Shown here: one piece after another, positions 1 through 64,000 of the stretch
Layout: each line of letters begins with the position of its first letter
How positions within the stretch are numbered: the stretch's first letter is position 1
From: a virus
Length of the DNA stretch: 64,000 nt
Reading direction: 5' to 3' (one strand)
Virus record (IMG/VR): IMGVR_UViG_3300022561_000009
Notes under the pieces: model-generated
The model's database searches: none
What the model was told of the DNA's origin: nothing
What the model saw: only the letters and a program-made list of their open reading frames with translations
Program-made: the position numbers and the translations under genes

Positions 1-194
1 AAGTGCATGATGCTATAGTTACCCTTTGTGTATTTTGTACCAAAGTGGATGCCTATTATTTCATTTATTGCGTCAGTGTCTATTTCTGTGTCATCATCAT
101 AATCACGGTCGATAGTCAGCCATTCGTCTACAACTTGCTTCCATTGATAGATTTGTAATTTAGGATGTTCTTCTCTCTTATACTTCTTATACAT
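1..194 (-). CDS. hypothetical phage protein, N-terminal part only (gene runs off window start)
   Basis: ATG at 194..192 opens an ORF (MYKKYKREEHPKLQIYQWKQ...) that is still open at position 1. No recognisable motif. Confidence 0.4.
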   Translation of the reverse strand, partial: MYKKYKREEHPKLQIYQWKQVVDEWLTIDRDYDDDTEIDTDAINEIIGIHFGTKYTKGNYSIMH

Positions 195-237
195 CAGAAT
201 GTAATAACCAATGCTTTTCTTTATATCCTCGTCAAAC

Positions 238-795
238 CTAAACAGTTCCGTTAGTTCCAAAAAAAGATATGACAGAAGTTTTGTCGCCAGACAAACTTCC
301 CATAATATCAGTTTCATTACTTTCAGTCTCAATAGAGTCAGTATTACTACTCTTCGTATTTAACTTCTCTAGACATTCATTTTTAACATCTCTAGAACTA
401 CATAATACGCAGTTCCCTATAAACACTGGCTTTACCTTGCCTATAAAGATCATATTAGGCTTATTTAGTCCCTGTCTGACTTGCTTTATTAGCCCGAACA
501 GTTCAAGTTGTTTAAATGATTTGTAAACGGTTGTCTCTGATATGCTTAAAATATTAGAGACGTTTTCTTTTGTGTAGAGGAGATATATCTCACTTGCTTT
601 ATTTACCCAACCATTCTTGCGAGATAATTCCATTCTGTCTAAAAGCATTGCGTAAATTAGTTTTGCATCAGAAGTAAGGTTTACCCTATAGCATCGGTTA
701 TCACATAGTTCTTTAGGAATCTTGTAAAACTTATGCGAGTTATCTTCTGATAAATGGTAGAGGTCTAGAGTGACTATCGGTTTAACCTTACTCAT
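238..795 (-). CDS. RepA_N-family replication initiator (winged-helix DNA-binding)
   Basis: FYKIPKEL...LTSDAKLIYAMLLDRMELSRKNGWVN...IYLLYTKENVSNILSISETTVYKSFKQLELFGLI matches the Firmicute plasmid/ICE/phage RepA N-terminal domain pattern. ATGA overlap with the upstream RHH gene. Confidence 0.75.
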   Translation of the reverse strand: MSKVKPIVTLDLYHLSEDNSHKFYKIPKELCDNRCYRVNLTSDAKLIYAMLLDRMELSRKNGWVNKASEIYLLYTKENVSNILSISETTVYKSFKQLELFGLIKQVRQGLNKPNMIFIGKVKPVFIGNCVLCSSRDVKNECLEKLNTKSSNTDSIETESNETDIMGSLSGDKTSVISFFGTNGTV

Positions 796-926
796 TTATT
801 TTTTTTCCTCCATTCATCAATGATCCTTCGCAATGTCTCTGATTTTCCCGACAAACCTAACTTCTTATTCTGCTCAATTAACCACTTCTCTTGTTCCTCT
901 GTAATATATAAATTAACCCTTTTCAT
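792..926 (-). CDS. small ribbon-helix-helix (CopG/Arc-like) protein, 44 aa
   Basis: Manual ORF MKRVNLYITEEQEKWLIEQNKKLGLSGKSETLRRIIDEWRKKNK with a beta-strand/helix/helix pattern. RBS GGAGGTGG upstream. Translationally coupled to RepA_N. Confidence 0.6.
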   Translation of the reverse strand: MKRVNLYITEEQEKWLIEQNKKLGLSGKSETLRRIIDEWRKKNK

Positions 927-945
927 CTATCCACCTCCTAGCACT

Positions 946-954
946 ATTGTATCA
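946..954 (-). promoter_or_regulatory. extended -10 promoter element (TGATACAAT) for the RHH-RepA_N operon
   Basis: Reverse complement reads TGATACAAT about 20 nt upstream of the RHH start. Same TGnTAyAAT type as the homing-endonuclease promoters. Confidence 0.5.
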
Positions 955-1002
955 CTTATGTAGGCGACATACAAGCTATATATTTTCCATATTTAAGGAC
1001 AT

Positions 1003-1035
1003 AAAAAAGCCCTGCTCAAATTAATGAACAGGGCT
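1003..1035 (-). terminator. rho-independent terminator
   Basis: AGCCCTG/CAGGGCT stem followed by a U-run on the minus strand, directly after the holin-like ORF. Confidence 0.6.
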
Positions 1036-1056
1036 TCATGGCAGAAACATATTAGA

Positions 1057-1236
1057 CTAGAATTTTGTTGAGTCTGACGGGTTGTTAATTATTCCTAGCA
1101 ACACAACAACGGGAAGGATTAATTCTAACAGGCGATCTACCCCGGGGATTGTATAGCAAAAATAAGTTTGTGATGTGTATGTGACAAGGGCAACTATTGC
1201 CAGCCATAAAGGCCATGATCTTAATCTACTTTGCAT
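1057..1236 (-). CDS. holin-like small membrane protein (phi LC3-type), 59 aa
   Basis: Manual ORF MQSRLRSWPLWLAIVALVTYTSQ...VVVLLGIINNPSDSTKF. Strong RBS GAAAGGAGGTG. N-terminal basic segment plus TM and a C-terminal LGI..(D/N)P..DS tail as in LC3-family holins. Confidence 0.55.
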   Translation of the reverse strand: MQSRLRSWPLWLAIVALVTYTSQTYFCYTIPGVDRLLELILPVVVLLGIINNPSDSTKF

Positions 1237-1285
1237 TGTTAATTCACCTCCTTTCCTTTCTTATTTGAACAAAATTATAAGCAGG

Positions 1286-1447
1286 TCATTTTCCTGCTTT
1301 ACTGTACTGGCATCCTAAATGCCCGGTTATCTTGTCACATTTAATACATCCTGCATATTTACAGTCAGCTGCTTTAATCCCACACAGCATACATGTACAA
1401 CGGATGTTGCAGTCACATCCAAAAATAATATAAGGATAATTTGCCAC
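1286..1447 (-). CDS. Cys-rich small protein, 53 aa
   Basis: Manual GTG-start ORF (M)ANYPYIIFGCDCNIRCTCMLCGIKAADCKYAGCIKCDKITGHLGCQYSKAGK. RBS GGAGGGG. 11 Cys. Confidence 0.5.
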   Translation of the reverse strand: MANYPYIIFGCDCNIRCTCMLCGIKAADCKYAGCIKCDKITGHLGCQYSKAGK

Positions 1448-1471
1448 TTCATCCCCTCCATTAAATTAAGC

Positions 1472-2167
1472 TTATGCCAACTCAAGTCTTTTGGCAGCAA
1501 AGCCAAGTTTGTTAATGTCCTTGATCGCTTGGTCTGCTAAAGATTCTCGAACGCGCACGCTCAAATAAATGTCGTCTGGCGCTATTACTTTTTTAACCAC
1601 CACAGGAGTCACGGGAGGGGCTGCAGGTTGTGCAATGGTCAAAGCCCTGTAATCATACCCATAGTAATCACAAATGCCCTTGTAAAGCATTTCAGCTATC
1701 TGTTGGTGGTTGTTGTGTATCCATGCCGCGTCTGTAGTGTTATCGTGGAAGGCTAACTCAATCAAGGCGGCTGTCGCATTGACCCGATCACCTACCTCGT
1801 AAAGCCCTTTGTTGAACTTAACCCCTCGATCCTCGCTAGGAGAAAGAGGGGCTATCTGATTGTATAGACACTGTGCTAGTTTAGCTGAATTTGTCCCTGC
1901 AGCATAAGCGTAGATTTCCGTTCCCTTTCCTCCACCGGCATTACTGTGAATAGGAATATGGATATCTGCTTTGAAGTTGTTTGAATCTGTCGCCATTTGT
2001 CCAACTTCCATAGCAGGAGAATTGCGTTTGACTATGAATCGACCATCTTTAATTAACAGAGGTACCAAGACATCAGCTATTTTATTCATTTCAGCTTCTT
2101 CTGTCCCGAATGGCAATAATCCAGCATTATGTTCTTGGGAACTTGGACTAATATATACTTTTGGCAT
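1472..2167 (-). CDS. endolysin, N-acetylmuramoyl-L-alanine amidase (Amidase_3 type) with C-terminal wall-binding tail
   Basis: MPKVYISPSSQEHN...HIPIHSNAGGGKGTEIY...ALIELAFHDN motifs typical of MurNAc-LAA amidases. Start moved to ATG 2167 behind RBS AGGAGG. Confidence 0.9.
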   Translation of the reverse strand: MPKVYISPSSQEHNAGLLPFGTEEAEMNKIADVLVPLLIKDGRFIVKRNSPAMEVGQMATDSNNFKADIHIPIHSNAGGGKGTEIYAYAAGTNSAKLAQCLYNQIAPLSPSEDRGVKFNKGLYEVGDRVNATAALIELAFHDNTTDAAWIHNNHQQIAEMLYKGICDYYGYDYRALTIAQPAAPPVTPVVVKKVIAPDDIYLSVRVRESLADQAIKDINKLGFAAKRLELA

Positions 2168-2178
2168 GATAAATCCTC

Positions 2179-2451
2179 CTACTTTGCTTTTAGATTCTCT
2201 ACATCCCTTTGTAAATAACACATACTCTTATCTATGGTGTTCAACGTCTCACCTATCTTAGCTAAACTAGCCGCGAATTGATTAAGGGTTTCATCTGATT
2301 TTGCGATATGTTCCATGAGTTGCTGCTCGCGTGTCTGTGAACTTTCCCTAGAAATCTTGTGCTCTTTCTGGTTATTAAATAATAGCCAAATAAATAGACC
2401 AGGTACTACACCAAATTGCAAAATAAGTTGAGATATAACCTCTGTTGTCAT
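2179..2451 (-). CDS. bhlA: BhlA/UviB-family holin-like protein
   Basis: Single N-terminal TM (VVPGLFIWLLFNNQKE) followed by a coiled coil, as in Bacillus BhlA. Sits directly upstream of the amidase. Confidence 0.7.
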   Translation of the reverse strand: MTTEVISQLILQFGVVPGLFIWLLFNNQKEHKISRESSQTREQQLMEHIAKSDETLNQFAASLAKIGETLNTIDKSMCYLQRDVENLKAK

Positions 2452-2711
2452 TTAACTACCACCTTATCTATTATTTTTTCAATCGTCTTAGGTCCAATTC
2501 CCTTAACTCTGTCAAGCTCGTATACGTCAACGTAGGGCCTATCCTGTATGATTCGTACCGCTAACACATTCCCGATGCCTGGTAGCGCCTCTAGGGCCTG
2601 TACGGATGAAGTGTTAATGTTTATCTTAGGGGTATCTCGACTGTGGAAGAATAGGAAAAGGGATGTACACAATGTGATGATTAACATGGTAACGATTAAA
2701 ATCTTCTTCAA
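2448..2711 (-). CDS. membrane-anchored ComEA-like helix-hairpin-helix DNA-binding protein
   Basis: N-terminal TM plus SSVQALEALPGIGNVLAVRIIQDRPY..VYELDRVKGIGPKTIEKI (two HhH motifs). TTG start behind AGGAGGTG. ATGA overlap with the holin. Confidence 0.75.
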   Translation of the reverse strand: MKKILIVTMLIITLCTSLFLFFHSRDTPKININTSSVQALEALPGIGNVLAVRIIQDRPYVDVYELDRVKGIGPKTIEKIIDKVVVK

Positions 2712-2885
2712 TAGCGCACCTCCTAAAATGGAATAGGAAAGAGCCGCTAGATTTCTCTAACGACTCTTATTGGTGCGTCCTGCACCCTTTTCCCAATGGG
2801 TATGCCCGTAATACTAGGAGAACGCTTGGGCAGCGTTTGTCGCATTAGCAGTCCGGCCGGACTAACTGATGTCTATTCTCCTAGT
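2712..2885 (-). ncRNA. structured 5' leader of the lysis operon (three-way junction plus terminator-like hairpin)
   Basis: Outer stem CTAGGAGAA/TTCTCCTAG (2813-2884) encloses two hairpins. An 11-bp GNRA-capped hairpin (2741-2766) followed by U-rich tract lies just before the RBS. Confidence 0.4.
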
Positions 2886-2891
2886 TAAAAC

Positions 2892-2900
2892 AGTGTACCA
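2892..2900 (-). promoter_or_regulatory. candidate extended -10 promoter (TGGTACACT) for the lysis leader
   Basis: Reverse complement TGGTACACT lies about 7 nt upstream of the first base of the three-way junction. Confidence 0.35.
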
Positions 2901-3003
2901 CGGATGCCACCTCGATTCCAGTTTAAAGTTGTAAAAAAAATAATCTCCACAAGGAAGATTAAAAGTTGTATAATAATGTTAAAAAAATAGGGAGAGTGAT
3001 AAT

Positions 3004-3714
3004 ATGAATTTTGGTAAAAAGCTACTTATTGGGTTTGGGACATTGGCGGTAATATCTTTAATCATTGGGTTTGCAGTGAGCAACGCTTCGGCCAAGGCAG
3101 AGGTTAAGGTTAGAGAAGCCGCGCAGGTACAACAGAAGTTAGTTAAGGATACAGCAGATGCAGAGTTAAAAGTTAAACAGGCAGAGCAAGACAAGGTAGT
3201 TGCTGATGCTAAGCCAGCCGCTGATGCAGTTGCCGTAATCGCAGAGGGTGCAAAGGTAACTAAGTCCAATGAGACTAATGCAATCCAAGTGCCTATCGCC
3301 AACCAAAATAAAACAACTTCTAGCAACCCTGCACAGATTGTGCCAGCACAAGTTGCCCCTGCGCCAGTTACTACGAAGCCAATAGTTAAAGCAACTCCTG
3401 CTCCTGCTCCTGCCCCTGCTCCTGATATGTCAGGACAAATTGCAGCCATGAGGAAATCTCAAGATTCAAGGGGTCCTGGGATTTCCTTTAATAGCAGAAT
3501 ACTTAATCTGACTATTGAATTACAGATTCATAAATTAAGATCTGAATCGGGATCTACTTTTAAAAGCATAGTCCAAGGAATGATGTTTCAGGAAAACTTA
3601 GGTACGCTATCCTTAAAGGCTAGACAGTTTAATAGTATTGCTACTCAGGCTATATATGGGTCCATAAGTGATGATACTGCTATATCACAATTGCAAACAC
3701 TAAGTTGGTCTTAG
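3004..3714 (+). CDS. membrane-anchored protein with Ala/Pro-rich linker (moron, function unknown)
   Basis: N-terminal TM (LLIGFGTLAVISLIIGFAV), coiled-coil/AP-repeat linker, ~90-aa C-terminal domain. Own TATAAT promoter (2969-2974). Opposite strand to flanking modules. Confidence 0.7.
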   Translation: MNFGKKLLIGFGTLAVISLIIGFAVSNASAKAEVKVREAAQVQQKLVKDTADAELKVKQAEQDKVVADAKPAADAVAVIAEGAKVTKSNETNAIQVPIANQNKTTSSNPAQIVPAQVAPAPVTTKPIVKATPAPAPAPAPDMSGQIAAMRKSQDSRGPGISFNSRILNLTIELQIHKLRSESGSTFKSIVQGMMFQENLGTLSLKARQFNSIATQAIYGSISDDTAISQLQTLSWS

Positions 3715-3745
3715 ATGAAGGTGGGGGAAAAGGAGAGTGGGGAGA

Positions 3746-4003
3746 ATGAGAATATACAGTCAAGGTGTTAAGGACATAGCCCTTTGGATTGTTTTTATAT
3801 TATATCTTTTTGCTCTAGCTTATATTGGGGATGGAGGGCAAAGTCTATTAATATTATTGTTTGTGATTGCCTTTAGTGCGCTTGTCGCTGTGGGAATTTT
3901 GCAAAGCCTAAGTGAATCCCTTGAAGAATATTACTGCGAGAAAAGGCGCAAACGAGAGTATGAAAAACACTATTCCGAGATAACTAGTCCACCAAAGTAT
4001 TGA
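3746..4003 (+). CDS. small two-TM membrane protein
   Basis: Hydrophobic segments IALWIVFILYLFALAYI and LLILLFVIAFSALVAVGIL. ATG 3746 is 10 nt after GGAG (GTG 3737 is an alternative start). Confidence 0.6.
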   Translation: MRIYSQGVKDIALWIVFILYLFALAYIGDGGQSLLILLFVIAFSALVAVGILQSLSESLEEYYCEKRRKREYEKHYSEITSPPKY

Positions 4004-4017
4004 AAGATAAAAGATGG

Positions 4018-4048
4018 AGCAGAGGATTATTTAAGTCCTCTGCTTTTT
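4018..4048 (+). terminator. rho-independent terminator of the plus-strand moron pair
   Basis: 9-bp stem AGCAGAGGA/TCCTCTGCT followed by TTTTT. Confidence 0.75.
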
Positions 4049-7000
4049 AGTATCTCCTTCTTGGCTATTGCCTTTGCATCTGCGATTGCGTTTGACAATA
4101 GATCAGCCCTAACTTCATCGGCAGACTTACCTTTTATCTTATTGGCTTTTGCGTTAGTGTAAGATCCTTTGCCAATTGTTTTGCTGAACGAGGATTCTGT
4201 TAACGAACCTACACGCTTTTGATATTGAGTTGCTTCATCAGGGGTTAGTGTGATTCTTGGATGAGTTTGAGTTTTTTCAATGTAGTTAGGAACAATTGTA
4301 GGAAATTGCTTTGTTAGTCCCTCTACATTGTTTAATCTTCTCAACTCTGTATCTATTTTGGGATTAATGCCCTGATCCTTTGTTATAATACCAGGACTTA
4401 AGAATTGTGAAAAAGCTCTACCAACTGGATTCTCTATTTTCTTCATGTCCTGTCCGAATGGGGTTTGTTTTGGCTGTAGAGTCTTGCTAATGACAGGTAT
4501 TCTTGACACTAAGGCATTTTTAAAGGATTGAGGCATGTCTCCCTTTACATATGTTGACCTTACCAATGGATCAACTTCCCCAGCTATTTGGCTTAGCGCT
4601 GTAGGGATAAACTGTGTTGCATAGTTCTGCGGAAGTTGCGACAATCCTTCCATTACCCCCTGTTGACCGCCTAGTAAAGTCTTAACCCCTTTCATGATAG
4701 AGAGATTAAAGACAGTGTCACCAGATGCGTTCATCCCATCAATTATAGCACTTGAGGCATTAGCGGCTAGTTTCTCAAGTTTTTGAATATTATTACTCGT
4801 TACGATGTTGTTCATTTTATCCGTATCTTCTGGACTATCCTTTATTGAATTATAAATTTCTACCCCCACGGCTAGTGGTATTGACAGTGGAGCCGCCCAA
4901 TCGAAACTGTACTTTCCTAATATGGAAAACGGCGAATGCCCCGTGTTGCTGTTGTAAGCCTTCATGTCAACATCCTTAGATGCCTTGCCAGTCAGTATTC
5001 CTTTACTCGCCAAGAGATATCCTAGGCCTAGTACCCCGGTACCAGTTAATCCTTTGGCCAATTCATCTATAGCGGCCGCTGCTCCCTTAGAAGACTTTAT
5101 TCCAGACAAGCCATTTGCCACACCAATTGGCGAAAATTGAATCCCTCTTTTAACCACGTTAAGGGGCGTTTTTGCGAAAGGGATAGCTGCCTCGACTAAT
5201 CCTGCTCCTATTTTCCTTGCAATCCCTGCGTCTTTTGCAGGACGTTTAGCCTTATTTATAAAATCGGCAATGATTGAACTATCCTTATACGTAGCCTGTT
5301 CAGCTTCTAATCTTGCGGTATTAAACGCCTCTTGTGGTAACTGCGAGAAATCCTTTATACCCTTCGATTGAGCATACGATCCGAGTCTGTCAATATAGGC
5401 ATTTTTAAAGAAAGGCGAATCACCTTTTTGTAACAATGCATAGGTGAATTTACGAGTTTTCTCAAGAGTATCAATGTCAACACCTATCTTTTCGCCAATA
5501 CGACTTTTTCGGAATACCCTTTTGTCGGGCATGTTCAAACTTATTCCTTCTTGGAATTTATTTGATCCACTTAATAACTCTTTGCTGTTAGCCTCAAAGT
5601 GTTCCGTTGCTAAGTTTTTGTATTCCTTGCTAACAAAAACGGCCTGTGTTCTGTCTGCTTCTTTCAAGAATGTCTTTTGGATTACGCCAGACGTTCTCTG
5701 CGCTGCCCTTCTCATAGCCATCATAATCGTATTCCCGCCGATATTCCTTACGTTGGATTTAACTGATAAAAGCATGGATATATGCCTCCACGCATTGACC
5801 TTCTCCATTACAGTAGCCGGCATCTCATTAGCTATTCTTGCGTGTATCTGTTCAAATGCCGAATCATAACTAGCTTGATTGCCTCTCTCAATATTTCCAA
5901 TCATTGTTAATTCGTCAGGAGTCAAATCAACATTATTCCACTTTTTGCCGTATGTTTCCAACCCTTCCTTATTTAATTTCGCCAATTGCTTGTCGAATAC
6001 CATCATCATGGTAGGCGCATCTGCATCTCTCAATATTCTAAACGCTTGCCCAAACTGACCTGATTCAGTTGCTCTATTTGCAGCATTGGACATTAATTCC
6101 CTAGCTCTTACAATATTTCCATCTTTAGTAAGTTGATCTGCTAACATCTTGACTAATGGAGCAGCTTCAGGCTTCAGGTCCTTAATCAGTCCATCAAGTT
6201 CTGTAATCGCAGGTTCAATACCCTTGCCGAAAATTCCTTGTGCCTTAGCGAGAGTCTCCTTGTTTCCAAGTTTCTGATATGCCAACGGATCAACAGAATA
6301 ACTATCGCGCAATGCATCAGGACGGTTAGCATCTGTTCTGATGTTTTTAGATACGCCTCTTTCTGTTAGTCCATCGGGAATTATGGGTTCTGCGCCTACA
6401 GTCTTAGATCCACCGGGTAAATTGTTTACAGGAGCAACCGACAAGTTAGGAGTAGGATTACGCCCTATCGCTGCCGTAACTTCTCTAGCTGGACCTATGG
6501 GAGCATCTACAATATTAGACGTAATAGGTTGAACATCTTTAGGCGCACCGATTGGAGCATCGATAATAGGATTTGGCGTAATCGGTTGAACTGCTTTACT
6601 ATTCGGCATCCCTCCCGGTAGATGCCTAACATTATCAGCAGTAATAGACCTAATTGGCAATGGTCCTGCATCTTGCACATCTCGATTGGTCCATGTTAGG
6701 CGTTCAGATTCGGGTAATATTCTCTGTGGTAAAGGCGGTTCTATATTTGGACGTTCAATAGGGAATCCTTCTCGTTGTTTTAATGGAGGTATTACGCCAG
6801 CCTGTCTCCCCATTATTCTTTCTTGCTGAGTTAATGGGCCTCTCACATTTTGAGTCTTTTCATAATTAGACATTAATTTTGGGAGGTCAACTCCCGTATT
6901 CTTCAACACGTCATTATACGCTTGTTCAACCGTTGTCCCTGCTGGGTATCCTGCTAAAACATCGGTATGTTTGACAAAGTTTTGTGCTTCCGTGATACCA

Positions 7001-8004
7001 TCTTGAAGTTCCTGGAAAGCTCTTTGTTCTCCTGTTGTAAAGCTACCGCCCTTTATCTCCCTTGGTCCACCAAACGCACTCTGAGCATCTAATTCTCTCT
7101 GCGCTAAGGATTGTGAGGACAGGGGGCTCCTAACGCCCACGGCATCATCTACACCCTTCTGTAGGGGTTTCAGTTTGACAGATTCCATGAGGTTTTGAGT
7201 ATTGGCAAAGGTTTCACTTAGGCGAGCCTGTGTTCCCGAACGAGTATTTGTGGGATTAAAAAAAGCGCTCTGGAAATCTTCGGCAGGAGTAGACATATTT
7301 GCAACTCGTTTATTAGCTGCAAGGTTTGACTTTAGGAATGATCCTTCTTTAATTCCCTTTCCAATAAGCTGACCGCCACCATGTAACACTGACCCTCCAA
7401 GACCCATTAACGGAGCTTGCTTGAGCCTATCAGTGAAACCCTGTACCCCGTCACCATTAACAGCTGTTTCAACTGCGTTAAGAGGACCACCAAAAGTTGT
7501 GGCAGCCCTTACGCCTGTTCCAAGGGCAGGAGTAATTTTAGGAAAAACACTAGCCACTTTTGCAATGGGAGCAGTTTTAGCCAACATACTCAATGGTTTA
7601 GCGAGTAAAGCATCACCGCCAAGCCACAGTGGTAAATCTGCACCCAAGCTACCCAGCATTCCTACTGCCTTTTCACCTAAAGTTTTAGATTCTGGCAAAG
7701 TTGAGAGATCTACCTTTCTTCCTGATAACTTCTCAACTAATGGGGTTACCGCACGACCGAGCAATGAACCAACTGTACTTTTTATAAATGCTGATTTATA
7801 GTCTGGCTTTTTCACAGGTGCAGGGGTAGCATGAGAAGAAGGCATTTTAATCGGTGTAGCAGATGGCAATGGTGCAGTGTTTGGTTGTTGAAATCTTCTC
7901 TCTAATGGTAGGGGTTCCACTGGCTTAAAGTCAGGATTAAATGTCTGACCGTATAAGCTGCTTTTCTTTTTCTTTTCATCGAACGTACTGCCGTATAAGC
8001 TCAT
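4027..8004 (-). CDS. very large virion protein, probable internal/ejection protein (T7 gp16-like by size and position)
   Basis: 1325 aa with Gly-rich hydrophobic segments near both ends. Last gene of the virion module, after three smaller internal-protein paralogues. Assignment by synteny only. Confidence 0.45.
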   Translation of the reverse strand: MSLYGSTFDEKKKKSSLYGQTFNPDFKPVEPLPLERRFQQPNTAPLPSATPIKMPSSHATPAPVKKPDYKSAFIKSTVGSLLGRAVTPLVEKLSGRKVDLSTLPESKTLGEKAVGMLGSLGADLPLWLGGDALLAKPLSMLAKTAPIAKVASVFPKITPALGTGVRAATTFGGPLNAVETAVNGDGVQGFTDRLKQAPLMGLGGSVLHGGGQLIGKGIKEGSFLKSNLAANKRVANMSTPAEDFQSAFFNPTNTRSGTQARLSETFANTQNLMESVKLKPLQKGVDDAVGVRSPLSSQSLAQRELDAQSAFGGPREIKGGSFTTGEQRAFQELQDGITEAQNFVKHTDVLAGYPAGTTVEQAYNDVLKNTGVDLPKLMSNYEKTQNVRGPLTQQERIMGRQAGVIPPLKQREGFPIERPNIEPPLPQRILPESERLTWTNRDVQDAGPLPIRSITADNVRHLPGGMPNSKAVQPITPNPIIDAPIGAPKDVQPITSNIVDAPIGPAREVTAAIGRNPTPNLSVAPVNNLPGGSKTVGAEPIIPDGLTERGVSKNIRTDANRPDALRDSYSVDPLAYQKLGNKETLAKAQGIFGKGIEPAITELDGLIKDLKPEAAPLVKMLADQLTKDGNIVRARELMSNAANRATESGQFGQAFRILRDADAPTMMMVFDKQLAKLNKEGLETYGKKWNNVDLTPDELTMIGNIERGNQASYDSAFEQIHARIANEMPATVMEKVNAWRHISMLLSVKSNVRNIGGNTIMMAMRRAAQRTSGVIQKTFLKEADRTQAVFVSKEYKNLATEHFEANSKELLSGSNKFQEGISLNMPDKRVFRKSRIGEKIGVDIDTLEKTRKFTYALLQKGDSPFFKNAYIDRLGSYAQSKGIKDFSQLPQEAFNTARLEAEQATYKDSSIIADFINKAKRPAKDAGIARKIGAGLVEAAIPFAKTPLNVVKRGIQFSPIGVANGLSGIKSSKGAAAAIDELAKGLTGTGVLGLGYLLASKGILTGKASKDVDMKAYNSNTGHSPFSILGKYSFDWAAPLSIPLAVGVEIYNSIKDSPEDTDKMNNIVTSNNIQKLEKLAANASSAIIDGMNASGDTVFNLSIMKGVKTLLGGQQGVMEGLSQLPQNYATQFIPTALSQIAGEVDPLVRSTYVKGDMPQSFKNALVSRIPVISKTLQPKQTPFGQDMKKIENPVGRAFSQFLSPGIITKDQGINPKIDTELRRLNNVEGLTKQFPTIVPNYIEKTQTHPRITLTPDEATQYQKRVGSLTESSFSKTIGKGSYTNAKANKIKGKSADEVRADLLSNAIADAKAIAKKEILKSRGLK

Positions 8005-8016
8005 AGCTACCTCCTA

Positions 8017-8859
8017 TCAAGGATTCCACTGGAATGTATTCTCTGCCCATTTCCCGAATGTCGAGACATTCACCTTGTTCGCAGTTAATTCTCCCGAGTT
8101 ATCTTTTACCCATTGCTGTATCTCATCACTTGTCGCCCTTGGCTTCAATTGTCCGTAATCATCCCTCGCTGTTCCTGATGCCCATTTATTGAGATAATCT
8201 TGAGCTTGACCCGTTGCGGCAGCTACTATATCAGATTGAGTTGGATTATCCCCTGCCGTTGCCTTTGCCGCATTTGTGTTTGCGTTCTGCTGATCAATGG
8301 TTCTATTCGCCGCTGAATTGTAATTATTAGATGCCAATGTTCTGTCAAATTGTGATGCTCCCTGAGTTAAACCGGCTGCATTCTGTGCATTTTTTATGTC
8401 CTGCGCTCGCTGAGCTAGGGTAGCATTTCCTCTATATTTCCCCATCATATTTCCTACGTTATATTCGTTTGTAAAGGCGTCTTGGGATACTCCTTGGTCG
8501 AAAGTATTCTGAGCTAGATTGTTAGCTACTGAATCCTGAGCTTGGCCAATCTCCATTGCTTGTCGTTCCATCGAGGGAGTTCCTCTGCTTGCATCTGCCC
8601 TTGGCGCCGCGTTTTGAGCTATTGCTGCCCTAATTTGAGAAGAAAGGTCTTGGGTGTAGTTTTTGAGAGCGAGAGAGGTTTTTTTTCGGTCTTGGCCCCA
8701 AACACGAGTCGATCCATTTAATTCAGCATCACTCACACCCGTTGCTGGTCCACCTAAGAATACATCTTGAGCAGTTAGTTGAGTTTTTCCAGGAGTGAAC
8801 AGCACTATGTTCTGGCCAGGATTTGCCGAAACGTCGGCTTGAAGTCCATAAATTGCCAT
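8017..8859 (-). CDS. virion protein with conserved ~70-aa N-terminal module, Q/N/A-rich body
   Basis: MAIYGLQADVSANPGQNIVLFTPGKTQLTAQDVFLGGPATGVSDAELNGSTRVWGQDRKKT. N-terminal ~190 aa paralogous to 8873..9817. RBS AAAGGAGG. Confidence 0.7.
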   Translation of the reverse strand: MAIYGLQADVSANPGQNIVLFTPGKTQLTAQDVFLGGPATGVSDAELNGSTRVWGQDRKKTSLALKNYTQDLSSQIRAAIAQNAAPRADASRGTPSMERQAMEIGQAQDSVANNLAQNTFDQGVSQDAFTNEYNVGNMMGKYRGNATLAQRAQDIKNAQNAAGLTQGASQFDRTLASNNYNSAANRTIDQQNANTNAAKATAGDNPTQSDIVAAATGQAQDYLNKWASGTARDDYGQLKPRATSDEIQQWVKDNSGELTANKVNVSTFGKWAENTFQWNP

Positions 8860-8872
8860 GAAGCAACCTCCT

Positions 8873-9817
8873 TTAGTATCCTATATATTTACCACCGTTT
8901 TTTAGGCTCTTAATGCCAGGGACATTTCCAAGGCTACCGTATCGAGAAACGGCATAATTGATAGCCGCGATTGCATTGTCTACAGGGTTCCAGATGTCCT
9001 TGTGACCGGCCATAGCGTACTTAGAAAATGTTGAGTCGATGGTCTGCATCAACCCCTTAGATGGATGTCCAGCCTTAGCATTTGAATCCCAATTATTGAT
9101 GGCGGCGGGATTACCTGAGCTTTCATGCTGTACAATTGTTGCTAAATATGGCAGTACACTAGCATCTTGTCCCGTTGCCTGTAATGCTTGTTGGAGCCAT
9201 GACGATACATTACCGCTTACTTTACCTGATGCCGTATCAGCATTTTGTTGAGCCACAGATCGGTCTGCTGATTTATTTGCATTATCAGATGCTAATGTTC
9301 TGCCATACTGAGACTCGCTCTGAGCCAGAGAAGCTTTTGCCTGAGCATTCTGTATGTCTTGTGAACGCTTGGATAATGTGCTCAATCCCCTGTAATTCCC
9401 CATCATGTTTCCGACATTGTACTCATTAGCGAAATTGTCCTGAGCAACATTGTGGTCAAAGGTATTTCTGGCTAGATTATTAGCCACCGAGTTTTGCGCT
9501 TGGCCAATTTCCATAGCTTGTCTAGCTAGAGATGGCGTTCCTCTGCTCGCATCTATCCTATACCCGCCATTAGTTGCTATTGCAGCTCTAATCTGAGAGG
9601 GTAAGCTCTGTGTGTAGTCAGTAAGGGCTTGAGCAGTTTTAGAACGGTCGCTTCCGAAGATACGAGTCGATCCATTTAGGTTGGCATCGGTTACGCCCGT
9701 AGAAGGCCCCCCTAGAAATATGTCTTGTGTGGTGAGCTTAGTTTGGCCGGGTACATAGAGATTAACGTTCCGTGTTGGATTTTGGGCTACGTCTGCCGCA
9801 AGCCCGTATATAGCCAA
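8873..9817 (-). CDS. virion-associated lytic transglycosylase (same N-terminal module plus C-terminal SLT domain)
   Basis: C-terminus IVQHESSGNPAAINNWDSNAKAGHPSKGLMQTIDSTF...AINY shows the ES/GLMQ/AxxY SLT signature. N-terminus paralogous to 8017..8859. TTG start. Confidence 0.8.
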   Translation of the reverse strand: MAIYGLAADVAQNPTRNVNLYVPGQTKLTTQDIFLGGPSTGVTDANLNGSTRIFGSDRSKTAQALTDYTQSLPSQIRAAIATNGGYRIDASRGTPSLARQAMEIGQAQNSVANNLARNTFDHNVAQDNFANEYNVGNMMGNYRGLSTLSKRSQDIQNAQAKASLAQSESQYGRTLASDNANKSADRSVAQQNADTASGKVSGNVSSWLQQALQATGQDASVLPYLATIVQHESSGNPAAINNWDSNAKAGHPSKGLMQTIDSTFSKYAMAGHKDIWNPVDNAIAAINYAVSRYGSLGNVPGIKSLKNGGKYIGY

Positions 9818-9840
9818 ATTACATCATCCTTTCTATCGGC

Positions 9841-9871
9841 ATAAGAAAAGACACTATACAAGTATAGTGTC
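9841..9871 (-). terminator. rho-independent terminator after the homing-endonuclease gene
   Basis: GACACTATAC/GTATAGTGTC 10-bp stem then UUUUCUUAUGCC on the minus strand. Confidence 0.75.
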
Positions 9872-9908
9872 GGCGAAAACATAATTAGTATGGTCCATTG
9901 TCCATACG

Positions 9909-11375
9909 CTAATCCTCACAATATGCCCACTCAAGCTTCTCTCCCGTTTCCGGATGAAATCCGCTATGGGATCTTTTACCCTTACAACATTTTGATACAT
10001 CCCATGCGCCATATTTTTTACTAGCATCATACTGAGAGCTGAAAACCTCTCCTGTTGTTAAGCAAATTGCCTTCCTTCTATTGATTGCTGGTGTTGCCCG
10101 CATTAACGTGTATACTTTTTTCATCTGGTCCCCAGGGCTGTAGTCACACCATCCAGACATAGCTCCTTGCTTTAAATATCTAATAACAGTTCCTCGAGAT
10201 ACACCTAGTTTCTCTGCTATCTTAGATGTATTTTCAGTTCCATCATTCCATAAGTCACATGTTTGCTTAACCATGCTTGAGCATGCAGACCCATGACATT
10301 TTAGCCAATTAATATCAGATTCCTTAAATCCTAAAAGTTTCGGTAAAACGCTTTTTAATATGCCATTTTTAATGAAATCGATATTAGAGTATCTGCAATC
10401 TAAGATTATATAATTGTTAATTCCATTCTTCCTAGCAACCTGTTCCTTGTGATTATCGTTATCGTGTATTTCGCTCAATGTCCCCCAGTTGCCCCCCCTG
10501 ACATCCTCGTAGTGCTGTGAACCATGAGTCTCGATGATGCAATTTGTGTTGTCTAAATAAAAGTCATATAAATAATTTTTGCACCAGCTGAACATAGTTT
10601 TTGATAACTGCGGTCTGAAGCTAACCCCAATCTGTTCTAACACGTTAAGAATAAATTTCTCTGGGTATGAGAAACCATCGGAGCATTTAGTACAACCAAA
10701 ACCCGATCTTGCCAATATATGAATATCCATACTCTTTTCATATCCACAATTGGGGCATTTTACAGGAATTTGTTTGTGTGATCCGATGGAACATCTTAAT
10801 GCATCCTCCTTGTTTACTAAGTATTTTATAAAATGAGGATGAGTTACCGATATTGTTTTACACAGATTACACTTAATACTCCCTGTTTGCCCGTTAGAGG
10901 TAAAATCATGAATCCTCTTTTGTTCCGGCATATGGTCTACGTGCTCTAGGCATTTGAACCAATAAGTCTTATATGAACCATGAGAAATGTCCTTAGGAGT
11001 TATCTTGTTTCCAAGGTTATCAACATTCATATCGTTATCCCAACGCAATATTATTTCGTCTGCCTCTTTGTCTGATAAGTTGTCGTGACACCAGTCGTAA
11101 AACGAGACCCATTTTATGAAACCTGCCCTAGAACATTTCTGGCAATAATGGCTCTCATCCTTCTTTGTACATTTTCTGTAATCCCTCCAACCTATTTTCA
11201 TTGTCTCCCTGCACCCGCTACATTCATACTCAACTAATAAACTGGATCCGGAGCTTAAGTCTCCTACTTTAACATCGAACCTATCTCCAAAATTTGTAAA
11301 AATGTATCCCTTTTCTTCATAATGCCTTTTTGTCCTAGCATTCCATTTCATGGTAACCTTTTCTGTAAGTAGCAC
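9909..11375 (-). CDS. free-standing homing-endonuclease-like protein (zinc-ribbon repeats, restriction-endonuclease-like core, C-terminal HTH)
   Basis: Many CxxC pairs. FYLDNTNCIIETHGSQHYE...HKEQVARKNGINNYIILD resembles Vsr/PD-(D/E)xK-type cores. TSKIAEKLGVSRGTVIRYLKQG is an HTH. Sits between two structural paralogues. Confidence 0.6.
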   Translation of the reverse strand: MLLTEKVTMKWNARTKRHYEEKGYIFTNFGDRFDVKVGDLSSGSSLLVEYECSGCRETMKIGWRDYRKCTKKDESHYCQKCSRAGFIKWVSFYDWCHDNLSDKEADEIILRWDNDMNVDNLGNKITPKDISHGSYKTYWFKCLEHVDHMPEQKRIHDFTSNGQTGSIKCNLCKTISVTHPHFIKYLVNKEDALRCSIGSHKQIPVKCPNCGYEKSMDIHILARSGFGCTKCSDGFSYPEKFILNVLEQIGVSFRPQLSKTMFSWCKNYLYDFYLDNTNCIIETHGSQHYEDVRGGNWGTLSEIHDNDNHKEQVARKNGINNYIILDCRYSNIDFIKNGILKSVLPKLLGFKESDINWLKCHGSACSSMVKQTCDLWNDGTENTSKIAEKLGVSRGTVIRYLKQGAMSGWCDYSPGDQMKKVYTLMRATPAINRRKAICLTTGEVFSSQYDASKKYGAWDVSKCCKGKRSHSGFHPETGEKLEWAYCED

Positions 11376-11402
11376 TTGACCATCTCCTTCTCATCTAGTA
11401 TA

Positions 11403-11411
11403 ATTGTATCA
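11403..11411 (-). promoter_or_regulatory. extended -10 promoter (TGATACAAT) of the endonuclease gene
   Basis: Reverse complement TGATACAAT about 30 nt upstream of GTG 11375. Confidence 0.5.
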
Positions 11412-11460
11412 TATTACTAGCAATACTGCAATATATTAATACAAGAAAGAAGGAATAATT

Positions 11461-11589
11461 ATGAAGGCTGTCACAGTACGTTTGCCAGAAGAACTGATTA
11501 AGGAAATTAAGATAATTTGCATCAACAAGGAGATGGAGTTTCAAGTTGCAGTTAGGGAGAGCCTAGAACTCTGGAAGAAGACCAAATAA
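11461..11589 (+). CDS. small ribbon-helix-helix protein, 42 aa, divergent from the endonuclease
   Basis: Manual ORF MKAVTVRLPEELIKEIKIICINKEMEFQVAVRESLELWKKTK. RBS GAAGGA. Confidence 0.55.
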   Translation: MKAVTVRLPEELIKEIKIICINKEMEFQVAVRESLELWKKTK

Positions 11590-11608
11590 GAGAGCCGAAG
11601 CCCCCTTA

Positions 11609-12772
11609 TTAAGGTACATAATAAACAGGACTACCAGTAGAGGAAGTAAAATTGTAGCCATTGGCTGTCTTAACTACATTCGTTGCACCAGGGTATTGAT
11701 AAGCGAGCGAAGAAGGTAACGCGGCTGGTGATGCTGAGTTTCGCTGTTCTAAATATTTAGTATATTCTTTGGCAGTGTCTTGTCTGTTATTACCCCATAC
11801 TCTCTGTGCACCGTTAAGTTTGTCATTGCTTAATACTGCTGTGCCTCCGAGGAATACATCACCTGCACCCATTTGAGTCTGTCCTGGCACATATAGCCGT
11901 ATGTTCTTCCCTGGATTTGCGTTAACGTCAGCCTGAAAACCATACGTATCGTTTGATGTAGTAGGAGTTTGCGCAACGCCATTATTGTAATCAGTCCCAT
12001 GCCAGTAATTGTCGAATTGACTTTGGTTAAATGCATTATTAGCTGCATCTTGTGCTTTCTGTTGGTCGAATGATTGTTGCCATTGCGTATTTTGATTATC
12101 TGTAGACTGTTGTTGCCTAACCGCTGCATTGTAGTCAATCGCGCTTTGAGCCTGAGCTGTAGCTATCTTGTCAGCAAAACCCGCGTCAAGTGCTTGTTCT
12201 TGAAGATTGTTTGCGTTGATATTACTCGCTGTTCCTACATCATTAGTAAGCTGTTGTGATGCTGATTCACCTGATTGCAGTAATCCCATTTGAGATAACG
12301 CATTTCTAATGTGGTCAGCGTTTACCATCCCCTGTGAGGACGCTTGGTTATTTGCTACAGTAGTTTGTCCCGGTATAGCCGCCCTTTGTGTGGCATATGT
12401 TCCTATTTGAGCTGCAAGCTGATTATCATATGCCGCCTTCGTGGTAGCTGCCGCTGCTGACTGAGCTGCCTTTATTGCATCAGCTTGGGTTGAAGTCGTA
12501 TCGGTCACGATTGCAGGAGTAGGTGTAACCGTTGTGCTAGGGACGGAAGACGCATTATTAATATTATTAGCTTGATAAGCATTGTAGGCAGATTGAGTAC
12601 CAAGCCTAGTATCTCCCGCTACACGAGTGGCTGGACCAATCATTGCGTCCGTTACGCCTGTTCCTGCGCCTCCCAGAAAGACATCTCCTGCATTCATCTT
12701 TGTTTGTCCTGGTATATACAACTGAGAACCCTTATTTAGCTCCTGGTCTGCTTGTAATCCATATACTGCCAT
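11609..12772 (-). CDS. virion protein carrying the conserved ~70-aa module at both N- and C-terminus
   Basis: MAVYGLQADQELNKGSQLYIPGQTKMNAGDVFLGG... at the N-terminus and TYGFQADVNANPGKNIRLYVPGQTQMGAGDVFLGG...RVWGNNRQDT near the C-terminus. Start set to ATG 12772 by paralogue alignment and RBS GAAAGGA. Confidence 0.7.
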   Translation of the reverse strand: MAVYGLQADQELNKGSQLYIPGQTKMNAGDVFLGGAGTGVTDAMIGPATRVAGDTRLGTQSAYNAYQANNINNASSVPSTTVTPTPAIVTDTTSTQADAIKAAQSAAAATTKAAYDNQLAAQIGTYATQRAAIPGQTTVANNQASSQGMVNADHIRNALSQMGLLQSGESASQQLTNDVGTASNINANNLQEQALDAGFADKIATAQAQSAIDYNAAVRQQQSTDNQNTQWQQSFDQQKAQDAANNAFNQSQFDNYWHGTDYNNGVAQTPTTSNDTYGFQADVNANPGKNIRLYVPGQTQMGAGDVFLGGTAVLSNDKLNGAQRVWGNNRQDTAKEYTKYLEQRNSASPAALPSSLAYQYPGATNVVKTANGYNFTSSTGSPVYYVP

Positions 12773-12793
12773 ATTTATCATCCTTTCTACGGC

Positions 12794-12824
12794 ATAAGAA
12801 AAGACATCGTATAAATACGATGTC
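12794..12824 (-). terminator. rho-independent terminator after the HNH gene
   Basis: GACATCGTAT/ATACGATGTC stem then UUUUCUUAUGCC. Covaries with the terminator at 9841-9871. Confidence 0.75.
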
Positions 12825-12832
12825 AGATTTGG

Positions 12833-13540
12833 TTACATTAAGGATAGCTGTTGATTTCCATTGTTGGCGTACCCTAGGTATTTATAAATATTAGTTTCTC
12901 GTTTCTTATTATAGAAACTCTGTCTTAAAAACCATTCTGTGAAATCGTTGTTATTTCTTGAACAGTTACAAGATAAGCAGATAGGCAATACATTGTTTAT
13001 GGTCAGTTCTCCTTGTTTGCTTAAAGGTATGAAATGTTCTATCGTTAATTTTTTAGTTTCACCGCAATAGGCACACTGCCCATTAAAATCTTGTTGTATT
13101 CTTCCCCATTGTTTAGCTGTTAGGGTATGAGGTAGATCACGTACTCTAGCCCTGCGCATTTGGCGGCTTACACGTACTTTATCTTTATTTTTTAGTAACC
13201 ATATCCTATCGGTTATTTTATTGGCCCCTTTGTTTTCTTCCCTATGTCTTAAAATTTGTTCTCTATGACTTATCTGATATTCCTTAGACCTTCTGGAGAT
13301 TTTTTCTCTGTTTTTTTGTGTATATATCTTTAGTTTTTCTGCTATAGTTTCCTTATTGGACTCTCTCCATATCTTTACAGTAGCCTGATTTTTAACCTTG
13401 TTTTTCTGCTTGCTTATTTTTGCTCTTATTGAAAAACACTTTTTACATTCCCTCCTAAATCCGTCCTTTCTACTCCTGTCCTTCTGGAAGTTTTCGCTAG
13501 TCAAAGGGTATAAATTACCGCATATTGAACAGTTTTTCAT
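12833..13540 (-). CDS. HNH homing endonuclease (zinc-finger N-terminus, basic repeat region, C-terminal HNH)
   Basis: LTAKQWGRIQQDFNGQCAYCGETKKLTIEHFIPLSKQGELTINNVLPICLSCNCSRNN. Paralogous to 27411..28373 and 43963..44601. Start at MKNCSICG. Confidence 0.85.
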   Translation of the reverse strand: MKNCSICGNLYPLTSENFQKDRSRKDGFRRECKKCFSIRAKISKQKNKVKNQATVKIWRESNKETIAEKLKIYTQKNREKISRRSKEYQISHREQILRHREENKGANKITDRIWLLKNKDKVRVSRQMRRARVRDLPHTLTAKQWGRIQQDFNGQCAYCGETKKLTIEHFIPLSKQGELTINNVLPICLSCNCSRNNNDFTEWFLRQSFYNKKRETNIYKYLGYANNGNQQLSLM

Positions 13541-13637
13541 AAGAAAAAAATACCTCCCTCGTATTTGTCCCATTTACAAGGTGGGAAGCAAGTTGGGAAA
13601 CTCGCTTGTCGTGTTGCAACACTATCCCACTCCCTAT

Positions 13638-13646
13638 ATTGTACCA
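13638..13646 (-). promoter_or_regulatory. extended -10 promoter (TGGTACAAT) of the HNH gene
   Basis: Reverse complement TGGTACAAT upstream of the HNH start. Confidence 0.5.
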
Positions 13647-13701
13647 TAATTTAGGGTTATTATCTACTAAGTAAAGTCATTGTCTCAACTCCTTTTTCAG
13701 A

Positions 13702-13731
13702 TATAAGAAAAGAGAGGTTTTATCCTCTCTC
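13702..13731 (-). terminator. rho-independent terminator after the receptor-binding protein gene
   Basis: AGAGAGG/CCTCTCT stem then UUUUCUUAUAU on the minus strand. Confidence 0.65.
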
Positions 13732-13771
13732 GTTTGAATTGTATTATTGCGCATCATGCGTCAAATACGAA

Positions 13772-16159
13772 CTAAACCCCCATCGTAGCCAATAAACCAT
13801 CTAAGGTAATATCAGCCGTTGCAACCGATAACTTAAAAGTCGCTTTTCCAGGGTTATTATTATTTGCTGCATAATAAAGATATAACTTACCATTTGCTTC
13901 AATTAAACAAGGATCTGCCATTTGGTCTACCTCGTAAACATCAGACCAATTAAGCAATGGATTTGCAGGGGCCTTTCCCCAATTCAATCCGTCATTCGAG
14001 AATAGCAGAATAGGAACACTTGGCAATGAGCCTGTCATACTTTCGTGTGCAATCATATAATGTTTTCCACCATGTAGAAATGGCTGTGGTCCACCAAGCC
14101 CGATTTGTTTTTCGTAGGGTGCTATTCTTGGCCATACTGTATCTATCGTCCATGTAACTAGATCGGGACTTGTTATCCTACCTAAATTCCACGTAGCAGA
14201 ACCACCCTTAGACTCTACCCACATTACCCATTGCGACCCATCAAAATACACACCAAGATTACCCAATGCTCCAGCATCAACAGCCCAACCAGCAGAATTT
14301 AATTGTGTTATTGTGAATATATCGCCTTGCTTTGTCCAGTTAATACCATCCGAACTGGTTGCATAGGAAATAGTATTTGCACTATTTGAAGCATAAACCA
14401 TGTAATATGTCGTTCCATTTTTAAATACATAGGATAGTCTAGCGTATCCTGATTCACCACCTACACCATTTCCGAAAACTTTCGTAGCAGTGCCAAAATT
14501 AATACCGTCTGTACTTGTAGCGTAATAAATGCTTGGCAACGCATCTTTCGTACACCATAACTTAAATACACCATTTTCATAGATACATGTAGGTTCCTGC
14601 GCACCGTCTAATATACCTATATTTTTCTTTGTAAATAAGTCGGATACTGTCAGGTTTACTTTTGGGTTCCCTGCAACTTGCAAACTCTTTCCACCCAAAG
14701 GTAGTACGAAAACAGTAGATTTGCGGCTATCACCTACATACAAACAACCATCATAAAAACTTATTCCACCCTCACATTGCACGGGCAATACTATAGTTTC
14801 TACCACTACGCCTGTCTTTGTGTGGATGCGATAAACAGTGCTGCCCTTATCACTGACAAAAATACTATACCCATCGGTACACATACCTGACGCATTAATT
14901 AACCCTGTAGGATAAGCGAAACTATAATTTACTGCACCTGTAGAATAGTTGAGATTATAAATGAGCCGGGTTGAATCACATGCGACAAACATGGTTGTTA
15001 AAATTACCGCACTGGCCCAGGGGTAAGTAAATATGCACATAGCATTGACCACAGCAGGGGCAGTCAGTGTCAAGCCTGAACTCCATGCGCCACTATTGCT
15101 AAATTGATAGATAAAACCATCACCTTTTGCCATCAGGAACCGACCGTTCATAACATCCGAATAAGCTATTGCTGTAATGTAAAAACCAGCAGTAGCATGT
15201 ATATAATTTTTGTTGTACTGCTGTTTTTCATAGACGGCTATCATGTCATCATACATGCTATTCATTCGAGCAATCAAAAATCCACCTGGCCCGAGTATTA
15301 TCCTTCTGTCTATGGGTCTTAGCCAATAGGACATATCATAGGATTTTATCGGTAATTTACCCGTATTACTAATTGTTAAGTTCGCAGTTTGCGCCTTATC
15401 CGACAGACGGTCCTGCTCAATTTCCTCAAATCTACCACCAAGGTCGGTAAAAGTTTTAGCCTTAACCGCAGAAATGTGAGCACTACCAACTTCGGCATTT
15501 GCATTAACTCCGATAAATGCCTTTAGTTCAGTTTCGGCTTGTGCGAGTGCTTGCTGAACTGTTGTTCCTGTCAACTTGGTCATTCCGGTATTATCAAAGG
15601 GTATTTTGGTAGCAGTATGATCTAGGCTTAGCTTATGAGTAGTCAATGCTAGTGATTGAGCCGTATCAACTCCATTTAGAATATTGATTGCTGTATCAAT
15701 CTCAGTTTTTAAATAATATATTCCGCTATGATCTCCACTTGATTTATGAGCATTTAGTGCATTACTTTGAGCCGTGTTGTATCCATCAGCCAAAGTCTTT
15801 AGTGCGGTTAGAAGTACTTGTACGTCATTGCCTGTCAACCCTGCTATAGTTTCTACCCCGATAAACTTTGCACCGCTTAAACTAGCCGTGACAGCCTGTA
15901 GTCGTGTTACTATCGCTTCTACTACGGTCTGTACATTAGCCTGTGTGCCAATAGCAGGAATTGGAGTCATAGCTGTATTATTTGCTCCGCTTACTCCTGC
16001 TCCTGTAGCGTTGAGAAGATTAACGACTGCGTTTAAGGCTAATCGCAATTCTTCGCTTGGTGCTTGCATATTTGTTTTAGTTACAGAAGGTATCCAGTTT
16101 GGATAATCTGGTTGTGCTGTATGGTCAAATGTGAAAGTGTCTTTTGTTACAAATGGCAT
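13772..16159 (-). CDS. tail fiber / receptor-binding protein with beta-propeller glycosidase-like C-terminal domains
   Basis: N-terminal fiber repeats (QSNALNAHKSSGDHSG / QSLALTTHKLSLDHTA). Repeated SxDGxNW/F blades (STDGINF, SSDGINW, SNDGLNW) as in BNR / GH32-43-type propellers. Confidence 0.65.
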   Translation of the reverse strand: MPFVTKDTFTFDHTAQPDYPNWIPSVTKTNMQAPSEELRLALNAVVNLLNATGAGVSGANNTAMTPIPAIGTQANVQTVVEAIVTRLQAVTASLSGAKFIGVETIAGLTGNDVQVLLTALKTLADGYNTAQSNALNAHKSSGDHSGIYYLKTEIDTAINILNGVDTAQSLALTTHKLSLDHTATKIPFDNTGMTKLTGTTVQQALAQAETELKAFIGVNANAEVGSAHISAVKAKTFTDLGGRFEEIEQDRLSDKAQTANLTISNTGKLPIKSYDMSYWLRPIDRRIILGPGGFLIARMNSMYDDMIAVYEKQQYNKNYIHATAGFYITAIAYSDVMNGRFLMAKGDGFIYQFSNSGAWSSGLTLTAPAVVNAMCIFTYPWASAVILTTMFVACDSTRLIYNLNYSTGAVNYSFAYPTGLINASGMCTDGYSIFVSDKGSTVYRIHTKTGVVVETIVLPVQCEGGISFYDGCLYVGDSRKSTVFVLPLGGKSLQVAGNPKVNLTVSDLFTKKNIGILDGAQEPTCIYENGVFKLWCTKDALPSIYYATSTDGINFGTATKVFGNGVGGESGYARLSYVFKNGTTYYMVYASNSANTISYATSSDGINWTKQGDIFTITQLNSAGWAVDAGALGNLGVYFDGSQWVMWVESKGGSATWNLGRITSPDLVTWTIDTVWPRIAPYEKQIGLGGPQPFLHGGKHYMIAHESMTGSLPSVPILLFSNDGLNWGKAPANPLLNWSDVYEVDQMADPCLIEANGKLYLYYAANNNNPGKATFKLSVATADITLDGLLATMGV

Positions 16160-17973
16160 TATCTCATCTCCGTTCCTGCGTCGAATTCCACGCGCAAAGA
16201 AATTACGCTCATGCCTTCGTCTAAAATGCTATTGCCGAATCTGAATTGAAAGTAGTTGGCTCGTTTAGCCATACGTTTACGCTTTACTACTGGATAAAAT
16301 GAAGTGTTATAAGTGAAGTTTTTATAGCTGAATTCGGCATAACTGAATGCGCTCGTTTGCATATTCAAGGCGACTGTCATGTTACTTCGACGTGAACGGA
16401 AGGACAGCTCCACCGAACCAGATCTCATAGGCTTTGCCACCAGATTAACGCGATTAACAACCTTGACCATTGTTGGCGTACCGGCATTTTCTTCCCTAGT
16501 GTCATACCATGCGTCAATTGCCGTAACATCATCGTTCAATAGTAACGGATCGAACTGATAAACAATTCCCTCGGCATTACTACCAAAGCAAAGTGTTTCG
16601 TTTATTACAGCAAAACAACTAGCTGGAATATTTGTGTCGTACAACCATGCGTTAGTCTTGAAATCCCAAACATAGCAGACATCGTTGACGCAAAGGCCGT
16701 AGTAACCATTGAAGTTGTACGAAACGGCGTTTACAAGATTAGTTTCATAAAGCAAGCCTAATCCTATATCCTCTGCGCTTCTGTTGATTAAATCGCTCAA
16801 GTCATTTACACTAAGGAAATTATTAACGGTAGTATCTGAAGTGGCTTGCATTATGCCACGTTCCTTAGACGCAAATACGACTGAGTTATTAACTTCCTGA
16901 ACTGACCCTGGGATATTACTTCCCTTTGCGCTATTAATATCCGCGTAGGGGAACACGGGATAAGATCCCGGACCGTCAATATAACTTAACGCTCCATGTC
17001 CCTTGCTATGGATTACAAGAAGATAATCATACAAGTGACTTAATCCGACGACATTACCAGGGACCTTCTGCCAAGCATCATCAGGCCAGTAATCAGGACT
17101 GAAATTTTCTCCATACAAACGGCTATGCCATACTTGGTCAGGAAAGTTTGGATTACCAGTAAAGAATACGGTAGCGCTTGTCTTGCCACCATATACCTCA
17201 GCAATCGTGCAATTCTTGATATACTCAGGATGGGCTAGGGAAGCCTTATAACAAGTTATAATCACATTGTCAGGGTTTCCTTTTATTGGAGCGATTAAAA
17301 ACGTCACTACCCCGGTTACTCGATTGACAGTGAAATCAGTTGTTTCTAATTTAGTTACGCCATCGACCACAGCTACCATTGTTGCTGAGTCAAGGTTGGT
17401 GTACGGAATAGTGTAGGCGGCCGTACCATCAGCGGTAAACGAAATCTTAAATCCAGAACTAATCAGGTTGAAGTTCTCGTAAACTTCCCCTGCATTTGGC
17501 GCACCCAAAGGACTCCTACCAACCAAAACAGTTGGTGCATAACCAACTACATCAACGCAAGTAACCCCATTGTACGAGAGATAATTAGCCCCGTTGAGCA
17601 TATACGAAATATCAGCAAGGGTAAAAAAAGTAGCCTTACTATTTGTAAGACCACTTTTTATCTCTGCCGGTTGTAGATTATTATCTTGGGTATAAAGCTT
17701 GGTACCATGTGCAATAAGGCGATAATCTGTTCCATCCGACTTATGATAGGTCCCTAAGCCCATAATTTTACCAACACCAAGTGAGGTATCGTAGAGCTTT
17801 CTGTAGCCTGGACGTTGAGTTATGGTTCTATCCCTTACCCTAACATTCTGCATTTGTGGGGAAAAGTTAGGACCAATAAGGGATGGAGAATCTTTCAAAT
17901 TCAAGCCGCCACTAAAATCTGAATAAGTCAACTCGCGTGAAGTATTTTGAAATGAAGGCATTTTTAACTGCAA
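16159..17973 (-). CDS. tail structural protein (nozzle/tubular-protein candidate)
   Basis: 604 aa, between two fiber genes in a podovirus-like gene order. No motif recognised; call by position only. Confidence 0.35.
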   Translation of the reverse strand: MQLKMPSFQNTSRELTYSDFSGGLNLKDSPSLIGPNFSPQMQNVRVRDRTITQRPGYRKLYDTSLGVGKIMGLGTYHKSDGTDYRLIAHGTKLYTQDNNLQPAEIKSGLTNSKATFFTLADISYMLNGANYLSYNGVTCVDVVGYAPTVLVGRSPLGAPNAGEVYENFNLISSGFKISFTADGTAAYTIPYTNLDSATMVAVVDGVTKLETTDFTVNRVTGVVTFLIAPIKGNPDNVIITCYKASLAHPEYIKNCTIAEVYGGKTSATVFFTGNPNFPDQVWHSRLYGENFSPDYWPDDAWQKVPGNVVGLSHLYDYLLVIHSKGHGALSYIDGPGSYPVFPYADINSAKGSNIPGSVQEVNNSVVFASKERGIMQATSDTTVNNFLSVNDLSDLINRSAEDIGLGLLYETNLVNAVSYNFNGYYGLCVNDVCYVWDFKTNAWLYDTNIPASCFAVINETLCFGSNAEGIVYQFDPLLLNDDVTAIDAWYDTREENAGTPTMVKVVNRVNLVAKPMRSGSVELSFRSRRSNMTVALNMQTSAFSYAEFSYKNFTYNTSFYPVVKRKRMAKRANYFQFRFGNSILDEGMSVISLRVEFDAGTEMR

Positions 17974-18159
17974 TTTATTCGCATCTCCTTTCTTTTATTT
18001 AAGATGTTAACTATTCGCTGATATCTTTCTCGCCGTCTGCGTTAAGTCTGGAAATTTCCGCATTAAGTAATTCTATTTGAGATTCCTTAATGGCAATTGC
18101 CTTAGCCATTTCTTTGATTTGATTACCTAATTTATCAATGACCGAATTCGCGTCTACGT

Positions 18160-19440
18160 TCATGTTGCCATTCCCCCTAGTCTTAATTTTAAATATTCAA
18201 TCTCAATTTGCATTTCTTGTATTGCATGGGTTATGGTTGGAATTAATACAGGAATATTTGGTTGATAAAGTGATGGTTTTTGATTTCCTGCTTCGTCCAA
18301 TCCCTGTTTTACTTCAAATGCAAAATCAGAGTCTATCTCCATTAATTCCTGAGATATTACCCCTACTTTTTCATGTCTATTTCCATCCTTCCAATCGAAT
18401 TGACGATGCTTTATTAACAATATTTTAGCTAGAGAACTTTCTGTTGTGTCAACGATATTTTTCTTCAAGGAACGATCAGATGCATAAATACTAACTCCCC
18501 AACTACTACTACCAGTATTAACAGACATATATGGTGGAGGCCCAGAGGCAATACCTATATGGGTTATTCCAGAAGTAAAACCAGTATCTGTGGGGACAGC
18601 TCTTGAAGAGCCAAGATATGATAATGTCGAAGCAGATGTGGCGTAGTTTGAATTTGTGGCATAGTTAGCATCTTGTGCATAGTCTGCTGTACCGGATGAT
18701 GTGGCATAACCTGCACTTGTGGCATAATTTGCATTGCTAATTGTTCCATATATTGTACCTGTTACAGTTAGATTGCCATACACACTAAGGTCATTCTCAA
18801 TAGAATCGATATTTGCTGTAAGTTGTCCTGCAGAGGATAAACCAATTACCTTAGCGGGAGCACCTTCATACATCCCCGCTATAAACTTAATATAAGGTAA
18901 GTTATATGAGCCATTTATTTGTACGCCCACATCTAATGCCAAATCTGTTCCATTATACCCCTTCATTGATGAGCCACTGACAGACAGGTAGTTAACGGTA
19001 TTGGTCTTGAGCGTGACCCCAGTGATTGTCCCTGCTGATATTTGATTCGCTGCTATTTTACCTGTGACAATATAATCTTGGCCTAATTTTGTAGTTAATG
19101 CAGTTGTTGTAAGATAGCTTCCTAATGAAGTTGACATAGCACCAGTTGTAACATAACTTGATAAATCAGTTTCCCATCCAGCAGGAATAGTAGCTGGAAT
19201 ACCCTGTAGGCTATTCCATTCGATAACGGCGTTAGCTCCCAGTACAATCCCCTGCACGGCATTAATCTGTTCAGCAATCAAAGTTCCCGTGTAGATACCA
19301 GTTTCGCCTATATAGGTAAGATAAGTTCCGATATGCTCAGAAAGATTCTTTACTGCAACAAGTGGATCGTTGTGCTCAATGATTTGGCCTTTAGCTTTTT
19401 GCGCCCACATCTTCTCATAGAATTCGTTTTCGCTAGTCAC
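18160..19440 (-). CDS. tail fiber with C-terminal intramolecular chaperone (Peptidase_S74-type)
   Basis: C-terminus ASDRSLKKNIVDT...LIKHRQFDWKDG...VGVISQEL...LIPTITHAIQEMQIEIEYLK is the typical S74 auto-cleaving chaperone signature. Confidence 0.8.
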   Translation of the reverse strand: MTSENEFYEKMWAQKAKGQIIEHNDPLVAVKNLSEHIGTYLTYIGETGIYTGTLIAEQINAVQGIVLGANAVIEWNSLQGIPATIPAGWETDLSSYVTTGAMSTSLGSYLTTTALTTKLGQDYIVTGKIAANQISAGTITGVTLKTNTVNYLSVSGSSMKGYNGTDLALDVGVQINGSYNLPYIKFIAGMYEGAPAKVIGLSSAGQLTANIDSIENDLSVYGNLTVTGTIYGTISNANYATSAGYATSSGTADYAQDANYATNSNYATSASTLSYLGSSRAVPTDTGFTSGITHIGIASGPPPYMSVNTGSSSWGVSIYASDRSLKKNIVDTTESSLAKILLIKHRQFDWKDGNRHEKVGVISQELMEIDSDFAFEVKQGLDEAGNQKPSLYQPNIPVLIPTITHAIQEMQIEIEYLKLRLGGMAT

Positions 19441-19444
19441 AACA

Positions 19445-20068
19445 TCACCATCCCGTTGAGTTAATGATGCCTGTTCCCGAATCCCCTACGTTAGGCCTGC
19501 TCTCGTTCATAAAGTTGTCAAAACGATTGAGCAAAACAATTCCAGGTGCTTGAGAACCAGTATCAAATAACCATTCTCCTGCACAAAAATATGCAAGATA
19601 GTTATGAAATCTACTTGATATCTCGGGAACATCAGTGTCAAGAACCAATGGGGTTGGGGTCTTCCAGTAATAAATTGTGAACGTCCCATCATAAACCCCG
19701 TCAATGACGATGTTTCCCTTTTCAATCGTGTAATCTGAAAACAGGACACGATGTTTATAATCATCTGAGCTATTAACAAATATTATCTTATTAACACCGA
19801 TAAAGTCCGTTGGTAGAGGGTTAAGAATATAGCCGACATTTGATCCAACTTGGATGATGGTTAATATCGCTTCTATTTTATCCCTTTCAGCAAACTTGTT
19901 CTGCGCTGTATTAAGGTAATCAACGAAGGCAAGGCGAATGTCTGCCGTGTCGTTGAGGTCTAACGTCACGCCATCTGCGCTGTAAATGTTAGCTAACTTA
20001 AGAGTTAAGTCCCTTATTTCAGATAGGTTCAAGTGAAGTTCCTCCTTCGCCATCATAAGTAAAACCAC
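19445..20068 (-). CDS. head-tail adaptor candidate (hypothetical virion protein)
   Basis: 207 aa. Position equals T7 gp11 in a portal-scaffold-capsid-adaptor order. Start uncertain (GTG 20068 or ATG 20056). Confidence 0.3.
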   Translation of the reverse strand: MVLLMMAKEELHLNLSEIRDLTLKLANIYSADGVTLDLNDTADIRLAFVDYLNTAQNKFAERDKIEAILTIIQVGSNVGYILNPLPTDFIGVNKIIFVNSSDDYKHRVLFSDYTIEKGNIVIDGVYDGTFTIYYWKTPTPLVLDTDVPEISSRFHNYLAYFCAGEWLFDTGSQAPGIVLLNRFDNFMNESRPNVGDSGTGIINSTGW

Positions 20069-20091
20069 ATAATAAAAGATTCCCTAAGCCA

Positions 20092-20733
20092 TTACTTTAT
20101 TTTTTTCAACGTAGTGAGTGCTCTTTCCGTATCCCATCCGCAAGTTCCTATCCTGTCGCGCAACGTGTTATATCCAACTACACACCGCTCATCCTTACTC
20201 CACTGAGCTAAGGTCTTTATTTCCCCGAACGCTGTCCCTAGATGATTATTTCTCTTATTGTTGCAATTAACCGTAAATGTTACCCACTGACAATTATCGG
20301 GTTCATAATTTCCGTTATTGTCTTTGCGGTCTATTGTAAGCGTTTCATCGTATCCATTTGCAATCGACCATTCCCTAAATTTCTCAAACGAGTCCGACCA
20401 TTCTTCGCAAATTGTTATCCCCCTACCTCCATAATTTCGATAGTCATCCCTATTTTCGTTTGAACAACGTGTTTTAATTCCCGACCACGTACGATACAAT
20501 CTTGATCCGTATCCACTATGTTTTGTGTGTGAACGTACCGCACTCTCGATCTTTAAGCAGCCACAACTCTTAGAGTTCCCGCTACGCAAATTAGAGCCAC
20601 TTACAATTAGTTCACTACCACAAGTACACCTACACAGCCATACTGTATTTGAATTTCCATAGGGGTTCTTAGCCCTAGCAATAACTTCCAATCGTTCAAA
20701 ACTCTTACCCGTCAAGTCCATAAATTTTTTCAT
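20092..20733 (-). CDS. free-standing homing-endonuclease-like DNA-binding protein (zinc ribbon, AP2-like core, C-terminal HTH)
   Basis: LTGKSFERLEVI...WLCRCTCGSE...SCGC, YRTWSGIKTRC...YRNYGGRGITICEEW, TLAQWSKD...LRDRI..GWDTERALTT. A pattern common in phage-encoded endonuclease-like proteins. Confidence 0.55.
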   Translation of the reverse strand: MKKFMDLTGKSFERLEVIARAKNPYGNSNTVWLCRCTCGSELIVSGSNLRSGNSKSCGCLKIESAVRSHTKHSGYGSRLYRTWSGIKTRCSNENRDDYRNYGGRGITICEEWSDSFEKFREWSIANGYDETLTIDRKDNNGNYEPDNCQWVTFTVNCNNKRNNHLGTAFGEIKTLAQWSKDERCVVGYNTLRDRIGTCGWDTERALTTLKKIK

Positions 20734-20757
20734 GATATTCCTTCACCCCTTGATCCT

Positions 20758-20766
20758 ATTATACCA
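20758..20766 (-). promoter_or_regulatory. extended -10 promoter (TGGTATAAT) of 20092..20733
   Basis: Reverse complement TGGTATAAT 25 nt upstream of the ATG, inside an intergenic block repeated at 44602-44692. Confidence 0.55.
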
Positions 20767-20837
20767 TTAAGTCCAATGACTTACAAGGACTTGCAAGCAT
20801 CTGCTTTATGATATATAGTATCCTTGAGGTGATATTT

Positions 20838-20996
20838 ATGGCGAACAAGGAACTCAAAACAAGGACACCCATTTCAAACGCAGTTGACATTGCTTTATGG
20901 GAGAAACTAAAGAATTACTCCGAGAAAACAGGAATACCATTATCAAAGTTGTTAGATAAATCCATAGCCCTTTACCTTGAGTCTGTTAGTAAATAA
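20838..20996 (+). CDS. small ribbon-helix-helix protein, 52 aa, divergent from the endonuclease-like gene
   Basis: MANKELKTRTPISNAVDIALWEKLKNYSEKTGIPLSKLLDKSIALYLESVSK. About 70% identical to the 44693..44851 product. RBS GAGGTG. Confidence 0.7.
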   Translation: MANKELKTRTPISNAVDIALWEKLKNYSEKTGIPLSKLLDKSIALYLESVSK

Positions 20997-21005
20997 CAGG
21001 CTCTT

Positions 21006-21278
21006 TTATATGTCTAGGATTAGCACAGCGATACTAGTTCCTGTTGCGTTAGATATTACTGACAAATTATTCTTCACTGTTATTTTTATTTGCAAGGTTG
21101 TCATAGCAGGGACTAGGAAGCCGTTTGATGTCGTTGCTGTCGTTGTGGGATGAAAATATAGAGGTTGTGCGCCTGTATTAGAAATCAGGCAGGGTCTTCC
21201 ATTTATCGGGATATCGGTCGCCAACGCTACTAGGGCTGGAACTACTAGAACGTCGAGTGCTCTTGCTACGTGTGCCAT
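21006..21278 (-). CDS. hypothetical virion protein (beta-rich)
   Basis: Strong RBS AAAGGAGG 8 nt upstream of ATG 21278. 90 aa. Confidence 0.6.
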   Translation of the reverse strand: MAHVARALDVLVVPALVALATDIPINGRPCLISNTGAQPLYFHPTTTATTSNGFLVPAMTTLQIKITVKNNLSVISNATGTSIAVLILDI

Positions 21279-21471
21279 TTGTTTTGACCTCCTTTGATTT
21301 TGGCTTTGGTTTTGGTTTTGGTTTAACTACTTTTGGCACTGTATCCTTCGCGATTGGACGCAGGACTTCGAGAAGTTGAGCAAGTAGGGAATTGTTAGTA
21401 CGCATTTCTGCGCGAATGTCGTAGAGTAGTTGGCGATCCGATGTGGACCTGTCAATCTGTTCTTCTAGCAT
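21178..21471 (-). CDS. hypothetical protein with (KP)n tract
   Basis: ORF overlaps the next gene by 101 nt in another frame, so the true 3' end is uncertain. RBS GGAGGAAAC upstream of ATG 21471. Confidence 0.45.
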   Translation of the reverse strand: MLEEQIDRSTSDRQLLYDIRAEMRTNNSLLAQLLEVLRPIAKDTVPKVVKPKPKPKPKSKEVKTNGTRSKSTRRSSSSSPSSVGDRYPDKWKTLPDF

Positions 21472-21511
21472 GTTGTTTCCTCCAAAAAAGGGAGAGAGCC
21501 GAAGCCCTCTC

Positions 21512-21676
21512 TTATACTTGAAATATTAAATTGAGTTTGGCTTTGATTTCGTTGAGAAGTAGGACCGCAGCGTCAAATTCGGGCTTCGTAGGAACTCCGA
21601 CTGATGGTGATGCATTTGGTGAAGTTACCTTTGCTGTTTTATCGAGAATGAGAGTGTCAAAATTAGAGTTTCCCAT
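21512..21676 (-). CDS. small head-associated protein, 54 aa
   Basis: Manual ORF MGNSNFDTLILDKTAKVTSPNASPSVGVPTKPEFDAAVLLLNEIKAKLNLIFQV. RBS GGAGGTG. Directly downstream of the capsid gene and followed by a hairpin terminator. Confidence 0.55.
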   Translation of the reverse strand: MGNSNFDTLILDKTAKVTSPNASPSVGVPTKPEFDAAVLLLNEIKAKLNLIFQV

Positions 21677-21726
21677 TGTTTCACCTCCATAAAGATAAGG
21701 CGAGTATTACTACCCGCCTAGTTGAA

Positions 21727-22728
21727 TTAGAAGCTTGTTGCGCCAGCAAGTCCTGGGGCAGAACAGAGGACAGCCTTCCAAGAATTGCAAGCAGCAGCGT
21801 ACCTCGATCTGCCCTTCATGATATTCGCATCACTTGTCTCGTCAATATAACTCTTAGTCGTTAATGGGATGCGGTCAAGCCAAACGAGGGCTTGGTATGC
21901 TTCGTTGTATGCAGAGTCCATAAGCATCCAAGATTCCGCACCTGCGGTTGTTCCGGCAAGTGCTGTAAGATAGGGACTGAGGATTATCGTCCAGCGCCCG
22001 AAGTGGATCGACGCAGCGTTATTACTAGTCGTTGGGTTCATATCAGACCCTACGGCCTCAAACACTAGCTTCTTGATGCTTGCTTTGTCAGGGATGATGA
22101 TTGTATCAGGGGTGCAGGAAAGAAGATTTGAGTCATCGTCTTTAAAATAATGCATTTTCTCTTCTGCGTAGCTGAGGTTATCGTAAGAAAAAGCACCATT
22201 ATAAAGGTTGGACTGAGCAGGTGTTCCACCAGTAATTGAAGGATGGTCAGTTGCGAACATAGCTTTTTTGTCTGCCCCTGAAATGTCGAAGTTCTTGCCC
22301 ATGAAAGTCATATTAGCTAAGTTACCGTTATTAAGAATACCTGCTGCAAAAAGCTCCTTCGTGCGATTATAAGAAAGCATAAAGGCAGAAGCACGGCTCT
22401 TGATCTTACCGATTTTAGCATCCTCAACCATTTCCTGCGTAACGCTGAATTGATTCTTCCAAGTCTCAGGCTCAATTACCTTTGAGTAGCCTTCCTGCAT
22501 GGAAGATTCTGGGTACTTTCCGTTCTCTCCGGTTGGCAAAAAGTTACCGAGACTTGTTTCACTGGTGTACTTATTAGCGAAGTCCTTTGTTTCGTCCATA
22601 TAGAAAACCTTATCAATGATAGACATTTTTTGAAAGGCTTCCTCGGCCTGTTCCAGCATCATTTTAATAGGCTCTTGCGATTTTCCATAGATACTGTCAT
22701 TCACTCCACTTGCTTTAGAAAAAATCAT
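21727..22728 (-). CDS. major capsid protein
   Basis: ~333 aa, after the scaffold and decoration genes. Start moved to ATG 22728 (8 nt after AAGGAG). Call by size and position. Confidence 0.7.
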   Translation of the reverse strand: MIFSKASGVNDSIYGKSQEPIKMMLEQAEEAFQKMSIIDKVFYMDETKDFANKYTSETSLGNFLPTGENGKYPESSMQEGYSKVIEPETWKNQFSVTQEMVEDAKIGKIKSRASAFMLSYNRTKELFAAGILNNGNLANMTFMGKNFDISGADKKAMFATDHPSITGGTPAQSNLYNGAFSYDNLSYAEEKMHYFKDDDSNLLSCTPDTIIIPDKASIKKLVFEAVGSDMNPTTSNNAASIHFGRWTIILSPYLTALAGTTAGAESWMLMDSAYNEAYQALVWLDRIPLTTKSYIDETSDANIMKGRSRYAAACNSWKAVLCSAPGLAGATSF

Positions 22729-22806
22729 TTCTTTCACTCCTTAAATTTGCTCATAATAAAAGGACCCCTCATTTCGAGAAGCCCAACCGATTCAACTAAC
22801 TATGAC

Positions 22807-23199
22807 CTATCTCCTAAAATAGCCCGAGACAGCATTAGCACCATCAGTCGCACTAATCTCAAACACTCCCGAAGTAACAGTCGCCGTTGCCAGCAATCCT
22901 GTAGCATCAATCGTAACCTTCGATCCAATCAATGTAGCTGCTACTACAGCAGAACTTGTGGTAGAGAACTCAGTACCCTCTTTAACGCGTGTGACAGGCA
23001 ATGGTGTAACAGAAGTAGCCTCTGCCACTCTACTTGCTACAGCGATAAACTCAGGGGTTGCAGTAGCCCCACACTTAGTCAATCTCCCAGCTGTCTGTAC
23101 CAATGCTTCCCCAAGGGTCGCGCCCTCTGCATTAGTTAAAAGATAATACTCGAATGGATCTTGCGCTCCGTCAATATTTCCTACTCGTTTAAAAGCCAT
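22807..23199 (-). CDS. head decoration/cement-type protein candidate
   Basis: 130 aa, Ala/Thr/Val-rich beta protein between scaffold and capsid genes. RBS AGGAGTG. Confidence 0.45.
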   Translation of the reverse strand: MAFKRVGNIDGAQDPFEYYLLTNAEGATLGEALVQTAGRLTKCGATATPEFIAVASRVAEATSVTPLPVTRVKEGTEFSTTSSAVVAATLIGSKVTIDATGLLATATVTSGVFEISATDGANAVSGYFRR

Positions 23200-23214
23200 T
23201 TAAAATCACTCCTA

Positions 23215-24165
23215 TTATTTATTACTTGCTTTGTAATGTTTTTTGAACTGTTCGTCAGTCCCTTTGGGGTTAAATCTACGGTACTGCTCCATTACATCAT
23301 CGGGCACAACAGTCATATCAGAATCCGTTCCCTTACCATTGCCCTTCACGTGAGCCTTACCCTGGATACTGTTCAGCGTGGCTTGCCGAGTGGCATCAGT
23401 TTGTTTAGCCGCAATCTCTTTGCGTTGCGAAGTGTAGTAGGCATCCACTAATGAAATGCCTGATTGACCGCCTTTCCATAACTGCCAAACTGCTTGAGGT
23501 ACATCGTTCGCTTCAGCCATATCAGGAAATTCCTTGGTTAGTTCGCCAAAACTGTCCACAAGGAATCTGTCATGTTGTTCTTTTTCCGCGACTTTTTGAG
23601 TTTCAGCAAATGCTTCGTTGTTCTCTCTCGCCCGTTTAACGTCAGGATGTTCGGCAACAATCTTGTTAATCACTTCGGGGTCAATTCCCTTGTCTTTGTA
23701 CTCTTGAAGTAAGGCTTCTTGTTCCTCACGTTTCAACGCTACATCAAGCTCTGCAAGCGTCTTAACTCCGTGGCTTTCACCATACTTTTCAGCGACATCA
23801 GCATCCGAGTAAACGCCATATTGACCATACTTCTTGGCTATCTCTCTATCTGATGTTCGCTGGGCTTCGATTTCAGTTACTCGTTTTTCCGCCGCTTCTA
23901 GCTTGCGCCTGTTATCAGCGAAGGCACGATCTTGTTCAGGGGTTTGCTTCGTTTGAGTGGCGGGCTCATCCACACTTTTTTCAGTGTCGGTTACGCCTTC
24001 CATTGGCTCTGCTTTTGTTTCCGGATCCGCAGTTTCTTCTACGGGTGATTCTGTTTCTAATGGTTCGGTTGAGACTTCATCTTGGGGTGCAGCGGAATCC
24101 CCTCCTACGCTACTATCCTCAGCAAAAAGCTGTAAGTTCATTGGGATAAATGATGTCTTAAACAT
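23215..24165 (-). CDS. scaffolding protein
   Basis: Acidic, helical/coiled-coil 316 aa. N-terminal NLQLFA motif common in phage head-assembly proteins. Located between portal region and capsid. Confidence 0.7.
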   Translation of the reverse strand: MFKTSFIPMNLQLFAEDSSVGGDSAAPQDEVSTEPLETESPVEETADPETKAEPMEGVTDTEKSVDEPATQTKQTPEQDRAFADNRRKLEAAEKRVTEIEAQRTSDREIAKKYGQYGVYSDADVAEKYGESHGVKTLAELDVALKREEQEALLQEYKDKGIDPEVINKIVAEHPDVKRARENNEAFAETQKVAEKEQHDRFLVDSFGELTKEFPDMAEANDVPQAVWQLWKGGQSGISLVDAYYTSQRKEIAAKQTDATRQATLNSIQGKAHVKGNGKGTDSDMTVVPDDVMEQYRRFNPKGTDEQFKKHYKASNK

Positions 24166-24279
24166 TATTGTTCTCCTTGCGTTTGCACCCGCCGGCGTAT
24201 TACCTGTCTAATTCCAGGAGCCATCCACTACTAGGCAAAGAGAAAAGGCGACTCGTATTGCCGCCTTAATATAAATAAA

Positions 24280-24399
24280 TTATTTACCGGAACGAAGGTC
24301 TTTACCGGTGGATTTGATTGGCTTGGCGTTTGATTTATTGATGTTCGTCGCTTTGATGTAACCTGCGCTGTTTTGGGGGATCTTAATTTTCTCACTCAT
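24280..24399 (-). CDS. small basic protein, 39 aa
   Basis: Manual ORF MSEKIKIPQNSAGYIKATNINKSNAKPIKSTGKDLRSGK. RBS GGAAGGGAGG. Confidence 0.45.
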   Translation of the reverse strand: MSEKIKIPQNSAGYIKATNINKSNAKPIKSTGKDLRSGK

Positions 24400-24518
24400 G
24401 TTGTTGCCTCCCTTCCTTAAAGATGGGCATATAATAAGAGCCGTTTTTTACGACTCGTCAGCTGGCATTTATTAAATTAAAGCAATGGCATCAACTACTT
24501 TCATAGCGTTAGATTAAT

Positions 24519-24809
24519 TTAGCACTTCTTACCTTTCTTCATTGCCTTTTTCTTCGGCATCGCCACCCCAGGCATTCCGATACCTGGCATCGCCTTCGCC
24601 AACATCATGTCGATTTTGGCAGAGGTTTTCTTTTTGTCTGTAGGCTTCTTTGGGGTTTGTCCTTTTTTAGCAGGACCGCCAACCATTTCCCCTGAGCTTC
24701 CAATACTGTTAGGAGTTTTGTTTGCAGGATTAACCGCCTTGCCCTTTTTCCCTGCGAGCATTGCCTTGAATGCATTTTGTGCGGCCTTTTGTTTTGGTGT
24801 TGATGCCAT
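24519..24809 (-). CDS. highly basic Lys-rich protein (possible packaged DNA-binding protein)
   Basis: MASTPKQKAAQNAFKAMLAGKKGK...PKKPTDKKKTSAK...MPKKKAMKKGKKC. Start ATG 24809 overlaps the upstream stop (TAATG). Confidence 0.6.
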   Translation of the reverse strand: MASTPKQKAAQNAFKAMLAGKKGKAVNPANKTPNSIGSSGEMVGGPAKKGQTPKKPTDKKKTSAKIDMMLAKAMPGIGMPGVAMPKKKAMKKGKKC

Positions 24810-25237
24810 TATTCGTTTCCTTCTTTCAATAAATCTTTTACCGAGTAAACAGAACAAAATATCTTGGATAAATTAACTACCATTGATTCAACGAATTGCA
24901 TTTTCTGTCTCCTAACAATTGTGGGAGAATCTATTTCATCCATTAAATCATCTGCCATATCGCTTATATCACCTACGACAATGTGATAGAGCTCATGGGT
25001 AATTGATTCCTCCCAATGCTCATCTAACGCCGAATGGTCCTGATTAACGTGGATGATCGCTTCTTTTCTCAGTCTGTTTCTCTCACACATCATGGCAGTA
25101 TCTAGGTTATCTGAATCGAAGATATGTTTCATTTCGTACTGGCTTATATAATCGACCGAAATATCCCAATTCTGAATACGCATTATTTTAGCGAGAGACT
25201 TTACAATTTCTTCGAGCTTTTCTTTTGAAGGTAGCAA
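24809..25237 (-). CDS. hypothetical head-module protein with HExxH motif
   Basis: ITHELYHIVVGD contains a possible zinc-metallopeptidase motif. TTG start 9 nt after AAGGAGGG, immediately after the portal stop. Confidence 0.5.
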   Translation of the reverse strand: MLPSKEKLEEIVKSLAKIMRIQNWDISVDYISQYEMKHIFDSDNLDTAMMCERNRLRKEAIIHVNQDHSALDEHWEESITHELYHIVVGDISDMADDLMDEIDSPTIVRRQKMQFVESMVVNLSKIFCSVYSVKDLLKEGNE

Positions 25238-27343
25238 TTATTGTTGCCCTCCTTGACCTTGCATCATCTGTTGAATTATCTCAATCTTTTTATCATCTGG
25301 TAGCTGAGCGAACGCTTGTTGCTCTTCTGGTGTCATATTTTGCATAGCACCTTCTAGCAACTTTTGAACATCCACCTGTGCGTTTGTCCCATCTTGCGGT
25401 TGCTGTGGCTGTGGAGGTTGTTCTGTCCCCTGTGGTGGAACTTGTTCCGGTTGCCCGTGATCTACTTGTGACTGATATGTTTGCTCTTGTCCGGATGGCA
25501 CTAATGGTTGACCGCCATTGGACTTAATACCGAGTTTTTGTAGGAACTGAGCTTGAGCGTCCGGCATCATATCTTTGTAATTTGTCGTGACCTTCGGAAC
25601 GGTAGGCGGCGTTTTCGCCATGTTCTCCATTTGCTTATTGATGGTGTCGAGAATAATTTTAGCATTAGGGTATTTCTGAGCAACCATCTGAGTCCAAAAG
25701 ATTACACTCGCAGGAGTGGCATTGAACCCGCCATATTTAAGTTGTTCGTTCGCTTGAGAAAATAGCCACATCTTGTCTCTTGGAAGTCCTGAACCCGCAT
25801 CTGCTTGAAAGATAAAGTCTGTGTTGTAGTAAAGTTCTCCTGCTTTGTCTCGAACTAAGAAAGCATATTTATTAAAATCGCCGAATGAATCTTGACCGTT
25901 CGCATCTTTTGTAACATAGGGGCGAAGTTCATCATAGAAAGCGAGTTTAAACTCAAACATGGTTTCGTACATTTGCTTAAACGCTGCATACTTGTTTGAT
26001 TCCTTAGAGCGCAACCGCCCGCTTGCTTGCTGAACTTGAATTTGTTTAGCGACTCCGCTTGTTGCCGTTGTGTCTGCCTTACCTTGGAAACTATTTGTAA
26101 TACCGAGGGTTGACTGTGCCGACCTGTATTGCTGTTGAGCGAACGCCATATCATTGCTGATGTCGGCTTGTAGGTTCTTGACACCAAGAGCACTTAGTTC
26201 TGATTGCGTACCTCTTATAATCGCGTAAAGTTCATTTGTGAGATTGAGCCTGTGACCTTCTAACGCTGTGACGATAGCACTACCGCGCAGGATCTTTTCC
26301 TCAATGGTACTTACGACACGTTTCATTGCATCTTGTTGGTCACGAATAGCGTCTACGTCCGACTGACCACCAAACGCAAAGTTGAGAGGAATATTTTCTC
26401 GGACAATTAACGGGTATCGAGTAGGAGTAAAGTAGGGAACCTTTTCTCCTGCTTTTATGACTTCACCATTCGATATAGTTATGTCACTGTCGAGAGTTTC
26501 TTCTGTAACAATCTTTCCGTCAATACGCCTTGCATAAAAATTCGGCAAATCTTCTAGGACGGTATCATCACACCAAGTAAACTTGCTAACCTCACCATCG
26601 TCATTCTTATACCAGCAAACAACTTCTGTTACCATATCTGGATTGTTAGGCTGTGACGAATTGCCGACTAAACTATTCATATCAGGAAATTCTTCTCCGG
26701 CAGTATCCAGTTCAACGTCATAGCGCTTTTTGATAAATGCTTTTGTAACAGAAGAAACAATGAAGAAGTAATCCATCTTTTGAAGGTCCCATACGCCAAT
26801 CTGCGGGATAATTCGTTTCGGATGAATTGATTCTAACGATAATTCCCCACGGTAAAGATGATGTTTGAAATCAGGATTCCAATTAACGAGCATTGAAGAA
26901 AATCCCTGGACAGGAGTTATTCGCTCATTGACATCGTTTATGGCAGTGATTCCCAACTCCGTTATGTCTGCCGTTAAACTGTCCTCAATCATTCCTGCTT
27001 GAACTTCAAAGCCAGGTAGTTTAGTTCTGACGGACGGTTTAGGGATTGTTGAGTCTACCATCGTTTCAATGAATTCAAGGACAAGGTTTACAACGTTGTT
27101 GGCCTTTTTCCTTACGCCTTGTGAGTTGGAGGAATTGATATTTGCATCGACGATGGGTGTTCCAAGATAAATCATTTCGCGTTCGTCACGCAAGGTTGTG
27201 CAAGTTCCCGTTTTCGATATAGAGAATTTATCCTGCCATTTTTTTAAGTCTGAATTTTGTTTTGATTCTTCCTTGGCCGTTTGGATAGTGCTTTTAACTT
27301 TGTCCACTATTTTACCTCCGATCTCTTTTAGTTTTTCTAACAA
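25238..27343 (-). CDS. portal protein
   Basis: ~700 aa downstream of TerL with a Q/P-rich C-terminal tail. Start set to TTG 27343 (6 nt after AAGGAGGTG); the upstream in-frame ATG 27370 lies in the U-tract of the preceding terminator. Confidence 0.7.
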   Translation of the reverse strand: MLEKLKEIGGKIVDKVKSTIQTAKEESKQNSDLKKWQDKFSISKTGTCTTLRDEREMIYLGTPIVDANINSSNSQGVRKKANNVVNLVLEFIETMVDSTIPKPSVRTKLPGFEVQAGMIEDSLTADITELGITAINDVNERITPVQGFSSMLVNWNPDFKHHLYRGELSLESIHPKRIIPQIGVWDLQKMDYFFIVSSVTKAFIKKRYDVELDTAGEEFPDMNSLVGNSSQPNNPDMVTEVVCWYKNDDGEVSKFTWCDDTVLEDLPNFYARRIDGKIVTEETLDSDITISNGEVIKAGEKVPYFTPTRYPLIVRENIPLNFAFGGQSDVDAIRDQQDAMKRVVSTIEEKILRGSAIVTALEGHRLNLTNELYAIIRGTQSELSALGVKNLQADISNDMAFAQQQYRSAQSTLGITNSFQGKADTTATSGVAKQIQVQQASGRLRSKESNKYAAFKQMYETMFEFKLAFYDELRPYVTKDANGQDSFGDFNKYAFLVRDKAGELYYNTDFIFQADAGSGLPRDKMWLFSQANEQLKYGGFNATPASVIFWTQMVAQKYPNAKIILDTINKQMENMAKTPPTVPKVTTNYKDMMPDAQAQFLQKLGIKSNGGQPLVPSGQEQTYQSQVDHGQPEQVPPQGTEQPPQPQQPQDGTNAQVDVQKLLEGAMQNMTPEEQQAFAQLPDDKKIEIIQQMMQGQGGQQ

Positions 27344-27370
27344 TCTGACCACCTCCTTAAAAGTTGGCAT

Positions 27371-27396
27371 AAGAAAAAGCACCCTGTGTAGAGTGC
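27371..27396 (-). terminator. rho-independent terminator after the HNH gene
   Basis: GCACUC/GGGUGC stem then UUUUUCUUAUGCC. Same 3' flank as the terminators at 9841 and 12794. Confidence 0.6.
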
Positions 27397-27410
27397 TTTG
27401 AGTTTCGTTA

Positions 27411-28373
27411 TTAGATTAAGGATAATTGCTGTTGATGGTTTTTATCGTAATTAAGATGGGTTAGTATTTTTTGCTCACGTTGTTTTGAGTAGAAAGGTTG
27501 GCGTGGATACCAAGTGAAGAAGTCCTGTGTGTGTTTACTTGCATTGCATGATCGGCAAGCGGGCAGAATATTGTCACGGCTAAACTCTCCTCCCTTTACA
27601 AGCGGAACCATATGTTCTTGTTCTAATGGTTTTTCCTTTCCACAGTAACAACACGAGTTATTGAAGTGTTTTCTTATATATGCCCACTGTTTAGCGGTTA
27701 ATGTTGATGGTAGATTCTTTTTTAATGTTCTATGCCTTTGTCCATATGTCTTAATTTCTTCTCGATGACATTCTCTATATTTTGTAGCTTGTACTTTTCT
27801 AACAACTTTGTTCTTCTGATAGCTTATCTTTCCCATGTCGGCTAAATGTTCCTTGTTGTCAATCCGATACACGCGTGAGTATTCTGCGCTTGATTCTTTA
27901 TGCTCTGAGCGATATTTCTTTTGGGCTGCATATACGGAAGGTTTGTTGTTTTCTCGATATAACTTTGACCTTTTGATTATAGGGTCTTTGTTTTCTCGGT
28001 AGAACTGTTTACTATAATTTGATTTTTCGTCCTTATGCCCAGCACGATATATTAAGTTTATAGCCATTATTGCTTCTTTATTATCTCTAAAATACTCTTG
28101 GTCACTCTTGGCAGTACATACCCTGCATATCCCCTTTAGTCCATCTTTACTATCTTTCCTTGGGCCAAAGTTCGTTGCTAGAAGTTCGTCTCCACACTCG
28201 GAACATATCTTAAAACCTTCCTTCGCAATAGGTTTTAGAGTTGTAAAGTTGCGCCCCCTACACTCTTTGCACATAGGGCATAGTCCATCTTTCTTAGCCG
28301 ATTGCGTACTGAAATGGTTTTTATCAGCAGGTAATTCTCGTTTGCACATGGAACACGTTTTTATTTCGGACAT
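27411..28373 (-). CDS. HNH homing endonuclease inserted between TerL and portal
   Basis: LTAKQWAYIRKHFNNSCCYCGKEKPLEQEHMVPLVKGGEFSRDNILPACRSCNASKH. CxxC fingers and YRxxNK basic repeats as in 12833..13540. Confidence 0.85.
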   Translation of the reverse strand: MSEIKTCSMCKRELPADKNHFSTQSAKKDGLCPMCKECRGRNFTTLKPIAKEGFKICSECGDELLATNFGPRKDSKDGLKGICRVCTAKSDQEYFRDNKEAIMAINLIYRAGHKDEKSNYSKQFYRENKDPIIKRSKLYRENNKPSVYAAQKKYRSEHKESSAEYSRVYRIDNKEHLADMGKISYQKNKVVRKVQATKYRECHREEIKTYGQRHRTLKKNLPSTLTAKQWAYIRKHFNNSCCYCGKEKPLEQEHMVPLVKGGEFSRDNILPACRSCNASKHTQDFFTWYPRQPFYSKQREQKILTHLNYDKNHQQQLSLI

Positions 28374-28481
28374 AAAAATTAATACCGCCTTTCGTATCTA
28401 TGCCTTAACTGATTAATGTGGAAGGTATTAAGGCAATACCTTGTTGGAAAGAGTAATTAATTCCTCCCTATCCACATCTAT

Positions 28482-28490
28482 ATTATACCA
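28482..28490 (-). promoter_or_regulatory. extended -10 promoter (TGGTATAAT) of the HNH gene
   Basis: Reverse complement TGGTATAAT just after the TerL stop. 5' UTR contains an AAGGTATT/AATACCTT hairpin. Confidence 0.5.
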
Positions 28491-28503
28491 TTTTGCGGGG
28501 ACT

Positions 28504-30345
28504 TTATCTACCGATTTTTTTTAAAATATAGACTCTTTCTTCCGCCGAAGCGTGGTTTAGGTCCTCAATAATATCGTCTGGAAGCTTAGAGTAATCGTGA
28601 TTCTCTTCTTTATACATGCTCATTTTCTGTTGGCTTCTTGACTCATTAGCTATCATATCGCTGAAAATCAAATCATCATGTTTACCGGGTTGTGCATCGG
28701 GTCGATTATTCTTGTCATAGACAAAGGTAAGGCACTCTCCGAGCATTTGTATATCCGTGAATAGCTCTATATGGTTTTCTAGCAAATCTACTAATTTATC
28801 TATAATGATAGGTCTGCTATTCCCATCAGTTTTAAAACCAAATTTACGTTGTATATCCTTTGCGATTTTATCATAACTTTCACGCATGTACTGCTTAGGG
28901 TATCTTAACCTTTCAAGCTCTTCAATAGGCGAGCTATTAAAGTTAACTTCCACGGAAATCAATGCCGAGTTAAAGTGTAATCCCAAGCAATACATCTGAT
29001 GCGTATATGGCTTACTATTGGTTGATTGCATATGGAGGGTTGCCACTCTTTTACCGGTGATGTTATTCAGCATTGTCCCAGTGAAGGCATCTCTCCCTTC
29101 TCCACTCGTATCACCACCAGCAACATAATGGTAATCCCTCTTAACATCTTCATAAATTGTAATCGTACCACTAGGGTCATCAATCCACTTAATCGAATCC
29201 TGCTTAATCTGATCTTGTGTTTCTCCATCCACCCACTCAAAACTAAAGCGTCCAACTTTCGGAGGATGTTCTTTGTATAACTTTTTAAGTTGGTTGATTC
29301 TTATTTTAATCAGTTCATTGGCGAACACAGGGCGGCCAGTTGCGAGGAAACTTTCCTCTGCGAACGATGGATTTTCTTGTCGCATAAGGTCCCTATCGTT
29401 GTTACAGTCATTCCTTAGCTTCCATCTATACCATGCTATTTGTTCAGCAGTTAAGTTATATAAATCAATGATATTCCGTTCATAACAAAAACTACATTTA
29501 CAATCCTTTTTATGGCCCCTTGATTCCTCTATACTTTCCTCTATGGCCTTTCTTTCCGTATCAGTCACAGGCATTTGATACAACGGGTAATCATGCCAAG
29601 CAAAGAACATAGGAACGAAGTCGTTTTCTCCTGCTACGGCCATATCCCATAGGTCCATAAATGAATTAGTTCCATTCGCGGTAGATTCTATAAGGACTAT
29701 CGTTCCCGGTACGTTAGGGACCGATTGTAGTATCCCTGCTAAACTTCTCAACGGATCACCTGAGTAAAACGCAAACTCTGATAGGTGAACATAATGATAG
29801 GTGTCAGACCGTCCAATACCATCACTACCGGCGGTCTGGACTTTTATCATTGAGTTAAGTCCTTGTTTCTTACCTTTGTGATTAGGAGGTGCATCAAAGA
29901 TTAACTCACGCGCATTAGAAGCCTTCTGCAATGGCTTGATATGTTCCGGTAGCGCATTGTACATATATTTTGCCTTACCAAAGATCGAGGACGTTGAATC
30001 GTCTCTGTGGGCGACTACTAAAGCGTTTCTGTTTTTATTTTTAACGGCTCCGCAAAGTATCTTCGCTTGAGTATACGTTGAACAGCCTTCCTGTCTAGCC
30101 TTCAGCACAATGATTCTAGCAGGGATTCCTTTTGACTCAAGTTCTTTAATCTTATCGTCAATCTGTTTTTGTATTGGGTTATATTCAAAGGGAACTTGTT
30201 GACCTTCTTTGTTGACAATCTTGATATAGTATTTGCAAAAATAAAAGTCGTCACGTTTCGCTTGTTCTTCATGTATCTGTGCCAGTGTTGGCATATCACT
30301 CGCTTTAAGTTTAGGCTTCTTGACAGGTTCCTTTGCGACTACCAT
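28504..30345 (-). CDS. terL: terminase large subunit
   Basis: 613 aa. VLKARQEGCSTY ATPase-type motif, acidic nuclease half. Position upstream of portal. Confidence 0.8.
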   Translation of the reverse strand: MVVAKEPVKKPKLKASDMPTLAQIHEEQAKRDDFYFCKYYIKIVNKEGQQVPFEYNPIQKQIDDKIKELESKGIPARIIVLKARQEGCSTYTQAKILCGAVKNKNRNALVVAHRDDSTSSIFGKAKYMYNALPEHIKPLQKASNARELIFDAPPNHKGKKQGLNSMIKVQTAGSDGIGRSDTYHYVHLSEFAFYSGDPLRSLAGILQSVPNVPGTIVLIESTANGTNSFMDLWDMAVAGENDFVPMFFAWHDYPLYQMPVTDTERKAIEESIEESRGHKKDCKCSFCYERNIIDLYNLTAEQIAWYRWKLRNDCNNDRDLMRQENPSFAEESFLATGRPVFANELIKIRINQLKKLYKEHPPKVGRFSFEWVDGETQDQIKQDSIKWIDDPSGTITIYEDVKRDYHYVAGGDTSGEGRDAFTGTMLNNITGKRVATLHMQSTNSKPYTHQMYCLGLHFNSALISVEVNFNSSPIEELERLRYPKQYMRESYDKIAKDIQRKFGFKTDGNSRPIIIDKLVDLLENHIELFTDIQMLGECLTFVYDKNNRPDAQPGKHDDLIFSDMIANESRSQQKMSMYKEENHDYSKLPDDIIEDLNHASAEERVYILKKIGR

Positions 30346-30411
30346 TTTGGTTTCCTCCTTTCCTCAAGGCTTTATTTATAAAATTAATTGGCAAGGGCAT
30401 GCCAAAATTAG

Positions 30412-30675
30412 TTATTCACTAATGGTTGTATGTGTCTCACCTTTCGCTCTATTGCTGAACGATATTTCATAATACGGAACTTGCGAAAAGGTGAAGTTTA
30501 ATTCAATGGCCGCCGTTCTTTTCATGTTTTCAAGGCACTTTAAAAATGGGTTCAACAGTCTAGGTTCTAAGATAAACCTCTTTTTCTCAAGGGAAAATCT
30601 TACAGCTTCTTCAATGCTTTGGGCGGGAATTATCATACTCTCTGAAGTACACGGGATATCATTTATGTTTAACAT
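30412..30675 (-). CDS. hypothetical protein
   Basis: Start moved to ATG 30675 (RBS GAAAGGA); the upstream part of the track ORF is low-complexity (GIGIGIG) without an RBS. Confidence 0.45.
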   Translation of the reverse strand: MLNINDIPCTSESMIIPAQSIEEAVRFSLEKKRFILEPRLLNPFLKCLENMKRTAAIELNFTFSQVPYYEISFSNRAKGETHTTISE

Positions 30676-30809
30676 ATTACCACGTCCTTTCTTAGCCTTA
30701 CCAATACCAATACCAATACCATTACCGTTTGCCCTTGCCAAAATTAAACTTGCGTTAGATATTCCTTGTAATCGAATATTTAATCAACAATTCAACCCCT
30801 CTGCCCCTG

Positions 30810-31202
30810 CTATATACCAGCCAATAGTAACTTGGGTTTCTCTACCCACCAAGTATCGGGACAAAACTTTAAATCAATATGTACTTCTTCTAATATTTCA
30901 TCTGCTTCAAAATAATACTGAACATTCTTTTTCCAAACTTCGTACATATATTTATTACGTTCAATCTGTTCATCGGGCCATTTTACATATAATCGTTCAT
31001 ATTCTTCAAAGGGCATAATGACTGATATATCAATATCCCTTGGTACTTCTTTTTCTAAAGTTGAACCGACAAGATATACTTTATACCCAGTACGATTAGC
31101 AACTTGTTCAGCCCACTTTCTAAGTTTAATAAACATTAGCCAAGTCATAGGTTTATAGTCATAACCATGAGGTGGCCTTTTGCTCAATATAGGTTCATTC
31201 AT
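30810..31202 (-). CDS. minimal nucleotidyltransferase-fold protein (Pol-beta superfamily)
   Basis: KVYLVGSTLEKEVPRDIDISV shows the G-S ... D-x-D signature of minimal nucleotidyltransferases. 130 aa. Confidence 0.6.
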   Translation of the reverse strand: MNEPILSKRPPHGYDYKPMTWLMFIKLRKWAEQVANRTGYKVYLVGSTLEKEVPRDIDISVIMPFEEYERLYVKWPDEQIERNKYMYEVWKKNVQYYFEADEILEEVHIDLKFCPDTWWVEKPKLLLAGI

Positions 31203-31440
31203 TAACTACCCTCAGCTTCCTTCTCCTACTATCCGCTTCGTATCCAGCATAGAAGGCTTTCTCTTTAGCAGTAGCGGAACAGGTTATTGCAACGGTATCT
31301 TTCTCAATCTCCATGTTCTCATCATAAAACTGAACGTACACATTGACGGAACCAACCATCTTCCCATGCTCTTGAATAAGTCCAAGCAAGGTATTTGCCA
31401 TCACTTCAGGCGTTATTCCTTTTTCAAACTTAATTCGCAT
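31195..31440 (-). CDS. hypothetical protein
   Basis: 81-aa ORF, overlaps both neighbours by a few codons (operon-like coupling). Confidence 0.5.
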   Translation of the reverse strand: MRIKFEKGITPEVMANTLLGLIQEHGKMVGSVNVYVQFYDENMEIEKDTVAITCSATAKEKAFYAGYEADSRRRKLRVVNE

Positions 31441-31982
31441 GGTATCGACCTCCCTTTAGCAAATAGATTGCCGGTCATTTTATAACCAAGTTTGTCATGT
31501 TTCATTAGCCCCAACTCGACTAACTTCTTGGTAAACCGTTTTACACTCGAAGTACTTACTCCAAGTGCTTGCGTTATATCCCCTTGGTTCATGTTTCTCT
31601 TTTTCTTTCCTCTACCTGTGGTCAATGTCCCTGTATCCCATTCCACAGAAGGGGTTAGTCTGACACACATACCGATATGTTCATTGCTCAGTTTATCTTT
31701 TGGGTATTTGTCTATTTCACTAATGAAGATTTTCGCATACGAAAGTTTACCGCCTGTATGTTTCGGTTTTACGGCTTCATCATCTTTTGACTTTCGTTTC
31801 TGTTGCGGGTTATTCCAAAACCCATAAGTCGGTGATTCTGTTTGAAGTTGATTTATCTTTATTGTCACAAACTCTCTACTAGCATCGAGTCTATCAACGC
31901 CAATAGAGCACATTGTATCGACAACACTAACTTCTTTGTTCATAAATTTAAGTAGTTGTTTGTCCATATATTGACGTTTCAC
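31413..31982 (-). CDS. winged-HTH DNA-binding protein (RepL-like pattern)
   Basis: NMNQGDITQALGVSTSSVKRFTKKLVELGLMKHDKLGYKMTGNLFAKG resembles the wHTH of RepL-type replication/regulatory proteins. Start uncertain (GTG 31982 or ATG 31967). Confidence 0.45.
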   Translation of the reverse strand: MKRQYMDKQLLKFMNKEVSVVDTMCSIGVDRLDASREFVTIKINQLQTESPTYGFWNNPQQKRKSKDDEAVKPKHTGGKLSYAKIFISEIDKYPKDKLSNEHIGMCVRLTPSVEWDTGTLTTGRGKKKRNMNQGDITQALGVSTSSVKRFTKKLVELGLMKHDKLGYKMTGNLFAKGRSIPCELSLKKE

Positions 31983-32120
31983 CTCACTTTATTTTGGGTC
32001 AAATCTGACCCTTTTTAAATTGGCCTTATCCTTACTCCCCCTAAGCGTTCAGCGATTCGGTGGTTACAGCCGTTTATAGTACCTATTATTTTGTCGTTAG
32101 CAACGCTCATTTGAACAACA

Positions 32121-32159
32121 CAAAAACCCCTCATAAAATATATATGGGGGGTCTGTTTT
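32121..32159 (-). terminator. bidirectional hairpin terminator
   Basis: AAAAA-CCCCTCAT...ATGGGGGG-TCTGTTTTT, downstream of 32205..32423. Confidence 0.55.
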
Positions 32160-32204
32160 TATTTAAGTACCTAAGCTAATTTATGGGTAGTAGGGGGTGC
32201 TTTT

Positions 32205-32423
32205 TTATTTACACAATCCTTCGTACACGGATTTGTATTCTAGTAACTCATTGTACTCTTTGAGCGTTAAACTCCTACGCTCTCCTGTATCCGTATAAAC
32301 TGTAGGTAACACATTCTTAATTCCCTCAATATCTTTTAGTGACTCTCTGATTTTCTCAGTTAATTCATTTAATGTTTCCGGTGTATTGTCAATGTCTATT
32401 TCTAAGATGTATTTGTAAAGCAT
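32205..32423 (-). CDS. hypothetical protein
   Basis: 72-aa ORF. RBS AGGAGTTG upstream of ATG 32423. Confidence 0.55.
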   Translation of the reverse strand: MLYKYILEIDIDNTPETLNELTEKIRESLKDIEGIKNVLPTVYTDTGERRSLTLKEYNELLEYKSVYEGLCK

Positions 32424-32754
32424 TTAATCAACTCCTAAAAGTATTTGAAGGGTTGTTATAACTTTGTAGATAAATATATATACACAAGCCCCTTTACTCC
32501 GCTGGTAAATCCGTGCCCATGGGGGGGTCGAATTCTACTTTCTCAATTGGTCCAAGCATCCAGTCAGGCAAGGCAGATCAAGAGGAAGAGCGGGCAAAAG
32601 CAAAGGCCTGCCTTATGGGATGAAGCAGAAATGATGCATTGATATGGCAAGGCATACAATAGATACAGCCGGCAGCATATCAGATTGGATGCCAGGTGAA
32701 GGAATAAGGGATAGAATAAACTTATGAAAATGTACGTTTTCTATAGTTTTACTA

Positions 32755-33264
32755 TCATTCAGGCAATAGTACTTGGCTTTTCTCCATAATGTCAGCTACT
32801 CTCAATAGATCATCATTACTGAGATTAGCTATATTAGTAAGCGCAATGGGACCGCCATCTAGCCCAGTTATCTCAGTTTCAGTCTTATCCTTGTATCCAA
32901 GGCAATTCTTACCGAAGAACTGAGCGAATTGTGAGTTATAGAGATTTGACATGCCATTAACTAGCCAGATATGCTCTTGAAGTTGCTTGGCCCGCGCGTA
33001 TGCTTCGGAGAAAGCTTCATTATCATCCTTCCATCTATGCAAAGTATCAACATGAACCCCTATTTTATCGGCAAAGTCCTGAAAAGTTGGAAGGTCTGCT
33101 GCAACTGGGTATTCTTCCTTAGATTTTAATGTACCATCAGCATAGAAAGTTTCTTTGCTCTTCATTACTTGAGCTGGAACTCTAAAATGTTCTATAATCA
33201 GATCACAATATTCCGGCTTATACTTCGTTGGTTGTCCTTGTCCTGCCATCTTAAACAGCTCCAT
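32755..33264 (-). CDS. terS: terminase small subunit
   Basis: GQPTKYKPEYCDLIIEHF...FQDFADKIGVHVDTLHRWKDDNEAFSEAYARAKQLQEHIWLVNGMSNLYNSQFAQFFGKNCLGYKDK is the typical gp3-like small-terminase pattern. Alternative start ATG 33249. Confidence 0.8.
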   Translation of the reverse strand: MELFKMAGQGQPTKYKPEYCDLIIEHFRVPAQVMKSKETFYADGTLKSKEEYPVAADLPTFQDFADKIGVHVDTLHRWKDDNEAFSEAYARAKQLQEHIWLVNGMSNLYNSQFAQFFGKNCLGYKDKTETEITGLDGGPIALTNIANLSNDDLLRVADIMEKSQVLLPE

Positions 33265-33793
33265 TCATCCATTGTTTAATCTTAATCAATCTATCTTCAT
33301 CAAAGAACGCTATCTCTTTCCTATACCATTCTTCCATATCATTATTGCTCTTCCATATATTAAGCGGAGCGTCACACGGTAACACGTTGCATTTTTCATG
33401 CCCTCCATACTTCTTTAATGGCTTAATATGGTCCATTGACATGTGAATCATTGGCCTGCCTGAATAAGCGTCAAGTCCATCAAAGAAATCAATACACTCT
33501 ATCCATTCAGCAGTTGTTAAGGTATTCGGCGCGCCTGGTAATACTCGCTTACTATGAACAGTCACTAAACCTTCTTTGTGGTTGTATCCAATCTGCCTAT
33601 TGAGCATAATTTCTCGATGATCTAAATATCTCTTAGCTCCATATTCAGCGGTGCAGGTTTTACATTGAGAGAATAACTTATCTGTTTTATTGTAGGATCT
33701 GGCGAAGAATTCATTCGTTGCAGGCTGAACTACTTTACATTTGGTGCACCTCTTCATGCCTTCGGGTAATTCTTCCTTGATGTGTTTTGTCAT
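33251..33793 (-). CDS. HNH endonuclease adjacent to terS (packaging-associated type)
   Basis: CxxC N-terminus. MSMDHIKPLKKYGGHEKCNVLPCDAPLNIWKSN is an HNH core. Overlaps terS. Confidence 0.8.
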   Translation of the reverse strand: MTKHIKEELPEGMKRCTKCKVVQPATNEFFARSYNKTDKLFSQCKTCTAEYGAKRYLDHREIMLNRQIGYNHKEGLVTVHSKRVLPGAPNTLTTAEWIECIDFFDGLDAYSGRPMIHMSMDHIKPLKKYGGHEKCNVLPCDAPLNIWKSNNDMEEWYRKEIAFFDEDRLIKIKQWMNGAV

Positions 33794-33838
33794 TCTTAAA
33801 TCACTCTCCTACTATTATTTTCTCCTACTAGCGAACAC

Positions 33839-33875
33839 AAAAAAGGAACCTGGCCCATAGGAGGAAACCAGGTCC
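33839..33875 (-). terminator. rho-independent terminator upstream of HNH-terS
   Basis: GGACCTGG...CCAGGTTCC stem followed by UUUUUU on the minus strand. Confidence 0.7.
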
Positions 33876-34225
33876 ATATATAATCTGCTTGCTTATGGCA
33901 GAAACTTAGCTACCTTCTATAAGCTCACAAATAGCGCATCTAATACATTTATACTAAATGAGCTATTACTAAGCTCATACAGCTCCACAGAGTCTACACG
34001 TCGAATATAAGTAATATGTATAGCGCATCTACTCCCCATGAAGCAGTTTATCATTCTGCTGTGCGCTCCTCATGTTTGCGGTCCCTCCCCGTTTGTCACC
34101 TTCCGTTCTCGTCTTGCCTTCTTGATCCATTTAGATATCATTACACGCACCTCCTTCTCTATCATCTCTGCCGGCGAAGTTATCTCTATTAATAAGAGAG
34201 TGCCGTGCAAACAGATTTTATTGAC

Positions 34226-34240
34226 ATATGTCTTGACATC
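34226..34240 (+). promoter_or_regulatory. operator/-35 box copy 1 (ATATGTCTTGACATC)
   Basis: 15-mer identical to 34491-34505. Overlaps a TTGACA upstream of the RHH gene. Confidence 0.55.
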
Positions 34241-34275
34241 GTGATACCATTACACATAAAGGAGTTGAACTAATA

Positions 34276-34434
34276 ATGGCAGAAATAGACACCCGCGAGC
34301 GCATGACGTTGCGAATAACAGAGGACATCTGGCGACTAATCAAAATTGATCTAATGGACAAAAAGGAGCCATCAGCCAACGAGCTAATCACCAAGCTACT
34401 ATATAAGCATTACAACTTACCTCAGCCGGAATAG
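34276..34434 (+). CDS. ribbon-helix-helix regulator, 52 aa (first gene of the plus-strand block)
   Basis: Manual ORF MAEIDTRERMTLRITEDIWRLIKIDLMDKKEPSANELITKLLYKHYNLPQPE. RBS AAGGAG. Flanked by two copies of the same operator. Confidence 0.65.
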   Translation: MAEIDTRERMTLRITEDIWRLIKIDLMDKKEPSANELITKLLYKHYNLPQPE

Positions 34435-34445
34435 CTGGGGTTTTT
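34420..34445 (+). terminator. rho-independent terminator after the RHH gene
   Basis: CCUCAGC/GCUGGGG 7-bp stem followed by UUUUU. Confidence 0.6.
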
Positions 34446-34490
34446 CTATGCCCTAAATTGTGTGTGAAAATAGTACAATGAATTACTATA

Positions 34491-34526
34491 ATATGTCTTG
34501 ACATCAAGACATCATGGTAGTAGTAT
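34491..34526 (+). promoter_or_regulatory. promoter with palindromic operator (ATGTCTTGA-CA-TCAAGACAT)
   Basis: -35 TTGACA 34498-34503, 17-nt spacer, -10 TAGTAT 34521-34526. A perfect 9-bp inverted repeat spans the -35. Confidence 0.6.
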
Positions 34527-34564
34527 AAGTGACAAGAAGTAAAACATTTGAGGGGGAAAACAAA

Positions 34565-34843
34565 ATGACAAAGAGCGAAATGAAGCAAGAATACAACGAG
34601 CTCTGGGCATTATCCAACAACACAATGAACGATATCAGGGACACAGACACCTACACTAAAGACAATAAGTATTACGAATACATTGGGAGAAACGATCACA
34701 GCCTCTATTGTCTCGGAGGATCAGGAAGTTGGAGAATGAATAAACTCACCAAAACAGAACTAGCCAAAAAGATTATCCTGATAACTGAACAGCTCGGAAT
34801 ATTCAACACGATGCTCACTCAGCAATTAGCAAAAATAAACTAA
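34565..34843 (+). CDS. hypothetical protein
   Basis: 92 aa. ATG 34565 follows GAGGGGGA. Confidence 0.6.
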   Translation: MTKSEMKQEYNELWALSNNTMNDIRDTDTYTKDNKYYEYIGRNDHSLYCLGGSGSWRMNKLTKTELAKKIILITEQLGIFNTMLTQQLAKIN

Positions 34844-34887
34844 CTATCACAAGCGAGCTGGCGCATCCAGCGTAAGGAGGAAATAAA

Positions 34888-35052
34888 ATGGGTAAATGGA
34901 TAACAGGTGTTTATAAGAGTGAGCTACATTTTACCAGTGTTTATGTGGAGGATGGCCAAGATGAATTAGACGTATTATTTCCCGAAGGATATGAGGGAGA
35001 AATGTGGATATCTGATTTAAAAATAACCTCAGAACAACTAGACGAAGAATAA
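34888..35052 (+). CDS. hypothetical small protein, 54 aa
   Basis: Manual ORF MGKWITGVYKSELHFTSVYVEDGQDELDVLFPEGYEGEMWISDLKITSEQLDEE. RBS AAGGAGG. Confidence 0.55.
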   Translation: MGKWITGVYKSELHFTSVYVEDGQDELDVLFPEGYEGEMWISDLKITSEQLDEE

Positions 35053-35154
35053 TAGAATCCCGTTATCATTCTGAGAGCTTGTGCTCTCGTCCATACTTCC
35101 TAAAACTAGGGAGCGTGGACGAACGCAGAAACTAAATGAAAGAAGGCAAAACAC

Positions 35155-35322
35155 ATGAAAAACTTAATCTATATTCCTGGTTGGGGCCATTGCCAATTAA
35201 AAGAAACTATCAAGTCAATTCCAGTCAAGGCGCATTATTGCGGGACCGCAGAAGGCGAAGATGAGTCGAGCGAATACAGCATCTACGAAAAAGACAATAC
35301 ATTCTACTGCCTAGCTGAATAA
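35155..35322 (+). CDS. hypothetical small protein, 55 aa
   Basis: Manual ORF MKNLIYIPGWGHCQLKETIKSIPVKAHYCGTAEGEDESSEYSIYEKDNTFYCLAE. RBS GAAAGAAGG. Confidence 0.55.
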   Translation: MKNLIYIPGWGHCQLKETIKSIPVKAHYCGTAEGEDESSEYSIYEKDNTFYCLAE

Positions 35323-35329
35323 CATCCCT

Positions 35330-35382
35330 TCCCACCTGATGAGCTGGAAACAGCGAAACACGGTCAAAGCCGTGTCGTGGGA
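35330..35382 (+). ncRNA. hammerhead self-cleaving ribozyme (stem I open, type I topology)
   Basis: UCCCAC-CUGAUGA-GCUG(GAAA)CAGC-GAAA-CACGG(UCAAAG)CCGUG-UC/GUGGGA. Complete conserved core, G10.1-C11.1, A15.1-U16.1, GUC triplet. Predicted cleavage after C35376. Confidence 0.8.
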
Positions 35383-35410
35383 TAAACCACAAACGAAAGG
35401 AGCCAACACC

Positions 35411-35731
35411 ATGTCAAATGAATTCTACGACTACACCAACCAAGCTTGGGTAGTAAACGGTCACTACATCAAATGCGGTCATCCTGATTCAATGGATTGC
35501 GATTGCTACGGTAAACTACACGCCGGCGAAAAATGCACCGAGGAAACATACTTGGAAACACACCCAATTAAAGAACGCCCAGCAAAGGTATTTGAGATCC
35601 GCGGCGTTAACACTTGTAACTGCTTAGAACTTTCAGTAACAACCACAAGGAGAGAAGCAAACGAGATCGCAGAAGGCCGGCGGTCATGGGGTCATACTTC
35701 AATAACTATTGAGGAAGTCGAAAACGATTAA
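35411..35731 (+). CDS. hypothetical Cys/His-rich protein
   Basis: 106 aa. ATG 35411 follows AAAGGAG. The track ORF's N-terminal extension (from 35339) is the ribozyme, not coding. Confidence 0.6.
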   Translation: MSNEFYDYTNQAWVVNGHYIKCGHPDSMDCDCYGKLHAGEKCTEETYLETHPIKERPAKVFEIRGVNTCNCLELSVTTTRREANEIAEGRRSWGHTSITIEEVEND

Positions 35732-35749
35732 GAAAGGCGGCGCTACATT

Positions 35750-36217
35750 ATGAAATGGTTCAACGGCATTAACACGATTGAGGAATTAAAAAAAGCATTC
35801 CGCGCACTTGTAAAAAAGAATCATCCTGATGTTGGCGGCAATGAACAAGACATGAAGGACATTAACAACGAATACGAGATCATGTTTGCATACATCGAGA
35901 AGCACGGCGGCCAAAGTAAAAATCACAGTGTCAACGATGGATTCCGTGAGGCAATGGAAAAGGTAATAGACTTAGAAGGTTTAAACATTGAAATTTGTGG
36001 TAGTTGGATATGGTTAAGCGGTAACACCTACCCATACAAAGCCGTAATTCGTGAAGCCGGTTTTAGATGGGGAGCAAAGAAGAAAATGTGGTTCTGGCAT
36101 AGCGAAACCGAAACGAGCAACAACCGCAAAACAATGTCAATGGATAACATCCGATCCCTGCACGGGTCCGAAGTTATCAAGGGAACTGTAAGAACCGAAA
36201 AGAAGGCCATAGCATAA
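35750..36217 (+). CDS. J-domain (DnaJ-like) protein with GFRW-type C-terminal domain
   Basis: ELKKAFRALVKKNHPDVGGNEQDMKDINNEYEIMF carries the HPD motif. C-terminus ICGSWIWLSGNTYPYKAVIREAGFRWGAKKKMWFW. Confidence 0.8.
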   Translation: MKWFNGINTIEELKKAFRALVKKNHPDVGGNEQDMKDINNEYEIMFAYIEKHGGQSKNHSVNDGFREAMEKVIDLEGLNIEICGSWIWLSGNTYPYKAVIREAGFRWGAKKKMWFWHSETETSNNRKTMSMDNIRSLHGSEVIKGTVRTEKKAIA

Positions 36218-36218
36218 A

Positions 36219-36269
36219 GGGAGCTTATTCTCCCGTCAATGCACCTAATAAATTTAGATGTATTGACGG
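36219..36269 (+). ncRNA. conserved double stem-loop element, copy 1
   Basis: GGGAG(CUUAUU)CUCCC immediately followed by GUCAAUGCA...UGUAUUGAC long hairpin. Homologous to 36727-36784. Confidence 0.45.
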
Positions 36270-36302
36270 AGGAACAAACCACAAAGAAAGAAGGCACTTG
36301 AA

Positions 36303-36569
36303 ATGAACAAAGACACGAAGAACCTAAAACCTTTATACATCCCGCGCGAAGGTAACTGGAACTATTTCTTGGACCCTACATTTTTTAACACCGTCTTTTG
36401 TATCGCTAAACCTGGTACCGATTGCAAGTCTAGCATGTTCGGAAATGTTCAATACTTTACTAATTGGCTAAGACGCGAACTTGAAAAAGATCCAACCATT
36501 GACGGACGCTTTACCGCTTTATGTTTCGGATTGCTGGACGAAGCACAAGGAAAGGCGGCGAGAGTATGA
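36303..36569 (+). CDS. hypothetical protein
   Basis: 88 aa. RBS GAAAGAAGG. Confidence 0.6.
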   Translation: MNKDTKNLKPLYIPREGNWNYFLDPTFFNTVFCIAKPGTDCKSSMFGNVQYFTNWLRRELEKDPTIDGRFTALCFGLLDEAQGKAARV

Positions 36570-36721
36570 ACGACTACAATTACAAGGAACTAAACGCCCT
36601 CCTAGCTAAGGAGAAGCTAACACCGAAGGAGAACAAGAGAAAGCACTCACTATTAGATCAGTACGAAGAAGAACAAGCGACAAGGGATTACAAGTCATGG
36701 TGCAACAATCAGCCAATTTAA
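36566..36721 (+). CDS. hypothetical small protein, 51 aa
   Basis: ATG 36566 after AAGGAAAGG. Overlaps the upstream stop (ATGA). MNDYNYKELNALLAKEKLTPKENKRKH... Confidence 0.5.
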   Translation: MNDYNYKELNALLAKEKLTPKENKRKHSLLDQYEEEQATRDYKSWCNNQPI

Positions 36722-36726
36722 ACAGT

Positions 36727-36784
36727 GGGGATTTTTCCCCCGTCAATACGCCAACCACACAAACCCAGGCGGGCGCATTGACGG
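36727..36784 (+). ncRNA. conserved double stem-loop element, copy 2
   Basis: GGGGA(UUUU)UCCCC followed by CCGUCAAUACGCC...GGCGCAUUGACGG. Shares CCGUCAAU/AUUGACGGA with copy 1 while the distal stem differs. Confidence 0.45.
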
Positions 36785-36817
36785 AAGAGAAAGCCGAAGG
36801 AAAGAAGGAAAATTATT

Positions 36818-37315
36818 ATGAACAAAGCCGAAAACCTAAACGTACTGAAAACCCTGGAAACATTCCGCGTTAAACTTGCAACCGGAGCAATGTCAGGGGA
36901 TGCAGAATGGGCCGTAAGAATCTGCCAGGCACATATAGCAGCGGAACATTTTAACAGCCGCTCCGATTGGACCGAGCTCCTAAGAGAAGCGGCGGAACCG
37001 GTAAAGGAAATCAAACCCATTAACCCAGCCGTGAAAACCTATGAGCAATGGAGCGAAAGCCGGCAGGACCTTTCAAAGTTTTTACAAATTGGGGACCTAG
37101 TTGACGAAGAAATAGCAGAGTATTTTATAAACGTATTACCGCCCGCGTGTATGTCCGGCGGAATCGTACAAATTGGTGAACCTAGTGACCATGTAGAAGG
37201 CCACGCAACTTATGAAACACTTAAGCGAACGTCTGACGGTTGGCAGTATGCCGGAACTTGTCACAGAGGACAAACGGAACACAAAGCAGGGGAAACAATC
37301 ACCTGGAACAGCTAG
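36818..37315 (+). CDS. hypothetical protein
   Basis: 165 aa. RBS GGAAAGAAGG. Ends in TAG followed by the conserved ACCAAGCAAUGGAAUCA motif. Confidence 0.65.
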   Translation: MNKAENLNVLKTLETFRVKLATGAMSGDAEWAVRICQAHIAAEHFNSRSDWTELLREAAEPVKEIKPINPAVKTYEQWSESRQDLSKFLQIGDLVDEEIAEYFINVLPPACMSGGIVQIGEPSDHVEGHATYETLKRTSDGWQYAGTCHRGQTEHKAGETITWNS

Positions 37316-37377
37316 CACCAAGCAATGGAATCACAAAGCGAGCCGGCGCAATCCGGCGAAGGAAAGAAGGTAACAAC

Positions 37378-37845
37378 ATGACAAGAAAATTTTCACCTGC
37401 TCAAATGAAATACATGAAAGCGAAGGCCATGCACGAAACTATTGTAAACCTCGAAAAGCAATGTAAAGAAAAGGTATTAGAGCAAAACGACTTCTGGAGT
37501 GTACCTGTTGAAGGCATCGACGAGAAAACAGAACGAATTTTAAAACCTGGTTACGACTTCACAATGTCAGACAAAGATTTTATAGAGTATTGCAAACTAG
37601 CCCGCGAACAATACCAAGCCATAGGAATCGAAACGCCAGACTATAATACTAGCCCTACTTATAAATCAAGGCCGGCACTAAAGAAGGCCGAAAGAGAATT
37701 AATCGAATGGGGTTGGTTAATACTTCGATCACATCCTAAGTATTCAGCAGTAGCCGCAGGCATCGAAAACCTGAAAAAAGAAATAACCCATAATACAGAA
37801 ATACGCGAAAAGGTAATTGACTTAACTTTAAGCCTAGTAGCATAG
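37378..37845 (+). CDS. hypothetical protein
   Basis: 155 aa. ATG 37378 after GGAAAGAAGG. Ends in TAG followed by the conserved motif. Confidence 0.65.
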   Translation: MTRKFSPAQMKYMKAKAMHETIVNLEKQCKEKVLEQNDFWSVPVEGIDEKTERILKPGYDFTMSDKDFIEYCKLAREQYQAIGIETPDYNTSPTYKSRPALKKAERELIEWGWLILRSHPKYSAVAAGIENLKKEITHNTEIREKVIDLTLSLVA

Positions 37846-37948
37846 GACCAAGCAAGGGAATGACTAAAAGCAGCTTATTCCCCTGCTTTGGGATCCTGCA
37901 TCATAACAGGGTAACAAAGCGGAAGAATAAACGAAAGAAGGCCAACAC

Positions 37949-38872
37949 ATGAACATTATCAACGAGCAACTAGCCAGACGCAGTAAAGAAAATATGAGCT
38001 TTTCAGACTACACACCAGGCAGTGCAACCGCAGAGTACAATCAACTAATATCTGATGCTACCGAAAAGATTGAGGAGGCGAAGGAAAGAGTATCTGACGA
38101 AGGCAAGCAACGACTAGACACCCTGTTAGCACGTTACTCAGCTAATTATGCTAGCTGGATAAACAGACAGAACAAAAACGGCGCCGGCCATGTCAGCGTA
38201 ATGCTTGCAGGACCTAGTAACTACAACATGAGAGCCCACGAAAAATATATGAGCAGGGAATCTAAACTGTGGGCCGAGTATGACGAATTGAAAAATTATA
38301 TTGAGAATGGAATCTACAGTATAATAAATGGTGACAGAATCATAAAATCAAATGATGTTAACGCCATCGACAAACTGAAGGAGAAACTAGCCAAGCTGGA
38401 AGAAATGCAGAACCTAATGAAATCAGCTAACAAAATAGTGAAGAACAAAAAGTTTACGGATGATGTAAAAATTGAGCTACTTGTAGAAATGGGAATAAGC
38501 GAAGCGAAAGCAGCCAGCCTATTACTTCCCAGTCATTGTTGCGCATGTGGTTTCGCGTCCTACGAGCTAACAAACAACAACGCCACAATCCGAAACACCA
38601 AGCAACGTATTGCGCACCTTGAACGGCTTGCAGCGCAGGAAACGAAAGAAATCATCATTGAAACGGAATCAGATGAAAGCAACGGAATCAGGATCGTTGA
38701 CAATGTAGCGGCGTGTCGCTTACAAATATTCTTCAACGGCAAACCTTCCGCAGAAACCAGGACCGCATTAAAGAAAAATGGATTCAGATGGACACCATCA
38801 ATAAGCGCATGGCAATCATACCGGAGCGATCACGCAAACACCGCAGCGCAGGAAATAGTTAACGCCATGTAG
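37949..38872 (+). CDS. DUF3560-like protein with GFRW-type C-terminal domain
   Basis: HVSVMLAGPSNYNMRAHEKYMSRE and C-terminal RLQIFFNGKPSAETRTALKKNGFRWTPSISAWQ match my recollection of DUF3560 proteins of plasmids, ICEs and phages. Confidence 0.6.
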   Translation: MNIINEQLARRSKENMSFSDYTPGSATAEYNQLISDATEKIEEAKERVSDEGKQRLDTLLARYSANYASWINRQNKNGAGHVSVMLAGPSNYNMRAHEKYMSRESKLWAEYDELKNYIENGIYSIINGDRIIKSNDVNAIDKLKEKLAKLEEMQNLMKSANKIVKNKKFTDDVKIELLVEMGISEAKAASLLLPSHCCACGFASYELTNNNATIRNTKQRIAHLERLAAQETKEIIIETESDESNGIRIVDNVAACRLQIFFNGKPSAETRTALKKNGFRWTPSISAWQSYRSDHANTAAQEIVNAM

Positions 38873-39008
38873 AACCGAGCGGTGGAATCAGACCGACGCG
38901 CAAAAATATTAGCGGGGGAATCAATAAAGTATTTCCCCACTTCTGCGCCTAAACAAAAAAAGATTAGACGTACAAGTGAGGGAATATCATTAAGGAGGAA
39001 TCAGTGGA

Positions 39009-39899
39009 ATGACAGAAAATGAATTAATGCCTATTGAACTTTCGATCATGCCAACGAGTAAAGTCGTTGAATACTTCTTAGGCCAACAATCAGAAGGAAC
39101 CGCCAGGACATATGGCAGTGCAATTCGTGGGTTTGTCGCTTGGTCATGTAATCAGGACTACAGAACAATTACACCGTTTCAAGCAATGGATTTCAACGAG
39201 CATCTAAAAGCTACCTGTTCGCCAGCCACGGTTCAGCGTCAAATTGCAACACTCAAGATGTTTTTCAAGTTTGCACTCGAATGTGGACTGATTACAAAAA
39301 ACCCATTCGCATTAATTAAGCAACACGGAGCAGTTAGCACAGCAGGTCAAAAGTTTCTAACAGTCAAAGAAATTGACTTCTTGCTTGCAGAACTTGAGAA
39401 AGCTGGACCACGCCAGCACATTCTAGGTCTTATACTCGTTTATACAGGCATGAGAATCAGTGAAGTGGCTGGACTCTCATGGTGTGACGTAACCGAGATG
39501 CCAGGAGGCGAAATATATCTAAATATTTTACGCAAAGGTGATAAACGCCAAATGCTCTATCTTCGACCTGATGTAACAAAGGTCCTTATGGAGTACATGG
39601 ACCGGCCATTAAACCAATTAGACCACAGTCCGTTGTTCCTGAACCCGCAGGGGAATCGCGTGAGTGACGTGAGCTTGCGTACCTGGATTATAAAGGCCGG
39701 AAAAAAGGCAGGAATAAAAAAGCATTGCAACCCCCATATTTTACGGCATACGTTTGTTTCTCACTGTATTGCCAATAATGCTGATATGAGAGCAGTACAA
39801 CAGTATGTCGGACACGCGCAAATCACAACCACACAAATCTATTGGCACAGTGATAATGACAAGGTTTCCGACTTCATGCCGAATAAGATAAGTGAGTAG
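39009..39899 (+). CDS. tyrosine recombinase, XerC/D-like (second recombinase of the element)
   Basis: N-terminal SAM-like core-binding domain. Catalytic pattern GMRISE ... HILRHTF ... GHAQITTTQIYWH (R, H-x-x-R, H, Y). Confidence 0.85.
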   Translation: MTENELMPIELSIMPTSKVVEYFLGQQSEGTARTYGSAIRGFVAWSCNQDYRTITPFQAMDFNEHLKATCSPATVQRQIATLKMFFKFALECGLITKNPFALIKQHGAVSTAGQKFLTVKEIDFLLAELEKAGPRQHILGLILVYTGMRISEVAGLSWCDVTEMPGGEIYLNILRKGDKRQMLYLRPDVTKVLMEYMDRPLNQLDHSPLFLNPQGNRVSDVSLRTWIIKAGKKAGIKKHCNPHILRHTFVSHCIANNADMRAVQQYVGHAQITTTQIYWHSDNDKVSDFMPNKISE

Positions 39900-39904
39900 A
39901 TATT

Positions 39905-39934
39905 AAAAAGGCTTCCCATTTCGGAAGCCTTTTT
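39905..39934 (+). terminator. bidirectional rho-independent terminator ending the plus-strand operon
   Basis: AAAAA-GGCTTCC(catttc)GGAAGCC-TTTTT. Confidence 0.8.
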
Positions 39935-39961
39935 GTTTATCTTACCCCCAGGAAAAATAGC

Positions 39962-40120
39962 TTATTGTGGAATATAAACGCTAGCGTTTTCCTGCATCAT
40001 TCTTTCAAATATCTTAAAGCTAGAATCTTCATCGTACACATCAAATTCACTGCATAACTCTTTTTGTGGCTTATCTTTTTTAGGACAAGTCTTTACATGA
40101 ACACAGTTTTTACACAACAC
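39962..40120 (-). CDS. Cys-rich small protein, 52 aa
   Basis: Manual GTG-start ORF (M)LCKNCVHVKTCPKKDKPQKELCSEFDVYDEDSSFKIFERMMQENASVYIPQ. RBS AGGGGGA. Confidence 0.4.
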   Translation of the reverse strand: MLCKNCVHVKTCPKKDKPQKELCSEFDVYDEDSSFKIFERMMQENASVYIPQ

Positions 40121-40147
40121 ATACAATTCCCCCTAAAATTAAATAAG

Positions 40148-40195
40148 AAAAAGGACCCGCAGTGAACCGTTTATTAGACGGGGGCAGGTCCTTTT
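40148..40195 (-). terminator. bidirectional hairpin terminator after the ArpU-like gene
   Basis: AAAAA-GGACCCGC...GCAGGTCC-TTTT. Confidence 0.6.
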
Positions 40196-40284
40196 GTTGT
40201 TAAATACTTACATCTTATATGATATCATCTTGATTTCACTATAACCATATGCTTATTAGGTAAAAAACTGGTAATCAATCAATA

Positions 40285-40812
40285 TTACTTCCTAAAGTAT
40301 AAATATCGTTGAAATAATGGCCCGAGTATTTGCCACAGAATTCCTAACGCCTCTTTATTTATCTTGCGTATTCCCTCTGACATAATGTAAACCCTGCCGA
40401 CTGAATGGCGCTCATTAAACGTTATTTCTATGTTTCTCCATGACTCAGACTCAAAATACTTTGCTCTGATAACCGTTTCTTGCTCCCTAGTCAATGCCTT
40501 CAATGCAACGTCAATCTGTTCTATCTCTATCGATTTATAGCGCACCTTGGATTTATCCTCGTCAATCCATTCTTGCACCATTTCAGTAGTAACTTCCCTT
40601 TGTACCGCTATGTGTTCAGTGGGAGAGGTTGTCGTAGTCGCGTGAGGCATACCTGGTATTATGCTAACAGAGTTCTCGAACAGCCACATTTGCCCAGCTT
40701 TCAGAGCTTCTTCCCATACTTCTACTCTTTGAGAGGTTGTAATGACTTCGGCTTTGTGCTTTTTGTAAAGTTTCAAGCGTTCTTCTAGTATGTTTTGACT
40801 TTCCTTTATCAT
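40285..40812 (-). CDS. ArpU/RinA-family late transcriptional activator (sigma region-4-like)
   Basis: LKALTREQETVIRAKYFESESWRNIEITF...VGRVYIMSEGIRKINKEAL fits ArpU-family regulators. Last gene of the early/middle cluster. Confidence 0.65.
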   Translation of the reverse strand: MIKESQNILEERLKLYKKHKAEVITTSQRVEVWEEALKAGQMWLFENSVSIIPGMPHATTTTSPTEHIAVQREVTTEMVQEWIDEDKSKVRYKSIEIEQIDVALKALTREQETVIRAKYFESESWRNIEITFNERHSVGRVYIMSEGIRKINKEALGILWQILGPLFQRYLYFRK

Positions 40813-40966
40813 TGCCGTGGTGATTCACCCCTTTAATTCTTACAAATATAAGTGTCCTCGCCCTTTTGTACTCTGTAAATATTGTTTGTGTATGGGTCCA
40901 AAATCATTATGTCAGCACCGAAAATCAGTTTTACGATGTCGCTAAACTTTAGGCGTAGTTTTAAGT

Positions 40967-41242
40967 TCAATTGTTTCCCTCCCCAGTGACTGTCATTGCC
41001 ATGAAGAAAGGCTTTTGTACTGTGTAATTCTCCATTATGACACGTTGGGCATCCAATAAGTATTTACTTCCCTTATTGGGAATAAGGCAACTTGTACAGT
41101 ACATATCATCGTCGGATGCAGTTTTTTCTTTGAGATAAAAGCTCATCAGCATTTGTATATCGTTGGCTTGGCAAATCTCAATGATCTTAGTCATCAATGG
41201 AGATATTTGTTCATCATAGATTTTCTCTTTGTCGTATTTCAT
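40967..41242 (-). CDS. hypothetical protein
   Basis: 91-aa ORF tightly packed with neighbours. Confidence 0.55.
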   Translation of the reverse strand: MKYDKEKIYDEQISPLMTKIIEICQANDIQMLMSFYLKEKTASDDDMYCTSCLIPNKGSKYLLDAQRVIMENYTVQKPFFMAMTVTGEGNN

Positions 41243-41479
41243 CTAATTCTTTTCCTCCCTCAACATAAATTCGCTCAATCCTTCACAGCAATCTTTGCAT
41301 AGTTCCCATTTACCTGTAGCGGTTTTAAGGAGATGGTCGTAATCGTTAATGCCTTCCCGTTTCCTTTGAATAATAATGTCAATATTATTGATAAACTGTC
41401 TGAAATTTAGCGTAAATTTTACAACCGCCATTTCATTTTTATTAATTGGTTTATCGCATCTATCGCAACATTTAGCCAC
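41243..41479 (-). CDS. hypothetical zinc-ribbon protein
   Basis: CCDRCDKP ... CKDCCEG, two CxxC pairs. Confidence 0.55.
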   Translation of the reverse strand: MAKCCDRCDKPINKNEMAVVKFTLNFRQFINNIDIIIQRKREGINDYDHLLKTATGKWELCKDCCEGLSEFMLREEKN

Positions 41480-41480
41480 T

Positions 41481-41702
41481 TTACTTTTCCTCCCTCAGCT
41501 TCAACCCGATCCCCTTCAACAGCCTAACAATTTCCTCAATCGTCTTTCTAACGACATTTCTCATAGATGCCAGGTCATTCCAACTAAATTGTATTAGCTC
41601 ACCTACAGTCTCTATTCCAGCTCTTCTCAAACAGTGAAATGTTCTTTCCGTTGGGTTTAGCTCTTTTATTGTTAAGGCTTTTAGGATTTTTAGTTTAGAC
41701 AT
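41481..41702 (-). CDS. free-standing RNA polymerase alpha-subunit C-terminal-domain (alpha-CTD) homologue
   Basis: IKELNPTERTFHCLRRAGIETVGELIQFSWNDLASMRNVVRKTIEEIVRLLKGIGLKL aligns residue-for-residue with the RpoA alpha-CTD HhH pattern (L.vRs.NCLk.agI..igdLv..te.eLl...NlGkKSl.EI...L...GL.L). Confidence 0.75.
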   Translation of the reverse strand: MSKLKILKALTIKELNPTERTFHCLRRAGIETVGELIQFSWNDLASMRNVVRKTIEEIVRLLKGIGLKLREEK

Positions 41703-41847
41703 ATTGTTCCCCCTCTATCACCCGTTGGTGCTTACTGCATCCATATAAGCAACACATTTTGCAATCCTTAGGGCGTTCCTGACATGCTATACATTTGCAC
41801 TTTCCTAGCTCGTGGCACATTTCAACCTCTACGCATAATTTACTCAT
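41695..41847 (-). CDS. Cys-rich small protein, 50 aa
   Basis: Manual ORF MSKLCVEVEMCHELGKCKCIACQERPKDCKMCCLYGCSKHQRVIEGEQYV. RBS GAGGGGGAAAC. Overlaps the alpha-CTD gene start. Confidence 0.5.
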   Translation of the reverse strand: MSKLCVEVEMCHELGKCKCIACQERPKDCKMCCLYGCSKHQRVIEGEQYV

Positions 41848-41981
41848 GTTTCCCCCTCATTCCCCAGCAATAACTCAGCAAGTTTTTTCCGAATAACCCT
41901 ATCCTCATAGTTAGAAACTATGTCCTTAAGAATTTCGTTTTCTGCTCGAAGGGATTTGTTTTCTTTTTCAAGTCCCTTCAT
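41844..41981 (-). CDS. small coiled-coil protein, 45 aa
   Basis: Manual ORF MKGLEKENKSLRAENEILKDIVSNYEDRVIRKKLAELLLGNEGET. Weak RBS. ATGA overlap with the next ORF. Confidence 0.35.
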   Translation of the reverse strand: MKGLEKENKSLRAENEILKDIVSNYEDRVIRKKLAELLLGNEGET

Positions 41982-42006
41982 TCGTCCATTAACGCATCGC
42001 CCTTCG

Positions 42007-42153
42007 TTAAACAATCTTGTTACCCCCTCTTACCCATATCGCCAAGACTACAGCAAATATAGAATCTGCTACGTTATTTTGAGCGAACAATACAAGAGCA
42101 ATTCCCACTAAGGATATGCTCAGTGAATCAATGATAATGTTTAGTAATTTCAT
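42007..42153 (-). CDS. small membrane protein, 48 aa
   Basis: Manual ORF MKLLNIIIDSLSISLVGIALVLFAQNNVADSIFAVVLAIWVRGGNKIV. ATGA overlap with the upstream gene. Confidence 0.45.
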   Translation of the reverse strand: MKLLNIIIDSLSISLVGIALVLFAQNNVADSIFAVVLAIWVRGGNKIV

Positions 42154-42506
42154 CCCCACACCACTTTCTTTTTAATATTCAGTTTTTCCAGCCACTTATA
42201 AAACTGTGGCTTTCCTATTCCCAGCCTATCTGCTGTAGCGACCACGCTTGCTCCGTTATTTAGCATCTTGAGGATTACTTCTTTTGCCGATGACTCATAT
42301 TCTTGTTCGACGTATGCCATCTTTGGAGATTTTGTTTGTAGACAAATATTGGAACAAAATCCGCGATTTCTTATTCTCCTGCCATCTTTACCGATAACAT
42401 TATTTAGAGTTTTTCCGCAGTTTAGACAAGTTGTGGTTTCTTTCATCATCTTTTGGATTTCAGGAGGATAATGAGCATCGTTGGAATAGTTTGGAGTTCT
42501 CTTCAC
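42150..42506 (-). CDS. zinc-ribbon plus HTH DNA-binding protein
   Basis: CLNCGK...CSNIC and ASVVATADRLGIGKPQFYKWLEKL (HTH). Confidence 0.55.
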   Translation of the reverse strand: MKRTPNYSNDAHYPPEIQKMMKETTTCLNCGKTLNNVIGKDGRRIRNRGFCSNICLQTKSPKMAYVEQEYESSAKEVILKMLNNGASVVATADRLGIGKPQFYKWLEKLNIKKKVVWG

Positions 42507-42593
42507 TCTTTTTCTTCCTTCTTCCCATCAGCATCAACCTTTGGAGCAGTTAAATAATACATCCAAAGAAATCTAATTCGCTCAAGGTCGCGC

Positions 42594-42884
42594 TCAGTCT
42601 GTTCCTTTTCTGTCAATGTTCTGCCCCTCATTCCACTCTATTAGTTTTTGCGCGAATCGTTCTATCGCGCTTACTAATGATTTGATACCGTCACTGTTTG
42701 CAAATACAATGTTAATTCCTTTTCCGACTTCCTCTTCTTCATCTACTGATTCCCCTATTTCACGGCATCCGTCTAACTGATTAAATGAAATTCCTACCGG
42801 CCTTTCCTCGTCAAAGGCTATTCCGACCCCTACGTCACCCTCGCCTAGCCATATATTAGTCTGTTTATCATTAACTCTTATCAC
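42594..42884 (-). CDS. hypothetical acidic protein
   Basis: 96 aa. GTG start 8 nt after AGGGGG. Confidence 0.5.
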   Translation of the reverse strand: MIRVNDKQTNIWLGEGDVGVGIAFDEERPVGISFNQLDGCREIGESVDEEEEVGKGINIVFANSDGIKSLVSAIERFAQKLIEWNEGQNIDRKGTD

Positions 42885-42899
42885 TTGTTCTGCCCCCTA

Positions 42900-43031
42900 T
42901 CAATTATTAATCCTTATCCATAACCCGGCTAACCATTTCTCCCTAGCTGCGCATATATCCAACGATTCACATTTTCTGCATTGTTCTTCTCCGTTAAGGT
43001 ATTGAGCAAGGGTTATTGCGCATTTCTTCAT
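42900..43031 (-). CDS. small Cys-containing protein, 43 aa
   Basis: Manual ORF MKKCAITLAQYLNGEEQCRKCESLDICAAREKWLAGLWIRINN. ATGA overlap with the MazG-like gene. Confidence 0.4.
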   Translation of the reverse strand: MKKCAITLAQYLNGEEQCRKCESLDICAAREKWLAGLWIRINN

Positions 43032-43489
43032 TTGAGATAGCCGCGCTGCCTGAGCTTTTCTTCATGCAATGCCTGTTGTTCAATAATATCTATATCGTAT
43101 TTGTCAGCTATGGTGTGAATCATCGTTACCGCGCTCTGCGCTACGTCAAAGGATTCCTCTATCAATCTCAGAGGGTTTCTTTCGCCTGTTTTCAGTCTCG
43201 GCAATTCTCCACTCATTTGATTGCACTTTCCTATGATTTGAAGGAGCTCACCTAATTCTTCAATCAGCTTCATGGTGCATGATTCTATTGTTGGGGTGAG
43301 ATTATTTAAGATTGGAAATACTATTCCAGCCTGCAATGTCCTTGGTGCCCATGAACTAAAGTTTAGATTACATATTATGTCTCCACAATGGTACTGATGG
43401 TTGCATGTATCACAGTTCTTTTCTATCATCTCGCTACCTCCTACCATACCTTTTCCTGTTGTCGCTGGTATTCTGTCTCTTCCGTTCAT
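43028..43489 (-). CDS. MazG-like nucleotide pyrophosphohydrolase
   Basis: LIEELGELLQIIGK...LIEESFDVAQSAVTMIHTI...EKLRQRGY fits the all-alpha MazG pattern. Two in-frame starts (43489, 43429), each behind an identical AGGAGGTAGCGAG RBS repeat. Confidence 0.6.
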   Translation of the reverse strand: MNGRDRIPATTGKGMVGGSEMIEKNCDTCNHQYHCGDIICNLNFSSWAPRTLQAGIVFPILNNLTPTIESCTMKLIEELGELLQIIGKCNQMSGELPRLKTGERNPLRLIEESFDVAQSAVTMIHTIADKYDIDIIEQQALHEEKLRQRGYLK

Positions 43490-43526
43490 CTCGCTACCTC
43501 CTGTTTTACCTTCTTCGCCCTCTTTT

Positions 43527-43997
43527 TCACTTATTGTTTATATACAGATCCGCATAGGTCACCCCAACAGCAACGGCAGACCATACATCTTTACTCACTC
43601 CGTAGAACCAACCTGGGGACTTCTTAACTCCAACCGGTCCGAATCTATCTATTAATGCCTGACGAATGTTTGAATCCTTTGCTTTCATGCTGTGGCATAG
43701 ATTCATTTTTTCATCTTTTCGGTAAATGTAAGATACCTTGTGATTATTTCTTTCGATCTCTTGATGGAATCTGCCAACCCATATACAGGTTTCAAATACA
43801 GTTGCCCCAACGGCCATTCCGTAGGATGCAATAGCCTCAATAGCTATATGAGTTACCTCATATTCATTTATAAATAAAAGGAGATTCGTAATTAATTCTT
43901 CGTTCTTACATTTCTTAAACTTGATAAGCTCCAGCCCATCTCCGAGAACCGCATATGCTGATTCAATATTGCCTGGGTCTATGGCCAAGATACTCAT
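43527..43997 (-). CDS. RuvC-like Holliday junction resolvase
   Basis: MSILAIDPGNIESAY...VTHIAIEAIASYG shows acidic catalytic motifs of the RuvC/RNase H fold. Confidence 0.65.
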   Translation of the reverse strand: MSILAIDPGNIESAYAVLGDGLELIKFKKCKNEELITNLLLFINEYEVTHIAIEAIASYGMAVGATVFETCIWVGRFHQEIERNNHKVSYIYRKDEKMNLCHSMKAKDSNIRQALIDRFGPVGVKKSPGWFYGVSKDVWSAVAVGVTYADLYINNK

Positions 43998-44601
43998 AAT
44001 ATTCTTCCTCCGTCTTTCTCCCCTTTTGTAAATTGCACTTAGAACACGATATTACAATATTTGTTTTTGTATTGTGCCCCCCTCTGGTCAGAGGGGTTTT
44101 ATGTTCGATGTGTCCTCTCCCTTTATTATCTAATTCTTGCCTGCAGTAATAGCATTTTCCCCCTTGGAGCTCCCTTTGGGTCAGTATGTCTGCCTGAGTT
44201 AAATCGCTAGATCCCTCGGACTTTCCACATCTTCTCTTTTGATAATACTGAGCTAGTTTGTCTGGATTTATATGAGCCCATTTTTTACGATAAATATTAG
44301 CCCTTACTCTGCGTTCGGCAAGGTTACTCCTATTGGCCTCGTTCCTTTTAACTGATTCGGGGTTAACTTTTCGATATATTTTCATTCTCAAGGCAAGGCG
44401 TACCCTGTTTTTATCTCTCCACTCCTTGTTTACTAATTTCGTTCTAACTGCATTTTCTTGCAGATATTCTGCTATATGCTCAGAGTTATTTGCTCTCCAC
44501 TTTTTTGCCTTAGAAGCAAATTTCTCTTTGTTACTGTTGTAATATTCACGCTGCTTTTCCCTTATTTCTTCTCGATGTTCTTGATAATATTTAGCGTTCA
44601 T
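43963..44601 (-). CDS. HNH homing endonuclease
   Basis: LQGGKCYYCRQELDNKGRGHIEHKTPLTRGGHNTKTNIVISCSKCNLQKG. Basic YR..N repeats. Start ATG 44601 behind AAGGGGAGTG. Confidence 0.85.
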   Translation of the reverse strand: MNAKYYQEHREEIREKQREYYNSNKEKFASKAKKWRANNSEHIAEYLQENAVRTKLVNKEWRDKNRVRLALRMKIYRKVNPESVKRNEANRSNLAERRVRANIYRKKWAHINPDKLAQYYQKRRCGKSEGSSDLTQADILTQRELQGGKCYYCRQELDNKGRGHIEHKTPLTRGGHNTKTNIVISCSKCNLQKGRKTEEEYYEYLGHRPRQY

Positions 44602-44623
44602 TTCTTTCACTCCCCTTAATACT

Positions 44624-44632
44624 ATTATACCA
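44624..44632 (-). promoter_or_regulatory. extended -10 promoter (TGGTATAAT) of the HNH gene
   Basis: Reverse complement TGGTATAAT, in an intergenic block homologous to 20734-20837. Confidence 0.55.
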
Positions 44633-44692
44633 TTACGTCCAAGGACTTGCAAGGACATTATTAATGATATACAATACATTTGAGGTGATTTT

Positions 44693-44851
44693 ATGGCTAA
44701 CAAAGAGTTGAAGACGAGAACTCCTTTCTCAAATGCTGTTGATACATTGTTGCTAGAGAGATTAAAGAATTACTCAGTAGAAACAAGTATTCCAATTTCA
44801 AAGCTCTTGGATAAATCGATTTCCCTTTTTCTGAAGTCTGTTAATAAATAA
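44693..44851 (+). CDS. small ribbon-helix-helix protein, 52 aa, divergent from the HNH gene
   Basis: Manual ORF MANKELKTRTPFSNAVDTLLLERLKNYSVETSIPISKLLDKSISLFLKSVNK. Paralogue of 20838..20996. Confidence 0.7.
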   Translation: MANKELKTRTPFSNAVDTLLLERLKNYSVETSIPISKLLDKSISLFLKSVNK

Positions 44852-44923
44852 CAGACTTCTTTTTTAGATTTTCATCAAGGATTACGTATGCCGTTTCTGA
44901 ACTTCCAGGGTCTACGCCCATTA

Positions 44924-45577
44924 TCATTGTTTTTCCTCCACCCTCTCAAACTCAACAACCCATACCCAAGGATTTAGGTCCCATCCACCTGGATTGATAC
45001 TGTCCCATAACTGCCGGAATGTTCTGTGCCACCCGTTTTCATCTTCACGCCAATCTTTTGCATTTCCATCGATGGACGGTCTAACTCCTTCGGCTTCGCA
45101 ATCCTCATCAGTCATGAACTGCAATCTTTCAACTCGAATATCTTTCACTTTGAGGAATAATCTAGCTGCTGAGCGTGGCATATGGATTGAGGGTTTCCAC
45201 CTCACCCTTTCCTCGGGAGATTCGCAATCATTTGCAAAGTCAGTATCCGGATCCGCCTTATACATAAATTTTTCACAGTTACAATCATAGTTGCAGGGGC
45301 AATTAATACCTTTCCACTCAGCCCACGTCTCTCGCACCCAAAGAATATCGCCAACTTTTCCGTATGGACAATTTATAGGACCACCGTATTCATGACCATT
45401 TTCAAGACGTAAAAATTGATATTTTCCTCTGATCTCAGGGACCGATCTCGACAAATCACCATAGTTATCAGCAGGATAATGCTTTAAGGGGAATACCCTT
45501 CGTGTCATAGTCTTCTTCCCTGCCAGAATCGCCTGAACCATTTCAGTCTTGAATAGAATCGGCTTTTCTTTCCTCAT
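44924..45577 (-). CDS. ASCH/PUA-like domain protein
   Basis: KPILFKTEMVQAILAGKKTMTRRV...GDILWVRETWAEW is the pattern I associate with phage ASCH-domain proteins. Confidence 0.5.
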   Translation of the reverse strand: MRKEKPILFKTEMVQAILAGKKTMTRRVFPLKHYPADNYGDLSRSVPEIRGKYQFLRLENGHEYGGPINCPYGKVGDILWVRETWAEWKGINCPCNYDCNCEKFMYKADPDTDFANDCESPEERVRWKPSIHMPRSAARLFLKVKDIRVERLQFMTDEDCEAEGVRPSIDGNAKDWREDENGWHRTFRQLWDSINPGGWDLNPWVWVVEFERVEEKQ

Positions 45578-45792
45578 TTTCTTTCCCCTCCATACGCATG
45601 ATCTAGCACAGATTCGGCCGTTCTAATCGCTCTAACTACCGACATACTCCAAGGCGCACGATGTAATTCAACTAAAATATCAATTAGACCCGCCTGTAAG
45701 TCTTTTTCCTTCCCCAAGGTGAACATTGAGAACAAAACCATTGCGACTATAAAGCCTACTGTTACGCCAATACATAATCCTGCTATTAACAT
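45574..45792 (-). CDS. small membrane protein
   Basis: N-terminal TM LIAGLCIGVTVGFIVAMVLFSMF. ATGA overlap with the next gene. Confidence 0.55.
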   Translation of the reverse strand: MLIAGLCIGVTVGFIVAMVLFSMFTLGKEKDLQAGLIDILVELHRAPWSMSVVRAIRTAESVLDHAYGGERK

Positions 45793-45798
45793 TTCTTT

Positions 45799-46665
45799 TT
45801 ACCCCCTCTTTTTATAATCCGGCCATGCCACCGTTTTGAATATTGCTTTGAAATTGCACCATCTAGCTAAACGTCTTTGGTATTCGCTCGTTTTGTCGTA
45901 AACCATGACAAACGGATCAATCTTATAGCTTCTTAGAATCTCAATTCTGTATAAATCTTCATCCTCTGTTGTGTCCCATCCTACTAAGACATAGAACATC
46001 AAACGACTAGCTGGCATGTATTTTAGTAGTATCTCGATCCCTGCTCTGACTTCCGTTTCCAGATCCAACGAATCAAAGGCGAAGTGTATCTGCTTCCATA
46101 GCCTTACTTTGGATAATAGCTTTGCTTTTTCATCATCGATAAGGCGAATATCTAAGCCCTGATTGAAGTCTGTTTTGATTTTGTACTTGATTAACTGATT
46201 GAGAATTAGATTAAAATGCTCTGTATCCCCTGTGAGATTGTTGTCCATGAGGAATAACTCTTTCTGTCCATTCCAAAACTGATGAATGTCTGCTACCGGA
46301 TGGAGTTTGCCTTCTTTCTTTGGAACGATGCAAAACCCACATTCCCTGGTGCATCCTCTTGTTGTAAACCCAATAGCATAATTGCAGTTATAGAGAGAGT
46401 AATCAGGGTACATTGTTTCGACTTCATCAGGTAGTTTGATTGTTAGGTCGTGACCGCTGCCCCCTTGGATAACTTCACAATCTTTAGGGAAATATCCGAA
46501 TTTATCAGAGGACTTAAAAACCTTGGATGAATATATGCGGTCTGGATGGTCAAATAAGGGATCGTATATTTTCACAGAATCGCCAACGCTTTTATGAAAA
46601 GCCGATAGTTTCATTAATGCTAAGTTCGGCATGCGACTATCAATATCAACTATTCCTATCCTCAA
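45799..46665 (-). CDS. radical SAM enzyme (small, phage type)
   Basis: GFTTRGCTRECGFCIVP contains the CxxxCxxC [4Fe-4S] motif. N-terminal Rossmann-like IGIVDIDSRMPNLALMKLSAF. TTG start. Confidence 0.7.
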   Translation of the reverse strand: MRIGIVDIDSRMPNLALMKLSAFHKSVGDSVKIYDPLFDHPDRIYSSKVFKSSDKFGYFPKDCEVIQGGSGHDLTIKLPDEVETMYPDYSLYNCNYAIGFTTRGCTRECGFCIVPKKEGKLHPVADIHQFWNGQKELFLMDNNLTGDTEHFNLILNQLIKYKIKTDFNQGLDIRLIDDEKAKLLSKVRLWKQIHFAFDSLDLETEVRAGIEILLKYMPASRLMFYVLVGWDTTEDEDLYRIEILRSYKIDPFVMVYDKTSEYQRRLARWCNFKAIFKTVAWPDYKKRG

Positions 46666-46755
46666 GGTTTCTAACTACCTTCCGTTTCTATATCACACAG
46701 GTCACACAAGCTCGATCTGAGCTGTTTAAGGAATTGATTGGTGTATTTGTATCTG

Positions 46756-46947
46756 TTAGGATTTTGGAAGGCTTATAGAGTGTTTGTCCCATTCACTTCT
46801 GTTGCCGACATTGAATCCTTCTTTCCAGCCTCTATCCTCCGCATGGGTTATAAATCCTTGAATAGCTTCATTAGTTTCATTAAGAGTAGCAGAGCCTTCG
46901 ACTAACCCCTGCAACCAACCTCGAATTGGATATTTAGGCTTTTCCAT
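46756..46947 (-). CDS. hypothetical protein
   Basis: 63-aa ORF overlapping the upstream gene end. Confidence 0.45.
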   Translation of the reverse strand: MEKPKYPIRGWLQGLVEGSATLNETNEAIQGFITHAEDRGWKEGFNVGNRSEWDKHSISLPKS

Positions 46948-47284
46948 TATTCTTACGCTTCCTTTCCTCGTTAAGTAACTTTCTCTGATAGCCTAGAGAG
47001 ACACCGATTTGAACGTGATACATACGGCTAATGTCCCGATAACTTCCAATATCACTAAACTCCTGAATGGTCTTAATTTCATCCTTCATTCGCTGCTCGT
47101 TTTGCAACTCTAATGTCGGATAGGATTCAACACCCGCATTTATGTAGCGGATTTTTCCAGTATTTTTATAAAACTCAGAATCAAATTTCCGAGTGACCAT
47201 TTTCGTTTTTGTTACTTCTCGGTTTGGTACGCCCATTAAAACCGTTCCATGCGTTCGGAGCCCATTCCCACCCTCTGTCCTCAT
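46934..47284 (-). CDS. hypothetical protein sharing a ~50-aa module with the sigma factor C-terminus
   Basis: LELQNEQRMKDEIKTIQEFSDIGSYRDISRMYHVQIGVSLGYQRKL versus sigma LSIEQRENKFKLQQEVTTTEQFNEIGSPADVARLYGVNYGTAFGLKKKL. Confidence 0.6.
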   Translation of the reverse strand: MRTEGGNGLRTHGTVLMGVPNREVTKTKMVTRKFDSEFYKNTGKIRYINAGVESYPTLELQNEQRMKDEIKTIQEFSDIGSYRDISRMYHVQIGVSLGYQRKLLNEERKRKNNGKA

Positions 47285-47646
47285 TTTTCTTCACCTTCGT
47301 CTTTAAATATCGGTTTGGAATAAGTCTCATCTGTGCGTTCAAACGACCCCATGATGACAAACTTTCTATTGTCTCCTAAGCTTTTATATGCTTCCATGAA
47401 TCTTTCATCTGCAATTATCGTTATGGCGTTCTTTATTTCCTTGCCGTTTTCAGTAACCACAAATTTGTTAGCAACCTCTTTGGTGAATACACCTAAAATG
47501 TTTCCCCCTTCTCCTTTTGTTCCTTCAAATACTTTTTGTGATATTTCAAGCTGCTTCAAGACTCGTTCCCCTACTTGGGCTAACGTTTCCGAGTAACTCC
47601 GAGCCTTATCTAAATTACAAAGAATACTATAAATCTTTTTAAGCAT
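47281..47646 (-). CDS. hypothetical protein
   Basis: 121-aa ORF. ATGA overlap downstream. Confidence 0.55.
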   Translation of the reverse strand: MLKKIYSILCNLDKARSYSETLAQVGERVLKQLEISQKVFEGTKGEGGNILGVFTKEVANKFVVTENGKEIKNAITIIADERFMEAYKSLGDNRKFVIMGSFERTDETYSKPIFKDEGEEK

Positions 47647-47797
47647 TTTTTTCTTCCCCCTCTAAGAATTCCAATCTTTTTACGTATGCCTTTTGGTTTG
47701 CATTGAAGTCCTGGTGTTGGAGAATAATCTCAAAATTCAAGAGGTCAAGCGTCTCTTTTGATTCAGCGGTTTGGATTCTTTCGATTAGTGGTGTCAT
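47639..47797 (-). CDS. hypothetical small protein, 52 aa
   Basis: Manual ORF MTPLIERIQTAESKETLDLLNFEIILQHQDFNANQKAYVKRLEFLEGEEKNA. ATGA overlap with the sigma gene stop. Confidence 0.45.
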   Translation of the reverse strand: MTPLIERIQTAESKETLDLLNFEIILQHQDFNANQKAYVKRLEFLEGEEKNA

Positions 47798-49050
47798 ACT
47801 GCTAACCCCCGCATCATTTCTTCTAATCGTTCGTCAAACTCTTTAGCGGCCTTATCCATATGTGCCTTTCTTAATTTGGAAATTGACTGTTGAATGTATG
47901 ACCATTTTTCTTCGATGAAGTCCGGTTCGTTCGTGATTGGTTCTGTCCATTCAGGCTTTATTTTTACTTCAATTTCCATATCGTCGATGGTTTGTGTTGG
48001 GGTTGGTGTTTCAATTGGCGCATTAGTTCCTTGTAGGATAACATTTTCACCCCACGAATCATCTTCACAAGAATCATCGTCGTGCGTTACCGTTTCCGTT
48101 TCGCTAGGGTGCGAGAGAATTGTATCTATTTCCTGACCCGCAAGTTTTTTCTTTAGTCCAAAGGCTGTACCGTAATTAACTCCATACAACCTAGCTACGT
48201 CTGCCGGACTTCCAATCTCGTTAAACTGTTCAGTTGTCGTAACCTCTTGTTGCAATTTGAATTTGTTTTCACGTTGCTCAATGCTCAACATTTTCTTTTC
48301 CTCCTCGTTTTTAATTGGTCCAGCGTATCCGTGATCTATCCGGTCCCTTTCTCTTTGCCCATATTGTTTAGCAATTCTCATAAGTTTTGTTTTAAGTCTG
48401 GATAAATACGATTGAGAAATTCCCATTATCTCTGCCGCTTTACGTTGCGTCATTCCTTCAACTACGCACAGCCTACAGACTTCTCGAAGCTGTTCGGGCA
48501 ACTCTGACATTAAATCTCTGATTACTTCTTGGTCCTCGTTACTCTCATCATTACTTCCTAACATATCAGCCAAGTGTAGACTTCCATCTTCTGTATTAAT
48601 TTCTCTGTCTATGCTGTCGGTGTTCACGGCAATACTCGCCAAAACTGCTTCTTTTGCATCATCAAAACTAATGCCGGCCTTATCCGCAATTTCCTGAATT
48701 GTTTCGTTTCCGTTTAATCCAGCGGCGTTAATCTTTGCAATTAAGTTAATTCCCCTACACCCTAGATGAATCGGACGGTCCGTTTGGCGAATATATGTCA
48801 TAAGGTAACCTGTAATCATTGACCCCGCATATGTGCTGAACTTTATTGGTTTATCGTCTATGCCGAGACGGTTAGTTGGGTCAAAGCGTTGGTATGATTT
48901 AACTAAGCCGTGATAAGCAATTCCTCTTAGGTCATCAATATCTCTATCTTTTGAAGCATTGAAGAATTTCCAAGCGATTGAATGAGCTAATCCCATATTG
49001 GCTTTTATATAATCATCAGCGGAGCCTGGTAGATGCGGGTTTTTATCCAT
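47794..49050 (-). CDS. sigma-70 family RNA polymerase sigma factor (group 3 / SigF-SigB-like) with ~165-aa C-terminal extension
   Basis: Region 2 (YHGLVKSYQRFDP...FSTYAGSMITGYLMTYIRQ), region 4 (LPEQLREVCRLCVVEGMTQRKAAEIMGISQSYLSRLKTKL). Internal in-frame ATG 48291 is preceded by GAGGAGG. Confidence 0.8.
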   Translation of the reverse strand: MDKNPHLPGSADDYIKANMGLAHSIAWKFFNASKDRDIDDLRGIAYHGLVKSYQRFDPTNRLGIDDKPIKFSTYAGSMITGYLMTYIRQTDRPIHLGCRGINLIAKINAAGLNGNETIQEIADKAGISFDDAKEAVLASIAVNTDSIDREINTEDGSLHLADMLGSNDESNEDQEVIRDLMSELPEQLREVCRLCVVEGMTQRKAAEIMGISQSYLSRLKTKLMRIAKQYGQRERDRIDHGYAGPIKNEEEKKMLSIEQRENKFKLQQEVTTTEQFNEIGSPADVARLYGVNYGTAFGLKKKLAGQEIDTILSHPSETETVTHDDDSCEDDSWGENVILQGTNAPIETPTPTQTIDDMEIEVKIKPEWTEPITNEPDFIEEKWSYIQQSISKLRKAHMDKAAKEFDERLEEMMRGLAV

Positions 49051-49065
49051 CCTCTTCCCCTTTCT

Positions 49066-49371
49066 TTATCCCCTATAAGCCGTGATACATTTCAAAACGT
49101 CCACTTGTACCCCTGCCTGCTTTGCAATCGCTGAGCATCGTTCTAACGCCCCTAGGAATGCACCCGCTGCTCTTATCTGTTTTGGAGTTAAAGCCAATTG
49201 TTTGGTTGGTTTAGCTTTTTCGACTAAGTACAGGCTCGGCAGGTTTTTTCTTCTTCTCCAACACGCAATGGTATTTGGTGACTTGCCTACTGCTTTACCT
49301 ATTTGGGTATCGTTTTCAAAGGAGTTGTAATGTTGGTAGGCTAGTGGTTCATTAAATGTCATTGTTCTCAT
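49066..49371 (-). CDS. hypothetical HTH protein
   Basis: IGKAVGKSPNTIACWRRRKNLPS is HTH-like. 101 aa. Confidence 0.5.
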   Translation of the reverse strand: MRTMTFNEPLAYQHYNSFENDTQIGKAVGKSPNTIACWRRRKNLPSLYLVEKAKPTKQLALTPKQIRAAGAFLGALERCSAIAKQAGVQVDVLKCITAYRG

Positions 49372-49385
49372 GTGGTTGTTCCTCC

Positions 49386-50141
49386 TTATAAATAAAAGTT
49401 GTCATACTTGTTAGGTGGTGTTTTAGGTGGTTTTGCTTGCCCTTTTAATAGTTTTTCATCAACTTGGTTAAGGTAGTTTTCAAAGTTTGTAGGACTGAAT
49501 AATGTATTTGGTCTGAGGAAATTATCTAAGGACTTTCCATCTCTATCTTTTTTCCCAAGCCACTCTTTGCACTTAGTATCAATTACCTGTTTGAAGTCCT
49601 CTATGGTTCTACCCTCGTCCCATCTTCCATTTATAAATTTGACTGTGGCATCTGTTTTAGGAGAAAAGCTTTTACCTGTTTTTTCATTTAAATAGTTGAT
49701 GATTTCGGAGTACGGTATACCTTCTTTACCTTCTTTACATTCTTTAGTATTCTTGTTTGTGTTACTTTGTTGTTCCTTTGTTGTTACCTTGTTGTTACTT
49801 TGTTGTTCCTTCTCTAAATCTTTAGCCTGATAAATGCAGTAGTTAAGCACCTTTACGACACTAAATCTGTTGTTACTTTTTACCGAAATCATGTTTAACT
49901 TTTCTAAAACTTTTAATCTTTTGTATGTTGCTCCTTCTGTCTGGCCAACTTCTTTTGCCATGACCTTTCTTCCAGTAATAAAACTACCTTTTTCAACCGT
50001 TTCTTCCTTGTTATTCCATATGATCTTCTGTTCAATATTGTTAGCTTTCAGTAGGCAATAATGAAATAGTTGAAATAGGAATGGCTTTAGAAAAATTGGG
50101 TTATCTAATATTTTTCTGTGCAGTTTTATCCATCCTGCCAT
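49386..50141 (-). CDS. replication initiation / replisome-organiser protein (DnaD-like N-terminus plus conserved phage C-terminal domain)
   Basis: GWIKLHRKILDNPIF... N-terminus and IPYSEIINYLNEKTGKSF...INGRWDEGRTIEDFKQVIDTKCKEWLG...FLRPNTLFSPTNFENYLNQ C-terminal domain typical of phage replication proteins. Confidence 0.7.
   Translation of the reverse strand: MAGWIKLHRKILDNPIFLKPFLFQLFHYCLLKANNIEQKIIWNNKEETVEKGSFITGRKVMAKEVGQTEGATYKRLKVLEKLNMISVKSNNRFSVVKVLNYCIYQAKDLEKEQQSNNKVTTKEQQSNTNKNTKECKEGKEGIPYSEIINYLNEKTGKSFSPKTDATVKFINGRWDEGRTIEDFKQVIDTKCKEWLGKKDRDGKSLDNFLRPNTLFSPTNFENYLNQVDEKLLKGQAKPPKTPPNKYDNFYL
49761..49811. repeat. direct repeats inside the organiser gene (candidate origin iterons)
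   Basis: GTTACTTTGTTGTTCCTT occurs at 49761-49778 and 49794-49811 with TTGTTGTTAC variants between. Confidence 0.4.
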
Positions 50142-50218
50142 TGTTTCCGCACCTTCTAACTTTGAGTGGGGCAGCCGTGACCACTCCTTACTATTTCAAA
50201 ATGCCCAACCTTGGGTAT

Positions 50219-50527
50219 TTACTCGATTAGCCATTTACCATTGATCCTATCTAATGCAAGATCCCAATATTTCCAATGCCGATACTCAAATGATTCCTTA
50301 ACATCGAATAGCTTTACTAACTTTCCGCTATTTATCGCAGTCATAAAGTCCACGGGTTCACGAACTAACTCCCATTCATCATCTAATCTTGGAATGGTTT
50401 GTGCTTTTCTACTTCCAAAGGCTAACTCTCCCGACTCGTCAAAATGATAAACAATACGGTTGTCCTTTTTTATAAAGTCAGCATTTGGATTCACTAAAGC
50501 ATAAGCATACATTTCGCCTGTTTTCAT
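50219..50527 (-). CDS. hypothetical protein
   Basis: 102-aa ORF. Confidence 0.5.
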   Translation of the reverse strand: MKTGEMYAYALVNPNADFIKKDNRIVYHFDESGELAFGSRKAQTIPRLDDEWELVREPVDFMTAINSGKLVKLFDVKESFEYRHWKYWDLALDRINGKWLIE

Positions 50528-50609
50528 TTATCAGCACATCCTATCTGTTTTATGAGGGACCCTGAATTTATGTAAGTGGTCCCTTTTGATGTCTGGATGT
50601 TGTCGGGCA

Positions 50610-51044
50610 CTAGAAAGGCAGGGCGTTCGGATCATCACATAAAAATACTTCGTGCATACCTTCGCCTGTTACTGGTGTATCTTCCCCTTTATCCTCCGGT
50701 GCATAGTGTGAATTCTCATTTTTGGGCGGAAAGTCGAAACCATCAACGATTATTTCTGTGATGTAAACCTTCACACCGTCTTTGTTTGTGTAATTTCTGT
50801 TTTGAACCTTTCCCCATATCGGGAATAATGCTCCCTTTTTAACAAATTCTGAAATCAATTCCCCTGTCTTACCAAATGCAATGCAGTTAAAGAAATCGCT
50901 TTCGTAATTGCCAGTTTCCTTATCTTTGAAATCCCTGCGTACTGCCATGGTGAAATCGCAAACCGCCGTACCTGATTGAAGAAATTTAATGGAGGGCTCC
51001 TTTGTTGTGCGTCCCGAAAATTGACATTTATTAATAATAAACAA
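50610..51044 (-). CDS. ssb: single-stranded DNA-binding protein
   Basis: OB-fold pattern (NKCQFSGRTTKEPSIKF...FFNCIAFGKTGE...GKVQNRNYTNKDGVKVYITEII) and acidic C-terminal tail ending DDPNALPF. Start codon uncertain. Confidence 0.8.
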   Translation of the reverse strand: MFIINKCQFSGRTTKEPSIKFLQSGTAVCDFTMAVRRDFKDKETGNYESDFFNCIAFGKTGELISEFVKKGALFPIWGKVQNRNYTNKDGVKVYITEIIVDGFDFPPKNENSHYAPEDKGEDTPVTGEGMHEVFLCDDPNALPF

Positions 51045-51057
51045 CTCCCTTATTTTT

Positions 51058-51801
51058 CTAGAATGGATAAAGATTTAATGGTATATCCAACCCAGCATCA
51101 GCAATGACGACTTCCTTACCTGTCAACTCTGTAATTTCTCGGACCATTCTTTCGGAATTGCTGTTACTATCTGACAGATGCAAGAGTACGATTTGTTCAA
51201 CCCACGTTAAATCGTTGGCAGCTAGAAAATCTTTAACATGCTCTAATGAAAAATGGCTTTCAAGTAATCTGTTTTTCATGCCTTGAGCGATAAAACCATC
51301 TTTTATGTTTTGGTCTAGGGTATCTTTGCAGAAATTCGATTCTATAAGAACATAATTAAGGTTTTTGAATTTGTTCCGGATGAAATAGGTATCTGTTGCA
51401 AAGAGAACTCGTTCACGTGTTGGTTTATAGTAAATTAAATAACCTAATGGATTAACCGCGTCATGCTCTGTTTTGAAAGGCAAAATGATGAAATCTCCTA
51501 TTGAAAACTGAACACCATCGTCAACCATTTGCGTTCTGTGGCTCTCAGTTATACCTATTTCCTGTGCGGTTTGCAAACTAGTGTAAACGTCTATCCCTGC
51601 CCTAATTACGTCTTTAACTGCCTTGCAATGGTCCTTGTGTTCGTGAGAAATTAGACAGGCTTGAATGTTGGATAAGTTGAAATCTAATGCTTGCTGTATC
51701 TTCCGGAAAGGAAGACCGCATTCAATCATCAGACTTCCCGTTTCCGTTTCCAAAATATATGCGTTTCCCGAACTTCCGCTGCCAATTACTTTAAGATTCA
51801 T
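51058..51801 (-). CDS. metallo-beta-lactamase-fold hydrolase (probable recombination nuclease partner of RecT)
   Basis: LISHEHKDHCKA is the HxHxDH motif. Directly downstream of recT. Confidence 0.7.
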   Translation of the reverse strand: MNLKVIGSGSSGNAYILETETGSLMIECGLPFRKIQQALDFNLSNIQACLISHEHKDHCKAVKDVIRAGIDVYTSLQTAQEIGITESHRTQMVDDGVQFSIGDFIILPFKTEHDAVNPLGYLIYYKPTRERVLFATDTYFIRNKFKNLNYVLIESNFCKDTLDQNIKDGFIAQGMKNRLLESHFSLEHVKDFLAANDLTWVEQIVLLHLSDSNSNSERMVREITELTGKEVVIADAGLDIPLNLYPF

Positions 51802-52704
51802 CTAAAAGCCGGGGCCCTTACTCGCTTTTTCCTCAGCCTTCTTATCCATCTCAACTATTTCCGCATCGGTAATGCCCTCTGGCCCATAATCCTCTTGAAC
51901 ATCAATGTCAATAAGCTCCCCGTTGGCGTTGTCCTCAATCTCAACGTCAACCCTGGCTTCTGTAATTGCATCGTCAGTTTCCTTGGCAAATTTTCCAACA
52001 ATGCTTTTGTCATTCGAGCTATTAATCACCATCTTGCAAGCTTTATTAATAACCGTCTTGACGCACATATCAGCCGTGAATTTGTCATGAACACTGTTGG
52101 GTTTGATGTGGCCAGCTCCATCTACCGGATTCATTTTGCTTTGCTTCCACGCTTGCTTGATTTGGTCAATAGATAAGACTGTTGATTCTTCTTTGCCTGA
52201 GAAATAAAGGATCGTCGCGTATGCAGCAATGATTTTATCCTTATTAACATTTTCAATCTTTTGGTTATGCTTAGTGATAATAGTCTTGCCGTGAACCTTT
52301 GAATACTCAAACTCATCGTCGGCGTAAACCGGCTCACCATAAATGTCCTTAATATCCGGATCAACCATCTTCGCAACGGCCATACTCCCGAAATAACTTC
52401 TTTGCATCATCAGCTTTTGACCGTATGCGATAAAGTAGCATTGCTTTTTATCAGGATTCAAACCTTGAACAACCATACTAAGCAGAGCGTTTGCAATACT
52501 ATCCTTCGTGCAAGTATCAAGAACAAACTTATGGTCCAAGTTTTGAGTTTCTTGAATGATTAACCACGCTGACTTCAAGGCGTTTTGTGGGATGTAATTG
52601 GTGGGGAAGGTTAATTCCCCGTTGCTTTCAAAATCCTTAACTCGGCTTACCACAATGTCCACTGTTTCTCTTTTAACCGTTAATGCTGTACTCGTGTTAG
52701 CCAT
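51802..52704 (-). CDS. recT: RecT-family single-strand annealing protein
   Basis: 300 aa. QCYFIAYGQKLMMQRSYFGSMAVAK core resembles RecT. Context SSB/nuclease. Confidence 0.7.
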   Translation of the reverse strand: MANTSTALTVKRETVDIVVSRVKDFESNGELTFPTNYIPQNALKSAWLIIQETQNLDHKFVLDTCTKDSIANALLSMVVQGLNPDKKQCYFIAYGQKLMMQRSYFGSMAVAKMVDPDIKDIYGEPVYADDEFEYSKVHGKTIITKHNQKIENVNKDKIIAAYATILYFSGKEESTVLSIDQIKQAWKQSKMNPVDGAGHIKPNSVHDKFTADMCVKTVINKACKMVINSSNDKSIVGKFAKETDDAITEARVDVEIEDNANGELIDIDVQEDYGPEGITDAEIVEMDKKAEEKASKGPGF

Positions 52705-53443
52705 CTAAATTTCCCCCTCTTATTCGTATATTTGACATATCAACATACTGAGCTTCCTTCTCAATTCCGATAAAATGACGTCCGGTATTCATTGCCGCAA
52801 TCGCTGTCGTTCCGCTTCCTATGCAGTTATCAAGAACTGTCTCACCTTCGTTTGTGTAGGTTTTAATTAAGTATTCAAAGAGTGATATAGGCTTTTGAGT
52901 AGGGTGTAGCGCGCCCTTTTGCTTGTCAGTGGAGAATGTCAATATGCTTGTTGGATATCTTTCCGTGCTGTCGTAGTCGGTTAAGCCATGTTTCCCATAA
53001 TCCTCCGTCTTGATGCAGTTTTCCTTATGCTTGGCTGAACTAACTTTCCTTTTATGGCCTAAAGTTTTCTGAGGGTTATATGTCGGAAGTTTTTTATAAA
53101 AAACCAAGATGTCTTCATGCGTTCTCATTGGCATCCTCTTAGCATTTAGAAATCCTGTAGGCGTTGTTTTCTGCCACACTAGGGAATACCTAAATAATTT
53201 CTTATTACTCATTAGAAGCATGGATGTGAACGGCTGACTGCAGGTTAAGACCATTGCTCCATTTGGCTTGATTATCCGTTCATATTGTTCCCATAGGCTA
53301 ACTTCCGGAATTACAACATCCCACTTGTTTCTAGTTACTCCATAGGGCAAATCGCAAAGGATCATATCAATACTTCCTGCAGGTATTTCTCTCATTACAT
53401 CTAAGCAATCACCCTGAATAATTGAATCTAGCACTTTATTCAC
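52697..53443 (-). CDS. DNA methyltransferase (N6-adenine/N4-cytosine, beta class)
   Basis: IQGDCLDVMREIPAGSIDMILCDLPYG (DPPY-type motif IV) and VLDNCIGSGTTAIAAMNTGRHFIGIEKEAQY (AdoMet motif I). Confidence 0.9.
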   Translation of the reverse strand: MNKVLDSIIQGDCLDVMREIPAGSIDMILCDLPYGVTRNKWDVVIPEVSLWEQYERIIKPNGAMVLTCSQPFTSMLLMSNKKLFRYSLVWQKTTPTGFLNAKRMPMRTHEDILVFYKKLPTYNPQKTLGHKRKVSSAKHKENCIKTEDYGKHGLTDYDSTERYPTSILTFSTDKQKGALHPTQKPISLFEYLIKTYTNEGETVLDNCIGSGTTAIAAMNTGRHFIGIEKEAQYVDMSNIRIRGGNLDG

Positions 53444-53446
53444 CCT

Positions 53447-53611
53447 CTAATTTTCTTCTGCGCATCTATCGCATATTGGGCCACTCGCATCATCTACGGA
53501 TTTTTGGAGATAAAGTGCTTCGTCTGGATGAACCGGTTCACCGCAAATACAACATTCTTCTTTCTCCATGCAATAAGAGCATGGAGGGTTTATATGGCAC
53601 GAACAACCCAT
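53447..53611 (-). CDS. Cys-rich small protein, 54 aa
   Basis: Manual ORF MGCSCHINPPCSYCMEKEECCICGEPVHPDEALYLQKSVDDASGPICDRCAEEN. Confidence 0.45.
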   Translation of the reverse strand: MGCSCHINPPCSYCMEKEECCICGEPVHPDEALYLQKSVDDASGPICDRCAEEN

Positions 53612-53623
53612 ATCTGTTCCCCC

Positions 53624-53893
53624 TTAATCACAATAACTTCTGTGGCAATGTGGGCAACCAGTCACTAATGAGGTTGCCGCCCTTTCCACCGTGACCCCTG
53701 TAAAATGTTTTGCATCCGGTGAATCTAATGGCACTTCGATAGCTCTGCCATTCTCAATTTTCCAACCTATTTTCCGATAAATATCCCTGTTACATTTCCA
53801 GCACCGTCCACTACCTGGAGCAAAGTGCGGACCGTTTTCCACGCAATACTCGGCTTGTTTTAGCCTGGCTAGGTCTGAATTGTACTCATCCAA
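53624..53893 (-). CDS. zinc-ribbon protein
   Basis: CWKCN ... CPHCHRSYC. TTG start 7 nt after GAGGGGGA. Confidence 0.55.
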   Translation of the reverse strand: MDEYNSDLARLKQAEYCVENGPHFAPGSGRCWKCNRDIYRKIGWKIENGRAIEVPLDSPDAKHFTGVTVERAATSLVTGCPHCHRSYCD

Positions 53894-53918
53894 TTAAATT
53901 TCCCCCTCATTTTTGGTA

Positions 53919-54245
53919 TCAAGCGAATCCTTGACACTTTTCATATAAAATCCATTGGTTGTCTCCTTGACGCTGGTAATGTCGTTCACTCAATGGGGCC
54001 ACAAGATGTATACGCCAATCGTGACTAGGATCTTTTAGGGCTTCATTCTCTACCATTTCAGCCGTCCAAAATTCATCTTCGTCAACTTGATTCTCGTCAT
54101 AAACTACTTCATGATCCTTGGTCACCGTCGCACCCCCGATACCTACCGCAATAAGCGCATCCATCGGTAAAATATCATACTGATAACCGCAGTTAAGGCA
54201 ACCGCTATGACCGCCTTCAATTGGCTTTAATCTCTCGAAACTCAT
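53919..54245 (-). CDS. hypothetical protein
   Basis: 108-aa ORF. ATGA overlap with the upstream ATPase gene. Confidence 0.55.
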   Translation of the reverse strand: MSFERLKPIEGGHSGCLNCGYQYDILPMDALIAVGIGGATVTKDHEVVYDENQVDEDEFWTAEMVENEALKDPSHDWRIHLVAPLSERHYQRQGDNQWILYEKCQGFA

Positions 54246-56242
54246 CCGTTTACCTCCACTCTCAATACTGAATCCTTCTCACTGACAACCAACTTAATAA
54301 CCTGCGACTTAATTTCCACAAACCCCGTAACAGACTCAGCATTGTCAACAAATATCGGACACGTAACCCCGTAAAACTCCGACAACATCTGGATAATTGA
54401 TAATCCGGCGTTAATCTTCCCGCCGTTGTTTGCCCCGTCGAATTCAACCCAAACACCATTTGTGTTAACAAGCGTCTTGCAGACTTCTTTCTCAGTCCCA
54501 TCATTCAGCACATCAAACAACTTGAACTTAACCGTCTCAAACCTGTTATTAATGCTATCCTCTAGCATTTTCACCTTTGCGCTAGTGAATTGTTTAATCA
54601 GGGAATCTTGACGTTCGTATTCACTAAGCTCCCCAGCCAACTTGCTTTCTTCTGCTTTGAGTTCATCAATGCGCACCTTGGCTTTTTCGACGACTTCCTT
54701 TTGATTGAGCGTTCTATTTAATTCCTCGATAAGTTCGGTAGTTTCTTTTCTTCTTGCCAGGACTTCTGAACTTGTGTCCTCAATGGGTTTATTTAATTCG
54801 GTATTCAAGGACTCAAGTTCGGCAGTTAAGGTCGTGTACTTTTCATCAAGTTCATAATCAGTAAAGCTGCCGTGTTGCTTCTGCTCGACTTCAATTTCCC
54901 TTTCGAGTTCAGCAAGGCGTTCGTTTGTCTTATTCAACGATGCTTCAAGCGTGGAAAGTACCACATCATCTGCAACCTTTTCCCCATTGATAACCTCGCA
55001 TCGTTCCGTTGCATCTATGCCCTTTTTGCTAATAGAAGCAAGCACTTGAGCTTTGTTCTTGTCAAAATTGGCCTTTAACTTGTCGATCTTTTCTTGAGTT
55101 TTACCTTCGGGCAATGCTTGTTCGCAAGTTGGGCAATTAAAGCCTTCGGGAGAAACAAACTGTTTCACATTTTCCTCTTTCCATGTGTCACGAAGTTCGA
55201 TGATTGATTTAGCAATTGCGTCAAGCTCTGCAAGTCTTGATTCAGACTTACCACCCAACCCTTTAACTTCTAAGGAAATGCGGTATTTATCGCCATCAAG
55301 TTTAGATTTTTCATCAATAGCCATCTTCAAGCCAGCCATTGAATAATCGTCAAGTTCCTTTTTACGAGCAACTATCTTGTCATTCAACCTAAATGCCTGT
55401 TGCTGTTTCTGGCGGTACAAATTTGCTCCGTTGGCATTCGTAGCAAGTTCGGATTCAATGCCTTCCAGCGTGGTCTTGTGACCTGTCAACGTGTTTTCTA
55501 TTGCCGTGTAATCAACAACATCTGTTGGGATAGTTCGTTTCTGCTCATCAATGCGTGAAGGTATTCCCTCCATGCTTGATTTACTGTTTTTGATCTTCTC
55601 GGCAACAACTAATTTATGGTTGTCAATTGTTCTGCCGGAATTTATGACCATTTGCAAATCGAGCATACTTTTGTCGCCAATTGTTACGAGAGAATCAATA
55701 ACATCCGAATCCGATAAATCACCGGATATTTCAAACAGAATCTTACGCCGTTCCTGCCATCCAAATCCTTTACCGTCCGTATTGAAAAAGAGGGGATTTG
55801 TTAAGAGCTTGAATATGTTTTCCTTGATAATCATGTTAATTTCAAGTGCATATTCGCTGGCCTTTACCGGAACATCATCCACCCAATATGAAGTTTCATT
55901 GCCTTTAAATACCTTTTCTTCAACGCCTCGAACTTTTGTCCATTTTTCCATTAATGCTCTTTTGAGCCTCAACGGCTTACCGCCTACCAATAAAATGCCC
56001 TCAACGATGCTTTCTAGGTGGTGTCGTTCATTTCCATCCTCATCCTGAGGTTTGATATTGAAATCGCTACGGTTGAAACTGTCTTTTCCGAATAATAGGA
56101 ACAGAAACGCATTATAGATGCTGGATTTTCCCGTTGCATTTTTTCCGTATATATCCGCATTTTTACCGTCAAGGATTAGCGAAAAATCCTCAATACCTTT
56201 AAAGTTTTTAAGATTAAGACTCTGTAACGTGATGTTTGTCAT
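54242..56242 (-). CDS. SMC/Rad50/SbcC-like AAA ATPase with long coiled coil
   Basis: N-terminal Walker A (LKNFKGIEDFSL...IYGKNATGKSSIYNAFLF), central coiled coil with CPTC hook-like motif, C-terminal Walker B-like FVDNAES. Confidence 0.8.
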   Translation of the reverse strand: MTNITLQSLNLKNFKGIEDFSLILDGKNADIYGKNATGKSSIYNAFLFLLFGKDSFNRSDFNIKPQDEDGNERHHLESIVEGILLVGGKPLRLKRALMEKWTKVRGVEEKVFKGNETSYWVDDVPVKASEYALEINMIIKENIFKLLTNPLFFNTDGKGFGWQERRKILFEISGDLSDSDVIDSLVTIGDKSMLDLQMVINSGRTIDNHKLVVAEKIKNSKSSMEGIPSRIDEQKRTIPTDVVDYTAIENTLTGHKTTLEGIESELATNANGANLYRQKQQQAFRLNDKIVARKKELDDYSMAGLKMAIDEKSKLDGDKYRISLEVKGLGGKSESRLAELDAIAKSIIELRDTWKEENVKQFVSPEGFNCPTCEQALPEGKTQEKIDKLKANFDKNKAQVLASISKKGIDATERCEVINGEKVADDVVLSTLEASLNKTNERLAELEREIEVEQKQHGSFTDYELDEKYTTLTAELESLNTELNKPIEDTSSEVLARRKETTELIEELNRTLNQKEVVEKAKVRIDELKAEESKLAGELSEYERQDSLIKQFTSAKVKMLEDSINNRFETVKFKLFDVLNDGTEKEVCKTLVNTNGVWVEFDGANNGGKINAGLSIIQMLSEFYGVTCPIFVDNAESVTGFVEIKSQVIKLVVSEKDSVLRVEVNG

Positions 56243-56757
56243 TTATTTTCCCCCTCAACATATTCTTCATGACACAAAGGACATTCAAGCCATTCCCTAC
56301 CTGGATAATCTCTTGTTTGTTTCTCGATCTTCGCCTCAAGTTCACGCCCATCGTTCGGGCATCTATCCTCAGCCAAGGCATCATCATGGACTAAATCTTC
56401 TAAGACTGAGTACAAATGTGCCCCAACCCATTCCATAGCAGACCATTCTTTTCCGTTTGCCTCACGACCCTTTGACTGATTAAGTATCGTTAATTGGTCC
56501 AGTACATCTGCCCAACCGATGCTGTCAATAATTGCCCCTGCTAGAAATCTGATTGCAATATCGACGCTTTGCTTTGTGTGGGTATCGTCAAATAATTGGT
56601 TGATTTCCTTCATAAACTTACCGCATTTATTTTCAGCCATTGGGTAATTACATATAAAACATTTCGAGCATGGCTTTGGTTCTGGCCTCGGCCTATTAAC
56701 TGGGCAATCTGGATGACACCCGCCGCAAGTTGATATTCCTAAACAACTGTTGTCCAT
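56239..56757 (-). CDS. hypothetical Cys-rich protein
   Basis: N-terminal CGGCHPDCP...CSKCFIC cluster and C-terminal CPLCH. 172 aa. Confidence 0.55.
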   Translation of the reverse strand: MDNSCLGISTCGGCHPDCPVNRPRPEPKPCSKCFICNYPMAENKCGKFMKEINQLFDDTHTKQSVDIAIRFLAGAIIDSIGWADVLDQLTILNQSKGREANGKEWSAMEWVGAHLYSVLEDLVHDDALAEDRCPNDGRELEAKIEKQTRDYPGREWLECPLCHEEYVEGENK

Positions 56758-56772
56758 TTTGATTGCTCCTTT

Positions 56773-57633
56773 CTAATCTTCATCATCATAAAACTCCATA
56801 TCCAGTTGTCCCTCTACTCCGTCCCTCTTGGTTCCGTATATCCACCAATCCATCATTTCGTCAGGCGTGGTAAACTGTGGCCTTATCCCCTTTTCCTTAG
56901 TCTTTTCTAAGTACGCTGGGAGAAACTTGCCTATTGCTCTTTTGTAATTTGCTAAGTATTTAGGGTAACGCTCAAATTCTATAATCCGTTTCTTATCTGC
57001 CATTGGACAACCAATGCAACCGATCCGCGTAAATCCTTGATCGTACAGAACACAATACTTTAATCCGCGACCCTTAATGAACTCCCATACATCCTCGTCT
57101 TCCCAATCGATAATAGGGTTAATAACACGTTTGCCCTTTTGCAAGCAGTTCTCGAACATCATGCGCCCTTCATCGTTATCATTGAATAGTTTTGCATCTT
57201 TAAACTTCTTAGCAACAACCTCAAAAGGCCTTCTTGCACTTCTCGCGTTACTCTCTGCCCACCTAACTCCTGTCACGCATATCCTACCTTCGCCACCGCC
57301 CTCCTTAAGTATTGAGCAGCACCATCTCCTCAATCTTGTCGGCAATCCCTTTCTAGCAATTAGTTTCCACATTGACTCTTTGGGTTTATCTATAATCACA
57401 TCTGGATAATTGTCTTTAATGAAGTGGACTAACTCGGGGGGGTCAACTGTGGTCAGATTGTAGTGAGCATCAAACTTCACTCCTGCTTCTTTTGCTAAGT
57501 GGTAGATTGTTTGCGAATCCTTTCCCCCTGAGAAGGCCAGATAATAGCCCTCAGGGGGTTCAAAGTATTGTAGGCGGTCAATGGCTACAGCTACGCGGTC
57601 TACTGTGTCAAACAGGTTTTTGTCTATTAACAC
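56773..57633 (-). CDS. PAPS-reductase-family (IbrA/DndC-like) ATP-pyrophosphatase-fold protein
   Basis: YLAFSGGKDSQTIYHLAKEAGV is the SGGKDS PP-loop. C-terminal RIGCIGCPMA Cys pair. Confidence 0.8.
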   Translation of the reverse strand: MLIDKNLFDTVDRVAVAIDRLQYFEPPEGYYLAFSGGKDSQTIYHLAKEAGVKFDAHYNLTTVDPPELVHFIKDNYPDVIIDKPKESMWKLIARKGLPTRLRRWCCSILKEGGGEGRICVTGVRWAESNARSARRPFEVVAKKFKDAKLFNDNDEGRMMFENCLQKGKRVINPIIDWEDEDVWEFIKGRGLKYCVLYDQGFTRIGCIGCPMADKKRIIEFERYPKYLANYKRAIGKFLPAYLEKTKEKGIRPQFTTPDEMMDWWIYGTKRDGVEGQLDMEFYDDED

Positions 57634-58055
57634 CCTTCACATTCCTCCCGATCATCATCCACATTCCCGCCATCCAAAAACTTAGGCTTCATCGAATGTC
57701 CTTGCCCTTGAATACTCGTGTTGCGAGATAAACTCATTAGAGTTGGTATCTTTGTGCCGCCGAGTTTGGAGCATCCGTAGCCGTGAAATCGAATACAACT
57801 AACTAGGAAATATTGACAATTTTCTTTAAAACATTGACTCTTCCTCTCCTGCTCAATTGTCATTTGGTATATCTCACTCCTTTTCGTGCTATAATTACCT
57901 TGAACAATTTTCTTCGCACCCAGCTCGTTAATGTTTGCAGCATTGACGAGCTCTTTCTTTGTCGCCAGACATAAATCTCCATAGCCACTTGAGCAACAAT
58001 ACAGAAGGCTAAACCATGAGCCAAGAACACATTTTGAGTGTGACTGATATGTCAT
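57627..58055 (-). CDS. hypothetical Cys-rich protein
   Basis: 142-aa ORF; start uncertain. Confidence 0.4.
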   Translation of the reverse strand: MTYQSHSKCVLGSWFSLLYCCSSGYGDLCLATKKELVNAANINELGAKKIVQGNYSTKRSEIYQMTIEQERKSQCFKENCQYFLVSCIRFHGYGCSKLGGTKIPTLMSLSRNTSIQGQGHSMKPKFLDGGNVDDDREECEGC

Positions 58056-58061
58056 TCCTCC

Positions 58062-58319
58062 TTAGAGTTTCGGTAGTCGCTTGAGGTCAATGTCCTTAAA
58101 TTCCAGACCACTGATTCTGACATTTCCATTCGTGTGACCGTAAATGTTGAAATATTCCGTACAGGCACCACCCCCAATGTCATGTCCCTGCATAACCATT
58201 TCGTTCATCAACTTATTGACCAAATACTCGATCTTGGCTTCATCAGGTAAATTAGCCACTTTGACAGTGATTCTTTTAGTAAATAAGTTGAACGCCCATT
58301 CGCGGATTGCTTTTTTCAT
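58062..58319 (-). CDS. hypothetical protein
   Basis: Start moved to ATG 58319 (MKKAIREW...) behind AAGGAGG. Confidence 0.5.
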   Translation of the reverse strand: MKKAIREWAFNLFTKRITVKVANLPDEAKIEYLVNKLMNEMVMQGHDIGGGACTEYFNIYGHTNGNVRISGLEFKDIDLKRLPKL

Positions 58320-58435
58320 TGGGCTTGACCTCCTTCTCCATTCGCTGGGCAATTAGAACAACATGTTCCAATGCAATCCTCTGCTTTGATATCTTCGCAT
58401 GTGATAGTTTTCATTTCTTCACCGCTGATGCTCAT
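58316..58435 (-). CDS. Cys-rich micro-protein, 39 aa
   Basis: Manual ORF MSISGEEMKTITCEDIKAEDCIGTCCSNCPANGEGGQAQ. RBS AAGGAGG. ATGA overlap downstream. Confidence 0.4.
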   Translation of the reverse strand: MSISGEEMKTITCEDIKAEDCIGTCCSNCPANGEGGQAQ

Positions 58436-58450
58436 TGACTTAACCTCCTT

Positions 58451-58594
58451 CTACTTAACAAGCTTGGATGCGAAACTCTTTAGCTGACCTTCTGACAACT
58501 TGAAGCCATACTCGTTAGCTGGATTTTTGATTGCTTTACTTTGGATGCGTTGAGCTTCTTGGTACTTTAAACGGCGCGCCTGGTCTTTACGCAT
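58451..58594 (-). CDS. small basic protein, 47 aa
   Basis: Manual ORF MRKDQARRLKYQEAQRIQSKAIKNPANEYGFKLSEGQLKSFASKLVK. RBS AAGGAGAATC. Confidence 0.45.
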   Translation of the reverse strand: MRKDQARRLKYQEAQRIQSKAIKNPANEYGFKLSEGQLKSFASKLVK

Positions 58595-58608
58595 TGTGAT
58601 TCTCCTTT

Positions 58609-58902
58609 CTACTCCACAAACGCAACTCCGATATCTTCGAGAAAGTCTATGAACTTGGACTCAAATGTCTTTTGATTTTTCACTGCGCCTTCTGAATCTT
58701 TTCCCTTTTCTCCGTATCCCTCAGTCACCAAACCTTTCTTTTCTAGGCATCCTCTGCAAACATCTTTTTGGCATGAGGCAAGATGATTTGTCCTGTAATT
58801 TACTTCTTGTTTAGGGAATTCCAAATTAGTAGTAGCCTTAAATAGATCAAACTCCCCCACGCTTTTTTTACATACATCACAGATAAAAGTTGTTGTTCTC
58901 AC
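58609..58902 (-). CDS. hypothetical zinc-ribbon protein
   Basis: CDVCKK ... CRGC. GTG start. Confidence 0.5.
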   Translation of the reverse strand: MRTTTFICDVCKKSVGEFDLFKATTNLEFPKQEVNYRTNHLASCQKDVCRGCLEKKGLVTEGYGEKGKDSEGAVKNQKTFESKFIDFLEDIGVAFVE

Positions 58903-58962
58903 TTTTAATTCACTCGCTTTCTTTTTTTTGCTACTTTGCTAACTTTTTAGCAAGCGCACGTT

Positions 58963-59208
58963 TTAATATTGTGAATTTCCCTTGAGTATTGTCCTCAATT
59001 GCCCCATAACCCTCATTACTGGATGATTATAAGTTGCCATTGCTGACATGAGTTCATCATTTTCCTCACGCTTTTGCTTGCGTGTTACCTTTTTAACTCC
59101 CCATGCAAACTTTTGAACGATGCTAGGACGCTTTTTCTCCATGTACCCCCAATAGGTTAGGCCAGCTTTCTTGGCGGCTTGGCTGATTTCGTTTGATGGA
59201 TTTGGCAA
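58963..59208 (-). CDS. hypothetical protein
   Basis: 81-aa ORF, TTG start. Confidence 0.45.
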   Translation of the reverse strand: MPNPSNEISQAAKKAGLTYWGYMEKKRPSIVQKFAWGVKKVTRKQKREENDELMSAMATYNHPVMRVMGQLRTILKGNSQY

Positions 59209-59214
59209 TTTTAT

Positions 59215-59391
59215 TCACTCACTTTCTTTTAAACGCTTTGGACACCATTTAGGGCTTGTTCTTGCTTCATTACCTGTTATGTATTTAGGCAATAACCAAG
59301 TAACGTGACACCAACGCTCCATGGCACTTGAATAATCCCTTATTGGTTCTGTTCTATAGGCTTCGCATTCCTTGCACCTTGGCACGCTCAT
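59215..59391 (-). CDS. hypothetical Cys-containing protein
   Basis: Start moved to ATG 59391 (MSVPRCKECEAY...) behind AAGGAGG. Confidence 0.45.
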   Translation of the reverse strand: MSVPRCKECEAYRTEPIRDYSSAMERWCHVTWLLPKYITGNEARTSPKWCPKRLKESE

Positions 59392-59396
59392 TTCAC

Positions 59397-59561
59397 TTAT
59401 CCTCCTTGTAAAAATAACCATGCTGCCAAAACAATCACCGCTACCCCAGATAATGTAATCCCCCAAGCGAACAAGTTGCTTTTACGTGCCTTTGCGACAA
59501 TGCGATCATGGTTGAACGCGATTACTGCGGCTGCCCCGATTGCGATTAATCCTCCGAGCAT
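59397..59561 (-). CDS. small two-TM membrane protein, 54 aa
   Basis: Manual ORF MLGGLIAIGAAAVIAFNHDRIVAKARKSNLFAWGITLSGVAVIVLAAWLFLQGG. RBS GGGAGGAA. Confidence 0.5.
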   Translation of the reverse strand: MLGGLIAIGAAAVIAFNHDRIVAKARKSNLFAWGITLSGVAVIVLAAWLFLQGG

Positions 59562-59589
59562 ATCAATTCCTCCCTTTTCACAAGTGCGT

Positions 59590-60549
59590 TTAGTGACAAA
59601 CAGGGTTAATCGAATTAATTACGCTTGCCCAGTCCGTATTACTGAATTTGTGTCTTTTGAGTCCTTTAAAATCGAAAGCTGCATCCGATTCCGTATGTTT
59701 TATTCCAGCCTTACGGCAACCTTCATCCTCCGGGGAAAAATAAAGATTATAGAACCCTACTTGATTTTTTTCTATGCTTTTAAGCGTTTCCGAGAGCTTG
59801 TTATACTTTCTCCCTAAGAAATCAAGGGGAGAGTGGTTCTCCTTAATGCCTAACATTTCTTTGATTTCGAAGTCATTCATTGTGTAATCTTTAGTTACTT
59901 TTTTGAAATACTGATATTCATACTCCGTGTAATCAATCAATACATCATTAATAAACTCGAATTGATCCGTGCATGGTAATATCTCATTGAAAATATCCTC
60001 TTTGGTTATGTCGAACCACTCGCCAATGCGTCTCTTCCCCTTAAACCTTTGGTGAAAATAACTTTCCATTTGTCCCATGTATTTTGGGAAAGTCAAGACA
60101 ATGCTAATAAGTTGAAGCTTAGGTTCCATCCCCACATGGAGAAAACTACCCTTGAGTTCAGCAAAGCGTTCTTTGATGTTGTTTGTACGTCCAATTTTGA
60201 TCATGTTGTTGTATTCGTTTTTAATGAAATAAACGCCACCCAACATATTAGAATTAAATACTTCCGCTGTAGCACAGATGCTGTCTAGACAAGAACCTGG
60301 AATTTTTGAGAAAAGTTCTCTAAGACTTTCTTCTCTCCTTTTCTTTTGCGAAGATACAGTTTCGCCGATTTCCTCTTCTTGATCCCTAGAAATTTCCGCC
60401 ATGATACTGTCGATTAATCCCTTGTCGGGGCAAGCGTTTACTATTCTTCTGAGATTTTCCTCGATATCCCGCGAACTATCATGAGCGCATAATTTGATCT
60501 CGTGCCTGATGAGCATTTTTAGCTCGTCCTTGTTAATTAAATTGTTCAT
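59590..60549 (-). CDS. T5orf172 (GIY-YIG-like) domain protein, first gene after cro
   Basis: GGVYFIKNEYNNMIKIGRTNNIKERFAELKGS...MESYFHQRFKGKRRIGEWFDI is the T5orf172/MUG113 signature. Confidence 0.8.
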   Translation of the reverse strand: MNNLINKDELKMLIRHEIKLCAHDSSRDIEENLRRIVNACPDKGLIDSIMAEISRDQEEEIGETVSSQKKRREESLRELFSKIPGSCLDSICATAEVFNSNMLGGVYFIKNEYNNMIKIGRTNNIKERFAELKGSFLHVGMEPKLQLISIVLTFPKYMGQMESYFHQRFKGKRRIGEWFDITKEDIFNEILPCTDQFEFINDVLIDYTEYEYQYFKKVTKDYTMNDFEIKEMLGIKENHSPLDFLGRKYNKLSETLKSIEKNQVGFYNLYFSPEDEGCRKAGIKHTESDAAFDFKGLKRHKFSNTDWASVINSINPVCH

Positions 60550-60587
60550 AAGTCCTCCTTATCATTTTGTGTCATTTCCGCTACTTC

Positions 60588-60809
60588 TTAGCTAAAAAAA
60601 ATCTCTTCCATTGTTTCCTTGAAATAATCTGCAATAACTTTCATTTCAGAAATTTGAAATTCCCTTTGCTTTTTTTCCCTAGCTAAGTACGAACCCTCTG
60701 AAATGCCGATTATCTTTGCCATTCTAGCCATAGATAGCCCGTGTTCTGCCCGCAATCCCTTGAGCCTTGGATACGTTACTTTTTTCACTGCTGTAGTCAA
60801 TTCTGTCAC
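60588..60809 (-). CDS. Cro-like XRE-family HTH regulator
   Basis: LKGLRAEHGLSMARMAKIIGISEGSYLAREKKQREFQISEMKVIADYF. Divergent from the cI-like gene. Confidence 0.75.
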   Translation of the reverse strand: MTELTTAVKKVTYPRLKGLRAEHGLSMARMAKIIGISEGSYLAREKKQREFQISEMKVIADYFKETMEEIFFS

Positions 60810-60847
60810 CCCTATTCCTGCCGTTGTGTATCGCTTACGACACCTTA

Positions 60848-60945
60848 ACTATAGAATAAATACAGGTATTTGTCAACAGGTTTTATAAACTTTATGATAC
60901 AAAATCATAGAAAACGTTTTACATCTGACACATTTTATGTATAAT
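60848..60945. promoter_or_regulatory. divergent immunity-switch promoters with palindromic operator
   Basis: Minus strand: TTGACA (60871-76), 17 nt, TATAGT (60848-53). Plus strand: TTGTCA/TATGAT and TTTACA (60918-23)/TATAAT (60940-45). Palindrome TATGAT-ACAAA-ATCATA at 60893-60909. Confidence 0.6.
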
Positions 60946-60980
60946 AAAGGAAACACGATAAGTTATATGGAGGTTATCTA

Positions 60981-61316
60981 ATGGAAGAGAAATTATTTAT
61001 AAAAAGATTACGTGACTTGAGGGACGAAAAGGGTGTATCTCAGGAAGAAGTTTCCAAAGCCGTGGGCATTACGAAGTCAACGCTGTCAAAATATGAGTTA
61101 GGCAAAAATGAGCCTGGGATGATGGTTGCTAAAAAACTAGCTGATTATTTCCATGTTTCATTTGACTGGCTAGTTGGCTATTCCGATGAAAAACAACCAG
61201 TTATGACTAAAAATGAATTGACGAATTTGTTTTCTAAATTGCAGGAGAAGGACAAGTTAGAGGCTATAAAATATATGGAATACTTATATCTCACTTCCAG
61301 TAAGGAGAAAAAATGA
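60981..61316 (+). CDS. CI-like XRE-family repressor (no peptidase domain)
   Basis: IKRLRDLRDEKGVSQEEVSKAVGITKSTLSKYELGKNEPGMMVAKKLADYFHVSFDWLVGYSD. Co-oriented with the integrase. Confidence 0.75.
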   Translation: MEEKLFIKRLRDLRDEKGVSQEEVSKAVGITKSTLSKYELGKNEPGMMVAKKLADYFHVSFDWLVGYSDEKQPVMTKNELTNLFSKLQEKDKLEAIKYMEYLYLTSSKEKK

Positions 61317-62452
61317 AAGGAAGCGTTTTTAAGGACAAAACTGGTCGTTGGCGTGGCGTGGTGGAACTTCCAAGGGGAGCAGATGGCGCCCGCAAGCAAC
61401 AACCGCTTTATAGTGGCGATACTAAAAAGGGAAGCGCGGCACAGAAAAAAGAGGTTCAGCGTAAAGTTAATGAACTTGTCTATGAGATTGAAAATAACCT
61501 TTACCTAAATGAGTCTAAAGCTACGATGGAACAATATCTAAAGGAATGGCTGAAGATTTATGCTGCTGAAAACTTAGAGGAAACTACTGGAGAACTTTAC
61601 GAAATGTATGTAGAGGTGCACATAAACCCACTTCTTGGAAAATTGAAGATTAAAGAGATAAAGCCTATGCAAATCCAAGAGTTCTATAACGAAAAAATGA
61701 AAGACATTGAGCTTGAAAATGGCAAGATTAAAAAAGGACTGTCAAAAAACACCATAGGAAAATTACACTCTTTTCTCAATCGGGCGTTCGATGATGCAAT
61801 GAGGAATCGGAAGATAAAATACAATCCATGTCAAGGAGTAAATAGGCCTAAGAAGAAGAAATACAAACCGGCTATTTGTAGCGAAGAAAACTTTTATACC
61901 TTGCTTGATAAAACGAAGGGAACATTTGACGAAATAATGATATTGCTCTCAGGGATATGTGGCTTGAGACGTGGGGAGATATTTGGGTTACGATTCATCG
62001 ATGTCGATTTTAAGAACTATAAAATTTCAATCATGCAAACTAAGGTAAGGTTTAAGAAAAAATGGATGATCAAAAAACCTAAAAACGATACAAGTATGAG
62101 AACTATTTCCGTTCCAGAGTTCGTCACGGATACCATTAGCACTTACTTGGCATCACTTAAAGTTGTTCCAGAAACAATTTTCGAAGAGTTTCTACCTGAT
62201 GCTTATAGTAAACATTTCAGTAAACTATTAATTACACACAACATCCCGCACATACGCTTTCATGATCTTCGCCACTTCAATGCAATCATCATGCTAAAAT
62301 ATGGAGTCACTGACAAGGTAGCATCCGGGAGGTTAGGGCATAGCCAAGTGCAGACCACTAGGGAAATATACCAACACGTTCTACCTGATATGGACAAACA
62401 GGCGTCTAATATAATTGAAGGTATCTTTAGTAAAAAAACGAAGGTCAATTAA
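61313..62452 (+). CDS. int: tyrosine integrase
   Basis: GLRRGEIFGL (Arg I), HDLRHFNAI (H-x-x-R), GRLGHSQVQTTREIYQHV (catalytic Tyr). Adjacent to the tRNA-derived att core. Confidence 0.9.
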   Translation: MKGSVFKDKTGRWRGVVELPRGADGARKQQPLYSGDTKKGSAAQKKEVQRKVNELVYEIENNLYLNESKATMEQYLKEWLKIYAAENLEETTGELYEMYVEVHINPLLGKLKIKEIKPMQIQEFYNEKMKDIELENGKIKKGLSKNTIGKLHSFLNRAFDDAMRNRKIKYNPCQGVNRPKKKKYKPAICSEENFYTLLDKTKGTFDEIMILLSGICGLRRGEIFGLRFIDVDFKNYKISIMQTKVRFKKKWMIKKPKNDTSMRTISVPEFVTDTISTYLASLKVVPETIFEEFLPDAYSKHFSKLLITHNIPHIRFHDLRHFNAIIMLKYGVTDKVASGRLGHSQVQTTREIYQHVLPDMDKQASNIIEGIFSKKTKVN

Positions 62453-62458
62453 GTGATT

Positions 62459-62477
62459 TTACACACATTTTACACAC
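62459..62477 (+). repeat. integrase arm-type site candidates, left arm (2 x TTACACAC)
   Basis: TTACACAC at 62459-66 and 62470-77, same orientation as the right-arm copies. Confidence 0.5.
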
Positions 62478-62604
62478 CAACTACCCTACAGTATGTTGAA
62501 ACGTATCATTAAAGACACATAACTTTTCATTCAGAAGTTGAAACCCTGATTATAGAGGGATTCCGCAAACCCAGTAATATCAGCATGTCGCAAGTGACAC
62601 TTCT

Positions 62605-62664
62605 CTAGATTCAGGTTCTAGTGGCTGAAAGGCTGTGAGGGTTCAAATCCCTCCGGCCGCACCA
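62605..62664 (+). other. 3' portion of a tRNA-Leu(CAG) = attachment-site core (not a complete tRNA)
   Basis: Anticodon arm CTAGA-TTCAGGT-TCTAG (CAG at 62612-14), long variable arm GGCT-GAAA-GGCT, T arm GAGGG-TTCAAAT-CCCTC, CGGCCGC-A-CCA. No matching 5' acceptor strand or D arm upstream. Confidence 0.75.
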
Positions 62665-62677
62665 TTCAAAAATAGAA

Positions 62678-62697
62678 TTACACACATTTTTACACAC
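62678..62697 (+). repeat. integrase arm-type site candidates, right arm (2 x TTACACAC)
   Basis: TTACACAC at 62678-85 and 62690-97. Confidence 0.5.
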
Positions 62698-62721
62698 ATT
62701 TGTAACACCGATTCAGATTAC

Positions 62722-62756
62722 AAAAGCCGGGGATATTAAAATCACCCCGGCTTTTG
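62722..62756. terminator. bidirectional rho-independent terminator
   Basis: AAAA-GCCGGGG...CCCCGGC-TTTT. Confidence 0.8.
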
Positions 62757-62761
62757 TTTAA

Positions 62762-62995
62762 TTAAATGGCTATTTTTCTATGCTCACTTATATACTCTGT
62801 TTCAGGTCCTATGAAAATAACACTTGGCGGTAGTCTATATAGATTGCTAACTTTGAGTCCTATACTTATCGGCATGTCTTTGCAATCATTTTCAAATTCA
62901 TTAAACTTATCTGCGGTTATCCCACAAATCACAGCAACTTCTTCAACCGTATACCCACTCAATTTCCTAGCAACTCTTAAACTAATCTTAAACAT
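62762..62995 (-). CDS. XRE-family HTH protein
   Basis: MFKISLRVARKLSGYTVEEVAVICGITADKFNEFEND. Start moved to ATG 62995, 9 nt after AAGGAGG. Confidence 0.65.
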   Translation of the reverse strand: MFKISLRVARKLSGYTVEEVAVICGITADKFNEFENDCKDMPISIGLKVSNLYRLPPSVIFIGPETEYISEHRKIAI

Positions 62996-63196
62996 TCTTT
63001 TCTTCCTCCTTAAATTTTCCACTTGCCAAAGAAGGACAATACCATATACAATTACAATAGCAAAATATTCCTTTCTCTGGAAGTTTTTTTGTGAAGGAAG
63101 TCCGTAACTCTTGTTGGGGTGTGCGGGCTTCCTTATATTTCATTACACGACTACCCTCCTTTTCCCCATACTCGAACGTTCATTTGTTTTATTTTA

Positions 63197-63208
63197 GAAC
63201 ATTTGTTC
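63197..63208. promoter_or_regulatory. LexA (Cheo/DinR-type) SOS box GAAC-ATTT-GTTC
   Basis: Perfect GAACnnnnGTTC palindrome in the 360-bp region upstream of the XRE gene. Confidence 0.5.
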
Positions 63209-63383
63209 TAGCATTTCAAGGGGAAATCTGTCGAAGGGATAGGACAAAGGTCCTGAATATTTAGACAACTTTGTGACAATATTCTCATATTTGTCGCAAA
63301 GCAATTAAGAATGCAAAAAGACCCCAGCAGCAATGCCGGAGTCTTTTTCTTACTCGTTAATGAGCAGGGGTTTTGTTTTGAAA

Positions 63384-63800
63384 TTATAATATTGATTTTA
63401 CCGCATCCCAAAGAGCTACAATAAGTTCCGCGTCCTCAGAAAAACTCAAATCGTCTTCCTGGTCTCTGTGGCTATCATACAGACTAGCTGAATTAACAAA
63501 AATGTCAATAATAAACGACCGCTTCTGCTCTTTGATAATTTGGATGCACTGGCCGATATTCAAAAGGGGCAAGCATTGTCCTTTATCCCATTCATCATAC
63601 TCAATGTAATCGTCAATCGTCGGGTCCTCATAATCCACAACTTTATTATTGCGATACTCTTTAACTAATCCAGAATAGTTTGCTACTGAATTATTCCACC
63701 GGAAGTAGTCACCTTTCTCAGGCTTCCACCACTCTCTAAGCTTTTCTTGCTGTTCAGGAGATAATTTATTTAGTTGCTCTGCGGTTATCCTTTGTTTCAC
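63384..63800 (-). CDS. hypothetical protein
   Basis: 138 aa. GTG start 7 nt after AAGGAGGG. Confidence 0.55.
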   Translation of the reverse strand: MKQRITAEQLNKLSPEQQEKLREWWKPEKGDYFRWNNSVANYSGLVKEYRNNKVVDYEDPTIDDYIEYDEWDKGQCLPLLNIGQCIQIIKEQKRSFIIDIFVNSASLYDSHRDQEDDLSFSEDAELIVALWDAVKSIL

Positions 63801-63818
63801 TTATTCACCCTCCTTATA

Positions 63819-63968
63819 TTAGTCATTCTTGTTTTCAAAATCATCACAAATATGAGAGTCTTTAAATGGGTTAAATGACTCATGCAGTATACATTTCCCT
63901 GCCCTTTGACTATATTCAGGTTCTTCGAATTGCCAACAATTCTCACAGCAAAATTCACTTTCTTCCAT
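63819..63968 (-). CDS. Cys-rich small protein, 49 aa
   Basis: Manual ORF MEESEFCCENCWQFEEPEYSQRAGKCILHESFNPFKDSHICDDFENKND. RBS AAGGAGGGAG. Confidence 0.45.
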   Translation of the reverse strand: MEESEFCCENCWQFEEPEYSQRAGKCILHESFNPFKDSHICDDFENKND

Positions 63969-64000
63969 TACTTATTCTCCCTCCTTATATATCCTTAAAG

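Follow-up and report, generated by a model that had tools for sequence, protein, structure and literature searches.

Structured RNAs in the gene spacers of a phage block of the RAGATH-type ribozyme neighbourhood

Gene neighbourhoods rich in ribozymes have been known in phages since 2011-2015. Hammerheads occur in prophages as clusters flanking individual genes, and a part in the processing of polycistronic RNA has been suggested for them (PMC3088659). A search for RNAs near ribozyme-associated genes earlier gave twister-sister, pistol and hatchet; several motifs from this genomic context did not cleave on testing, and the role of such neighbourhoods is still open (PMC6765202).

The 64,000-nucleotide stretch of IMG/VR record IMGVR_UViG_3300022561_000009 analysed here (the window) contains a member of the known RAGATH-type neighbourhood at positions 34226-39934. 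The original prediction placed it in a ribozyme-rich prophage context; this is borne out by related phages, in which the same spacer slots hold twister-P5, pistol and RAGATH-5 at the Rfam gathering level, all on the sense strand. Our best explanation, with a probability of about 0.6 for the whole, is that the block is one polycistronic accessory operon in which the structured RNAs would serve as self-contained 5' leaders, each insulating a shuffled cassette.

Layout, control and gene content

The block is the sole long plus-strand run in the window according to ORF maps (ORFs at 34276-39899), and AT skew shifts from about -0.1/-0.2 outside to +0.16/+0.34 across exactly 34-39 kb. It is 5.7 kb long and holds twelve genes, each with an ATG start and a Shine-Dalgarno sequence; in seven of them (g04, g05, g06, g07, g09, g10 and g11) this is of the purine-rich GAAAGAAGG / GAAAGGAG / GAAAGGCGG type. 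Strand, gene number, ribosome-binding-site count and the strong terminator at the end all agree with the original prediction. The predicted flanks hold less well. Neither the 'ArpU/RinA' gene (40285-40812) nor the 'HNH' gene (33251-33793) has a match in family profile searches, and support for terS is weak, with a GP3_package match that falls below the cut-off (E 5.7e-6). The control elements are as follows.

34221-34250, plus strand: promoter-like P1, sigma-70-like, TTGACA-18-TACCAT, TG-extended; overlaps operator copy 1 (34226-34240)
34276-34434, plus strand: g01, RHH-like putative repressor, 52 aa, from family profile against PDB
34419-34441, plus strand: terminator-like hairpin over the g01 end, a possible attenuator between promoter-like P1 and P2
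34498-34526, plus strand: promoter-like P2, sigma-70-like, TTGACA-17-TAGTAT; overlaps operator copy 2 (34491-34505)
39904-39935: bidirectional intrinsic terminator; 13-bp stem between an A run and a T run

As predicted, g01 is bracketed by two copies of ATATGTCTTGACATC (34226-34240 and 34491-34505; repeat family D14). The second copy extends into the palindrome ATGTCTTGA-CA-TCAAGACAT and is kept in the related phage L128 at 4893-4912; a CATATGTCTTGACA motif likewise lies upstream of the homologous operon in L004. No Pfam family matches g01, and its RHH likeness comes from weak matches of its family profile to PDB, the best being the omega RHH repressor (2bnw, E 0.07; 1irq, E 0.22). Homologues are found near the operon head in L128, L058 and L004, while L119 and L007 are headed by small proteins with weaker RHH likeness. 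The operon is probably repressed by its own RHH-like protein.

A promoter scan found no plus-strand promoter-like site at 34600-39900, and the sole terminator-like hairpin in that interval is weak and lies within g12; this fits a single long transcript. The Rfam 'Phe_leader' matches at 39904-39935 were rejected, as they represent the terminator only. The remaining genes are listed below.

34565-34843, plus strand: g02, 92 aa
34888-35052, plus strand: g03, 54 aa
35155-35322, plus strand: g04, 55 aa
35411-35731, plus strand: g05, 106 aa, Cys-rich
35750-36217, plus strand: g06, J-domain protein with C-terminal GFRW module; phrog_15863, 6e-41
36303-36721, plus strand: g07 (88 aa) and g08 (51 aa); the g08 start overlaps the g07 stop
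36818-37315, plus strand: g09, 165 aa; phrog_33611
37378-37845, plus strand: g10, 155 aa
37949-38872, plus strand: g11, DUF3560-like; conserved anchor gene of the operon family
39009-39899, plus strand: g12, XerC/D-like tyrosine recombinase; PF00589, 4e-32

The J-domain call for g06 scores below cut-off (PF00226, E 5.6e-5), although the HPD motif is invariant. Likewise, the DUF3560 match of g11 is weak in Pfam, but in a structural comparison its AlphaFold2 model resembles viral DUF3560 proteins (E 2e-18). The C-terminal GFRW module that g06 and g11 were predicted to have in common is recovered by hhalign (probability 80%, E 1.3e-5). The C-terminal half of g09 resembles 90-98-aa proteins of related phages. 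The recombinase g12 is, as anticipated, the second in the window; a canonical integrase and a cI-like HTH lie at 60981-62452. The window's genes mostly have no matches in Pfam, PDB or NCBIfam. Anti-defence content had also been suggested. PADLOC gives no match in the window and no anti-defence gene is recognisable there; ArdC and polyvalent-protein domains occur in relatives only.

Structured RNAs in the spacers

All spacers longer than 40 nt in the block contain structured RNA, which accords with the prediction of structure in nearly every spacer. Module A consists of two abutting hairpins (P1, P2) and a pseudoknot between the P1 loop and the 3' tail, and occupies four to five spacers; module C is a small conserved hairpin found in two.

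34854-34871, plus strand: module C copy 1, CGA-GCUGG-CGCAU-CCAGC, just 5' of the g03 Shine-Dalgarno
35066-35145, plus strand: module A copy 1; R2 87.8 bits, fold z-score -4.8; P1 GAGAGC/GCUCUC, then abutting P2, tail and Shine-Dalgarno
35330-35382, plus strand: type I hammerhead candidate with full core CUGAUGA...GAAA...GUC
36212-36292, plus strand: module A copy 2; R2 74.6 bits
36719-36807, plus strand: module A copy 3; R2 60.6 bits, fold z-score -3.9
37317-37334, plus strand: post-stop element ACCAAGCAAUGGAAUCAC, preceding module C copy 2
37339-37357, plus strand: module C copy 2, CGA-GCCGG-CGCAAU-CCGGC
37856-37940, plus strand: module A copy 4, divergent; R2 33.5 bits, fold z-score -4.7; P1 GGGAAU/AUUCCC, large loop, tail AAUAA complementing UUAUU; directly 5' of g11
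38907-39001, plus strand: degenerate element with weak likeness to module A, within the 136-nt spacer ahead of g12; R2 12.4 bits, E 0.06 in a search of 5.8 kb with filters off

With A15.1-U16.1 included, the three hammerhead stems comprise 6, 4 and 6 pairs, and the energy of the fold is at most 1.2 kcal/mol above the minimum free energy. A strict type I descriptor applied to both strands of 0.54 Mb retrieves this site alone, and the expected number of bare core patterns per window is 0.08. In Rfam it scores 23.3 bits (E 0.026), reaching no gathering score (52 for HH9), and it has no evident tertiary contact. The predicted hammerhead stands as a candidate by its complete core and unique descriptor match, but below the Rfam cut-off. 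Cleavage is predicted between C35376 and G35377, and the 3' product would start with the hairpin GUGG-GAUAAA-CCAC. An 85% conserved homologue lies between other flanking genes in L128 (5278-5349), with a compensatory A-U to C-G change in stem III. Core position U4 is changed to C in this homologue, so cleavage may be weak or dispensable.

The prediction that hairpin modules recur was correct, and their recurrence exceeds chance. About 27 sense-strand copies of module A are present in related phage operons; 20 sense-strand matches have E <= 3.6e-5 in 788 kb, and L128/L129 and L134 hold five and two further copies. Cells are paired in 94% of cases, compared with 47-53% in a control with slid partners; both sides vary in 19 of the 21 pairs, and none of 500 shuffles reaches the observed pairing value (a MAFFT-only control was also run). 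The pseudoknot pairs, which were left out of the covariance model, covary as well (at one position UA 7, AU 4, CG 4). In L058, a sequence 86% identical to copy 1 over 106 nt precedes the g11 homologue, and copy 2 is kept in L128 (6011-6089) with compensatory changes. The sense strand scores 87.8 bits and the antisense strand 32.2, and G-U pairs are many; this points to an RNA rather than a DNA element.

Module A has no family match in Rfam 15, ribozyme models included. Modules A and/or C could be new self-cleaving ribozyme classes, in which case RNA catalysis alone would divide the whole transcript into single-gene mRNAs. They share slots and strand with twister, pistol and hammerhead, occur several times per operon and, for module A, have a compact, covarying pseudoknotted fold; the same context logic gave twister-sister, pistol and hatchet (PMC6765202). 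This reading is nevertheless unlikely: the invariant unpaired nucleotides of module A are essentially a G(G/A)A linker and UU in the P1 loop, whereas the conserved cores of known small ribozymes are larger, no Rfam ribozyme model matches, and other motifs of this context failed to cleave (PMC6765202). Since a known ribozyme is present in one of about nine structured spacers and the others belong to no Rfam family, the claim that the whole operon is ribozyme-processed is unproven.

Alternatively, the non-ribozyme modules may be the places where host RNase III, Y or J1 processes the transcript or where its stability towards these enzymes is set. With no linker between them, P1 and P2 form a stack of about 18-20 base pairs that contains a conserved 1x1 mismatch, and a purine-rich Shine-Dalgarno always comes next. 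Intergenic RNase III sites in the T7 early operon and in Bacillus phage SP82, the latter with a polypurine 5' stabiliser, provide precedents. The outcome would equal ribozyme cleavage, so this lesser but tenable possibility overlaps with the insulating-leader explanation: the purpose is the same and the executor differs. A covarying loop-tail pseudoknot is, however, foreign to known RNase III substrates.

Interchangeable slots and a proposed insulation of cassettes

In relatives, the block is found as a unit, not dispersed; its genomic position is unchanged, most of its genes differ, and its spacer modules recur. Directly 5' of g11 or its homologue lies module A in the window, L058, L006, L007, L004 and L128; module C in L061, L075, L080 and L094; twister-P5 in L005, L084/85 and L090; pistol in L057 and L100; and a type II hammerhead in L069. 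Because g11 and the J domain served as anchors in gathering most of these loci, the link to that gene set is in part a product of the sampling. Type II and III hammerheads in homologous operons are descriptor-level assignments from our own descriptor. Mixed operons occur in L119 (four module A copies and twister) and L134 (two copies and a twister-like RNA), while FP_Toutatis carries seven RAGATH-5 copies, six of which are at or above the gathering score. Mosaic breakpoints lie at modules: window position 35149 is joined to 37928 in L058 at a module-plus-RBS junction, and shared segments in L106 and L123 begin or stop at module A.

Breakpoints at modules would also suit an integron-like or independently mobile cassette array, in which g12 acts on hairpin spacers as DNA recombination sites. 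Imperfect inverted repeats whose outer arms are conserved (GTCAAT...ATTGAC) occur in the spacers, and a recombinase ends the operon in the window and, as g12 homologues, in L007 (50%), L119 (60%) and L134. This explanation is very improbable and largely refuted. Among the relatives examined, only four have a recombinase homologue at the end of the block (L007, L119 and L134/L135; partial in L065), and several that carry the modules, for example L001, L004 and L128, have none in the stretch examined. The fold is specific to one strand, contains many G-U pairs and includes a pseudoknot formed with a single-stranded tail. In addition, g12 scores 82 bits against an integron-integrase cut-off of 265 and lies at the 3' end in the orientation of the other genes, instead of diverging from an adjacent attI/Pc. 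The suggestion of an independently mobile insert is not supported, given the same recombinase distribution, the syntenic position in related phages, and the lack of direct repeats of at least 9 nt between the block flanks.

The position of all modules directly 5' of a Shine-Dalgarno could instead reflect binding by an operon-encoded protein, for example g06 or g11 through the GFRW module, which would repress or couple cassette translation. The two proteins share this small C-terminal module, g11 homologues anchor the operon family, and in the g11 model the module weakly resembles the DNA-binding domain of phage T4 MotA. That match is not significant (probability 0.84, E 0.32), L106 and L123 have module A without a g11 homologue in the 9-10 kb examined, and a single binding protein leaves several ribozyme classes in the same slots unexplained; we consider such a role quite improbable.

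Under the insulating-leader explanation, the operon would occupy a conserved yet highly variable slot in one lineage of temperate Bacillota (Clostridia) phages, from the late-regulator gene to the terS end of the late genes. It would be built of small gene cassettes, each with an RNA leader and, after it, a standard purine-rich Shine-Dalgarno; the window's putative leaders would be one type I hammerhead, four to five module A and two module C. Each leader may uncouple its cistron from upstream RNA, either by cleavage, after which the cistron's RNA would start with a 5'-OH and a terminal hairpin, or by independent folding near the Shine-Dalgarno. Translation and stability of the cistron would then be independent of the neighbouring cassette, and repeated leaders could provide homology for cassette exchange between phages. 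Synthetic RiboJ-type insulators and 5' stabilisers offer an analogy for the insulating role. Compared with the described RAGATH-type neighbourhoods, this block differs in that an uncatalogued pseudoknot, module A, replaces most of the ribozymes.

Layout and gene content of the plus-strand block

The genome in the window is read almost wholly on the minus strand. The original prediction of a single long opposite-strand block is borne out by ORF maps: the sole long plus-strand run is 34276-39899, and the sign change in AT skew spans exactly this interval. As had also been proposed, a repeat brackets the first gene of the block; each of its two copies is overlapped by a promoter-like site.

Features at the ends of the block
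34221-34250, plus strand: promoter-like site (promoter P1), overlapping one ATATGTCTTGACATC copy
34226-34240, plus strand: ATATGTCTTGACATC repeat, first copy
34491-34505, plus strand: ATATGTCTTGACATC repeat, second copy
34498-34526, plus strand: promoter-like site, overlapping the other ATATGTCTTGACATC copy
39904-39935: strong bidirectional terminator

The bracketed gene (g01) encodes 52 aa. The best solved relative of its family profile is, weakly, the omega ribbon-helix-helix (RHH) repressor, which accounts for the top two PDB matches over the full length (E 0.07 and 0.22); there is no match in Pfam. Judged by an N-terminal beta strand followed by two helices and by a match to RHH families, the RHH identity is weak. 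The eleven genes downstream all have ATG starts and a Shine-Dalgarno sequence; the purine-rich GAAAGAAGG type precedes seven genes, the number originally counted.

A simple scan finds no plus-strand promoter-like site within 34600-39900. Since this region lacks a promoter-like site and ends in one strong terminator, the simplest reading is one transcript of about 5.4 kb. Sub-threshold Rfam matches at 39884-39994 (Phe_leader, STnc230 and ctRNA_p42d) are explained by the bidirectional terminator hairpin; they are neither leaders nor sRNAs. Upstream of the block, 33794-34220 is a 430-nt non-coding, pyrimidine-rich stretch between the start of a minus-strand 180-aa gene and promoter P1; this is presumably a divergent promoter region (late promoter or packaging site). 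The neighbouring genes earlier named ArpU/RinA and HNH give no family match in these searches; the terS call is weak.

The J-domain protein (g06) falls below the PF00226 cut-off (23.6 vs 27.8 bits); its HPD motif (H25-P26-D27) is invariant across 18 homologues. The DUF3560-like protein (g11) scores 15.9 bits against PF12083 (DUF3560; gathering score 27.2), and some of its homologues do carry PF12083. Its AlphaFold2 model (pLDDT 86.7) matches viral DUF3560 and polyvalent-protein segments (E 2e-18); a fold search against the PDB gives no significant match. A C-terminal 'GFRW' module of about 38 aa is common to g06 and g11 (hhalign probability 80%, E 1.3e-5). PDB sequence searches with g05, g09, g10 and the g11 profile return nothing meaningful. 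In protein searches, homologues of g09 match its C-terminal half only, and g09 used as an anchor in viral contigs retrieves no relatives. PADLOC finds no match in the window.

The last gene, g12, belongs to the tyrosine recombinase superfamily (PF00589 111.8 bits, cut-off 27.1) and by sequence is a putative XerC/D-like enzyme; it is not an equivalog-level XerD (153.7 vs 329.6 bits) or XerC (149.4 vs 335). The canonical lysogeny pair, a cI-like HTH protein and a 379-aa integrase, is encoded separately at 60981-62452; consequently, g12 is a second recombinase, as first suggested. Elsewhere on the minus strand lie a T5orf172/MUG113-domain gene (59590-60549) and a gene for a 418-aa sigma-70-like protein (47794-49050).

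Structured RNAs in the spacers

Structured RNA, including a hammerhead, had been anticipated in the spacers of the block. A recognisable element is found in every spacer longer than 40 nt: one complete type I hammerhead and copies of two motifs, module A and module C.

RNA elements in the spacers of the plus-strand block
34854-34871: module C, small hairpin
35066-35145: module A
35330-35382: type I hammerhead candidate, complete core and three stems
36212-36292: module A
36719-36807: module A
37339-37357: module C, small hairpin
37856-37940: module A, divergent
38907-39001: module A, weak

The hammerhead was tested for the core C3-U4-G5-A6-N7-G8-A9, G12-A13-A14, an A15.1-U16.1 pair and H17 at the cleavage site; these are present as CUGAUGA (35336-42), GAAA (35355-58) and GUC (35374-76). 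Stem I is open (UCCCAC/GUGGGA, 6 bp). Stems II and III are loop-closed: GCUG-GAAA-CAGC, 4 bp with a GAAA loop, and CACGG-UCAAAG-CCGUG, 5 bp plus A15.1-U16.1. Cleavage is predicted between 35376 and 35377, and the predicted 3' product opens with a conserved hairpin, GUGG-GAUAAA-CCAC, ahead of the Shine-Dalgarno sequence. The fold is at most 1.2 kcal/mol from the minimum free energy. It is the sole match of a strict descriptor in 0.54 Mb; the bare core pattern is expected by chance 0.08 times per window. A scan of the block with Rfam ribozyme models, the check originally suggested, returns the hammerhead, under all gathering scores (best match HH9, 23.3 bits, E 0.026, gathering score 52), and modules A and C have no match.

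A hammerhead homologue of 85% identity is found between different genes in a related locus, L128 (5278-5349). It has one compensatory change in stem III (A-U to C-G) and a core change (U4 to C). The adjoining J-domain gene (5549-6017) is split by a frameshift; the state of both may reflect decay in that phage or assembly errors.

In module A, a 5-6-bp hairpin (helix P1, GAGRG/CYCUC) is directly abutted by helix P2 (6 bp, a 1x1 mismatch, 6-7 bp). On the 3' side of P2 there is a G(G/A)A linker, then a tail that pairs with the P1 loop to form a pseudoknot; the Shine-Dalgarno sequence is 5-8 nt further on. With our own covariance models, a search of related loci totalling 788 kb finds 20 sense-strand members (E <= 3.6e-5); L128, L129 and L134 hold seven further copies. 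Across 19 distinct sequences, 94% of cells are paired, compared with 47-53% with slid partners; 19 of the 21 pairs vary on both sides, and the observed value exceeds that of every shuffle. An alignment made with MAFFT alone agrees. The pseudoknot covaries though it is absent from the model (UUUU:AAAA, UUCUU:AAGAA, UUAAG:CUUAA, UUAU:AUAA, UUUG:CAAA and UUUUAG:CUAAAA). Module A acts as a sense-strand RNA, since it scores far less in antisense orientation and is rich in G-U pairs.

Module C is a CGA-GCYGG(G)-CGG..AU-(C)CCRGC hairpin located 0-15 nt 5' of the Shine-Dalgarno sequence. Nine more sense-strand copies with covarying stems are present in other loci; these are descriptor-based only, and module C has no covariance model, MAFFT having set the 5-bp and 6-bp stems out of register. 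In L057 (1112-1161) and in L130, the Faecalibacterium phage FP_Toutatis, ribozyme or RAGATH-5 copies are followed by a short GC-rich hairpin, an A-rich stretch and a Shine-Dalgarno sequence; these hairpins resemble module C in position.

None of the 4227 families deposited in Rfam 15 matches module A or C; module A may have been described earlier among RAGATH candidates of 2015 that were left undeposited. No Rfam match at E <= 10 overlaps any module in 33800-40300, and no Rfam family matches the modules in L001, L089, L106, L119, L123, L128 and L129. Twister, pistol, hatchet, twister-sister, HDV-like and RAGATH-5 models do not fit modules A or C. Assignment of module A to pistol or HDV-like ribozymes was considered and rejected, given the Rfam result and a helix order unlike that of the pistol and HDV structures.

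A further element, ACCRAGCRRKGGAAUSA, follows the TAG stops of g09, g10 and g11 (37317-37334, 37847-37864 and 38874-38891), and GGAAUCA occurs twice more before g12 (38912-38925 and 38995-39010). The only counterpart in other loci is a 13-nt match in L007, just before a recombinase gene; a MAFFT alignment of the three 'TAG-ACCAAGC...' spacers is uninformative. The post-stop elements may be partial or degenerate remnants of module recombination with no motif of their own. A twister loop (CCAAGC) was considered and rejected, as a P4 stem is missing beside it and Rfam gives no match.

Related phages and interchangeable slots

Around 130 related loci were fetched, anchored on the DUF3560-like and J-domain genes; the hosts that are named are Clostridia/Bacillota MAGs. 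The block is in the same place in L001, L002, L004, L007, L123, L134 and the cultured FP_Toutatis, adjoining a homologue of the 175-aa minus-strand gene and near terS. Gene content mostly differs, with just the RHH-like gene, the J-domain gene, g11 and, in some cases, the recombinase in common. At the nucleotide level, a blastn search of 50,697 phage records with the block gives no match. Rfam at gathering level returns nothing for the whole window; several ribozyme classes are found in the relatives.

Ribozymes and related RNAs in the related loci
Twister-P5, gathering level: L004 (two), L005, L009 (two), L068, L084/85, L090, L091, L100, L119
Pistol, gathering level: L057, L084/85, L100
RAGATH-5 (RF02685): FP_Toutatis, seven copies, six at or above the gathering score
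Type II and III hammerheads, own descriptor: L039/40, L042, L069, L076, L102
Twister-like RNAs, own model: L132 and L134

RAGATH-type neighbourhoods are marked by self-cleaving ribozymes of different classes that turn up repeatedly beside the same gene families, in intergenic spacers and in sense orientation. This is the case here: twister-P5, pistol, hammerhead and RAGATH-5 adjoin homologues of g11 or of the J-domain gene. Depending on the phage, twister, pistol, hammerhead, module A or module C occupies the slot immediately 5' of the g11 homologue, and module A and twister share one operon in L119 and L134. Breakpoints coincide with the modules. In L058, window position 35149 is joined to 37928 at a module-plus-RBS junction; sequence shared by L106 and L123 stops at one module A and resumes inside the next. 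The operon is a cassette array with autonomous sense-strand RNA elements as its junctions; these elements are interchangeable with self-cleaving ribozymes and mark recombination breakpoints. The modules recur beyond this genome, and the block belongs to the known ribozyme-rich phage gene neighbourhoods, as the original prediction had it.

Ribozyme processing of the whole operon and an anti-defence role, also proposed at the outset, are conjectural here. The independently mobile insert suggested as an alternative finds no support: there are no att-like repeats of at least 9 nt at the block flanks, and the position is syntenic. An integron reading likewise fails on several tested features. Integron arrays (IntI, attC) resemble the block in that small genes lacking promoters of their own all point the same way, are separated by structured repeats and have a tyrosine recombinase close by. 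In contrast to integron integrases, the recombinase of the block scores only 82 bits against TIGR02249 (cut-off 265) and 44 against NF011946 (435), and it is optional among relatives. It is co-oriented at the 3' end, whereas IntI is divergent from attI/Pc and attC follows each cassette; no attI/Pc arrangement is present. Finally, the repeats form structures of RNA type that are specific to the sense strand.

Cargo genes in the relatives include ArdC (ArdcN + MPTase-PolyVal), PAPS reductase, an HTH serine recombinase, LPD11 and DarA_C-like genes (L119, 7026-9927; L132, 1536-1712 and 3251-3685), which together make up a polyvalent-protein or anti-restriction repertoire. Many relatives have a DUF3560-like protein with a variable extension fused at its N-terminus (358-637 aa in total; e.g. 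L001, L002, L003 and L089; P0053, P0055, P0063 and P0070), and the upstream spacer slot is absent there. An int-alpA RNA (RF02996, 42.6 bits, above the gathering score) is present on the minus strand of L085 (1923-1990), a few kb upstream of the twister- and pistol-bearing operon.

FP_Toutatis (L130; MG711466, record 12967-25848) has an opposite-strand small-gene array at locus position 2567-6962, flanked by terS and by a late regulator that is annotated as 'antiterminator Q'. Six of its RAGATH-5 copies begin 3-7 nt past a stop codon. As a cultured phage of the same layout, it could be an experimental model.

Proposed working and comparison with known systems

In the mechanism that we propose, the RHH-like protein would repress both promoters via a common operator, and one long transcript would be made from the block. 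Each leader would uncouple its own cistron from upstream RNA: the hammerhead by cleavage, giving a 5'-OH end with a terminal hairpin, and module A by folding independently beside an open Shine-Dalgarno sequence. Expression of a newly gained cassette would thus be independent of its neighbour, and the repeated leaders would supply homology for cassette exchange.

For module A, two outcomes are possible: a new self-cleaving class, or a non-catalytic element reaching the same end. The first is possible but less likely because conserved unpaired nucleotides are sparse. We tentatively put at roughly three in ten the chance that module A is an uncatalogued pseudoknotted RNA class replacing twister, pistol, hammerhead or RAGATH-5 in the same slots. 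The non-catalytic outcome is the more telling; if true, the role of bacterial and phage ribozymes would be to protect and insulate the 5' end of each cistron in shuffled arrays. If a non-cleaving fold substitutes for a ribozyme, the selected function is probably the effect of cleavage on the downstream cistron rather than cleavage itself.

Processing by a host nuclease would be a close variant of leader uncoupling. The early operon of T7 and Bacillus phage SP82 have intergenic RNase III sites, in SP82 with a polypurine 5' stabiliser. As in the block, structured elements lie between cistrons of one phage transcript, with a purine-rich stretch for ribosome binding next in line; the outcome, separate and stable mRNAs, would also be alike. 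However, a host enzyme cuts these sites, which are simple hairpins with bulges, while module A has a covarying pseudoknot and shares slots with self-cleaving RNAs.

Leading-region and polyvalent-protein anti-defence gene sets are said to occur in plasmids, ICEs and phages (work attributed to Iyer and colleagues, 2017, and Samuel and colleagues, 2024). The operon family shares DUF3560-like, ArdC/MPTase-PolyVal, LPD11 and DarA_C-like genes with these sets; in the window itself, the DUF3560-like gene is the only recognisable one. Modular shuffling is also known from the hyperplastic regions of T4-type phages, where promoter-early stem-loop (PeSL) cassettes were reportedly described by Arbiol and colleagues in 2010. 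In both systems, repeated intergenic regulatory modules bound small accessory genes and coincide with breakpoints. PeSL cassettes carry promoters and a simple stem-loop; in contrast, the window array has one promoter region, and its modules are ribozymes or pseudoknots.

Why hammerhead, twister and pistol ribozymes adjoin recurring phage genes is a question standing since 2011-2015 (PMC3088659, PMC6765202). Perreault et al. 2011 (PMC3088659) found single genes in prophages, ardA among them, to be flanked by multiple hammerheads, and proposed processing of polycistronic RNA. In both cases the ribozymes occupy intergenic spacers of a long phage transcript and border single genes or short blocks of inconstant identity, often near an integrase; anti-restriction cargo is likewise common to both (ardA there; ArdC in the relative L119 here). 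The block differs in having one hammerhead only (type I, sub-threshold) and non-ribozyme motifs in most spacers, as well as a repressor/operator head that is clearly delimited and a genomic slot that does not vary. According to the twister work and the 2015 RAGATH work (Weinberg et al. 2015), as summarised in PMC6765202, such gene neighbourhoods are common to several ribozyme classes (twister, pistol, hatchet and twister-sister) and to some uncleaving motifs. Homologous operons here have gathering-level twister-P5, pistol and RAGATH-5 in the same slots (Rfam entries compared: RF02684, RF02679 and RF02685); modules A and C are outside all Rfam 15 families.

Three aspects are new. Firstly, the operon has a defined architecture of repressor/operator head, anchor gene and fixed slot. 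Secondly, breakpoints lie at RNA modules. Thirdly, a well-supported pseudoknotted motif that is not in Rfam 15 replaces ribozymes in most slots here. With its fixed slot, one promoter region and conserved anchor gene, the operon family is a clean comparative system, in which spacer positions are filled by several ribozyme classes or by a covarying pseudoknot without a known catalytic core.

The modules may also serve Gram-positive synthetic biology as natural insulator parts. RiboJ, reportedly introduced by Lou and colleagues in 2012, is a synthetic ribozyme insulator; a hammerhead and a hairpin 5' of the ribosome-binding site make expression independent of upstream sequence. The predicted 3' product of the window hammerhead likewise begins with a hairpin. 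RiboJ is an engineered part; the window hammerhead is a candidate natural counterpart.

Follow-up and report, generated by a model that had tools for sequence, protein, structure and literature searches.

The window, that is, the whole stretch of 64,000 nucleotides analysed here, comes from a metagenomic Bacillota phage of about 65 kb. A consensus scan together with the ORF layout delineates a polycistronic transcription unit of about 5.4 kb on the + strand (34498..39935), which opens with a promoter-like site (TTGACA-17-TAGTAT, 34498-34526) and closes with a terminator-like hairpin (39904-39935), both of these being consensus-scan matches only. Inside the unit the scan found neither a strong + strand promoter-like site nor a + strand terminator with a clear stem and T-run; it did return a 9/12 promoter-like match about 40 nt downstream of the promoter (34565-34592, +) and a weak 6-pair terminator-like match within the integrase ORF (39052-39069, +). 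The gene module is bounded by a ribbon-helix-helix (RHH) gene at its start and a tyrosine recombinase gene at its finish, the genes between them are mosaic in content, and the function of the module's proteins is mostly unknown. Two copies of a small structured element lie in the interior of this single transcription unit, each between a stop codon and the Shine-Dalgarno sequence (SD) of the next gene.

Both copies are on the + strand, and their parts are named here according to the family alignment described below. In copy 1 (34846..34871, or 34846-34880 including the SD), a 5' tail (AUCACAA, 34846-34852) is followed by the 5' strand of a first helix, S1 (GCG, 34853-34855), loop 1 (A, 34856), the 5' strand of a second helix, S2 (GCUGG, 34857-34861), the 3' strand of S1 (CGC, 34862-34864), loop 3 (AU, 34865-34866) and the 3' strand of S2 (CCAGC, 34867-34871). 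A stop codon precedes it at 34841-34843, and GU, the SD (AAGGAGG, 34874-34880; 3 nt from knot end to SD start) and the ATG (34888-34890) of a 54-aa ORF (34888-35052) follow. Copy 2 (37330..37357, or 37330-37370 including the SD) comprises in the same order the tail AUCACAAA (37330-37337), S1 5' GCG (37338-37340), loop 1 A (37341), S2 5' GCCGG (37342-37346), S1 3' CGC (37347-37349), loop 3 AAU (37350-37352) and S2 3' CCGGC (37353-37357). Its stop codon is at 37313-37315, and a single G separates the knot from an extended purine-rich SD, AAGGAAAGAAGG (37359-37370), which serves the ATG (37378-37380) of a 155-aa ORF (37378-37845).

Readout of the sequence confirmed that the two hairpins reported in an earlier note lie at these coordinates, and likewise the pair-preserving double change described there: at the third position of the stem, copy 1 has U-A where copy 2 has C-G. 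The 16-17 nt pattern common to the copies occurs exactly twice in the 64-kb window and in none of 100 shuffles. A single double change between two paralogous copies amounts to one event, and the folding energy of the hairpin alone does not differ significantly from that of shuffles (z = +0.6 and -1.1); the weight of the evidence therefore falls on the wider family. More specifically, S1 is just 3 bp in both copies (GCG:CGC) and loop 3 just 2-3 nt, and the predicted pseudoknot fold of these two copies depends on homology to the family, from whose alignment their S1 and S2 were assigned. A covariance model scores copy 1 at 39.9 bits (E 2e-6) and copy 2 at 41.7 bits (E 8e-7), and finds no additional copies in the whole 64 kb.

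A search for further homologues yielded 26 distinct relatives on about 17 contigs of uncultivated phages, and the stem is maintained among them. Comparison of these sequences provides good support for a predicted compact H-type pseudoknot of about 26-35 nt, in which two covarying helices follow the order S1-5', S2-5', S1-3', S2-3'. S1 (3-6 bp) pairs the 5' flank with the 5' half of the apparent hairpin "loop"; S2 (5-7 bp) is G+C-rich and its first pairs are always G-C and C-G. Loop 1 consists of A or AA and loop 3 of 2-5 A/U-rich nucleotides, and a conserved, single-stranded (C)CACAA tail lies 5' of the knot. S1 occurs as GGUC:GACC, GGCU:AGCC, GCCC:GGGC, ACCG:CGGU and GCCG:CGGC, and as GCG:CGC in the window. 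Thus the conserved CGCA loop and AAGCGA flank pointed out earlier are real, but they are not independent features, since they pair with one another as GCG:CGC. The loops are long enough for such a fold, with a loop 1 of 1-2 nt over the 5-7 bp of S2 and a loop 3 of at least 2-3 nt over S1, and most members combine a loop 3 of 2-5 nt with an S1 of 3-4 bp. In three members (L157a, L169 and L003) the potential S1 pairs exceed the reach of loop 3, so that S1 could form there only in part.

Among the 26 distinct instances, double changes occur in 4 of 4 pairs of S1, with 92.3% of cells paired, and in 3 of 7 pairs of S2, with 98.6% of cells paired, which upholds the proposal, made originally from the two window copies, that selection acts on RNA structure. 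Over all cells 95.9% are paired, versus 80.0 +/- 1.4 in shuffles, none of which (0/500) reaches 95.9%, and at most 46% are paired when the partner strands are slid; because the alignment was registered by hand, these pair counts lean towards structure. A register-free permutation test of flank-loop complementarity gave 3.72 bp within instances as opposed to 2.83 bp across instances (0/20000 permutations). In addition, a model in which S1 was not encoded found four new instances, and their fresh S1 sequences are all complementary (AAGCCC:GGGCUU, ACCG:CGGU, GCCG:CGGC and GCG:CGC). Given the small size and narrow phylogenetic range of the family, certain double changes may have been inherited rather than arisen independently. 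These comparisons bear on the idea that the element has no function of its own and is a 5' UTR repeat spread by recombination in mosaic phages, its hairpin incidental and its flank-loop complementarity coincidental. Such an origin would agree with the confinement of the family to a narrow phage group (0 in 185,579 species genomes) and with the ordinary folding energy of the hairpin, but we consider it quite improbable: pairing holds across at least 10 different S1 combinations and several forms of S2, the shuffled and slid controls fail, and orthologous copies before the same gene differ by compensatory swaps (e.g. GCCGGG/CCCGGC versus GCCCGG/CCGGGC).

Five cells hold G-U pairs, which on the opposite strand would be A-C mismatches, and every instance is in the sense orientation, with an ORF start directly downstream in 25 of 26. 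Both these G-U pairs and the strict placement on the sense strand before an SD argue for an RNA rather than a DNA element, and it is well supported that the two copies are RNA elements acting in cis within a polycistronic phage mRNA. The location of the module between an RHH gene and a tyrosine recombinase gene, with mosaic gene content in between, would lend itself to a DNA-level function, either as an inverted repeat for a DNA-binding protein such as an RHH repressor or as an integron attC-like site for a tyrosine recombinase. This is hardly credible given that the stem sequence, unlike a protein operator, is free to vary as long as pairing is kept, that the G-U pairs and the flank-loop helix make sense only in the sense single strand, and that the orientation is constant and the distance to the SD fixed. 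Moreover, attC sites are far longer than the element.

The pseudoknot is closely coupled to the gene that follows it. It starts 6-13 nt past the stop codon, S1 typically beginning about 8 nt past it, and in nearly all instances the distance from S2 is 1-4 nt to the SD core and 14-20 nt to the start codon. The whole spacer from stop to SD measures 30-45 nt and holds just the two short helices; the SD belongs to neither and lies 1-4 nt outside S2. The element also travels with the downstream gene, as the "MQVV" RHH gene retains it despite differing upstream genes. The CACAA tail was rejected as a general signal, since the window shows no enrichment of YCACAAR, with 43 occurrences against 40.6 expected; four SDs of the operon do have YCACAAR in front of them.

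Several known kinds of element were considered and rejected for this position. An intrinsic terminator does not fit, as GUAAGGAGG or GAAGGAAAG, without a U run, comes after the hairpin, and a terminator scan was empty at both sites. The 6-13 nt spacing from the stop codon would suit a recoding signal (-1 frameshift or readthrough), yet no slippery heptamer is conserved; readthrough of the stop before copy 1 would continue for about 15 codons to the next stop, in a frame other than that of the following gene, which has an SD and ATG of its own. The commonest variant, ACAAGGUCAGCCGGGGACCU, resembles ...ACAAGGUAGCCGUA..., which we take to be the 16S rRNA region leading into helix 45. Because S1 covaries freely (GCG, GCCC, ACCG, GCCG) and the likeness is thereby destroyed, mimicry of the 3' end of 16S rRNA was rejected.

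The earlier note had also been reminded of twister-sister ribozymes by the loop, and this resemblance did not survive comparison with Rfam. Twister-sister ribozymes consist of P1-P2 with an internal loop at the cleavage site and a three- or four-way junction. Nothing of this kind can be accommodated in a 30-45 nt spacer with two short helices only, and the twister-sister model (RF02681) has no match at E <= 10 on copy 1 or on 33800-40200; the idea is thus unsupported. A scan of 76 nt around copy 1 with lax filters (E <= 10) gave no model matching the element, a scan of the 6.4 kb operon region (33800-40200) gave no match of any class on either pseudoknot, and at gathering score the element is likewise unmatched in the 64-kb window and 18 family loci. 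Hammerhead, twister, pistol, hatchet and HDV-like models all leave the element unmatched, though the same scans detected a hammerhead at 35330-35384; for an HDV-like fold there is in addition no room for P3/P4, S1-3' following directly after S2-5'. The small pseudoknot riboswitches (preQ1-I, preQ1-II, SAM-II, guanidine-III and fluoride) were rejected in the same Rfam comparison and because the SD is outside both helices. A ligand-sensing pseudoknot of the preQ1-I or guanidine-III-like kind that controls translation would share with the smallest riboswitches the size, the H-type fold beside an SD and the presence of invariant unpaired nucleotides. It is nonetheless very unlikely, as no Rfam riboswitch model matches, the SD is part of neither helix, and the multiple copies per operon stand before small phage genes that are unrelated and share no metabolic theme.

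The two copies thus belong to a small family that had not been catalogued before. One locus (L001) carries four copies in 3.2 kb and the window two, and the genes they precede are unrelated. Only about 7 of 79 sister-module loci carry the pseudoknot; its absence from most of them implies that it is dispensable. Megablast of 34000-38000 against GenBank phages gave no match, and an IMG/VR locus search with the protein encoded behind copy 2 returned no relatives. An anchored pattern scan recovered no true members from 185,579 species genomes and, from JGI metagenomes, only contigs already seen in IMG/VR, which indicates that the family is rare. Almost all pattern matches were chance or coding sequence (e.g. 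a groEL-like "HKQSREISGKEEIA" stretch), and as a negative control, matches to the sequence anchor elsewhere in genomes and metagenomes form no hairpin.

The spacers occupied by the pseudoknot are, in related phages, filled by other structures. The complete hammerhead ribozyme (35330-35384, Rfam scan) lies in the pseudoknots' own operon, about 460 nt downstream of copy 1; a regular-expression search of pseudoknot-bearing loci found no hammerheads other than this one. Homologous modules contain pistol, twister-P5 and hammerhead III matches above Rfam gathering thresholds, of which pistol and hammerhead III are placed in spacers before an SD, while two twister-P5 matches overlap called genes. The ribozyme hunch of the earlier note thus fits the surroundings of the element. 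Sister phages have irregular stems of about 20 bp as well as self-cleaving ribozymes in the equivalent pre-SD spacers, and at one locus (L018) a long covarying stem takes the place of the pseudoknot before the orthologue of copy 2's gene, indicating that these elements are interchangeable. The occurrence of such varied structured elements in equivalent spacers suggests that the operon is built for gene-by-gene processing and expression.

A further possibility raised by this context is that the element is itself a self-cleaving ribozyme of a new, very small class, or else a signal dedicated to cleavage, that is cut in or near the CACAA tail and takes the role of the hammerhead, twister or pistol in equivalent spacers. 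The spacer type is the same as for known ribozymes of the module family, a pseudoknot is combined with invariant unpaired nucleotides, the element is absent from Rfam, and pistol, hatchet and twister-sister were themselves discovered by searching near ribozyme-associated genes (PMC5737381). Many other motifs near such genes failed to cleave in tests (PMC5737381), though, and no known self-cleaving class is as small and simple as the element, which has two short helices in about 30 nt and is similar to no ribozyme model. A small self-cleaving or otherwise self-processing RNA, interchangeable with the ribozymes of sister phages, is accordingly an unlikely identity for the knot with its CACAA tail; if it did cleave, it would be the smallest known self-cleaving class.

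Conservation extends beyond the helices: the (C)CACAA tail is strongly conserved, and the loop-1 A and the G-C, C-G opening of S2 are invariant. Such features would not be needed by a pure roadblock or insulator; they hint that a factor recognises the element or that chemistry is involved. One possible but doubtful explanation is a translational operator, in which a trans-acting RNA-binding protein of phage or host would bind the knot and CACAA tail, block or entrap the 30S subunit and so switch several unrelated genes of the operon together. The persistence of C8, A9, A10, the loop-1 A and the G after S2 while the helices vary, the several copies per operon before unrelated genes (two in the window, four in L001) and the fixed distance to the SD are all in line with this. 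Precedents include the operators of phage T4 gp43 and RegA, the T4 gene 32 pseudoknot and the rpsO pseudoknot of Escherichia coli S15. Against it, no candidate RNA-binding protein was identified among module proteins mostly of unknown function, and the fact that a given gene may bear another structured element instead would be odd for a dedicated operator.

The reading that we tentatively favour, although we hold it at somewhat less than even, is that of a cis-acting intercistronic element that shields the ribosome-binding site of the next gene or insulates it, and serves as a 5' roadblock to decay of the RNase J1 type. The pseudoknot would then be an intercistronic "punctuation" and a property of the downstream cistron. 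Owing to its position just outside the entry channel of the upstream ribosome, it is proposed to remain folded while that ribosome terminates; it would also lie where the mRNA emerges from the exit channel of a 30S subunit bound to the downstream SD, and would prevent the SD from pairing with upstream sequence. After a cut further upstream in the long transcript, the knot would block 5'-to-3' exonucleolytic decay (by RNase J1 in Bacillota), and the downstream ribosome-binding site and cistron would persist as a stable translatable unit. In Bacillus subtilis, RNase J1 is stopped by 5' structures acting as roadblocks, it degrades ribozyme-cleavage products with a 5'-OH, and its access to the ribosome-binding site decides the fate of the ORF (PMC3997798). 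RNase Y cuts tend to fall in unstructured A/U-rich RNA with structure downstream (PMC11780869).

If structure and placement hold, these phages would carry an uncatalogued RNA family that marks gene boundaries where self-cleaving ribozymes do likewise. What hammerhead, twister and pistol ribozymes do in bacteria and phages is a standing question in the field, and the apparent replacement of ribozymes by non-ribozyme elements before orthologous genes would offer a concrete system in which to ask what they are for, candidate purposes being the per-gene processing, stabilisation or translation of long early transcripts. The pseudoknot with its SD would also supply a compact "insulator" part of natural origin, akin to the ribozymes and hairpins engineered for that purpose.

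Among known systems, the leader pseudoknot of gene 32 in phages T2, T4 and T6 is also a compact H-type fold in a phage mRNA leader, has a single-nucleotide loop 1 across stem 2 and acts in cis on downstream translation, as the present element may. It differs in that it lies tens of nucleotides upstream of the SD, nucleates cooperative gp32 binding and serves one gene only, whereas the knot described here abuts the SD, occurs several times per operon before unrelated genes and has no sequence similarity to it. For the repZ pseudoknot of ColIb-P9 (IncI-alpha), the summary of Asano and Mizobuchi (1998) in PMC8383071 describes a similar position immediately upstream of the ribosome-binding site, a tie to translation and an upstream reading frame that ends nearby, as here. 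According to the same source (PMC8383071), the partners in the repZ knot are a stem-loop some distance away and sequence beside the ribosome-binding site, translation of the leader peptide must open an inhibitory hairpin, and an antisense RNA blocks the knot; the present knot, in contrast, forms locally from its own sequence and leaves the SD without visible sequestration.

Bacillus mRNAs have 5' stabilisers or "roadblocks", structures on which it depends what parts of a long transcript persist and are translated (PMC3997798), a role like that proposed for the pseudoknot. As here, strong purine-rich SDs adjoin both these stabilisers and phage processing hairpins. The early operons of T7 and SP82 contain such intercistronic RNase III processing hairpins, with helices of about 20 bp. 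Known Bacillus stabilisers are simple 5'-terminal hairpins or ribosome-bound SDs, whereas the present element is a pseudoknot, and to our knowledge no conserved small pseudoknot with a single-stranded tail has been described in a stabiliser or roadblock role. With the ribozymes of phage arrays (hammerhead, twister, twister-sister, pistol and hatchet), the element shares its niche in short spacers between small genes of unknown function (PMC5737381). These classes have multi-stem cores, which the pseudoknot element lacks, and it matches none of their models. The pistol ribozyme comes close in combining a hairpin with a pseudoknot, yet its hairpin loop pairs downstream, whereas in the element described here the loop pairs with the 5' flank.

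The earlier note described two copies of a hairpin between 34846 and 37365 of the window, with a compensatory change in the stem, and both sequences are present there on the + strand. Copy 1 (34846-34880) reads AUCACAA-GCG-A-GCUGG-CGC-AU-CCAGC-GU-AAGGAGG and copy 2 (37330-37370) reads AUCACAAA-GCG-A-GCCGG-CGC-AAU-CCGGC-G-AAGGAAAGAAGG; the third stem pair is indeed U-A in the former and C-G in the latter. The 16-17-nt pattern common to both occurs exactly twice in the window versus 0 times in 100 shuffles. Each copy lies in a spacer that runs from a stop codon (34841-34843 for copy 1, 37313-37315 for copy 2) through a Shine-Dalgarno sequence (SD) to the next gene's ATG (34888 and 37378, respectively). 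The hairpin alone is thermodynamically unremarkable (z = +0.6 and -1.1), and the one double change that separates the two paralogues counts as no more than a single event; thus, the case must rest on relatives.

An exact-pattern scan of IMG/VR revealed four elements of like design within 3.2 kb of a 67.7 kb phage contig (L001; L numbers designate loci of related phages), each immediately before an SD. A looser scan, in which only sequence anchors (CACAAGS..AGC, GC, AAGGAGG) and not pairing were demanded, returned 55 loci, about 20 of them clear relatives that fold into the hairpin and the remainder non-folding and in appearance chance matches. The covariance-model search proposed in the earlier note, built here from the hairpin and its flanks, recovered the known relatives and a few more, and further members were found in loci fetched through homologues of a 307-aa protein encoded in the window's + strand operon. 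About 17 contigs together yield 26 distinct family members, all on the sense strand. The family is rare: of 79 related IMG/VR loci about 7 have it, and when the anchors were run against 185,579 species genomes and the JGI metagenome collection, the matches were all either chance or coding ones or came from contigs already known.

Throughout the family, the 'loop' opens with nucleotides that can pair with the 3-6 nt immediately preceding the stem. The 'flank' and 'loop' of the hairpin first noted would pair with each other, making the element more than a hairpin. With S1 denoting this flank:loop helix and S2 the stem first described, the predicted order (S1-5', A, S2-5', S1-3', loop 3, S2-3') is that of a classical H-type pseudoknot, in which loop 1 is 1 nt and loop 3 is 2-5 nt and A/U-rich. 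The S1 pairs in the family are GGUC:GACC, GGUC:GGCC, GGCU:AGCC, GGCC:GGCC, GCCC:GGGC, AAGCCC:GGGCUU, ACCG:CGGU (in two different stem backgrounds), GCCG:CGGC, AGCC:GGCU and AAGGC:GCCUU; in the window S1 is only GCG:CGC, the same in both copies. In a register-free test, flanks formed 3.72 contiguous pairs with their own loops versus 2.83 with the loops of other members, and 0 of 20,000 permutations reached the observed value. When the 26 sequences were registered by hand and N-padded to stay gapless in the aligner, 95.9% of cells in the whole structure were paired, a count for which the family is narrow and the author's own registration leans towards structure. The shuffle control gave 80.0 +/- 1.4% of cells paired (0 of 500 matching or exceeding the observed value) and the slid-partner control at most 46% of cells. 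More specifically, S1 exhibits double changes at 4 of 4 pairs (92.3% paired) and S2 at 3 of 7 (98.6% paired). The last four members came from a model encoding S2 alone, and each of them again has S1 complementarity, in sequences new to the family. On the opposite strand five G-U cells would become A-C, which points to an element acting as a sense single strand, i.e. RNA.

The finding is thus real and better than first described: judged from its covariation, the element family is a pseudoknot absent from Rfam. At the gathering score the element was unmatched in the window and in 18 family loci, and at E <= 10 it was unmatched in the operon scan and in a 76-nt scan of copy 1. The twister-sister likeness suggested previously is not supported, as the element matches no Rfam family and is too small for that architecture. 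An intrinsic terminator is rejected for lack of a U run after the hairpin, and a recoding signal is not plausible given the absence of a slippery site and a downstream frame that is not open. Nor does the element resemble the small pseudoknot riboswitches, since the SD lies outside both helices and an operon has several copies, which precede unrelated genes.

All family members but one (L157b) lie directly before an SD and start codon. From the upstream stop codon to the start of S1 there are 6-13 nt, typically 8 (21 nt in copy 2), and S2 is followed by the SD core after 1-4 nt and by the start codon after 14-20 nt. A ribosome terminating with the stop codon in its A site shields roughly 7-9 nt of mRNA past the stop, and a 30S subunit at a start codon covers back to about -15 to -18. 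From these standard dimensions and the spacing, the knot would fit almost exactly between terminating and initiating ribosomes and neither would need to unwind it. The element stays with its downstream gene: a small 'MQVV...' ribbon-helix-helix (RHH) gene keeps it behind differing upstream genes, and the orthologous copies before this gene exhibit compensatory swaps (e.g. GCCGGG/CCCGGC versus GCCCGG/CCGGGC).

The window belongs to a 65.3 kb JGI metagenome contig (3300010331, Ga0123336_10000178) that is essentially the whole genome of an uncultivated phage. Homologues of the 307-aa protein, which carry DUF3560, are found in Bacillota (e.g. Candidatus Desulfosporosinus infrequens, Hydrogenispora ethanolica and Clostridia MAGs) and also on many 60-68 kb contigs. 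Both copies lie inside a + strand module (34.2-39.9 kb) flanked by - strand packaging genes (terminase/HNH) on one side and - strand regulatory genes on the other. On the + strand, a promoter-like site (34221-34250) precedes a 52-aa RHH gene (34276-34434) with its terminator-like hairpin (34419-34441); a second promoter-like site (34498-34526), small genes, a tyrosine recombinase gene (39009-39899) and a terminator-like hairpin (39904-39935) follow. The small genes are mostly of unknown function, one having a DnaJ domain and another being the 307-aa gene. The two promoter-like sites have the repeat AUAUGUCUUGACAUC in common, and this operon head looks like an autoregulated switch. A consensus scan of + strand 34530-39900 revealed no convincing promoter or terminator, the weak matches being a 9/12 promoter-like site at 34565-34592, just past the second promoter-like site, and a terminator-like one at 39052-39069 within the integrase ORF. 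Both copies thus lie within a single polycistronic unit of about 5.4 kb. Related phage contigs of 60-68 kb share the module layout; its gene content is highly mosaic, relatives holding ArdC-like, PAPS reductase, resolvase and ParM-like genes. Beyond the module, a 73-aa phage protein (41481-41702, - strand), kept in sister phages, matches the RNA polymerase alpha subunit C-terminal domain (PF03118, precomputed gene table).

Other spacers of the module are also structured. A type I hammerhead at 35330-35384 (+), flagged in the operon scan and complete by eye, occupies the spacer between ORF 35155-35322 and the ATG at 35411; its core (UCCCAC-CUGAUGA-GCUG-GAAA-CAGC-GAA-ACACGG-UCAAAG-CCGUGU-C^GUGGGA) scores 23.3 bits against HH9, under the Rfam gathering threshold, and all core nucleotides are canonical. 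After cleavage, a GUGG/CCAC hairpin could form at the 5' terminus of the 3' product, immediately ahead of the SD. Sister modules contain, all above gathering thresholds, a Pistol (L154 6917-6980) and a type III hammerhead (L158 5860-5914) in spacers before an SD, and Twister-P5 ribozymes overlapping called genes (L156 8370-8423, L157 3712-3767). The module family is a hot spot for self-cleaving ribozymes; in bacteria these cluster in this kind of gene context, where new classes have been found (PMC5737381). Two hammerhead-like spacers have non-canonical cores, with CCGAUGAG in place of the expected CUGAUGAG (L150 5274-5363) and a U-A pair in place of the conserved A15.1-U16.1 (L156 6611-6698), and may be inactive relics or tolerated variants. 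A match to int-alpA RNA (RF02996) above the gathering score occurs in a sister phage (L154 10201-10267, -).

A second recurring spacer element comprises an irregular stem-loop of about 20 bp, then GAAYG and a GAAAGAAGG-type SD (window 35085-35150 and 37846-37948; L001 1311-1385; L018 2400-2490 (-); L150 7860-7945; L153 7916-7997; L157 3990-4086 and 7919-8007). RNAalifold on the 8 copies gives double changes at 15 of 20 predicted pairs, and no Rfam match was found for it. RNase III substrates are of this size, and the element might serve as a processing site of RNase III type or be some other new RNA. In L018 the long stem, and not the pseudoknot, stands before the orthologue of copy 2's downstream gene, so the structured elements are interchangeable before the same gene. 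Spacers in two different phages (L154 5095-5183, L156 6909-7003) have the ending '...CUUCCGCUCAACC...' in common after G+C-rich hairpins, do not match Rfam at E <= 0.5, and may be yet another conserved RNA. An orthologous two-hairpin spacer (window 36218-36302, L150 6015-6096) has GGGAG-CUUAUU-CUCCC, then CCGUCAAUGCA...UGUAUUGACGG, before ACCACAAAGAAAGAAGG and ATG. An ACCACAA tail without the pseudoknot occurs in this spacer and after the window hammerhead (35386-35392).

The conserved RNA pseudoknot has a fixed placement between stop codon and SD inside a polycistronic unit, and is one of several kinds of structured spacer, ribozymes among them, that are interchangeable. A tentative mechanism, as a whole somewhat short of probable, is that the operon is built for cutting and gene-by-gene expression, with the pseudoknot marking the 5' edge of the downstream cistron; there it would keep the SD from pairing with upstream sequence and, after an upstream cut of the transcript, would block 5'-to-3' exonucleolytic decay. 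The RNase J1 of Bacillota attacks RNAs, 5'-OH ribozyme products among them, from the 5' end and is stopped by 5' structures and bound ribosomes, and the fate of an ORF hangs on whether the enzyme reaches its ribosome-binding site (PMC3997798). The sites preferred by RNase Y are unstructured, A/U-rich and followed by structure (PMC11780869), an arrangement similar to that of the A-rich tail and the knot after it. A passive roadblock leaves unexplained the invariant or near-invariant bases, namely the CAA in the (C)CACAA tail that leads into S1, the A of loop 1, the G-C and C-G pairs opening S2 and, in most cases, a G immediately following S2. The conserved tail and other unpaired bases keep two rivals alive, since they would suit an operator for an RNA-binding protein, which is rather unlikely, or a new small self-cleaving or processing RNA, which is considerably more doubtful. 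The pseudoknot would be of a kind already known, a structured intercistronic or 5'-UTR element adjoining the ribosome-binding site, with a modest probability that it is categorically new.
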